Positions 1 to 32,000 are shown, counted from the first letter of the stretch. The stretch: 32,000 bases of DNA from an uncultured delta proteobacterium (GCA_963733195.1 CAVTCR010000036.1:2784-34783); one strand, 5' to 3'. Notes: generated by a model from the letters alone, not told the origin. Numbers and translations are program-made.

Positions 1-2
1 TC

Positions 3-443
3 GTCAACTGGCCCGTGGGCGAGGGCTACAAGGGCAGCTCCGGTGTGGTACGTGCGCTCCTCAAGGCACCCCCAATGCGATCGGGTATCTGGACTTGGTG
101 CAGGCGCTCGCCGCCAAGCTCCAGGTCGCTAGTGTGCAAAACGCCAGTGGGCGCTTTGTCGCACCGAGCAGTGCTTCAATACAGGCCGCAGTGGCCTCTG
201 CAAGCTGGGACCCAGCCACGCAGTTCAATACCTCGCTGGTGAACATGGCCGGCGAAGGCAGCTATCCCATCGGGGCGGTGGTCTTCGGCCTGGCCACCGC
301 CGGCTCCGCCCAACGCGCGCGCGCAGACAGCGCGTGCCTTCCTCGAGTGGTCGGTCACGAGCGGTCGCGCGATAGCCGAGCAACTCGGCTACGTAGCCCT
401 GCCGTCGTCGGTGGTGGAAAAGGTACAGGCTGTTCTGCGCTAG
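3..443 (+). pseudogene. pstS: Phosphate ABC transporter substrate-binding protein PstS, C-terminal part. The 5' end lies outside the window and the frame is broken twice.
   Basis: Three frames joined give VNWPVGEGYKGSSGVV / NAIGYLDLVQALAAKLQVASVQNASGRFVAPSSASIQAAVASASW..SYPIGAVVF / AFLEWSVTSGRAIAEQLGYVALPSSVVEKVQAVLR*. This matches the conserved PstS C-terminal half. The frame changes sit at a C5 run (69-73) and a (CG)5 run (314-324). Stop TAG is at 441-443. Confidence 0.7.
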
Positions 444-543
444 GGCACTTTGCACGTGAAGGGGCTCATCTCGGGGACCCTGTTGTGTAAATGGACAAAA
501 CTCTCGCTCGTCCATTTATCTCCCATCACAAGAGGATGCTCAC

Positions 544-1297
544 ATGGAGTGGATCGTTGACTCGCAAGCCTTGATCGGCCTGGTCACGTTGACCTTTCTG
601 GAAATCGTGCTCGGCATCGACAATATCATCTTTATTTCGATTCTCGCTGGCAAATTGCCCAAGGAGCGGCAGGACCGGGCCAGACGGATAGGATTGGCCC
701 TGGCGATGATTATGCGCATTCTGCTGCTGCTGTCGTTGAGCTGGATCGCCCGCTTAACCGAGCCACTGTTTACGGTATTTCACGTTGACAATTTCGGGGC
801 GCGCGTTGATTTTGCTGGGCGGCGGCATGTTTTTATTGGCCAAGAGCACGTATGAGATTGATGAAAAACTGGAAGGCGAGACCGCCCACGCCTCAGCTAC
901 AGGCAAAGCCTCATTTACCAGTGTCATCACGCAAATCATCCTGCTCGATATCGTTTTTTCGCTCGATTCGGTCATCACTGCGGTTGGGATGGCCAACCAA
1001 CTGTGGGTCATGGTGACGGCCGTGATCATCTCCGTCGTGATTATGTTGTGGGCCTCCGGCCCCATCAGTGCCTTTGTCAACCGCCATCCGACCGTCAAGA
1101 TGCTGGCTTTGAGCTTTCTCTTGCTGATTGGCTTTTCGCTGATGGCAGAGGGGTTAGAACTGCACATCCCGAAAGGCTACATCTACTTCGCGATGGCATT
1201 CACCGTTTTCGTAGAGATGCTGAATCTGCGGCTGCGAGCGAAGGCCGAGCCGGTGCACCTGCGCGAGCCGTACGCAGCTTTGTCAAACAAAGAGTGA
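544..1297 (+). pseudogene. TerC-family integral membrane protein with one frameshift near 783
   Basis: ORF 544-855 ([21 protein letters not shown]..) and ORF 785-1297 ([45 protein letters not shown]) together form a typical TerC protein of about 250 aa. The two halves are in different frames. Confidence 0.7.
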
Positions 1298-1343
1298 GGC
1301 AAGCAAAAACGCTGAGAGGCTGTCTGAGAAGCCAAGAGGTCAA

Positions 1344-1393
1344 GTCATTGCGAGCGGAGCGAAGCAATCTTTGCCCGAAACAGAGACTGCTTC
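1344..1393. repeat. REP-like intergenic element (GTCATTGCGAGC head plus hairpin)
   Basis: GTCATTGCGAGC lies at 1344-1355. Hairpin arms gaagcaatct (1361-1370) and agactgcttc (1384-1393) pair with one mismatch. Related heads occur at about 6886 (minus strand) and 17524. Confidence 0.4.
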
Positions 1394-1416
1394 GTCGTTG
1401 AAGCCTGTCCTAAGCG

Positions 1417-1452
1417 GAGAGAAAAAGGCGGAGCGCCGGCTCGGCGCTCCGC
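1417..1452 (-). terminator. Rho-independent terminator of the phytase-like gene
   Basis: Perfect 11-bp stem gcggagcgccg (1428-1438) / cggcgctccgc (1442-1452) with a 3-nt loop. On the minus strand it is followed by CTTTTTCTCTC and lies just after the stop at 1461-1463. Confidence 0.6.
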
Positions 1453-1460
1453 GGGTTCAT

Positions 1461-3813
1461 TTACTGAAACAATCGCTGGAAGCGGCCAAGATCAAGGAAC
1501 CAGGTCTCGCCGGACCAGTCTTCGACGCCGTCGTTGTCGGTGACAACGAAGGTGCGGCCGTTACCGGTAATCGCAACGCCTTCCGGCTTGTCGGTGATCC
1601 AGCCGTTGGTCGCCTTGAGATCGGGTATCATGTCGTACACAGACTTCTCGCTGTTGCTGATCAGATCGTCGGCAGCCGCATTGTGGCTGGACCTTGACCA
1701 GCGTCTTCAGCCCGGCGAAATCACCGGTAAGGTTATCGCGTTCGAGCACGACATACGAACCATCCGGCGCGCGGGTGATCTCGGACAGGCCGACCCAGGA
1801 AGCATTGGCCGGCAGCGGCGCCAGTTCCCAGGCGACATGATCCCAAGGCTTGGCTACCGGATCGTAGATCCAGATGCGGGTCTGGTTCGGCTCGCCATTC
1901 GCGTTCAGGCCGCCGGCATCGTCGTCCAGGTCTTCGCATTCCGGCGTGGTATAGTCCCAGCCACGTTGCTGTGCGACGAGCAACTTGTAGCTACCGCCGT
2001 TACCAGGCAGTACCGCCACGCCCTCGAAGCCCGAGCCCAGCGTGCCTCTGGCAGTGGAAGCAGCGCGGCAGTCGAGAATCTCTGCTGGGAGGCCAACTTC
2101 CTTAATGACATTGCCGGTGAGATCGACCTGCAGCAGCCGATTCGGCCGCGAATCGCTGGCGTTGCCTTCGCTGGCAATCCACAAGGTGCGGTCCGGCGCA
2201 ATGGCGATGCCTTCCGGATCATAGTTGCCGGTACCGCCACGGATGGTCAGCGACTCGGTGATCACTGCCGGTTTCGCTGAGACATCGATGCGGAAGATGT
2301 TGCTTTGACTGTAGTACGAATCCCATACCGCCAGTAGGGTGTCAGGCTGGCCCGGAACGGCGACCATGCCGGACAGCGCCGACCACGGGATCGGCGAGCC
2401 GTTGCTGTCATCTGAGACGATCTGCGGGTAGGTCGGCTGACCAGGCTTGAGCTGATAGATCATGATGGTGGAACGCACACCGAAACTCGGGTCATCTTCC
2501 TCGCCGGAGGCAATCAGTAGATTGCGCGAGGGAATAGCGAGCAGTCCTTCCGGGCCCAGCGGACCGGGCAGCAGTTGCTTGAACTTCGGCCGGGCGCCGT
2601 TGACCTCGTACACTGCGATGAAGCTGCCGCGCTCGGAGCCGACAAAGAGATAATCGTCGTTGCCGAAACTGGCGAATTCAATCGCTTCCGGCTCTGTGCC
2701 TTTATTTTCGGAACGGGCTTCCGGGTAGTGGCCGTGCTGCACGGCGATCTCTTCGAGTGAAGCGCCGCTATCGAACAACACGTTGCCATTACGGTTGAAC
2801 AGCGAGAACCCGCGGCTGCCGCCGAACAGGTCACCCTCGTTCGCCGTGGCGATAAAATACGCACCGTGGCGGCCATTGCGCAGCCAGGCGACGGCGTCCG
2901 GTTCACGTGACACGTTGGTTAGGGTTTCGGTCAGGGAAATGATTCCGTCCTCGGTTTTATCGATGCCATTGAGCGTGACTGAGCCGGCATTGAAATGTTC
3001 GATCACGGCGCCCGTGCCGAGATTGACGATGGCAATGTGGTTGTTCTCCTGCAGCGTCACCACGGCCTCGTTGTGCTCATTAATATCGACAAACTCCGGT
3101 TCCGGATCGTTGCTGCCATAGCTGGCAAGACCGGTGCAGGGTGACATCGCGTCCGGCACCCAGGTCGCCGGATTCGTGCGCGATGATGTCGATGATGACA
3201 AGGTAACCCGGCAGGCAGCTGCGGCAGGCCGCCTTCCACGCCATCGACCTCGAACTCTTCATCGCGCTCGTTCTCAATGGCAATGGCGGCGTACTTGCCG
3301 TCCGGGCTGATCTTGACGGAGTCTGGCTGACCGCCGAGATCAATGCTGCGCACGATCGCCCGCAGTAGTGATATCGACCACGACTAGCTTGCCGCTGGTA
3401 TTGATGAAGTTGGTGCTGGTATTGACGGCAACCAGCGCGTATTTATTGCCGAGCACGTCGACCGAGGTCGGTTCGCCATCCAGCGCAAGGACCCCAGTCG
3501 GCATCGGCTTAGCTGGATTGGTGATGTCGACAAAGCCGATTTGCTCGCCTGGGCTGTCAGTATAGACCAGCGTCTTGCCGTCACGTGTCGCAGCGATGAT
3601 TTCTGATACTGTCGTCTTGCCGATATTGGCAGCGCCGTTATTCGGTAGTTGGCCAATGTCGACACCCGCTGGAAGCTCGCCTTGTTATCGTGCTGTGCGC
3701 AAATCATTAGACGACTTCCGATAATCACCAAGCCCAAAGGCGATCTGGGCAGTAGCGGCAGCGCTCGCAATCAACAGAGTTGTCAAGAACATTCCGGTGT
3801 TTTTCTTCTGCAT
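1461..3813 (-). pseudogene. Secreted phytase-like esterase (beta-propeller / choice-of-anchor-I-like N-terminal part plus esterase-like-activity-of-phytase C-terminal part). At least 6 frame disruptions.
   Basis: ATG at 3811-3813 follows GAGAGGAGA. The signal peptide is MQKKNTGMFLTTLLIASAAATAQIA. Conserved pieces are spread over several frames: ASFQRVSTLANY, TTVSEIIAATRDGKTLVYTDSPGEQIGFVDITNPAKP, SIDLGGQPDSVKISPDGKYAAIAIENERDEE, EPDAVAWL..ATANEGD, GTEPEAIEF, and the C-terminal IPDLKATNGWITDKPEGVAITGNGRTFVVTDNDGVEDWSGETWFLDLG. The family name is from memory of such proteins. Confidence 0.65.
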
Positions 3814-3905
3814 AGGGTCTCCTCTCGATTTCAGATGTCTGATATCTCTCGGTAGTAGTCACAATTGGAGAGTATAAAAGAGTCTCATCTGTATGTTGCT
3901 TCGAT

Positions 3906-3923
3906 ATGACACTCGTATGACAT
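3906..3923 (-). promoter_or_regulatory. Putative Pho box upstream of the phytase-like gene
   Basis: The minus strand reads ATGTCAT-acga-GTGTCAT. These are two 7-mers with a 4-bp spacer, close to the E. coli PhoB consensus CTGTCAT-N4-CTGTCAT. The site lies 92 nt upstream of the ATG at 3813. Confidence 0.5.
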
Positions 3924-4078
3924 CACGGTTAACCCTCTAGTGTGACTCGCTCCGGGTGACGAACAATACTGTTCTGCATTCGTTATGCACACGCGGTTAT
4001 GAGTTCCTTCTCCGGTAGGGAGAGGGAAGGGCTACAAAGCCAACGGCTTAGGTTGGGAGGCGACACGAGAGGCCATCG

Positions 4079-4096
4079 CTGTCATCAACATTTCAT
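4079..4096 (+). promoter_or_regulatory. Putative Pho box upstream of the glpQ-like gene
   Basis: CTGTCAT-caac-ATTTCAT on the plus strand, about 155-170 nt upstream of the ATG at 4250. The first half-site is perfect and the second is weaker. Confidence 0.4.
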
Positions 4097-4249
4097 CCGA
4101 TACTCGTCAGCCGTTCACACAGATAGCGTAAGGTCCCTCCCCGCACACAAGGAACAAGTCGTTCGTGTGACATTCCTATACGACCATTGGTCTGATATTC
4201 TTTTTGTAAAATATCACACTGAGAGTGTCTTTTTTGAAAAGAGGATTTT

Positions 4250-5596
4250 ATGCGTCAAGGTGTTGCATTGCTGAGTATCGCGGCTGTTCTCTGGGCATTT
4301 TCCTATCAGCCGAGCATGGTGTCCGCCGGCGATGATAGTAGCAATAGAGGGAAAGGACAGAGAGGTAATCAAGGTGAGGACTCTGGCTGCGGAGAGGATT
4401 CGGGCAGGAACGGACACGGCCAAAACGTGCAACTAGGGCCACGCCCCTTCTATCTCGTGGACAAAATGAGTCCCGGCCCGCTCAAGGGAACACTCCAACA
4501 GTGCAATGAAGACTCATTCGACCAAACTGACTTTTCGATCGGTCACCGTGGGGGCGCACCTCTGCTGATTCCCGAGCACACCAAGGAAAGCCATGAAGCA
4601 GGCGCACGCATGGGCGCTGGTATTCTTGAGTGTGACGTAACCTTTACCAAGGATAAGGAACTGGTCTGCCGTCACGATCAGTGTGATTTGCATACGACGA
4701 CCAACATTCTTGCTACTCCATTGGCAGGCAAGTGCACGATGCCATTCGTACCAGCGAACCCCGCCACTGGCACTCCCGCGCAAGTGCTCTGCTGTACGAG
4801 CGACCTTACGTTAGCGGAGTTCAAAACCTTGAAGGGAAAAATGGACGCGTTTAACCCTAGGGGAACTACCGTTGCCGAGTATATAGGCGGAACCGCGAAC
4901 TGGCGCACGGATTTGTATGCGACAGGGGGAACGCTGTTGAGCCACAAGGAAAGTATCCAGCTGATCAAGTCTCTCGGCGCCAAATTTACGCCCGAACTCA
5001 AAGGCCCCAACCGTAGCGCCAACCTGCAGGTCGAGAAGGTGTTTGGCACCCAGGAGGCATATGCGCAGAAGATGATCGACGAGTACAAAGCGGCCAACAT
5101 CTCTCCCAGGAATGTCTTCGCCCAATCTTTCAACTATGCCGATGTTGTCTACTGGATCAAGAACGAGCCGAGTTTCGGCAAGCAAGCCGTGTTCCTCGAT
5201 GATGCCAATGTCCCCAGCGAACTTCCGACCCTGGCTGACCTGCAAAAGTACAAAGCAGATGGTGTCAACATTTGGGCCCCACCCATGTGGGCGCTGTTGA
5301 CGGTCAGCAACGGACAGATCGTGCCTTCCCAGTACGCTCGGAACGCTAAGATCGCTCACCTCGATATTATCACCTGGACGCTGGAGCGCTCAGGCCGCAT
5401 CGTCGAGGAAGTGTTGCCGACCAAGGGTACCGCGAGCCCGTCGTTCTACTACCAGACGACGCTGGACGCCCTGCACAACGATGGCGACATTCTGACAACA
5501 CTAGACGTGTTAGCGCGGCAAGTCGGCATCCGCGGCATCTTCTCCGACTGGTCGGCGACGGTGTCGTACTACGCGAACTGTATGGGGTTGAAGTAG
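4250..5596 (+). CDS. Secreted glycerophosphodiester phosphodiesterase family protein (GlpQ-like)
   Basis: Intact 448-aa ORF with RBS AAGAGGA. Signal peptide is [30 protein letters not shown] catalytic motifs are present: [30 protein letters not shown]. Confidence 0.85.
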
Positions 5597-5617
5597 TCGA
5601 CTAGCTTACGATACGGC

Positions 5618-5644
5618 GCGGGCGTTGTCATCACCAACGCCCGC
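5618..5644. terminator. Hairpin between the convergent glpQ-like and gnd genes
   Basis: Perfect 10-bp stem gcgggcgttg (5618-5627) / caacgcccgc (5635-5644) with a 7-nt loop. There is no clear U-tract on either strand. Confidence 0.35.
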
Positions 5645-5741
5645 TCGTCCATCAGGACCACCTGCGGTTCAGCCACGGCCTATCCTGTCCAGAAAGAAAA
5701 CAAAAAGTGTACTGTGATAGGATGCTCCTACAACCGTCTCA

Positions 5742-6761
5742 TCACTCATCGTGCGAACGTTCGGCATGGCCTCCGAACTCGAACCGCATCGCCGAGAGTA
5801 TTTTCTCGGCAAAGTCGTCCTCGCCACGTGAGCTGAAGCGCTGATACAGCGCGGCACTGAGCACAGGAGCAGGGCAGCCTTCTTCAATCGCAGCAGTGAT
5901 TGTCCAGCGCCCCTCACCTGAATCCGAGACACGCCCCGAGAAATTTGCCAAGTCTGGATTCTTGCTTAGAGCGAGAGCAGTTAAATCCAACAGCCACGAA
6001 GCCACAACACTGCCGCGCCGCCACACTTCAGCGATATCTGGAAGATTCAAGTCGTACTGATAATGCTCTGGGTTGCGTAACGGTGTTGTTTCGGCATCCG
6101 CTTTGCGGTTCTGCTTCCCTACATTGGCATGCCGTAAGATATTGAATCCTTCGGCGTAGGCCGCCATCAGGCCATACTCGATGCCGTTGTGCACCATTTT
6201 GACGAAATGCCCAGCCCCAGACGGCCCACAGTGCAGATAACCCTCCTCCGCTGTCTTACGAACATTTGCATGCCCAGGAGTGCGAGAGGTTGCATTCTCA
6301 CCCGGGGCCAACGTCTTAAAAATGGGATCGAGTTGTTGAACTGCCTGTTCGGGTCCGCCAATCATGAGACAGTAACCGCGCTCCAGGCCCCAGATGCCAC
6401 CGCTGGTGCCAACGTCGAGATAGTGAATGCCCTCGACTTTGAGATCTTCAGCCCGCCGGATATCGTCGATGTAATATGAATTCCCGCCGTCGATCACAAT
6501 GTCATCGTGCTGGAGACGAGGAGCAAGATCGTCAAGCGTCTGGTCGACCACTGCTGCTGGCACCATCACCCAAACCGCCCGTGGTGGAGTCAACCGCTCG
6601 ATAAGCTCACCTATGGACGATGTTCCTACAGCCCCTTCATGAACGAGCGTCTGCACGGTTGTCGGATTCATGTCAAAGACGACGCATTGATGGCCGCCGC
6701 GTAAGAGCCGGCGCACCATGTTTGCCCCCATTCTGCCAAGCCCAATCATACCCAGTTGCAT
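5742..6761 (-). CDS. gnd: 6-phosphogluconate dehydrogenase, decarboxylating, short (about 340 aa) form
   Basis: Intact 339-aa ORF. Dinucleotide fold [19 protein letters not shown] is present, as is the 6PGDH signature [20 protein letters not shown]. Confidence 0.9.
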
Positions 6762-7189
6762 AGTGAGATATCCTTTCTGTCACTGTTCTTCTGAATTTTG
6801 CCTCTTTCGTTGCAAACAAAGAGTGTCTTCAGGAAAAAGCAAAGCACGCGTGTGGCGAGCAATCACGAGGTCCTCCTTGGTCGCAATGACACGCACGGTA
6901 CAAGGACGAGGTTGTTTTCCTTACATGTCGGTCCACTGCCAGTTGCGAATCTCCAGTAAATCCCCACCGTATGTAGTGATGTCCTCTTCGTGCTCAACCA
7001 GCTTATCACGAATGAGCTGATTGACTTCCTCTGCACGAGCGCCACGGAGAGGAACACAGTCGACCACATTCATGACCAGGGAGCGTGTAATTCGTTGTTG
7101 GTCAGCGTAACTACCATAGCGGTGGTATTCCTTCCTTACAAGAATGACAAGCGAGCGCAAGACTGGCGAGGTTCACATTAGGTGAGTAA

Positions 7190-7538
7190 TTTCCCGCCCC
7201 GAGAAGAAAGTACAGAGGTGCCGGTGCCCCATTCATTAAGATCAAAACCGGCACTGGCGCATTCGGGCTTTAATGCCGCGAAAGAAGCATTCGAAGATCT
7301 GCTCAAGGCGGGGATTATTGATCCGACCAAAGTGGTGCGGACCGCGTTATAGAATGCCGCATCGGTGTCGAGCTTATTACTCACGAGTGAGGCCATGATC
7401 GCCGAGAAACCGGAAGAAAAGAAACCTGCTGCCCCAGCTCCCTATCCCGAGGAACTTCTAGGAAAACGCCAACCTGACCTCTTCACTACGAAAAGAACTC
7501 GTAGTGAGAAGGTTGCACAGCAACAATTCTCACTTTGA
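7190..7538 (+). pseudogene. groEL: Chaperonin GroEL 3'-terminal remnant (about 80 codons) with one frameshift and one in-frame TAG
   Basis: [11 protein letters not shown] / (1-nt shift at about 7265) / [51 protein letters not shown] matches the GroEL C-terminus ([16 protein letters not shown]). TAG at 7350-7352 replaces the conserved Gln. The first roughly 450 codons of groEL are absent. Confidence 0.7.
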
Positions 7539-7618
7539 AGAGACACAAAGGCACGGACGACATGTTAAAAGAGTAAGACTTGCGTAGACTGCTAGAAGTG
7601 GGGTAAGAGAGCGCGCAG

Positions 7619-8930
7619 ATGGAACGCACGCCGCCAATTCCGGTCGAGTTATGGGAGCGGATTCCGCTCCATGTGCAAGCCGTGTTGTGGGAGGTGTTTG
7701 ATCGCTATGAAGCGCGAATTGCCAAGCTCGAAGCCGAAGTGGCGGAGCTGAAAGCGCAGCGCAACCAGAATTCCCGGAACTCTTCCAAACCGCCGTCCAG
7801 TGATGGGCCGTACGTGAAGCGCAAACCACCGCGTCCGTGCTCAGGCCAGAAAAGGGGTGGCCAAACAGGACATAAAGAGCATCACCGCACGTTAGTGCCG
7901 GTGGAGAAGGTTAATGAAGTGATTGTCTGTAGGCAGACGCACTGTCGGCGGTGCGGACAAGAGTTGCAGGGCAGTGATCTGCACCCTCATCGGCATCAAG
8001 TGGTGGAACTGCCGCCGACCGATTCCCCATGTGACGGAATACCAACAACAGCGGTTGTCTTGCGCCACTGCGGCATCACCACCTGTGGAGCATTACCGCA
8101 CGGGAGTTCCCACGACGGGCTATGGGCCGCGTTTCACCAGTATCGTGGCGGTATGTAGTGGGGCGTACCGCATGAGTAAGCGCATGATCGCTAATTGCAG
8201 TCGCGAAGTGTGGGGGATTCCGCTCTCCCATGGCGAAGTCTGTGCGTTAAAACAAGTCGTGAAACGAGAAGTGAAAGAGAAAGTGGATAACGTAAGAGAT
8301 GTAGGTTCAGAGGAGTGATATCAACGTGGATGAGACAAGGTGGAGGGAACAGAATCGGCGAGGGCAGTTATACGAAATAGCAACGCCGCAGTCGGTGTGT
8401 ATGCGATTCGCCGCTCGCGCGGCGATGAAGTGCTCCACGAGTTGTTAGGGAAGGACTATGGTAGGACCATAGGCAGTGATAGAGAGAAAGCCTATGACTG
8501 CTATCAAAAACGGGAACATCAGATGTGCTGGTAGCAATAGAGTAGAGATGAAAAGGAAATGATAGATAGAGGAGGGAAAGGGAGCAAAGTGGGAGAACAA
8601 TTACTGGAACATGAGAACGTACTGATGTGTGGCGACGGTGGTTGCGCGAAGGGAAATGGAGTGACGGCAATGGCAACAACAGATGAGTGGCTCCGGCTGT
8701 CTCTTCACCAACGGCTCACTGAAAAACGATGCTGTGCCGAGTTCACCGATACACCTGTTCAAGAGAAGAGCGAAAAAGAGAACGCCATTGAACCTCGTCG
8801 AATGCGCGGAATCACCGAGACTGATCATGCCACTGAGCGAACGCTGCGGCATCCCGTGCAGTGGCGCAAGACCAGTTATGGCACGGCGAGTGAGCGCGGC
8901 AGCGTCGGTGGTGGGCTTGATTCATACTAA
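7619..8930 (+). mobile_element. IS66-family transposase (TnpC-like), heavily degraded and 3'-truncated
   Basis: The N-terminal coiled coil and NSSKPPSSDG motif are present. Other recognisable pieces are a zinc-finger region CRRCG..VVELPP, then IPHVTEYQQQRLSC, GVPTTGYGPRFTSIVAVCSGAYRMSKR, VDETRWREQNRR, RSRGDEVLHELLG..SDREKAYD..HQMCW* and AIEP..TERTLRHPVQWRKTSYGTASERGS. These pieces are spread over all three frames with several stops. No terminal inverted repeat pair could be identified. Confidence 0.8.
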
Positions 8931-8953
8931 TATTTCTATTATTTTAGAAATAT
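8930..8953. promoter_or_regulatory. 24-bp palindrome overlapping the arsR start codon (candidate ArsR operator)
   Basis: ATATTTCTA-ttattt-TAGAAATAT has perfect 9-bp arms. It starts at the last base of the IS66 remnant ORF and overlaps the ATG at 8952-8954. Confidence 0.4.
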
Positions 8954-9299
8954 GGAATCAACAGAGGCCGCTGCGATTTTCGCTGCGTTATCCCAGGAGA
9001 CACGGCTCGACCTCATGCGTCTGCTGATTAGGTGAAAACCCAAACGGCCTTCCCAGCTAGCGACTATTGCGAATCGCCTGGGTGTCCCATCTTCGACTCT
9101 TTCCTTTCACCTCGCAGCGCTGGAGCGTGCGGGCCTCACTCATTCCACCCGCCACGGTAGACAGATCATCCATGCGGCACGCATTGCCGGGGTGCGGCAG
9201 TTGCTCGGCTTTCTCACCGAAACCTGCTGCGGTGGCCGTCCTGAACTCTGCGGGGACTTGGCGCGGCTTCTTCCCCCGTTACCTGAGGAACCCCAAGGC
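8952..9299 (+). pseudogene. arsR: ArsR/SmtB-family arsenic-responsive repressor with an in-frame TGA at 9033-9035, continuous in frame with arsC
   Basis: MESTEAAAIFAALSQETRLDLMRLLIR*KPKRPSQLATIANRLGVPSSTLSFHLAALERAGLTHSTRHGRQIIHAA..LTETCCGGRPELCGD. The HTH is typical. The C-terminal CC..C cluster resembles the Acidithiobacillus-type As(III) site. There is no stop codon before the arsC ATG at 9300 (same frame). Confidence 0.75.
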
Positions 9300-9822
9300 A
9301 TGACTCCTGCCTTTAACGTGCTGTTTCTCTGCACCCATAATGCAGCCCGCTCAATTATGGCGGAAGCGATCCTGACAAAAATGTGGCGGGGACCGCTTCC
9401 ACGCCTACTCTGCCGGGTTCTGACCCGATCGCCAAACCAAATCCGGATGTAATCAAGAAAGCTGCGGGCATTTGGCCATGACACCGACGACCTTACACAG
9501 CAAGTCATGGGAGGAATTCACCGGCCCCACTGCCCCACGCATGGATTTCGTCATCACGCTCTGTGATACGCTTATCGGGCACAGACGTGCCCAGAGTTCG
9601 ATAAGCTGGCGGTGACAGGTGCCTGGCCGCTGCCAGATCCGGCGAAATTTACGGGAAGCACAGCCGAGCGTGCGACCTTCCTCAATGAGGTCTACGGCGG
9701 CTCTGCGGCGCCGGATAGAGATTTTCACCTCTTTACCTTTTGCGTCACTGGACCGAATGGCGATGAAGGCACGGCTCGATGAAATCGGCGGCGATGTGTT
9801 CGCATCGAGGGGAGGACGATAA
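9300..9822 (+). pseudogene. arsC: LMW-PTPase-type arsenate reductase ArsC, about 6 frameshifts
   Basis: MTPAFNVLFLCTHNAARSIMAEAILTK carries the C-x5-R P-loop. Further pieces lie in alternating frames: [112 protein letters not shown]. Confidence 0.75.
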
Positions 9823-9825
9823 CAC

Positions 9826-10869
9826 ATGCGAGTTGGCATTAACGGGATGGGTCGGATCGGCCGCCTGGCGTTACGCGCCGCGATGGGTGGCCTGTGGCGG
9901 GCACCTGAAGACCCGCGCGCGGAGAATCGTCTCGATGATCGTGCATGTGAATGAACTGAAAGGCGGCGCCGAGGTAACCGCCCATCTCCTGGAGTTTGAC
10001 AGCCTCCACGGGCGCTGGCGGGAATGTTTTGGCGTCGCAGAGGACCAGGCCATCCATATTGGTAATCAGCGTATCGGATTCAGCGATGCGGCCACTGTAG
10101 ACGCCGTCCCTTGGGGTGACCTCGGCTGCGATATCGTGCTGGAATGCACAGGCAAATTCTTAAAGACCGAGCAACTCGACGGCTACTTCCGGCGCGGTGT
10201 TAAATGCGTCATCGTCGCGGCACCCGTGAAAGAGGCGAGGCACTTAATATCGTCGTTGGTGTCAATGACCATCTCTATGAGCCAGCAGCACCACCGGTTG
10301 CTTACGGCAGCTTCGTGCACCACAAATTGTCTCGCCCCGGTGGTGAAGGTGCTCCACGAGGCCATCGGCATCCGGCACGGCCAAATCACCACTATTCATG
10401 ACCCAACGAATACCAATGTCGTCGTTGATGCGCCTCATAAGGACCTGCGGCGTGCTCGCTCGGCGATGCTCTCACTCCAACCCACGACGACCGGCAGTGC
10501 AACCGCCATCGCGCTGATTTATCCCGAGCTCAAAGGCAAACTGAACGGCCATGCCGTGCGTGCGCCCGTGCTAAACGCGAGCCTGACAGACTGCGTGTTT
10601 GAAATGAAGCGGCCGGTCACGGCTGAGGAAGTCAACGGCTTGTTCCGTGCTGCCGCTGACGGGCCGCTCGCCGGTATTCTCGGGTTTGAGCCCCGTCCCT
10701 TGGTCTCGGCGGACTATATGAACGACACTCGTAGCTCAATTGTAGATGGCCCAAGCACGATGGTGACCGATGAGACATTACTCAAGGTGTATGCCTGGTA
10801 CGACAATGAGGTGGGCTACGCCTGCCGCATGGTCGACTCGCCAACATCGTTATGCAGAGGGGTGTCTAA
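9826..10869 (+). pseudogene. gapdh: Glyceraldehyde-3-phosphate dehydrogenase of the ars-associated type (partner of ArsJ), four frameshifts forming two compensated pairs
   Basis: [19 protein letters not shown] opens the protein, followed by [27 protein letters not shown]. The catalytic [14 protein letters not shown] and WYDNEVGYA are present. Frame excursions occur at about 9935, 10230, 10290 and 10840. The TAA at 10867-10869 overlaps the arsJ ATG (TAATG). Confidence 0.85.
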
Positions 10870-12102
10870 TGTCAGCAGTGCGTAATTACGCGATTGTCAC
10901 CGCGAGCTATTGGGGCTTCACCCTCACAGACGGTGCGCTCCGGACGCTGGTGCTGCTGCATTTCTACAGCCTCGGCTACACGCCGTTTACGTTGGCGTTT
11001 CTATTTCTCCTCTACGAAGCTGCCGGTATCTTTGCCAATCTCGGCGGCGGTTGGCTAGCCACCCGGTTTGGCATCCCACGTATGCTCATGACTGGGCTGA
11101 CTCTAGCAGATCACTGGCTTGCTGTTCCTCTCGGCCCTCGAACCCACCTGGAGTGCCGGCTTTTGCGGTCGCGTGGGTGGTCGCCGCGCAAGGAATTCAG
11201 GGGTGGCGAAAGATATCACCAAGACGGCCTCAAAATCCGCGATCAAGGCAACGTCGGAAGGTGGCTCGGGCCAGTTGTTCCGGTGGGTCGCCTGGTTCAC
11301 CGGGTCCAAGAATGCTATGAAAGGTGTGGGCTTTTTCTTCGGTGGCCTGCTCTTGGAAACCCTCGGCTTCCGGGGCGCCTTGTGGCTCATGGCTGGCGTG
11401 CTTGCGGTGCATTCTCATCGGTGTGACAGTGAGCCTCCCGCGCACCCTTGGCCAAGCCAAGGCATCAGAATCGGTCCGGGAATTGTTCGCGAAGTCACGT
11501 GCCATCAACCTGATGGCGGCTGCACGGATTTTCCTGTTCGGCTCACGGGATATCTGGTTCGTGGTGGGCCTGCCCGTGTTTCTCTACAGCCAGGGCTGGC
11601 GCTACCTGGAGGTGGCCGGATTCCTCGCAAGCTGGACCATTGGTTACGGCCTTGTGCAGGCCATTACGCCCTCGGTCATCCGCCGCAGTACAGACGGCTT
11701 ATCACGCGAGGTACCAGAGGCCCGGTTGTGGGGCGCAGTGCTGACCGCGATTCCACTTGGGCTCGCCTTTATGCTCAGCTACTTCTCAGTGGAGCGCCCC
11801 GACTCTCATCGATGACGGTAGGCCTTGGCCTGTTCGGTTTCGTGTTCGCTGTCATTTCCTCGCTGCATTCGTATTTAATTCTGGCCTATGCTGGATCAGA
11901 AAAGGCAGCCGAGGATGTGGGGTTCTATTACGCCGCCAACGCGGGGGGGCGACTGATGGGGATTGTGCTTTCCGGGGCACTCGCCCAGGCAGGCGGAATA
12001 GTCGCATGCCTATGGGGCTCAGCAATAATGCTCGCGCTGTGCCTTGCAATCACCTTCCTGCTGCCAACTGCCGTTGCGGTTTGGCGACCAGTTACAGCTT
12101 GA
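10869..12102 (+). pseudogene. arsJ: MFS permease ArsJ (1-arseno-3-phosphoglycerate efflux), about 5 frameshifts
   Basis: [40 protein letters not shown] opens the protein. Further pieces are FAVAWVVAAQGIQG, VAKDITKTASKSAIKATS, SKNAMKGVGFFFGGLLLE, LFGSRDIWFVVGLPVFL and SLHSYLILAYAGSEKAAEDVGFYYAANAGGRLMG. The gene is start-coupled to the ars-type GAPDH. This matches the GAPDH-ArsJ arsenate resistance pair described in Pseudomonas aeruginosa DK2. Confidence 0.8.
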
Positions 12103-12326
12103 CCGAACGCTGGAGTTTCTCGTTCAGCCGCAGGCCGCAACGTTTGTGGCTCCTTAGAGCTGCAGATGATGGCAGTTATGCTGTTGTCGTGTATATAAGA
12201 TGATGCGCACGGGATATTCGTGGTGGGACGTGGCCCAGTATGTCACAAATCTGTACCCTTTTCCTCTCCACCTTCATCTGACCGGAGGATTTGCATAGGT
12301 ATTGATAAGAATAAGAGGAGGACTAT

Positions 12327-13160
12327 ATGAGCACGGAGAACATCCGCGAGCTGGTGAAAGAGAAATACGGACAGGCAGCAGTGCAGGTGACACAGGGTGG
12401 CCGCGCCACGTGTGGCAATACCTGTTCTGGCAAAGATCCCATCACCTCGGATTTGTATCAGAGCGACGAAACCGGAACGTTGCCAGCAGCAGCCGTTGCC
12501 GCTTCGCTGGGATGTGGCAACCCCACAGCCCTGGCACAACTCAACCTCGGGGAGACAGTGTTGGATTTGGGCTCCGGCGGTGGCATCGATGTGCTGCTTT
12601 CTGCTAGGCGTGTCGGCCCGACTGGCAAAGCGTACGGACTCGACATGACGGAGGAGATGCTTGCCCTCGCCCGCGAGAACCAACGCAAGGCCGGAGTAGA
12701 GAATGTGGAATTTCTGCAGGGAGAAATCGAACAGATTCCACTGCCGGACAACTCGATTGATGTCATCATTTCCAACTGTGTCATCAATCTTTCCGGAGAT
12801 AAGGACCGAGTGTTGTCAGAAGCATTTCGCGTGCTGAAACCTGGTGGCCGTTTCGCGGTGTCCGATGTTGTTGTCCGAGGCGAGGTGCCCGCACCGATTC
12901 GCCGCGATATCGAGCTATGGATTGGTTGCGTGGCTGGTGCTCTAGAAGAACAGGAATACCGCATCAAGCTGGCCCAAGCAGGATTTCAGGAGATCGACGT
13001 GGAGCCAACCCGTATCTACCGTGTGGAAGACGCTCGGGAAATGCTGGCCGCCAGTGGTATTGATGTGGATGCCATCGCACCACTGGTCGAAGGAAAATTC
13101 ATGAGTGCCTTCGTACGTGCTCGCAAGCCAATATCGGAGTCCTTACATTCCCCCACATAA
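12327..13160 (+). CDS. arsM: Arsenite S-adenosylmethionine methyltransferase
   Basis: Intact 277-aa ORF with RBS AAGAGGAGGA. SAM motif [11 protein letters not shown] is present. Conserved As(III)-binding cysteines lie in LGCGNP, SNCVINL and IGCVAGA. Confidence 0.9.
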
Positions 13161-13354
13161 GACTCAACACTCATTCAGAGAAGAAACCGCTAACTTTCGC
13201 AGCATGGCCCGCTTCTTTTGCTGATGTCTTGCCCCACCGATTTTTCCATCGTCAAAAAGGATGAGGAGGCGTTTCTTTCCTAGGCGCTACAGCTTTTATC
13301 CACTGTCGTGTAGAGCTCCCTCACGTAGGAGATAGGCACGCGGCTGCTGCGTTG

Positions 13355-15019
13355 TCACACATCATTCGCCCGTGTTAACGCCCGTGCAATAAGCTGTTGC
13401 GCTTCTTCTTGGATCTGTTGTAGATGCTCTGCGCCGAGGAAGCTCTCGGTGTAGAGCTTGTAGATATTTTCCGTGCCGGATGGGCGCGCCGCAAACCACC
13501 CGTTGGCGGTCATCACTTTGAGCCCGCCAATCGCGCTGTTATTCCCAGGGGCGGTCGTTAGTACTGTTTGGATCTTTTCACCCGCAAGCGTATCGCTCGA
13601 TAATTGCTCTGGTGAGAGTCGTTGCAATTGCGCTTTCTGTTCTGCTGTGGCGGGAGCGTCGATACGTTCGTACACCGGATCACCATACTTATCCGCAAGG
13701 TCACGATAATACGCCCCTGGATCACGACCAGTTTTGGCCATGATCTCTGCCGCCAGAAGACCTAAGATGATGCCATCTTTGTCGGTTGTCCATACCGTCC
13801 CGTCACGGCGCAGAAAAGACGCTCCTGCACTCTCTTCACCACCGAACCCAAGCGTACCGCTCATCAACCCTTCGACGAACCACTTGAATCCCACCGGGGT
13901 CTCAATCAGCGGGCGACCAAGTTGGTTGGCGATACGATCGATCATGCTGCTACTGACCACTGTCTTTCCTACAGCCGCGTTTGCCTGCCAGTTCGGACGG
14001 TGCTGAAAAAGATAGGCAACGGCGACGGTCAGATAGTGGTTCGGATTCAACAGCCCTGCACTTCGAGTGACAATGCCGTGACGATCATGGTCAGGGTCAT
14101 TCGCCCAGGCGATGTCAAATCGGTCTTTGAGAGCGATCAAACTCGCCATGGCATAAGGGGAGGAACAATCCATGCGGATCCTCCCGTCCCAGTCTAGCGT
14201 CATGAACGAGAACGTTGGGTCGACCGAGTCGTGCATGACCGTAAGATCCAGTCCATAGTGTTCAGCAATTGCGCTCCAGTATGCAACCCCAGCACCACCC
14301 AACGGATCAGCGCCAAGCTTCAGCCCGGAGGCACGGATGATACTCATGTCCACGACGTTATTGAGGTCGGCAACATATGTCTGGAGATAGTCGTAACGTT
14401 GTGTCGTGGAGGTAACCCGAGCTTGTTCGTAGGGAATGCGTTTCACCTCATGAAGATTATGAGCAAGCAACATATTGGCCTGTGCCTCGATCCACTGCGT
14501 CACATGCGTGTCAGCTGGTCCGCCATGCGGCGGATTATATTTGAAGCCACCGTCCTCAGGTGGATTATGCGAGGGCGTGATCACGATCCCATCGGCAAGC
14601 TGACTCTTCCGTCCACGGTTGTAGGTGAGAATGGCATGAGAAATGACAGGGGTTGGAGTATAGCCGTCGTTGTTATCTATTCTTACCTCAACCCCATTTG
14701 CCGCCAGCACTTCCAGCGCCGTAGTAAAAGCAGGCTCAGAAAGGGCATGGGTATCCCTCCCTAGGAAAAGTGGACCGTTAATGTCGTGCTTCTGTCGGTA
14801 CCAGCAAATCGCCTGACTCACCGCCAGAATGTGGGCTTCGTTAAAAGAATGGGTAAACGCCGAGCCTCGGTGCCCTGAGGTGCCAAAGGCTACACGTTGC
14901 GCGGGCACTGCGGAGTCAGGATGACCAGTATAATAAGCGGAGATCAATTGTGGGACATTGATCAGCATTGTTGGTTCTGCACGAAGACCAGCTAACGGGC
15001 TGATGCGCGTCATGGCCAT
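13355..15019 (-). CDS. pgm: Phosphoglucomutase, alpha-D-glucose-phosphate specific (E. coli Pgm type)
   Basis: Conserved motifs are [49 protein letters not shown] and [10 protein letters not shown]. The start is chosen at [11 protein letters not shown] (ATG 15017-15019, RBS GAGGAG) by alignment logic with the Pgm N-terminus. The 43-codon upstream extension in the ORF track is not supported. Confidence 0.9.
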
Positions 15020-15247
15020 TGCTCCTCTGATGTCAGGGTTGCGTCTACATGATGACAGTTTAGCGGCACTCCTAAAAGAGCGTCTGCACCATTTCACGCT
15101 ACGAGAGTTTTGCACCCTCACAAGGGAACTGAGCTGTCGTACGTTCACGAGATCGCAACGAGACTAATATAAAAGTGCAACACAGTCAGTGTACGCATGC
15201 TCTCTTTGTGTTGCGTGATAAAAACCGACCAGATTTAAGGGAGAGCC

Positions 15248-15322
15248 GTAGACTTCACTGCGGTGCTGATCGTCGCCTCCAATCCGGTGGATGTGATGAC
15301 TGAGGTGATGGCTAGAAAGTAA
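15248..15322 (+). pseudogene. Possible lactate/malate dehydrogenase internal fragment (about 24 codons)
   Basis: VDFTAVLIVASNPVDVMTEVMARK* contains the LDH/MDH signature (V/A)SNPVD.MT. It is bounded upstream by TAA. The match is short, so a chance hit is possible. Confidence 0.3.
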
Positions 15323-15345
15323 GAAGCACAAAGGAAGGATGGTTA

Positions 15346-16074
15346 TTGACATCACCCGCAATAGCAACATTGCTTCTCTTGCCTGGACTTGACGGAACCG
15401 AGGTGTTTTTTCAACCCCTCATCGCTACCCTTCCAACATGGGTACGACCAGTAGTTGTGACGTTTCCAACTGCTGGAGCTAACGGGTACGCAGACTTGCT
15501 GCCACTCGCGGAAGCAGCAGTCGCAGATATTGATAACTTCTATATTCTTGGCTGGTCGTTTTCCGGGCCGTTGGCGCTTATGCTTGCTGCAAAAGAACCA
15601 CAGCGGACACGAGGAGTGATCCTCAGCGCATCGTTCATCCGTCCTCCGTTACCCATTTTACCGTGGGTTCGCTTTGCCATCGGTACACCTATAGTGACTC
15701 TTATTCGGCTGGCTCGGCGGACTCCTGGTCTCATACCTGGCCGTTGGTCAGAACAGTTCAAGCGCGACAAGGCAGCCACATGGGGGCGAGTTCCCGCAGA
15801 GGTTCTGGCCGCTCGTGCACAGGCTATCCTGACAGTCGATGCGCGCGATGCTCTGTGTGCCTGCTCTGCACCGATACTCTATATAGCCGGGTCACACGAT
15901 CGCGTCGTGCCGCACCGGAATGCTGAGGCAATAATCCGGGAGGGGTCGAAAACACAAATAGTGATTATCAAAGGTTCTCACTTGGCGATGTATACAAATC
16001 CAGCGGCAGCAGCCACAGCCATTACTGGTTTTCTGCAAGTTCACGTCGGCTCCTATTCTACAAGCTTTGAGTAA
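15346..16074 (+). CDS. Alpha/beta-fold hydrolase (esterase/lipase-like)
   Basis: Intact 242-aa ORF with a TTG start after AAGGAAGGA. The nucleophile elbow is GWSFSG. Candidate Asp is in GSHDRVV and candidate His in KGSHLAM. Confidence 0.75.
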   Translation: MTSPAIATLLLLPGLDGTEVFFQPLIATLPTWVRPVVVTFPTAGANGYADLLPLAEAAVADIDNFYILGWSFSGPLALMLAAKEPQRTRGVILSASFIRPPLPILPWVRFAIGTPIVTLIRLARRTPGLIPGRWSEQFKRDKAATWGRVPAEVLAARAQAILTVDARDALCACSAPILYIAGSHDRVVPHRNAEAIIREGSKTQIVIIKGSHLAMYTNPAAAATAITGFLQVHVGSYSTSFE

Positions 16075-16265
16075 TCAGCGGGAGCAGTCCATTCGTTTCC
16101 CTATCACAAACAGCGCTACCAAATCTTCACACGCCGGTAACGCGGGCGACACATTCATCCTATACACTTTATCAAAATACATACTTCGTGCTTAATGGAG
16201 TGAATACGACATACTTTAGCATTGCTCATCTGACAAAACGCTTTGTTACTCGGCCTGCTGCGATT

Positions 16266-17474
16266 ATGAAAGCGCCTCAGCGAGCAGTTCCTCGTCGCCA
16301 TCTCTGTATCGTCACTGAAACGTACCCACCAGAAGTCAATGGTGTTGCCATTACCGTGGCGCGCTTGGTGGACGGACTGCGAGCGCGGGGGCATATGGTG
16401 TCAGTTATACGGCCACGCCAGCGCATCGCCGATGGTTATGGCGGAGGGATCGACTTCAGAGTGACACTCGTGCGGGGTTTGCCGTTGCTTGGGCACACGG
16501 GGGTACAGTTTGGTCTGCCAGCGGGCCGCATGCTCAGCCGCTCGTGGACCCGATGCCGTCCCGATGCTATCTATGTAGCGACAGAGGGGCCGTTAGGCTG
16601 GTCGGCGATGCGTACTGCGCGACGGTTGAGCATTCCGGTCCTGAGCGGCTTTCACACCAATTTTCACAGCTACTCACAGTACTATCGTGCAGGTTGGTTG
16701 CAACCAGTGATCCTGCGTTACCTGTGCGCGTTTCATAATCAAACACAGGGGACATTGGTCCCCAGTAAAGAACTCCAGGCTCAGTTGCAGGAGCTTGGTA
16801 TACACAACGTCCATCTCCTGGCACGCGGAGTTGACACTCAGCTCTTTCATCCTGAGCGCCGCAGTGCCGCAGTGAGAGCTCAATGGGGCGTGGGTGAACA
16901 CGACGTGGCTGCTCTCTACGTGGGCCGAGTAGCACCAGAGAAAAACTTGCGGCTGGCGGTAGCTGCTTACCAGGCCATGCAACAGTACAGCAATTCTGTG
17001 AAGTTCGTCATTGTTGGTGACGGTCCCTTCCGTGCCACTCTCCAAAAGGAACACCCCGACATCCGTTTTTGTGGGCTACTCACTGGCGAGCGGTTGGCTA
17101 CGCATTATGCTTCAGCGGACGTATTTCTTTTCCCCAGCGAAACCGAAACCTTTGGCAACGTCACCTTGGAAGCACTGGCAAGCGGGCTGGCGGTTGTTGC
17201 GTATAACTATGCCGCCGCCAAGATGCACATCGTGCAGGGCAAGACGGGAATCTTGGTCCCATATGGCGATGCCAGTGGCTTCGTCGAGGCAGCCGCTCAG
17301 CTTGTTCGTGAGCCAAAGTTACTCACCTCAATACGACGACAGGCACGGACAGCCGTTGCCGCGGTCGATTGGCAGCGTGTGATCGAACGATTTGAAACGC
17401 TACTGGTGAACGCGCATGTGCAACATCGTGCCGTTGAGACCCCGTCGCCCATGCACCAAAGGATGGCAACCTAA
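16266..17474 (+). CDS. GT4-family (GT-B) glycosyltransferase, Agt/SqdX-like
   Basis: The N-terminus is LCIVTETYPPEVNGVAITVARLV. The C-terminal donor-binding region is FLFPSETETFGNVTLEALASGLAVVA. The start ATG at 16266 is chosen by the usual distance to the first beta-strand; GTG at 16188 is an alternative. Confidence 0.85.
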   Translation: MKAPQRAVPRRHLCIVTETYPPEVNGVAITVARLVDGLRARGHMVSVIRPRQRIADGYGGGIDFRVTLVRGLPLLGHTGVQFGLPAGRMLSRSWTRCRPDAIYVATEGPLGWSAMRTARRLSIPVLSGFHTNFHSYSQYYRAGWLQPVILRYLCAFHNQTQGTLVPSKELQAQLQELGIHNVHLLARGVDTQLFHPERRSAAVRAQWGVGEHDVAALYVGRVAPEKNLRLAVAAYQAMQQYSNSVKFVIVGDGPFRATLQKEHPDIRFCGLLTGERLATHYASADVFLFPSETETFGNVTLEALASGLAVVAYNYAAAKMHIVQGKTGILVPYGDASGFVEAAAQLVREPKLLTSIRRQARTAVAAVDWQRVIERFETLLVNAHVQHRAVETPSPMHQRMAT

Positions 17475-17523
17475 ATGGAACTACAGAACATTCGTACACT
17501 TTACCGGTCGGCCCCACGGGCGT

Positions 17524-17620
17524 GTCATTCTGAGCCCTTCGACAGGCTCACCTGTGCCTGCGGCACTGGCGCAGGCAGGACAGGTCTCTGTGAGAGACTC
17601 TTCGTTTCCCTCAGGGTGAC
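17524..17620. repeat. Structured REP-like intergenic element
   Basis: The head GTCATTCTGAGC (17524-17535) partly pairs with CCTCAGGGTGAC (17609-17620). Internal stems are tgcctgcg/cgcaggca and gtctct/agagac. The head is related to the elements at 1344 and about 6886. Confidence 0.3.
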
Positions 17621-17682
17621 AACTCTGGGGCGCTGATATTTTGAGGTCTGATTTAGTTGCAACCGGAAGGAGGACTCTCGTA

Positions 17683-19989
17683 ATGGTGGTGGAAGAAGCG
17701 TTGCACAGATGGGCTGCGTGTTTTGGCTTGCCGGCGACCGCGGTTTGTCAGGTGGAATCCGGAGATGGATGGATTCTCCTTGGGTTAGTAGTAGTCGTCT
17801 CGTTCATCACTTTCGCGGGGAGGAAACTTCTCACCGCCATCGTTACCATACGGGCGCTGGCAATAACACCTCTGCTCTCACGGATAGTGTCAAAGTGGGT
17901 CAAATCACGTAATTTCTCTGATGAGGAGTTTTTTCACGCCGACGGAGCAGGGGAGGAGTGGCGCGGCCGCCGTAAACATGCGCTTGACCGTTTAGCTAAC
18001 CTCTTACAAACCCGTTGCGCCAAGTCCATTGCCTGGGGAGATGCGATCCGCGAGAGTTTTTCTGATTTGCGTTTTACCGATGCCAATCGAGTACCTTTTC
18101 CCTTTATGCGACTGATGCGCGAGAAGTTTAATCTCTGCTCGGTGGTTACTGCTTCACAGGGGCCGAAATTGCGCGATATCGATGGCCACTGGACCTTGGA
18201 TGTCAGTGGTTCCTACGGACTCAATGTCGCAGGTTTTGACCGTTACAAAGAATGGATGGACAAAGGATGGGAACGGGTGAAGGACCTTGGGCCGGTGTTG
18301 GGGCCACTGCATCCGGTGGTGGCTGAAAATATCACTTTACTCAAATCCGTGGCGAAAATGGACGAGGTGTCCTTTCACATGAGTGGTACCGAGGCCGTTA
18401 TGGCCGCGGTACGACTGGCACGGTTTAACACGCGCCGGAAGTTGATCGTCTGTTTTTCAGGCGCCTATCACGGCTGGTGGGATGGCGTGCAGCCGGGGTT
18501 AGGAAGTGAACGGGCGATTGACGATTGCCTTACGCTGAAGGATATGCATCCGGCATCACTGCAGGTTATTCGCTGGCGCGCGAAAGAAATTGCCGGGGTG
18601 CTGGTCAATCCACTGCAATCGTTTCATCCGAATACGCCGCCTCCAAGTGATACGGTCCTGCTCACCAGCGAGATGCGCAAAACCCAGGAGTCTACTGCCG
18701 CGTATGCCCAGTGGCTGCACGAACTCCGCGAGGTCTGTCGCGCGTGTGATATTCCGCTCATCTTTGATGAAGTGTACACCGGCTTTCGCCTCGCACCGGG
18801 TGGGGCGCAAGAATACTTCGGTGTACAGGCTGACATCGTTGTCTATGGCAAGACCGTCGCCGGAGGCATGCCCATTGGCGTCGTCTGTGGAAAGAAGCAG
18901 CTCATGCGGCGCTTTGATCCAGCCCACCCTATGCGCATTGCCTACGTCATCGGAACATTTTCGGCTCATCCGCTGGTAATGGGCGCGATGAACGAATTTT
19001 TGCAATGGGCGGTCCAACCTACGACGGCACGTTTGTATGACACGACCAGGCAACAGTGCGAGCAGTGGGTACACGCGACCAATCAGAAACTGGCCGAGGC
19101 AGCGTTACCGCTGCGGGTGATGCACTTTGCTACGGTATGGACCGTGCTGTTTCAGGAACCGAGTCGTTATAACTGGTTGTTTCAGTACTACCTGCGTGCT
19201 GAAGGAATCACTTTGAGTTGGGTGGGTACCGGACGCTGTCTGAATAGCATGGACTTCACGGCGGACGACTATCAGGAACTGCAGGAGAAGATCCTCAACG
19301 CTGCCACCAGTATGCAGCGTGATGGATGGTGGTTGACGGAAGAGCAACAACCCGGAAGGGAAAAAACGATGCGCACGCGCCTCCTCTGGGAAATGGTGGG
19401 AAGTCTGATCCAGGTGCCTGCTCCGATTAAAAGCTTTTACGCGGAAGTGATGCGTCGTAAGCATGACGATCATGTTGCCTCTCACAGCAACAGTATCAAC
19501 CAATTCTTTCACCTGCTGAGTTCCAGTGTGTTCATTTATTGTTATGGTTTGGTCTTTTGGGATCTCACCCAGGCGATGTGTCTGGGATTAGCTGCACTAT
19601 TTGTGCGACAGATTGGGCATGCGGTCTTAGAGCCCCCGTGCCACGATAAAGAAGCCCTGCTCTTGGGTTTTACGACACCCAATAAAACCTTGATCGTGGC
19701 TGGCTATTTGCTGGTTCCCCTCCTCCATCTTGTCAGTGCAGGTTCCCTGAGCCTTGCGACCTTGACCGCAATAGTGCCCACAGTCGCGCAACAGTGGTTC
19801 TTCCTGACACTGGCCGCTGTGTTGGGACACGTGGCGTATTTGTTGTGGAAGTACGATGTTCGCAGTGCGATAATTTGGTTGGTAAAACTCGTTACAGACC
19901 CACTGACCGACATCGGCGCCTATTACTCCAGCCCGGCGCGATTATTCCGACTGTCCCAGACCCACGTTCAGAAAGGAGAAACGGCATGA
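17683..19989 (+). CDS. Fusion protein: N-terminal TM anchor, class-III PLP aminotransferase (glutamate-1-semialdehyde aminomutase-like), and a C-terminal Mpo1/DUF962-like polytopic membrane domain
   Basis: Intact 768 aa from the ATG at 17683, after GGAAGGAGGA. The TM helix is WILLGLVVVVSFITFAG. The aminotransferase fold is marked by FHMSGTEAVMAAVRLAR, IFDEVYTGFRLAPGG and VVYGKTVAGGMPIG (candidate PLP lysine). The C-terminal roughly 200 aa are hydrophobic and carry HSNSINQFFH (H-x4-N-x3-H) and RQIGHAVLEPP motifs. Confidence 0.8.
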   Translation: MVVEEALHRWAACFGLPATAVCQVESGDGWILLGLVVVVSFITFAGRKLLTAIVTIRALAITPLLSRIVSKWVKSRNFSDEEFFHADGAGEEWRGRRKHALDRLANLLQTRCAKSIAWGDAIRESFSDLRFTDANRVPFPFMRLMREKFNLCSVVTASQGPKLRDIDGHWTLDVSGSYGLNVAGFDRYKEWMDKGWERVKDLGPVLGPLHPVVAENITLLKSVAKMDEVSFHMSGTEAVMAAVRLARFNTRRKLIVCFSGAYHGWWDGVQPGLGSERAIDDCLTLKDMHPASLQVIRWRAKEIAGVLVNPLQSFHPNTPPPSDTVLLTSEMRKTQESTAAYAQWLHELREVCRACDIPLIFDEVYTGFRLAPGGAQEYFGVQADIVVYGKTVAGGMPIGVVCGKKQLMRRFDPAHPMRIAYVIGTFSAHPLVMGAMNEFLQWAVQPTTARLYDTTRQQCEQWVHATNQKLAEAALPLRVMHFATVWTVLFQEPSRYNWLFQYYLRAEGITLSWVGTGRCLNSMDFTADDYQELQEKILNAATSMQRDGWWLTEEQQPGREKTMRTRLLWEMVGSLIQVPAPIKSFYAEVMRRKHDDHVASHSNSINQFFHLLSSSVFIYCYGLVFWDLTQAMCLGLAALFVRQIGHAVLEPPCHDKEALLLGFTTPNKTLIVAGYLLVPLLHLVSAGSLSLATLTAIVPTVAQQWFFLTLAAVLGHVAYLLWKYDVRSAIIWLVKLVTDPLTDIGAYYSSPARLFRLSQTHVQKGETA

Positions 19990-20522
19990 GTCTGTGGCTC
20001 TTTCTTGCAGTCGCACTCTTGTTGGGCCTCGAACGTATAGTGTACATGTGGGCGTCACGCGACCCTGAGTCTTTCCGTGCCTGGTGTCTTCAGGTTTCCC
20101 CGGCATCGTCTGACACACCGGTTACGGTGCTCCAGGAGCTTTTCTACGGGTTCAAAGGGATTCAGTTCGTCGTGTTTTTTGGCTGGTGCGCCTGGTACCA
20201 GCAGAGGGCACCGTCGATGCTCGGCGAGGCAACGTTGCCGTTGGTCGTGGGCGGTACCTTACTGGTGATAGGACAGGTGCTCAATCTGAGTGTGTTTTAC
20301 CGATTGGGGATGAACGGAGTATTTTACGGCAATCGATTTGGCGAGAAGATTCCCTGGTGTCGAGAGTTTCCCTTTTCTCTGTTTCGGCATCCGCAGTATG
20401 TCGGCACATTGTGTTCTATCTGGGGATTTTTCGCCGCTGTACGTTTTCCGCATGACGATTGGTATCTGCTTCCTGCACTCGAAACGCTGTATTACGCCTA
20501 CGGTGCGTACGTGGAGTTCTAA
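19986..20522 (+). CDS. PEMT-type (Opi3/PEMT family) membrane methyltransferase
   Basis: 178 aa. The ATG at 19986 overlaps the upstream TGA (ATGA) and follows AAAGGAG. The protein is polytopic and has the C-terminal motif REFPFSLFRHPQYVGTLCSIWGF, typical of the phospholipid N-methyltransferase/ICMT superfamily. Confidence 0.7.
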   Translation: MSLWLFLAVALLLGLERIVYMWASRDPESFRAWCLQVSPASSDTPVTVLQELFYGFKGIQFVVFFGWCAWYQQRAPSMLGEATLPLVVGGTLLVIGQVLNLSVFYRLGMNGVFYGNRFGEKIPWCREFPFSLFRHPQYVGTLCSIWGFFAAVRFPHDDWYLLPALETLYYAYGAYVEF

Positions 20523-20589
20523 CCGACGGTGAGTAGGAACTGTCGATGGTAAAAACGAGTAGAGAATTTTGTTCGAGTCAGTACCGCCC

Positions 20590-21738
20590 ATGAACTCACT
20601 TGTGCAATTGTCGCCCGTTTGGGACACAGGCTGTGCTGTCGAGCAGTCTGTGACGATTCAAAGCCATTACAAAAAGGTGCTCCTCCCGAATGAAGATATT
20701 TCCGATAGCCTGATCCATCAACCGCATCGCTATCGGAGCGTGTTTGTTTCTGATCTGCATTTAGGTACGATGTCCTGTTGTGCTAGTGACTTTGTCCAGT
20801 TCCTTAATCATTTGCAGACTGAGTATCTCTTTTTAGTCGGTGATATCTTTGACTTCTGGAAAATGCGGATTTTCAACCCCGTCAAGCTCGGCAAGCTACT
20901 AGGCACGGGAGTGCTCAGCCGTTCGCAGTTGACAGTGGTACAAAAACTCTTGCGAGCGGATCGCCACGGGGTAAAAACTGTCTTTGTGCCAGGCAACCAT
21001 GACGAAGCGCTGCGCGATTTCGTCGGCGCGCGACTCAGTAACATCATGTTGTTACGCGATGCTATCCATGAGACCAAAGACGGACGGCGTTTCCTTGTGC
21101 TGCATGGCGATTGTTTTGATGGGGCGGTGCGTCAGCATCGCTGGCTGAGTATCCTCGGGACCCATGCGTTTGAACTCGTTGCTAAGTTGAGCATGCACAT
21201 CGATCGATGGCGTAAATATGCACGGATTAACCGGGTCTTAGAATACGTGGGGTTGGAATCGCGCTGGTCGTTAGCCCATGCGATCAAAACGCGCTCCGAC
21301 GGTCGTACATACACCGAGTCTTACATCCAAGCGATTCTGACGTATCTCTTCACTAAAAATGAACAGATCTATGCGCGACAGAAACAGCGATCTTCTGCTC
21401 CTCATGAAACTTATTTTTCCGGGATTATCTGCGGCCATACCCACGTGCCAAAAGTCCGGCAATTCTGTTCGCCTATCGATGCCGATACCGGGGAAACCAT
21501 CGGACCGCCAGTGGTAACCTACCTGAACACCGGCCATTGGACCGGACGTCCGGTTGACGATGCAACAGCAACTGGAGCGTGGCACCAGGATTTGCAACAC
21601 CCAGCATGCACAGCGGTGGTAGAGGATCTGGATGGACACCTAAGAGCGATACGATGGGTTCCAGGGAAGGGAATTGTGCCGCTTCTACAGAGGGACGAGA
21701 CAGAGCGAGAACCGCAGCTCGACAAGTTGAGAGCCTGA
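20590..21738 (+). CDS. Calcineurin-like metallophosphoesterase of the LpxH / PlcP (phospholipase C) type
   Basis: Metallophosphoesterase motifs occur in order: VFVSDLHLG, LVGDIFDFW, VPGNHDE, LVLHGDCFD, CGHTHVP. The start ATG at 20590 is preferred over TTG at 20569. Confidence 0.75.
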   Translation: MNSLVQLSPVWDTGCAVEQSVTIQSHYKKVLLPNEDISDSLIHQPHRYRSVFVSDLHLGTMSCCASDFVQFLNHLQTEYLFLVGDIFDFWKMRIFNPVKLGKLLGTGVLSRSQLTVVQKLLRADRHGVKTVFVPGNHDEALRDFVGARLSNIMLLRDAIHETKDGRRFLVLHGDCFDGAVRQHRWLSILGTHAFELVAKLSMHIDRWRKYARINRVLEYVGLESRWSLAHAIKTRSDGRTYTESYIQAILTYLFTKNEQIYARQKQRSSAPHETYFSGIICGHTHVPKVRQFCSPIDADTGETIGPPVVTYLNTGHWTGRPVDDATATGAWHQDLQHPACTAVVEDLDGHLRAIRWVPGKGIVPLLQRDETEREPQLDKLRA

Positions 21739-21885
21739 CGGTGTGTACGCCGGTGAGCACCAAGCTCTGCCGCTATAGGAAAGCTATAGAAACGCTACAG
21801 CAAGATATGGAAAAGTAAGGGAGAGAGAAATCCGCAATCCACCTCAACCTACCTCTCGTGCCTCCTTACTAACCCGAGGTGAGTA

Positions 21886-22656
21886 ATGTTGGACTGTTTT
21901 TGCTCAGCGATCAAGCCAACGCGTGCCGTTATCTTCGATGTCGACGGCACCCTGCTCACGGATACAATTCATCAGGACAAGCATAACTTTATTATCAGCC
22001 AGGTGCTGCACCGGCCCGACTTGCTGCTCTCCGCAGAAGAGTGGCAAGGCATCCGTGGGTTATCGGACGACGATGCGTATCGGTACATAGCCGCGAAGGC
22101 AGCGGCTCATACCTTTGCCCTTGAAACCTCGCTCCCTGAAGCCACTTACCTAGCGATGGTACACGGCTATGTGAACGACCACGTCGACGACATCTCCGTC
22201 CGTCCTGGGGTCCGCGAGGTGCTCTCTGCCGTTGAACAGTGCGGACTAGTGATGGGCGTCGCAACCAATGCTGACTGGCCTGAAACTGAAAGAAAACTGT
22301 CACGAACCGGACTGGCAAAATACTTCCATTTTTTCGTATGTCTAGATGGAGTCCTGGTGCCAAAGCCCGCACCAGACTTGTATCTGCGTGGCATTCGCTT
22401 GGTGCGCGACATTGTCGGCAACAACATAGAACCGGAACAGGTCTTGGCAATTGAAGATACCCACGTTGGCGCACTGGCCGCGCAGAGAGCCGGGTGTCGC
22501 GTGATTGTGTGTCTGCAAGACGGAAGAGACATGCTCGTCGATGACGCAACGCATGACCACCGAAGCGTGTTGATCGCTAACAGTATCCACGACAGCATCA
22601 AGTACATCAGACCAACTGAAAACCATTCACGTTCCTGTCCTTTGCTGAGCATCTGA
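21886..22656 (+). CDS. HAD-superfamily phosphatase (subfamily IA-like)
   Basis: Motif I is VIFDVDGTLL, motif II is GVATNA, and motifs III/IV are K..EDTHVGALAAQRAGC. The RBS is GAGGTGA. Confidence 0.85.
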   Translation: MLDCFCSAIKPTRAVIFDVDGTLLTDTIHQDKHNFIISQVLHRPDLLLSAEEWQGIRGLSDDDAYRYIAAKAAAHTFALETSLPEATYLAMVHGYVNDHVDDISVRPGVREVLSAVEQCGLVMGVATNADWPETERKLSRTGLAKYFHFFVCLDGVLVPKPAPDLYLRGIRLVRDIVGNNIEPEQVLAIEDTHVGALAAQRAGCRVIVCLQDGRDMLVDDATHDHRSVLIANSIHDSIKYIRPTENHSRSCPLLSI

Positions 22657-22745
22657 ATCAAGGATCATGGCTGACACAAATGGCAACGGCCAGCAGTACA
22701 TAAAGATAGACTCTCTGGCGCCAGTCTCTTCACGAGTTTTCCATC

Positions 22746-24836
22746 TTACGAAGGCGTCTGCGGTGTAAACGGTAACAGGAGAGGTTGACTGCTGGCGGTC
22801 AATTCGTACAAACGCTCTTGGGAGCGAAAGGGTGGATCCCCAGTCGCTGTTAGACGTTTCGAATGACCGTCTGAGAGGATCACGCGAGCTTTGACTGTGT
22901 CACCTAACTGAATATCGAGAATCTTGCGAAGGTGTGTCTGCAAGTGCGGATCGAGAATTGGAAACGCGACCTCAATACGGTTATCAAGATTCCGAGGCAT
23001 CCAATCGGACGACGCGAGCCAATACTCTGGGGTCCCTGCATTGTGGAAATAGAAAATCCGCGCGTGCTCAAGGTAGCGGTCGATAATCGAGATGACACGG
23101 ATACGGTCGGAAACTCCAGGGATACCGGGGCGCAGACAGCACAAGCCACGGACAATCAGGTCAATCTGAACGCCTGCTTGGCTGGCAGCATACAATTCGT
23201 CAATCACCACAGGGTCTTCTAACCCGTTCATTTTGGCAATCAAGTGAGCAGACTGTCCAGCGCGGGCGTGCTCCGCTTCCCGCTGGATACGTCGCACTAA
23301 GCCATCGCGCAAATCGAAGGGAGAAACCAACAAGTGGCGAGATTCCCGTGGGTGGGCATAGCCAGTCATGAGGTTAAACAATTCAGTTAAATCTTCTCCG
23401 AACGTATCACGACAAGTGAAGAGGCCGAGGTCACCATATATGGTGCTGGTACGGACGTTGTAGTTACCAGTGCCGAGGTGACAATAGCGGCGCAGTCCGT
23501 CTGCTTCCTGGCGGACCACCATGCACGCCTTACAATGGGTCTTATACCCGACGATGCCATAGACCACGTGGGCACCAACTTCTTCTAGTGCGCGTGCCCA
23601 GGAAATATTTGCTTCTTCATCAAAGCGTGCGCGCAGTTCCAGTAACACCGCTACTTCCTTGCCATTCTCTGCGGCGCGGGCGAGAATCTGTGGAATGGGT
23701 GAGGCTGATCCGACGCGATACAAGGTCATCTTGATTGCCAGCACTTTGGGATCATCTGCTGCCTCTTCCAAGAAGCGCGTCACGGTGCGGAACGACTGAT
23801 AGGGATGATGAACAAGAATGTCGCCGCTGCGAATGGCGCTCCACACATCAGGGGTGCCCTCGAATGCCGACACTGGAAGTGCTGGTTGGGGGCGATCTTT
23901 GAGCCGTGGCAAATCGATGGCAGTATATAACTGAAAGAGATCAGCAAATGCCGTAAAGCCCTTGCCGGGATATAAGTCTTCCGGTTGGAGTTCAAGTTCA
24001 GTAACGAGCTTGGTCAGCACATCGACAGGAAGATCATCGTCATACTGCAAACGCACTGCCGCGCCCATCCGGCGATCCCTCACACTTTGTTCTATCGCGG
24101 AGAGTAGGTCCTGGTTTCGCACGAGGGGCAGTTGCATATCAGCATCACGGGTGACGCGCACGGCATGGCACGAAAGGACCTCATACCCATGATAGAGCTG
24201 CGACAAGTACAGATGAATAACATCTTCCAACAAGATAAAGACGTATTCACCCGCCGAGGCTGGCAACGCAATAAAACGCGGGACGACCTGCGCTGGAAGA
24301 TGCACAACCGAAAGTGAGGTCTTCGGCAGATGCGATGGTCTGGACGGCCGCAGAGATGCGACCAGGCAGAGCGAGCGATTGGCAAGGTGCGGGAACGGAT
24401 GTCCTGGATCAATTGCTAACGGGGTAACAATCGGAAACAGCGTGCGGCGAAAGTAGTCTTGGAGGAAATGCTTTTGGCCCTCTGTCAGGTCGGGAGGACT
24501 AATAATACGAATTCCTTCGGTCATTAACCGTGGCTGCAGATCTTCCAAAAAACATCGATGCTGCTCCTCAGCCAGACGATGCACGCGCTCGGCAATAGCG
24601 GTTAGCGTCTGGGCGGGAGTGAGTCCATCGGGGCCGGACTGCTGGTCTCCGGTAGCAATACGCTGTTGGAGGCGAGCTACCCGCACCATGAAGAATTCGT
24701 CGAGATTGGAACTGAAAATCGCCAGGAATTTCACTCGTTCCAACAGTGGAACACTTTCATCGAGCGCTTCCTCAAGCACACGGCGGTTGAACTCCAGCCA
24801 CGAGAGTTCTCGATTGGTATACAGGTGCACTTCCAT
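22746..24836 (-). CDS. ppk: Polyphosphate kinase 1
   Basis: Intact 696 aa. Conserved motifs are YTNRELSWLEFNRRVLEEA, SNLDEFFMVRV and HLGTGNYN. Length is typical of PPK1. Confidence 0.95.
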   Translation of the reverse strand: MEVHLYTNRELSWLEFNRRVLEEALDESVPLLERVKFLAIFSSNLDEFFMVRVARLQQRIATGDQQSGPDGLTPAQTLTAIAERVHRLAEEQHRCFLEDLQPRLMTEGIRIISPPDLTEGQKHFLQDYFRRTLFPIVTPLAIDPGHPFPHLANRSLCLVASLRPSRPSHLPKTSLSVVHLPAQVVPRFIALPASAGEYVFILLEDVIHLYLSQLYHGYEVLSCHAVRVTRDADMQLPLVRNQDLLSAIEQSVRDRRMGAAVRLQYDDDLPVDVLTKLVTELELQPEDLYPGKGFTAFADLFQLYTAIDLPRLKDRPQPALPVSAFEGTPDVWSAIRSGDILVHHPYQSFRTVTRFLEEAADDPKVLAIKMTLYRVGSASPIPQILARAAENGKEVAVLLELRARFDEEANISWARALEEVGAHVVYGIVGYKTHCKACMVVRQEADGLRRYCHLGTGNYNVRTSTIYGDLGLFTCRDTFGEDLTELFNLMTGYAHPRESRHLLVSPFDLRDGLVRRIQREAEHARAGQSAHLIAKMNGLEDPVVIDELYAASQAGVQIDLIVRGLCCLRPGIPGVSDRIRVISIIDRYLEHARIFYFHNAGTPEYWLASSDWMPRNLDNRIEVAFPILDPHLQTHLRKILDIQLGDTVKARVILSDGHSKRLTATGDPPFRSQERLYELTASSQPLLLPFTPQTPS

Positions 24837-24839
24837 GCT

Positions 24840-25820
24840 TCAGACTCCTCGCCCGAACGTCTCGCGCAGAAGCAATCCTTGTCGTACACCTTCGGTACAC
24901 ACTGTGAGGGTACGATAGTTGCCGAGTCTCATGACTTCTTCGACGACAACGGTTCCCGCAAGGATGACGTCCGCGCGCTCCTCTTTGAGGCCGCCCAATT
25001 GCGTACGTTCGCGTGCCGAGAGTCCCTCCATGCGTTCGCGGAGCGCAGTGATGTCGGCTCGTTGGAGGCTTAGCCCTAGTCGCGACCGTTGCTTATTGAT
25101 GGCGGTCAAATGCATACGCCCGAGGGTCCGGATGGTCCCACCGAGCCCAACCATTTCGTTGCCAGAAGTCGATAGGAAAAATTTTCTTTCGAGCTGACGC
25201 TGGACTTCCTGACGTAGCGCCTGTACTTGCTGTGCGGTTGGCGGATCGCTTTTGAAAAACCGGAAGGTAGTGCGAACTGACCCGAGCGGCAAGCTGGCAG
25301 CTGAGGTGATTTCCTCTTCGCGCACGTGAGAGAGTTGGAGGCTGCCGCCACCAAGATCCGCGACGGTGCCGTTGCGGAAGGAAAGGCTCCGCAACGCGGC
25401 CTGGGTGCCCAACAAGGCTTCTTCTAAGCCACTGAGAATGCGGACCGAGACCCCAGCTTCGCGCTGCAACTTCTCCAGCAATTCATTGCGATTCGTCGCC
25501 TCGCGCACGGCTGACGTGGCTACGGCGAGGATACGCGGGCGATACTCCCGTCGAGCTTCGCGGAGAAAGCGGCGGATGGCGTCGGTGGTTTCCCTGATCG
25601 CTGTGGGAGACAATACGCCAGGACGACCAGCGCTCAGGCGCGTTTGTACACGTTCTTCGCGGAGCACCTGAAAGCCTACTCCCGGAAGGACTGAAGCGAC
25701 AAGACAGCGGACGGCATTTGATCCTAATTCTACCAGCGCGAGAAACTCAGACACATGAGAAGCATAAGAAAGTGCTCCGCGAAGATCAAGAGCGACCTCA
25801 CTTTTTGTCGATACTGGCAT
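24840..25820 (-). CDS. ppx: Exopolyphosphatase / guanosine pentaphosphate phosphohydrolase family (Ppx/GppA)
   Basis: ASKHA motifs LVELGSNAVRCLVA and VADLGGGSLQLS are present. The start ATG is at 25818-25820 after GGAGAGGGAG. The stop lies 3 nt before the ppk ATG. Confidence 0.9.
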   Translation of the reverse strand: MPVSTKSEVALDLRGALSYASHVSEFLALVELGSNAVRCLVASVLPGVGFQVLREERVQTRLSAGRPGVLSPTAIRETTDAIRRFLREARREYRPRILAVATSAVREATNRNELLEKLQREAGVSVRILSGLEEALLGTQAALRSLSFRNGTVADLGGGSLQLSHVREEEITSAASLPLGSVRTTFRFFKSDPPTAQQVQALRQEVQRQLERKFFLSTSGNEMVGLGGTIRTLGRMHLTAINKQRSRLGLSLQRADITALRERMEGLSARERTQLGGLKEERADVILAGTVVVEEVMRLGNYRTLTVCTEGVRQGLLLRETFGRGV

Positions 25821-26170
25821 TAACCACTCCCTCTCCACCCCCCACAATATACGCCTCCAGTTTTGCTAAAGCCTGTTGTACGTCCTCTCCTGAGGCGTTC
25901 AGGTGTCGCATAACCCGCCGCATATCGATCATGTCTCCCGGATGACGAAGGAAGTGCAGCAGCACCTTGTCTCCCGTGTCCTCGGGATCGATTTGCAGTG
26001 TCAAAGGAACTACGCTCTGGTTGATTGCTTGCCCAACATCGGCTGCGGTGGCGTGAAAGGTAACGCATCAATTTACGTACGCGTCGGATAGCGTATGGAT
26101 GACGGTGCAAATGTTGAGCGATCTTATCCCTCACCTCGTCAGGTGTATGCAGACGATCGGATGAATCCAT
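25798..26170 (-). pseudogene. Small hypothetical protein (about 120 aa), first gene of the ppx-ppk transcription unit, one frameshift near 26065
   Basis: MDSSDRLHTPDEVRDKIAQHLHRHPYAIRRVRKLM joins, after a 1-nt shift, to TFHATAADVGQAINQSVVPLTLQIDPEDTGDKVLLHFLRHPGDMIDMRRVMRHLNASGEDVQQALAKLEAYIV. Its stop overlaps the ppx start by 23 nt. No family was recognised. Confidence 0.35.
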
Positions 26171-26250
26171 AAATGTAGATCTCCAAAAAATCCTTACTTT
26201 TCCAGGACGATGGAAGGAAAAAGAAAGTAAGAAGAACTCTGCCACACAAA

Positions 26251-26290
26251 TGTGACAAGAATATGACAGACAGATGACGTGTGTATGACG
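26251..26290 (-). promoter_or_regulatory. Array of four phased Pho-box half-sites upstream of the small-ORF/ppx/ppk unit
   Basis: Plus-strand TGTGACA (26251), TATGACA (26262), GATGACG (26273) and TATGACG (26284) are spaced exactly 11 bp apart. The minus strand reads CGTCATA..CGTCATC..TGTCATA..TGTCACA. The array lies 81-120 nt upstream of the ATG at 26170. Confidence 0.6.
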
Positions 26291-26405
26291 TGTCAATACA
26301 TCTTGCGTCTCCTGGTGCCTGCTTCACTAAATTTTCATCGTGTTGTCACTTGCTCGTAGACCCTGCGATGTATCAAGAGAGCACCTTTCTCGTTAAGGAG
26401 CCTGT

Positions 26406-26633
26406 ATGTCTCAGGATGAATCGATTTACCTCTCTCTGCGCCTGCCGTTTTTTTGGTGGCGTCGCCTGCAGCGAGTCGCCGGGAGCTGCTCTGCTGCCCC
26501 GAACGAATTTGCACGCGAGACCATCGAAGCCGAAATTGTTAGACGCGAACTGTTGTTAGAAAAACAGGGGCAGATTGAGGACGACTGGCTGAGCCTGGTA
26601 ACCGGTGCGATACCGCCCTCTCGGCTACAGTAA
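26406..26633 (+). CDS. Small ribbon-helix-helix (CopG-like) DNA-binding protein, orphan
   Basis: RBS AAGGAG. The pattern is a beta-strand SIYLSLRLP followed by helices WWRRLQRVAG and APNEFARETIEAEIVRRE, typical of RHH proteins. No toxin partner is adjacent. Confidence 0.5.
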   Translation: MSQDESIYLSLRLPFFWWRRLQRVAGSCSAAPNEFARETIEAEIVRRELLLEKQGQIEDDWLSLVTGAIPPSRLQ

Positions 26634-26692
26634 CAGCGTGTTTCTTCTGTGAACAGCGTTGCGCGGCTGGTGCACGTTGTGAAAGGAAGCCC

Positions 26693-27097
26693 TTATGACG
26701 ATGCTAACGGGGAACTTTGTTTCTCCTTCGATGCTTTACTCAGATCTCGGATGTCTTGATCGAAGAGCATTTCTTGTACGAATGCCGCGAGAGTGTGCTG
26801 TGCCTCTGTGTAGCAGCCACGACCAAGTGGGGTAAGCTTATAGTAACGACGAACCCTACCTTGGACAGTGGTTGTGTGACTCTTGAGCAGTTTTGTCTGC
26901 TCGAGTGTGTGAAGCAGAGGGTAGAGCGTTCCTGGACTCACAGTGTAGTCGAATTTGCGTAATGCTTTGATCAGGGCGCCCCCATATACCGGCTCGTGTT
27001 GGGCACGCTGGAGGATAAACAGTTTGATCATCCCATTGATGAGCGATCGGCGGAGTGAGTTTACGGAATCATGCAGATCAAACTTGCGGGTTGCCAT
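26693..27097 (-). CDS. PadR-family transcriptional regulator
   Basis: MIKLFILQRAQHEPVYGGALIKALRKFDYTVSPGTLYPLLHTLEQTKLLKSH..GRVRRYYKLTPLG is a canonical PadR winged helix. Confidence 0.85.
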   Translation of the reverse strand: MATRKFDLHDSVNSLRRSLINGMIKLFILQRAQHEPVYGGALIKALRKFDYTVSPGTLYPLLHTLEQTKLLKSHTTTVQGRVRRYYKLTPLGRGCYTEAQHTLAAFVQEMLFDQDIRDLSKASKEKQSSPLASS

Positions 27098-27280
27098 TTC
27101 TCTCAGGCGACCAACACGATGTTACCCGGTGATGTCTATTATGTGACGATTCGATGAATTTTTTGCAAGAGGCCCAGAATAGGACGACTTCGTTATTTTT
27201 TATTTTCGACATGCGCTCGTAACACACACATAGTATCGTTCCTGTATTGATCTCGACAGAACTAATCACAGGAGGTCATT

Positions 27281-27487
27281 ATGTACGAATCTATTCAAGA
27301 AAGAATTCCGTCTCACGTCCACGTTATTCTTACTGAAGTCGAACTGACCCAACCTTCTCTTCGTCGTGTGCTCTCACGAATATGCAAACAACAGCGGCGT
27401 TGGTGGAATGAAGAACGGCTGGCACTACTGGCGTTAGGTTTGGGGAATGCCTGTTTTCTTGGGCTTGTGCTGTGGTGGATTTTGTAG
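27281..27487 (+). CDS. Small tail-anchored membrane protein (68 aa), divergent from padR
   Basis: Strong RBS ACAGGAGGT lies 6 nt before the ATG. The C-terminal TM segment is LALLALGLGNACFLGLVLWWIL. No family was recognised. Confidence 0.45.
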   Translation: MYESIQERIPSHVHVILTEVELTQPSLRRVLSRICKQQRRWWNEERLALLALGLGNACFLGLVLWWIL

Positions 27488-27708
27488 CGATTCATTTCAT
27501 TCGTCACCAAAATTTTCGCTTTGTGTCATATTTCTCTCCAACTCATCCCTCAACCTCCTCCAACCCGAAAACACATCGGCGTGTTAAACGACAATAACTT
27601 TCCCTTCAGCGTCGGGCGGCATGTCGAAAGCAAACAACCGGTGACAATGAGTTTATCATCATTCGTCTTGGGACGATTCCTCCCTTCGCTCGACGAGGGG
27701 AGGGGACG

Positions 27709-27753
27709 CAGGCCCGCAGGTTTTCCTCTCCGTCTGTGGGCCTGTTGTTTTTA
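27709..27753 (+). terminator. Rho-independent terminator
   Basis: Stem caggcccgcag (27709-27719) / ctgtgggcctg (27734-27744) pairs with one mismatch and is followed by TTGTTTTTA. Confidence 0.55.
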
Positions 27754-27928
27754 TCGATTCTTCATCGTCCTTTCATCTTCATGTAATAACGCGTCTCTAT
27801 ACTAGGTGGCGATCATCTCCCAACCCCAGAGGCTGCGCAGAACAGCGGGCCTCTCCCTCCGAGGCGCTGGTGAACAACGAGCAGCAGCGCCTCGCCCCCC
27901 ACTTTTAGGTGCCCCATGATTCTCCAAC

Positions 27929-27957
27929 ATGTCACCATGCTGCAACGCGCGCGTCAT
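27929..27957 (+). promoter_or_regulatory. Putative Pho box upstream of phoX
   Basis: ATGTCAC-catg-CTGCAAC-gcgc-GCGTCAT is three 7-mers in 11-bp phase. The outer two are good TGTCAT-like matches. The site lies 92-120 nt upstream of the ATG at 28049. Confidence 0.45.
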
Positions 27958-28048
27958 ATCGTCCCCGTATGAATAGTCGTCACCCTCATGATAGTGAGGA
28001 AAATTTCCCTCGGCGGTCCGCCTTACGGTGATGCAGAAAGGAGTCCGT

Positions 28049-30244
28049 ATGAAGTTTGCCAGTACGGTACTGGCTGTGACGCTGACGAATGTCGTACTCA
28101 CTGGTTGTCTCGCAAGGGAAGGGCAAAGCCAAGTGGATACGGGAGCGCCGCTTTCTTCTTTGGTTGCGATTGGCCAGGAAAAAGGTGGCGACGTCACTAA
28201 GTTTGTCAAAAAGAAAGTCGATGATTTTGCCTTTGGCGATCTCGACGGTTTTCCGTTTCCGCTCGAACCAGGCGTCTCTCCTGAATCGGTACGCACGCTC
28301 AAGGGACTGCGCAGTAATGTGGTGGTCAAGTGGTTTGATCCGCTAACCAGTGATACCTCGGCGAATGCTCCCCGTTACGGGGCGAACAACGATTATGTTG
28401 CCTACTTTGGCGACGGCTGGGACAAGAACTGGGAAGGCAGTGATATCCCGGGAAGTGCACCGCAGTTCAATGGCAGTGGGAAGGCTGGCTGGATCTGGGT
28501 GAATAACGAATACGTGTCAAACGATCTGCCGACAGCGACGAGTGCGCCGACCGGTCAATTCCTCTCGCTGGGAAAACACTTGTTTGGCCTCGGCATTCTC
28601 AACAACGATGTCACTGCTGATATCTGGAGTCAGGAGGATCTCGACACCTTTATTCGAAACTACAAAAAGGAGCTGGGCGGTTCGTGGTTCAAAATCACCA
28701 AAGACTCTTCAGGCAACTGGAGTGTCGATCGCAGCGCGACAGCAGTGCGCTACGATTCCACCAGCAACACGTTGTCGCGTATCACTAGTTACAGTTCGTA
28801 TCTCCCAGACCAGGATGACACCGGCAATCCATTGCCCAATGGCGTCGTCGCTGGTATCGCCGGTGACTGTTCAGGAGCACAGACACCATGGGGGACAATC
28901 ATCACTGGGGAAGAGAACGTGCAAGATTATTACGGCGATCTCGAAACCGCCTGGGATAGTAACCAGAAGTTTGTTGCCGGGAAAGGATTCGACCCGGGAA
29001 GCAACATCAATCCACCGTATGAAGCGAGTACTGCCGCCCAGTTCGGGCGACTGTCTGACCCGAACGAGCGACACAATCGTGACACTCTCGGCTACCTTGT
29101 TGAAATCGACCCTGGCATTGCCGCAAACAAATTCTACACAAGTGTGAAAGCGAACGGTGACGGCAAAGGGCACCGGAAACTAGGAGTACTTGGTCGCGCC
29201 CGTTGGGAAAACGCAACGTTCGTTGTCGACGAGAACTGGGAACTCATTCCAGATCAACCGATCGTCATCTATGCAGGCAATGATCGTCGCAGTGGACGGC
29301 TCTATAAGTTCGTTAGTAAAGAGCTGTACCGCGAAGGTATGAGCAGAGGCGAGATTCGCGCGCTGCTTGATGAGGGGACGCTCTATGTTGCTCACTTTGC
29401 TGGTTTGGATAACAAGACCGGCAACACTATTCTCTCTGGTAGTACCTCGGTCGCACCGACCGAAACCGCTCCTGGAAGAGGGCAGTGGATTCACCTCAGC
29501 GTGAATAGCAAAGATGTCGCACCCAACGCCTCTGCCCTTGGTACCGCCGGTAAAACAGTTGGTGACGCTTTGAAGGATCTCAATTGGAATGGGATCGGCG
29601 GTTTCCCCACTGACGATGATGTGCGGCGCGCGTTGTTTACTGCTGAAGCAAAAATCGGCGTGGCGGAATTGAACCGGCCAGAAGATTTGGAATGGAACCC
29701 TAAAGGCCCGAATGGAATCCCACGCTTGTACATCGCCTTTACCAATCACACCGGCGGCACACAGCTTGACCAAAGTGGGAAGTTGCTCAAGACCGATGTA
29801 ACTGATCGGCGCAACGATGGCGATGGCGAAATCTGGGCGTTGCAAGAAGCCAGTCCCGACCACCCGGCCGGGTCGAAAAGCTTTACCTTCTTTCAGGTCG
29901 CAAAAGGAGCGAACGCCGGGAAAGATAACTTCGAGTTCGCCGCGCCGGATAACATCATGATCGACCGCAACGGCGGCGTATGGTTTGGGACCGACGGCAA
30001 CTTCGGTCGTACCAGTAGCAAAGCCGCAGATTGCCTGTACTATCTCGATCTTGACCTGTCACATCGCGAAGGACCGATGCTGTTCAATGTAACGTATGGT
30101 AAGGCCTTCCGTGTCGCATGTGTACCTAGCGACGCGGAAGTGACTGGTCCAGCGTTCAGCTCTGATCAGGAAACTATCTTCCTTTCCGTGCAACATCCAG
30201 GTGAAGATCCCCAAAACGTTACCAGCTTCCCGCAACCACGATAG
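28049..30244 (+). CDS. phoX: PhoX-family (DUF839/COG3211) alkaline phosphatase, predicted lipoprotein
   Basis: The ATG at 28049 follows AAAGGAG. The signal peptide MKFASTVLAVTLTNVVLTGC has a lipobox. PhoX-type motifs are GDCSGAQTPWGTIITGEENV and FAAPDNIMIDRNGGVWFGTDGN. Confidence 0.85.
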   Translation: MKFASTVLAVTLTNVVLTGCLAREGQSQVDTGAPLSSLVAIGQEKGGDVTKFVKKKVDDFAFGDLDGFPFPLEPGVSPESVRTLKGLRSNVVVKWFDPLTSDTSANAPRYGANNDYVAYFGDGWDKNWEGSDIPGSAPQFNGSGKAGWIWVNNEYVSNDLPTATSAPTGQFLSLGKHLFGLGILNNDVTADIWSQEDLDTFIRNYKKELGGSWFKITKDSSGNWSVDRSATAVRYDSTSNTLSRITSYSSYLPDQDDTGNPLPNGVVAGIAGDCSGAQTPWGTIITGEENVQDYYGDLETAWDSNQKFVAGKGFDPGSNINPPYEASTAAQFGRLSDPNERHNRDTLGYLVEIDPGIAANKFYTSVKANGDGKGHRKLGVLGRARWENATFVVDENWELIPDQPIVIYAGNDRRSGRLYKFVSKELYREGMSRGEIRALLDEGTLYVAHFAGLDNKTGNTILSGSTSVAPTETAPGRGQWIHLSVNSKDVAPNASALGTAGKTVGDALKDLNWNGIGGFPTDDDVRRALFTAEAKIGVAELNRPEDLEWNPKGPNGIPRLYIAFTNHTGGTQLDQSGKLLKTDVTDRRNDGDGEIWALQEASPDHPAGSKSFTFFQVAKGANAGKDNFEFAAPDNIMIDRNGGVWFGTDGNFGRTSSKAADCLYYLDLDLSHREGPMLFNVTYGKAFRVACVPSDAEVTGPAFSSDQETIFLSVQHPGEDPQNVTSFPQPR

Positions 30245-30338
30245 CGAGCACCTGGACAGACCAATTCCCGTCCCACCTTCCTGTACCGATAAGGCAAGAG
30301 GGTGGGGCGGACGAGAGCGTGTCTTTAGAAGAGTTTCG

Positions 30339-32000
30339 ATGATCTCCTTCAATCACAAATCTCCGGTCCTCCTCTTTTTGGTGTGGCCGCTGGTTTTCAT
30401 AGCCTTCGGCTTCCTGCTAGTTATAACAATGGCAGAGTTGGGACGAGAATACGTGACCAACAGCGTGGCAGATAACGTCGCTCCCTACGACCCGCTTGCG
30501 ATTGCTCATGAAAGCATTGGGAAAACCGAAAACTTCGAGGCCGTCGTTCCTTCACAGTGCTACACCAAGACCGACGGGGTAGCAAATCCATGCTGGACCT
30601 GCCACACTCAGCCACAAGGAGAAAACTATCAGAGAGATTGGCACTTGCAGGAAGTATATTCATTTAGTGACTTTGCTCTCACCAATCGGTGGAAGAATCT
30701 CTTCGTCGATCGTTCCGCTACCATAGCGACGATCAGCGATGCGGAGACCCTTTCGTACATTCGCACCGACAACTATACGCCACTCCGCCTGGCTCTTACT
30801 GGACGACCTGGTTTTCCGGGGTATGTACCGGACCTCGACCTTACTCAAGGATTTGACGACGAAGGATTTGCCAAAGATGGTAGTGGTTGGCGAGCGATTC
30901 GCTACAAGCCCTTTCTTGGGACGTTCTGGCCCACTAATGGGAATACCGATGATGTGATGATCCGTCTGCCGCGTATCTTCCAAACGGATAGGCAGGGGAA
31001 TATCTCCCGTGAGATCTACAAAGTGAATCTTGCCCTCTTGGAAGCGGCTATTGCTGTTGCACCGACAACACCACCTGACAAACTAGACCGTCTTGTTGAG
31101 CCCGTGAGCGAGATCACTGCTGGTGTTGACTTTGATGGGGATGGGCAACTGATCTCACAGGTGACACGTATTCGTAAACTGCCGACGCATTATCGAGGCG
31201 GTGCAAGCCCGATTGCGGTCAGTCGCTATCGCTACCCAGAGGGAACAGAATTTCTCCACACTGTGCGTTATATCGACCCGGAAAAACCGACACTATTGTC
31301 GGCACGCATGAAAGAAGTGCGCTACGCACGCAAAAGGATGTGGCTCGATGATTGGGCGCTCTTGCGCGCGTATGAAAAAGAACTGCTCGATAAAGAAGAG
31401 GGAAAGCTTCCGACATTCAAGGGATCACCGTTTGTTGGGTTGCAAAACGACTTTGGTTGGCAGTTGCAGGGTTTTATTGAAGACGCACAGGGGAGGTTAC
31501 GACTCCAAACTGAAGAAGAGCACCGATTCTGTATGGGATGCCATAGCACGGTCGGGGTGACAGTCGATCAAACTTTCGCTTTTGCCCGCAAAGTGCCGGG
31601 GGTAGAAGGTTGGCGACATCAAGACCTGCGTGGCATTCGTGATGTCCCGCAAGCAGGACATGCCGCCCCAGAAATCCTCACCTATTTCCGTCGTGTAACC
31701 GGTGGTGATGAGTTCCGAGCAAATGAGGAGGTACTCCACCGCTTCTTTCCCTCTGGTATGCTCGATGAACCCACGGTGCGTCGTGCTGCTGCTGGCGGGG
31801 ACCAAGATATCACTTTTCTCGTCGCACCTTCTCGTCAGCGGGCTCTGCAACTCAACAAAGCCTATATTGCACTTGTGCGGGAACAAACCTTTGCCCAGGG
31901 ACGTGACACTCTGTTAGCTCCTCCGCGCAATGTACACGACAAGATCGATAATGGCTCGACTGACCTCGGAAAAAGCGGACGAGTCTATTTCGATGGGCAG
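30339..32000 (+). CDS. Membrane-anchored putative dihaem c-type cytochrome of unknown family (3' end outside the window)
   Basis: My own codon-by-codon reading from the ATG at 30339 gives 554 sense codons to the window end. The ORF is missing from the supplied ORF track because it has no stop in the window. The N-terminal hydrophobic anchor is VLLFLVWPLVFIAFGFLLVI. Two CxxCH motifs are present: NPCWTCH (about aa 83) and FCMGCH (about aa 395). Confidence 0.7.
   Translation, partial: MISFNHKSPVLLFLVWPLVFIAFGFLLVITMAELGREYVTNSVADNVAPYDPLAIAHESIGKTENFEAVVPSQCYTKTDGVANPCWTCHTQPQGENYQRDWHLQEVYSFSDFALTNRWKNLFVDRSATIATISDAETLSYIRTDNYTPLRLALTGRPGFPGYVPDLDLTQGFDDEGFAKDGSGWRAIRYKPFLGTFWPTNGNTDDVMIRLPRIFQTDRQGNISREIYKVNLALLEAAIAVAPTTPPDKLDRLVEPVSEITAGVDFDGDGQLISQVTRIRKLPTHYRGGASPIAVSRYRYPEGTEFLHTVRYIDPEKPTLLSARMKEVRYARKRMWLDDWALLRAYEKELLDKEEGKLPTFKGSPFVGLQNDFGWQLQGFIEDAQGRLRLQTEEEHRFCMGCHSTVGVTVDQTFAFARKVPGVEGWRHQDLRGIRDVPQAGHAAPEILTYFRRVTGGDEFRANEEVLHRFFPSGMLDEPTVRRAAAGGDQDITFLVAPSRQRALQLNKAYIALVREQTFAQGRDTLLAPPRNVHDKIDNGSTDLGKSGRVYFDGQ

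Follow-up and report, generated by a model that had tools for sequence, protein, structure and literature searches.

At this locus, which lies towards the end of a window of 32,000 nucleotides (the whole stretch of DNA analysed), a gene for a lipoprotein-type PhoX phosphatase is followed on the same strand by a gene for a predicted dihaem c-type cytochrome (Table 1). phoX starts with an ATG, 7 nt downstream of a GGAG. Direct reading of the encoded N-terminus, MKFASTVLAVTLTNVVLTGC, reveals the lipobox L-T-G-C and no RR; the typical twin-arginine (Tat) signal was not found there. Starting from an alternative GTG at 28028 would add only 7 residues and still no RR, so the original prediction of a Sec/lipoprotein signal in place of a twin-arginine one holds from either start. 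The protein is assigned to Pfam family PF05787, its match (E 8e-56, residues 83-718) scoring 190.6 bits and therefore above the gathering score (cut-off 24), and it matches the P. fluorescens PhoX structures 3ZWU/4AMF (E 1e-19). With the P. fluorescens numbering derived from chain offsets in the structure alignment, residues C274, E387, D412 and R543 align with Cys179, Glu273, Asp292 and Arg385, and a QHPGE motif is present in the C-terminal part. Cys179 and Glu273 count among the active-site and metal-ligand residues of the P. fluorescens enzyme. D292 and R385 are active-site residues of PhoX (PMC11098088). Judged by these residues, the window PhoX is predicted to be a catalytically intact Fe/Ca phosphatase.

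Table 1. Features of the phoX/Aq_1262 module and flanking genes, in window positions.
Feature	Position	Strand	Basis and remarks
ppk1	22746-24836	-	ORF; Pfam PP_kinase on the 97%-identical locus L001; polyphosphate gene flanking the module, context
ppx/GppA	24840-25847	-	ORF; Pfam Ppx-GppA on L001; polyphosphate gene flanking the module, context
PadR-family regulator, divergent from phoX	26693-27097	-	ORF; Pfam PadR on L001; context gene
phoX	28049-30244	+	ORF, stop included; 731-aa PhoX-family phosphatase; PF05787 match
Predicted PhoX lipoprotein (Sec/SPII-type) signal peptide, MKFASTVLAVTLTNVVLTG followed by C	28049-28108	+	Sequence reading; twin-arginine motif absent
phoX to Aq_1262 spacer, 94 nt	30245-30338	+	ORF coordinates
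G+C-rich 13-bp hairpin in spacer, without T-tract	30268-30310	+	RNA fold
Predicted Aq_1262-family (PF27085) dihaem c-type cytochrome gene	30339-32000	+	554 of 562 codons; runs off window end
N-terminal membrane anchor or uncleaved signal, residues 9-40	30363-30458	+	Hydrophobic run PVLLFLVWPLVFIAFGFLLVITMA; single modelled helix
Haem-c motif 1, CWTCH (C85-W-T-C88-H89)	30591-30605	+	Residues 85-89; C85, C88 and H89 invariant
Central beta-rich domain, about residues 175-405, ending in haem motif 2	30861-31553	+	AF2 pLDDT >95; cytochrome P460/c'-beta-like
Haem-c motif 2, CMGCH (C398-M-G-C401-H402)	31530-31544	+	Residues 398-402; C398, G400, C401 and H402 invariant

From 30339 the frame runs without a stop through 554 codons, up to base 32000, and, as had been proposed, it is missing from the ORF listing because the gene runs past the window end. 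The spacer, given earlier as 95 nt, is 94 nt long because the phoX stop ends at 30244 and the next ATG lies at 30339, not 30340. Extension to the full ORF, in case a stop lay just beyond the window, had been suggested as a check; P0001, a full-length homologue of 562 aa (99% identical, 100% coverage, annotated PF27085), shows the gene to be nearly complete, with only 8 residues of the cytochrome beyond the window end. Homologues number more than 3,400, thousands of them with identities of 60-80% across phyla, and all 120 among the matches listed carry the PF27085 annotation. Where the original prediction saw no family features, the window cytochrome can be assigned to Pfam PF27085 'Aq_1262' by proxy, through the annotation of P0001, with a second haem domain that resembles cytochrome P460; a direct Pfam search gave no PF27085 match, the model being apparently absent from the Pfam copy used. 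The family, of 670 representatives at 50% identity, has no solved structure, and a literature search found no publications on it. A non-functional frame, open by chance up to the window edge and with accidental CxxCH motifs, would have nothing to recommend it beyond the truncation; it is refuted by thousands of homologues at such identities, a full-length match that stops 8 codons past the window, invariant motifs and a confident structure model, and its probability is negligible.

The earlier description of a membrane anchor and two CxxCH motifs about 310 residues apart was accurate, CWTCH and CMGCH lying 313 residues apart behind an N-terminal helix. Both motifs are invariant in an alignment of 146 sequences with identities down to 38%, where their spacing is 307-453 residues (median 338), and they are also kept in divergent PF27085 representatives. 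At the position of the anchor, homologues have a TM anchor, an SPI signal or a lipobox. The window protein follows the PF27085 pattern of two CxxCH about 310-340 residues apart with an N-terminal Sec-type export signal, and covalent haem is predicted from motif conservation and extracytoplasmic targeting.

The AF2 model of the cytochrome is confident (pLDDT 94.4, pTM 0.90), and a structure search with it found no PDB match for the overall fold. As modelled, Aq_1262 comprises an N-terminal haem-c segment, presumed to serve electron transfer, a P460/c'-beta-like beta domain whose haem, the second, is presumed to be open-coordinate and reactive, and a helical C-terminal domain. The best Foldseek matches are cytochrome c'-beta and P460, at non-significant scores. 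Residues 371-405 match PF16694 (Cytochrome_P460) with 16.3 bits (E 0.013) and do not reach the gathering score of 27 bits. The PF27085 relatives P0310, P0326, P0329, P0330, P0331 and P0342 do reach it (27.1-30.5 bits), so the domain is related even though the window protein itself is no member by the curated test. MauG/CCP (PF03150) and DUF1111 (PF06537), both put forward earlier as candidates, were ruled out: the Pfam search at E <= 1 returned neither, and the model is beta-rich centrally, unlike the two all-alpha domains of PF03150 proteins. The true CCP_MauG gene of the Sulfurovum locus L091, a positive control, scores 144 bits.

The two-gene module is real, and both the pair and its haem motifs are conserved. 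Within the close clade of Aq_1262, 61 of the 77 informative loci have a PhoX gene immediately before the cytochrome gene in the same orientation, the pair being found in Chloroflexota, Acidobacteriota, Myxococcota, Planctomycetota, Bdellovibrionota, Spirochaetia, Gammaproteobacteria and others. The same arrangement holds for all six loci of a distant clade that is 38-44% identical (Hydrogenovibrio, Teredinibacter, Desulfolithobacter, Methyloprofundus, Seleniivibrio and Sulfurovum), and the pair recurs in more than 10 bacterial phyla. In the flanks of the compared loci, no other gene was conserved beyond lineage-level synteny. The residues aligned to C179, E273, D292 and R385 of P. fluorescens PhoX are kept in every partner PhoX (64/64). 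A lipobox is present in at least 42 of 63, the remainder being SPI-like, and a possible RR occurs in only about 3-4; the partner PhoXs of L052, L059 and L076 could yet be exported by Tat. In L092, the only classical PhoX looked at, the Tat motif LSRRSFIGAG is present and an Aq_1262 neighbour is absent. Co-occurrence with lipoprotein-type phoX, a check named with the original prediction, is found in many phyla, and these comparative data agree with the suggestion that PhoX, when exported through Sec, requires help in the periplasm. PhoX is absent from 15 informative loci. Some of these have no phosphatase either: in L087/L088 the upstream gene has a Glu_synthase domain, and in L086 the Aq_1262 gene stands alone.

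The cytochrome is nevertheless not the PhoX-specific partner first envisaged, for it also pairs or fuses with PF04185 phosphoesterases and other beta-propellers. A PF04185 phosphoesterase lipoprotein lies directly upstream of Aq_1262 in four Nevskia loci, and P0211 is a single protein fusing PF04185 to Aq_1262. PF04185 is a non-redox hydrolase fold, and its enzymes are not known to need iron. Fusions to non-phosphatase propellers (Cytochrom_D1 and PD40/Tricorn) suggest that Aq_1262 is a redox module of wider use. GDPD, Metallophos, HAD, ppk and ppx genes make the window itself a phosphate-starvation island, and the phoX/Aq_1262 pair stands in a phosphate-scavenging neighbourhood. Downstream of the pair in L001 are PhoA and Metallophos, and the gene order of the Sulfurovum operon is PhoX, Aq_1262, CCP_MauG, PhoD.

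A consensus scan of the spacer between the two genes found no canonical terminator, and RNA folding of 30245-30345 gave -35.8 kcal/mol (z -2.3). In L082, L083, L089 and L090, the corresponding spacer holds terminator-like hairpins with T-runs. Given such structures between the genes, it is plausible that the cytochrome is expressed sub-stoichiometrically to PhoX; alternatively, the terminator-like hairpins could mean that phoX and the Aq_1262 gene are transcribed separately.

Recurrence of the pair across more than 10 phyla suggests that some secreted phosphatases need a so far unstudied redox helper. We tentatively propose, with somewhat less than even confidence, that Aq_1262 may act in the periplasm as a redox accessory to phosphoesterases exported through Sec, installing their Fe(III) cofactor or maintaining it. 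PhoX of Pseudomonas has an oxo-bridged Fe(III)/Ca cofactor and is exported folded via Tat. The PhoX described here would be exported unfolded via Sec and then lipid-anchored, and the apo-protein would acquire Ca2+ and soluble Fe(II) once exported, outside the cytoplasm. Tethered on the same side of the membrane, the cytochrome would convert the PhoX-bound iron to its Fe(III)-oxo form, or restore that form when the environment had reduced the iron. An oxidant at the P460-like haem would take up the electrons, or these would leave via the other haem. It would act catalytically and not as a stoichiometric subunit, a mode of action that resembles the maturation of a partner enzyme by the dihaem MauG. 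Along with this, Aq_1262 is predicted to bind and coordinate haem, and it may contact PhoX. The linkage of the pair, the active-looking non-Tat PhoXs, the PF04185 links, the reactive-haem architecture and a precedent in Flavobacterium (see below) argue for such an accessory, and the P460 score (16.3 against 27 bits), the non-significant fold matches, the 15 PhoX-less loci and the fusions to non-phosphatase propellers argue against it. The pair is also found in the strict anaerobes Desulfolithobacter and Seleniivibrio, for which O2 or H2O2 is a doubtful oxidant. The lack of a known iron need in PF04185 enzymes, the possible Tat PhoXs and hairpins read as separate transcription also weigh against the accessory.

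If Aq_1262 were instead an electron-transfer subunit, its PhoX paralogue would oxidise reduced phosphorus (phosphite, hypophosphite) or another substrate at the Fe centre, and electrons would flow to the respiratory chain or a terminal oxidant. Tight gene pairing, the fusion to redox-type propellers (Cytochrom_D1 domain) and the presence of the pair in chemolithotrophs and anaerobes would suit such a role, as would the weak phosphite oxidation reported for purified P. fluorescens PhoX (PMC12704751). We regard it as unlikely, however: the partner PhoXs retain the exact hydrolytic active-site residues of classical PhoX, the neighbouring genes serve hydrolytic phosphate scavenging and not respiration, the hairpins and terminators between the genes speak against 1:1 subunits, and the same cytochrome also pairs with PF04185. 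A P460-like haem with an open site, joined by a second haem, matches the layout of dihaem peroxidases, which raises a peroxidase-type role, turning over H2O2 or a small oxidant at the cell surface and so shielding the cysteine-ligated iron of PhoX from Fenton damage or oxidatively breaking organic matter to expose phosphoesters. Genuine CCP/MauG genes do share operons with PhoX (Sulfurovum L091; Flavobacterium), and degraders and predators (Teredinibacter, myxobacteria) are among the carriers. Yet the protein has no sequence or fold relation to CCP/MauG, P460-family haems are not known to be peroxidases, the pair occurs in strict anaerobes, and general protection needs no such strict adjacency to phoX, which makes this role unlikely.

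It is likewise improbable that the cytochrome is a mechanistically independent Pi-starvation protein, for instance one that handles iron or haem or captures substrates, and that it neighbours phoX only via the Pho regulon. The 15 loci without PhoX, some with neighbours unrelated to phosphate, and the terminator-like hairpins are consistent with this, and since PhoX needs iron, an iron-related gene could be co-regulated with it. Order, strand and spacing are, however, rarely kept by plain co-regulation across more than 10 phyla, with identities as low as about 40%; the PF04185-Aq_1262 fusion points to physical cooperation, and no other Pho gene is conserved beside Aq_1262.

PF05787 and the active-site residues are common to the window PhoX and the classical Tat-exported PhoX of P. 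fluorescens (PDB 3ZWU/4A9V/4AMF). In contrast, the window protein is longer (731 against about 590 aa), is predicted to be lipid-anchored with a Sec-type instead of a twin-arginine signal, and is followed by a cytochrome gene, a neighbour that the classical, Tat-bearing L092 lacks. With about 135-160 aa and one haem each, cytochromes P460 and c'-beta are small proteins that form homodimers; P460 in the strict sense is marked by a Lys-haem cross-link and a five-coordinate haem. Both cytochromes resemble Aq_1262 as modelled in being extracytoplasmic and in carrying a CxxCH that closes a beta-sheet domain at its C-terminal side (PF16694; PDB 2JE2, 6HIH). Unlike them, Aq_1262 embeds its P460-like domain in a membrane-tethered protein of about 560 aa with a second haem and extra domains, and its gene context is phosphate scavenging as opposed to nitrogen-oxide chemistry. 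DUF1111 ('di-haem oxidoreductase, putative peroxidase') is similar in size (about 500 aa), in its two CxxCH and in being extracytoplasmic; without a PF06537 match at E <= 1, the window cytochrome is not a member. MauG oxidises tryptophan side chains to form TTQ, whereas the proposed target of Aq_1262 would be a metal centre. MauG and pre-methylamine dehydrogenase serve as our working analogy, MauG being a periplasmic dihaem protein with a reactive and an electron-transfer haem (PMC8812569). It is encoded beside the enzyme that it activates and acts catalytically, as is proposed for Aq_1262; the two proteins show no homology.

The pairing was originally thought to be undescribed, which is still the case for PhoX with Aq_1262. 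An analogous pairing of PhoX with a MauG-like cytochrome, the only one previously noted, has been reported for Flavobacterium, however. There, the operon of a lipoprotein PhoX also encodes the MauG-like dihaem cytochrome c peroxidase Fjoh_2477 (pf03150). Pi depletion strongly induces both, PhoX expressed alone in P. putida was inactive, and the authors proposed that it may depend on the partner for function (PMC8812569, PMC8115612). Both systems combine a lipoprotein-type PhoX with an adjoining gene for a two-haem c-type cytochrome. The cytochromes differ in family and fold: the Fjoh_2477 type consists of two all-alpha cytochrome c domains, whereas the window protein has no PF03150 match and a beta-rich P460-like domain. 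As Sulfurovum has both types in one operon, they are not simple substitutes for one another.

The open reading frame downstream of phoX is, judging by its homologues, a real gene, almost complete, whose family is defined though still uncharacterised. As the original prediction supposed, it had no entry in the ORF track for the sole reason that it continues past the window end; the spacer between it and phoX measures 94 nt instead of the 95 nt first given. A search of 5.8 billion proteins returned >3,400 homologues, the best 120 of which are 60–99% identical to the query over 88–100% of its length (≥91% in almost all) and 508–762 aa long, mostly 530–590. From the top match (P0001, a full-length relative of 562 aa with 99% identity) it follows that the window protein lacks only LWLDWTGS at its C-terminus. 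A frameshifted or stopped ORF just past the window was ruled out, since this homologue ends 8 residues further.

All homologues among the matches listed carry the precomputed annotation PF27085 'Aq_1262', from which the family name of the window protein is taken. The original prediction recognised no family features in the protein; this agrees with a Pfam and NCBIfam search of the window sequence, which gave sub-threshold matches only (Cytochrome_P460, 16.3 bits; paired_CXXCH, 10.9 bits), but it no longer holds once the homologues' annotation is considered. Its other features are as predicted, with a long hydrophobic N-terminus for the membrane anchor and two haem motifs about 310 residues apart (CWTCH, 85–89; CMGCH, 398–402). 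Among 1.84 billion representatives searched exhaustively with a profile, 670 belonged to PF27085 at E ≤ 1e-3, a number that falls to 242 at E ≤ 1e-30, and both CxxCH motifs are kept in nearly all of the full-length divergent representatives. An alignment of 146 sequences with identities as low as 38% likewise shows both motifs to be invariant, together with C74, Y75, H307, Y311 and Y329. The N-termini of the members examined all have a Sec-type signal, a lipobox or a transmembrane anchor, and such an export signal or anchor is required by c-type cytochromes. Searches of the PDB with the single sequence and with a profile gave no meaningful sequence relative of solved structure, and a literature search found no paper on 'Aq_1262' or 'PF27085'.

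The product of the window phoX matches the Pfam PhoX family (PF05787, 190 bits) and the solved Pseudomonas fluorescens PhoX chains (E 1e-19). In its N-terminus, MKFASTVLAVTLTNVVLTGC, a short n-region of positive charge leads into a hydrophobic core and then an L-T-G-C lipobox, and no twin-arginine motif can be read in it, which bears out the predicted Sec/lipoprotein-type signal. The C-terminus ends in ...QHPGEDPQNVTSFPQPR and resembles those of other PhoXs. In L001, a locus 97% identical to the window, phoX has one extra G (window ~30213; L001 ~9874; CCCCAGAAAC vs CCCCAAAAC) ~30 nt before the stop; the frame is shifted, and the gene is called as 764 aa and overlaps the start of the cytochrome gene. 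Because the window ending is the one that resembles other PhoXs, the extra G probably reflects an error of sequencing or assembly, or else a frameshift of recent origin.

Coordinates of features in the window (nucleotides) and in the AF2 model of its cytochrome (residues)
Feature	Position	Strand	Details
GDPD	4250-5596		
Gene group ending in ppk1 and ppx	15346-25847		alpha/beta hydrolase, GT4 glycosyltransferase, 782-aa protein with Aminotran_3 C-terminal half, PEMT-like, Metallophos, HAD, then ppk1, ppx
phoX	28049-30244	+	ATG at 28049, GGAG 7 nt upstream, stop 30242-30244
Hairpin in phoX-cytochrome spacer	30268-30310	+	13-bp G+C-rich stem, no T-run
Cytochrome gene	30339 to last window base	+	ATG, 554 codons open
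N-terminal helix	residues 9-40		
Segment with haem motif 1	residues ~50-155		mostly irregular, short helices
Large beta-rich domain	residues ~175-390		
Helix bearing haem motif 2	residues 392-402		after beta-rich domain
Helical C-terminal domain			

The association of the two genes extends far beyond the window. One genome from each of 185,579 species was scanned by pattern and tblastn, which yielded 228 close relatives of the window cytochrome, and in 80 fetched loci partners were sought by searching the window PhoX against six-frame ORFs. PhoX lies directly upstream and on the same strand in 61 of the 80, with 42–57% identity to the window PhoX (530–880 bits); the remainder comprises one adjacent but convergent PhoX, three loci too short to tell and 15 without PhoX. 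Carriers of the pair belong to the Chloroflexota, Acidobacteriota, Binatia, Dadabacteria, Thermodesulfobacteriota, Myxococcota, Planctomycetota, Bdellovibrionota, Spirochaetia and Gammaproteobacteria. More distantly, six matches to a profile of divergent members (38–44% identical to the window protein) were looked up, and in all six the cytochrome gene directly follows that of a 587–630-aa PhoX (Hydrogenovibrio crunogenus, Teredinibacter turnerae, Desulfolithobacter dissulfuricans, Methyloprofundus, Seleniivibrio woodruffii and Sulfurovum). Comparative genomics thus strongly supports the functional PhoX-cytochrome pairing that had been proposed. All-vs-all clustering of the ORFs of 81 loci revealed further conserved neighbours only as lineage-level synteny, such as an ArsR-like and a quinone oxidoreductase-like gene in Myxococcaceae. 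As no other flanking gene is kept beyond that level, the conserved unit is phoX and the cytochrome gene alone. With PhoX reported in ~22% of bacterial genomes (PMC12704751), against 228 relatives from a motif-restricted scan for the close clade of PF27085, most PhoXs appear to lack this partner.

The partner PhoXs look like competent Fe/Ca phosphatases, as the residues aligned with P. fluorescens Cys179, Glu193/194, Glu273, Asp292 and Arg385 and the C-terminal QHPGE are kept in 64 of 64. A reading of them as PhoX-like pseudo-enzymes was rejected on these intact active-site residues. Their signals are overwhelmingly of non-Tat type, with a lipobox in at least 42 of 63 and an SPI-like signal in most others; RR precedes the lipobox in only ~3–4 of the 63 (L052, L059, L076 and perhaps L045). 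At L092, a classical PhoX context (75% identity to the P. fluorescens fragment; Tat motif LSRRSFIGAG), no cytochrome neighbour is found. This was the only usable classical context: a search with the 163-aa P. fluorescens fragment gave short fragments, and another locus, L093, lies at a contig edge. In 31 of the 63 partners a collagen-like G-X-Y repeat linker (e.g. GPQGEPGAPGEPG...) separates the lipobox cysteine from the catalytic domain and may be a spacer keeping PhoX off the membrane; it occurs in Myxococcota and also in Teredinibacter (L010, L013, L020-L054, L066-L068, L072-L075, L080, L083).

The nature of the cytochrome was approached by modelling. An AF2 model from a 20-sequence alignment (pLDDT 66.7) was replaced by one from 146 sequences (pLDDT 94.4, pTM 0.90). 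Foldseek found no PDB fold match at E ≤ 1e-3, and for both models the best-ranked, non-significant matches were cytochrome c'-beta and cytochrome P460. Independently of the fold matches, the weak Pfam Cytochrome_P460 match of the window protein covers motif 2 and the stretch immediately preceding it, and in several PF27085 relatives it reaches 27.1–30.5 bits, at or above the curated threshold. From these matches and the models we conclude that the second haem probably sits in a P460/c'-beta-type domain. Known members of this type hold a haem with an open distal site; candidate axial ligands in the window protein are the invariant H307, Y75, Y311 and Y329. The MauG and DUF1111 families had been named for HMM and structure searches, but neither gave a match, and membership in MauG/CCP or DUF1111 was rejected for want of a Pfam match. 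Overall the window protein represents a new combination, structurally notable for a confidently modelled fold without a PDB match and for a P460-like haem domain outside nitrogen-oxide chemistry.

Judging by its gene neighbourhoods and fusions, the cytochrome also has partners other than PhoX. A PF04185 'Phosphoesterase' (PLC/AcpA) lipoprotein is encoded immediately upstream in four Nevskia loci, and a 1,053-aa protein (P0211) joins PF04185 to the Aq_1262 domain in a natural fusion. The domain is also fused to a Cytochrom_D1-type propeller (P0129, P0147) and to PD40/Tricorn propellers (P0180 and Desulfobulbales proteins of 1,010–1,035 aa, of which P0311 is encoded at L085 6001-9090); the Desulfobulbales fusions still adjoin PhoX. 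A Sulfurovum operon (L091 3082-10276) encodes PhoX, Aq_1262, CCP_MauG (486 aa, 144 bits) and PhoD, so that both kinds of dihaem cytochrome stand beside two Fe/Ca phosphoesterases. The neighbours are unrelated in a minority of loci, and in one Binatia genome the cytochrome gene is solitary. An alternative conserved context, without PhoX, is seen in two Myxococcota, a Haliangium and a 'delta proteobacterium' MAG (L087 6340-11401; L088 6326-10901), where a PF01645 Glu_synthase-domain gene precedes the cytochrome and a Lip_C-domain gene follows it. A second Nevskia copy (L073 4243-6675; L077 4072-6585), with an AraC regulator upstream, has 3' of the cytochrome an 811–838-aa ORF without a Pfam match, which may be a real partner or a high-GC shadow ORF.

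The window itself looks like a phosphate-starvation island, in which PadR stands after ppx and before phoX and the Metallophos gene is possibly PlcP-like and involved in lipid remodelling. A ~7.7-kb block (15033-22707: hydrolase, GT4, aminotransferase-like, PEMT-like, Metallophos and HAD genes) is absent from L001, where PGM abuts ppk1, an indel between close strains. Downstream of the cytochrome gene, L001 encodes a 296-aa secreted protein, Metallophos, HAD_PNKP and PhoA. The first of these starts 9 nt after the cytochrome stop and has no Pfam match; together with the Metallophos phosphoesterase that follows, it occupies 11698-13664 of L001, and neither gene was found downstream in the other 80 loci. 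Scans upstream of phoX for promoters, terminators and repeats gave nothing above shuffled expectation and no convincing Pho-box-like repeat. The phoX-cytochrome spacer holds terminator-like stems with T-runs in four of the six distant loci (L082 5880-6000, L083 5899-6000, L089 4890-5000, L090 4932-5000), and across 65 loci the hairpin signal is mixed and not universal, 40% having z below -2. The spacer hairpin could act as an attenuator that keeps the cytochrome at a lower level than PhoX, or as a 3' end that stabilises the transcript.

The compared loci thus show a predicted Sec/lipoprotein PhoX and a PF27085 dihaem cytochrome to be a conserved module, and link the cytochrome by adjacency and fusion to another phosphoesterase fold. 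Our tentative reading, held at somewhat less than even confidence, is that the cytochrome may be a catalytic redox accessory for the Fe(III) centre of phosphoesterases exported unfolded: it would build or maintain this centre after the phosphoesterase has reached the extracytoplasmic space in an unfolded state. Arguments for such a role are that the partners carry non-Tat signals, that one haem is presumably reactive and the other a relay, that MauG offers a precedent, and that the hairpins point to weaker expression of the second gene. Against it stand cytochrome loci without any phosphatase and the presence of the pair in strict anaerobes; moreover, we know of no iron requirement in PF04185. 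That the cytochrome is merely co-regulated with phoX seems improbable to us, and a peroxidase-type role, protective or attacking, equally so; a role as electron-transfer subunit in redox chemistry, for instance the oxidation of phosphite, seems slightly less probable still.

A bolder extension of the redox-accessory reading, which we consider rather unlikely, is that PF27085 would represent a new, extracytoplasmic class of haem-dependent 'metallo-activases' that replaces Tat, in which Fe(III) phosphoesterases are exported by Sec and their cofactor is built or redox-repaired outside the cell. If true, its clients would be PhoX and possibly also PF04185- and PhoD-type enzymes, and the activity of Sec-exported PhoXs would depend on an unrecognised haem protein and on the redox state of the environment. 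PhoX, PhoD and PF04185 phospholipases C are classical Tat substrates, and a long-standing account explains the use of Tat by PhoX through cytoplasmic assembly of its cofactor. Dependence of PhoX on the cytochrome would set against this account a natural counter-example whose helper is defined. PhoX is also a marker gene in phosphorus-cycling surveys. If a sizeable share of PhoXs works only with a dihaem cytochrome, gene-count proxies of phosphatase potential would mislead, and so would heterologous expression of such PhoXs; in P. putida, Flavobacterium PhoX was inactive when produced by itself (PMC8812569). Using organic P would then cost more iron than assumed, since haem is needed in addition; the iron dependence of PhoX is reported to tie the P and Fe cycles together (PMC5454538).

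A literature search for PhoX with cytochrome, diheme or MauG found remarks on Flavobacterium alone, where Fjoh_2477, a MauG_like protein (pf03150) of the PhoX operon, shows a log2 fold change of 9.58 (PMC8115612). The pairing had been thought undescribed, which stands for PF27085 in the literature searched but not for PhoX with a MauG-like cytochrome. The original prediction was correct overall in its sequence observation, which is now refined by assignment to a family, by the wider range of partners and by the precedent in Flavobacterium. The PhoX-PF27085 system is uncharacterised, widespread and experimentally tractable. It differs from the Flavobacterium operon in that the cytochrome of the latter is from a different family than PF27085.
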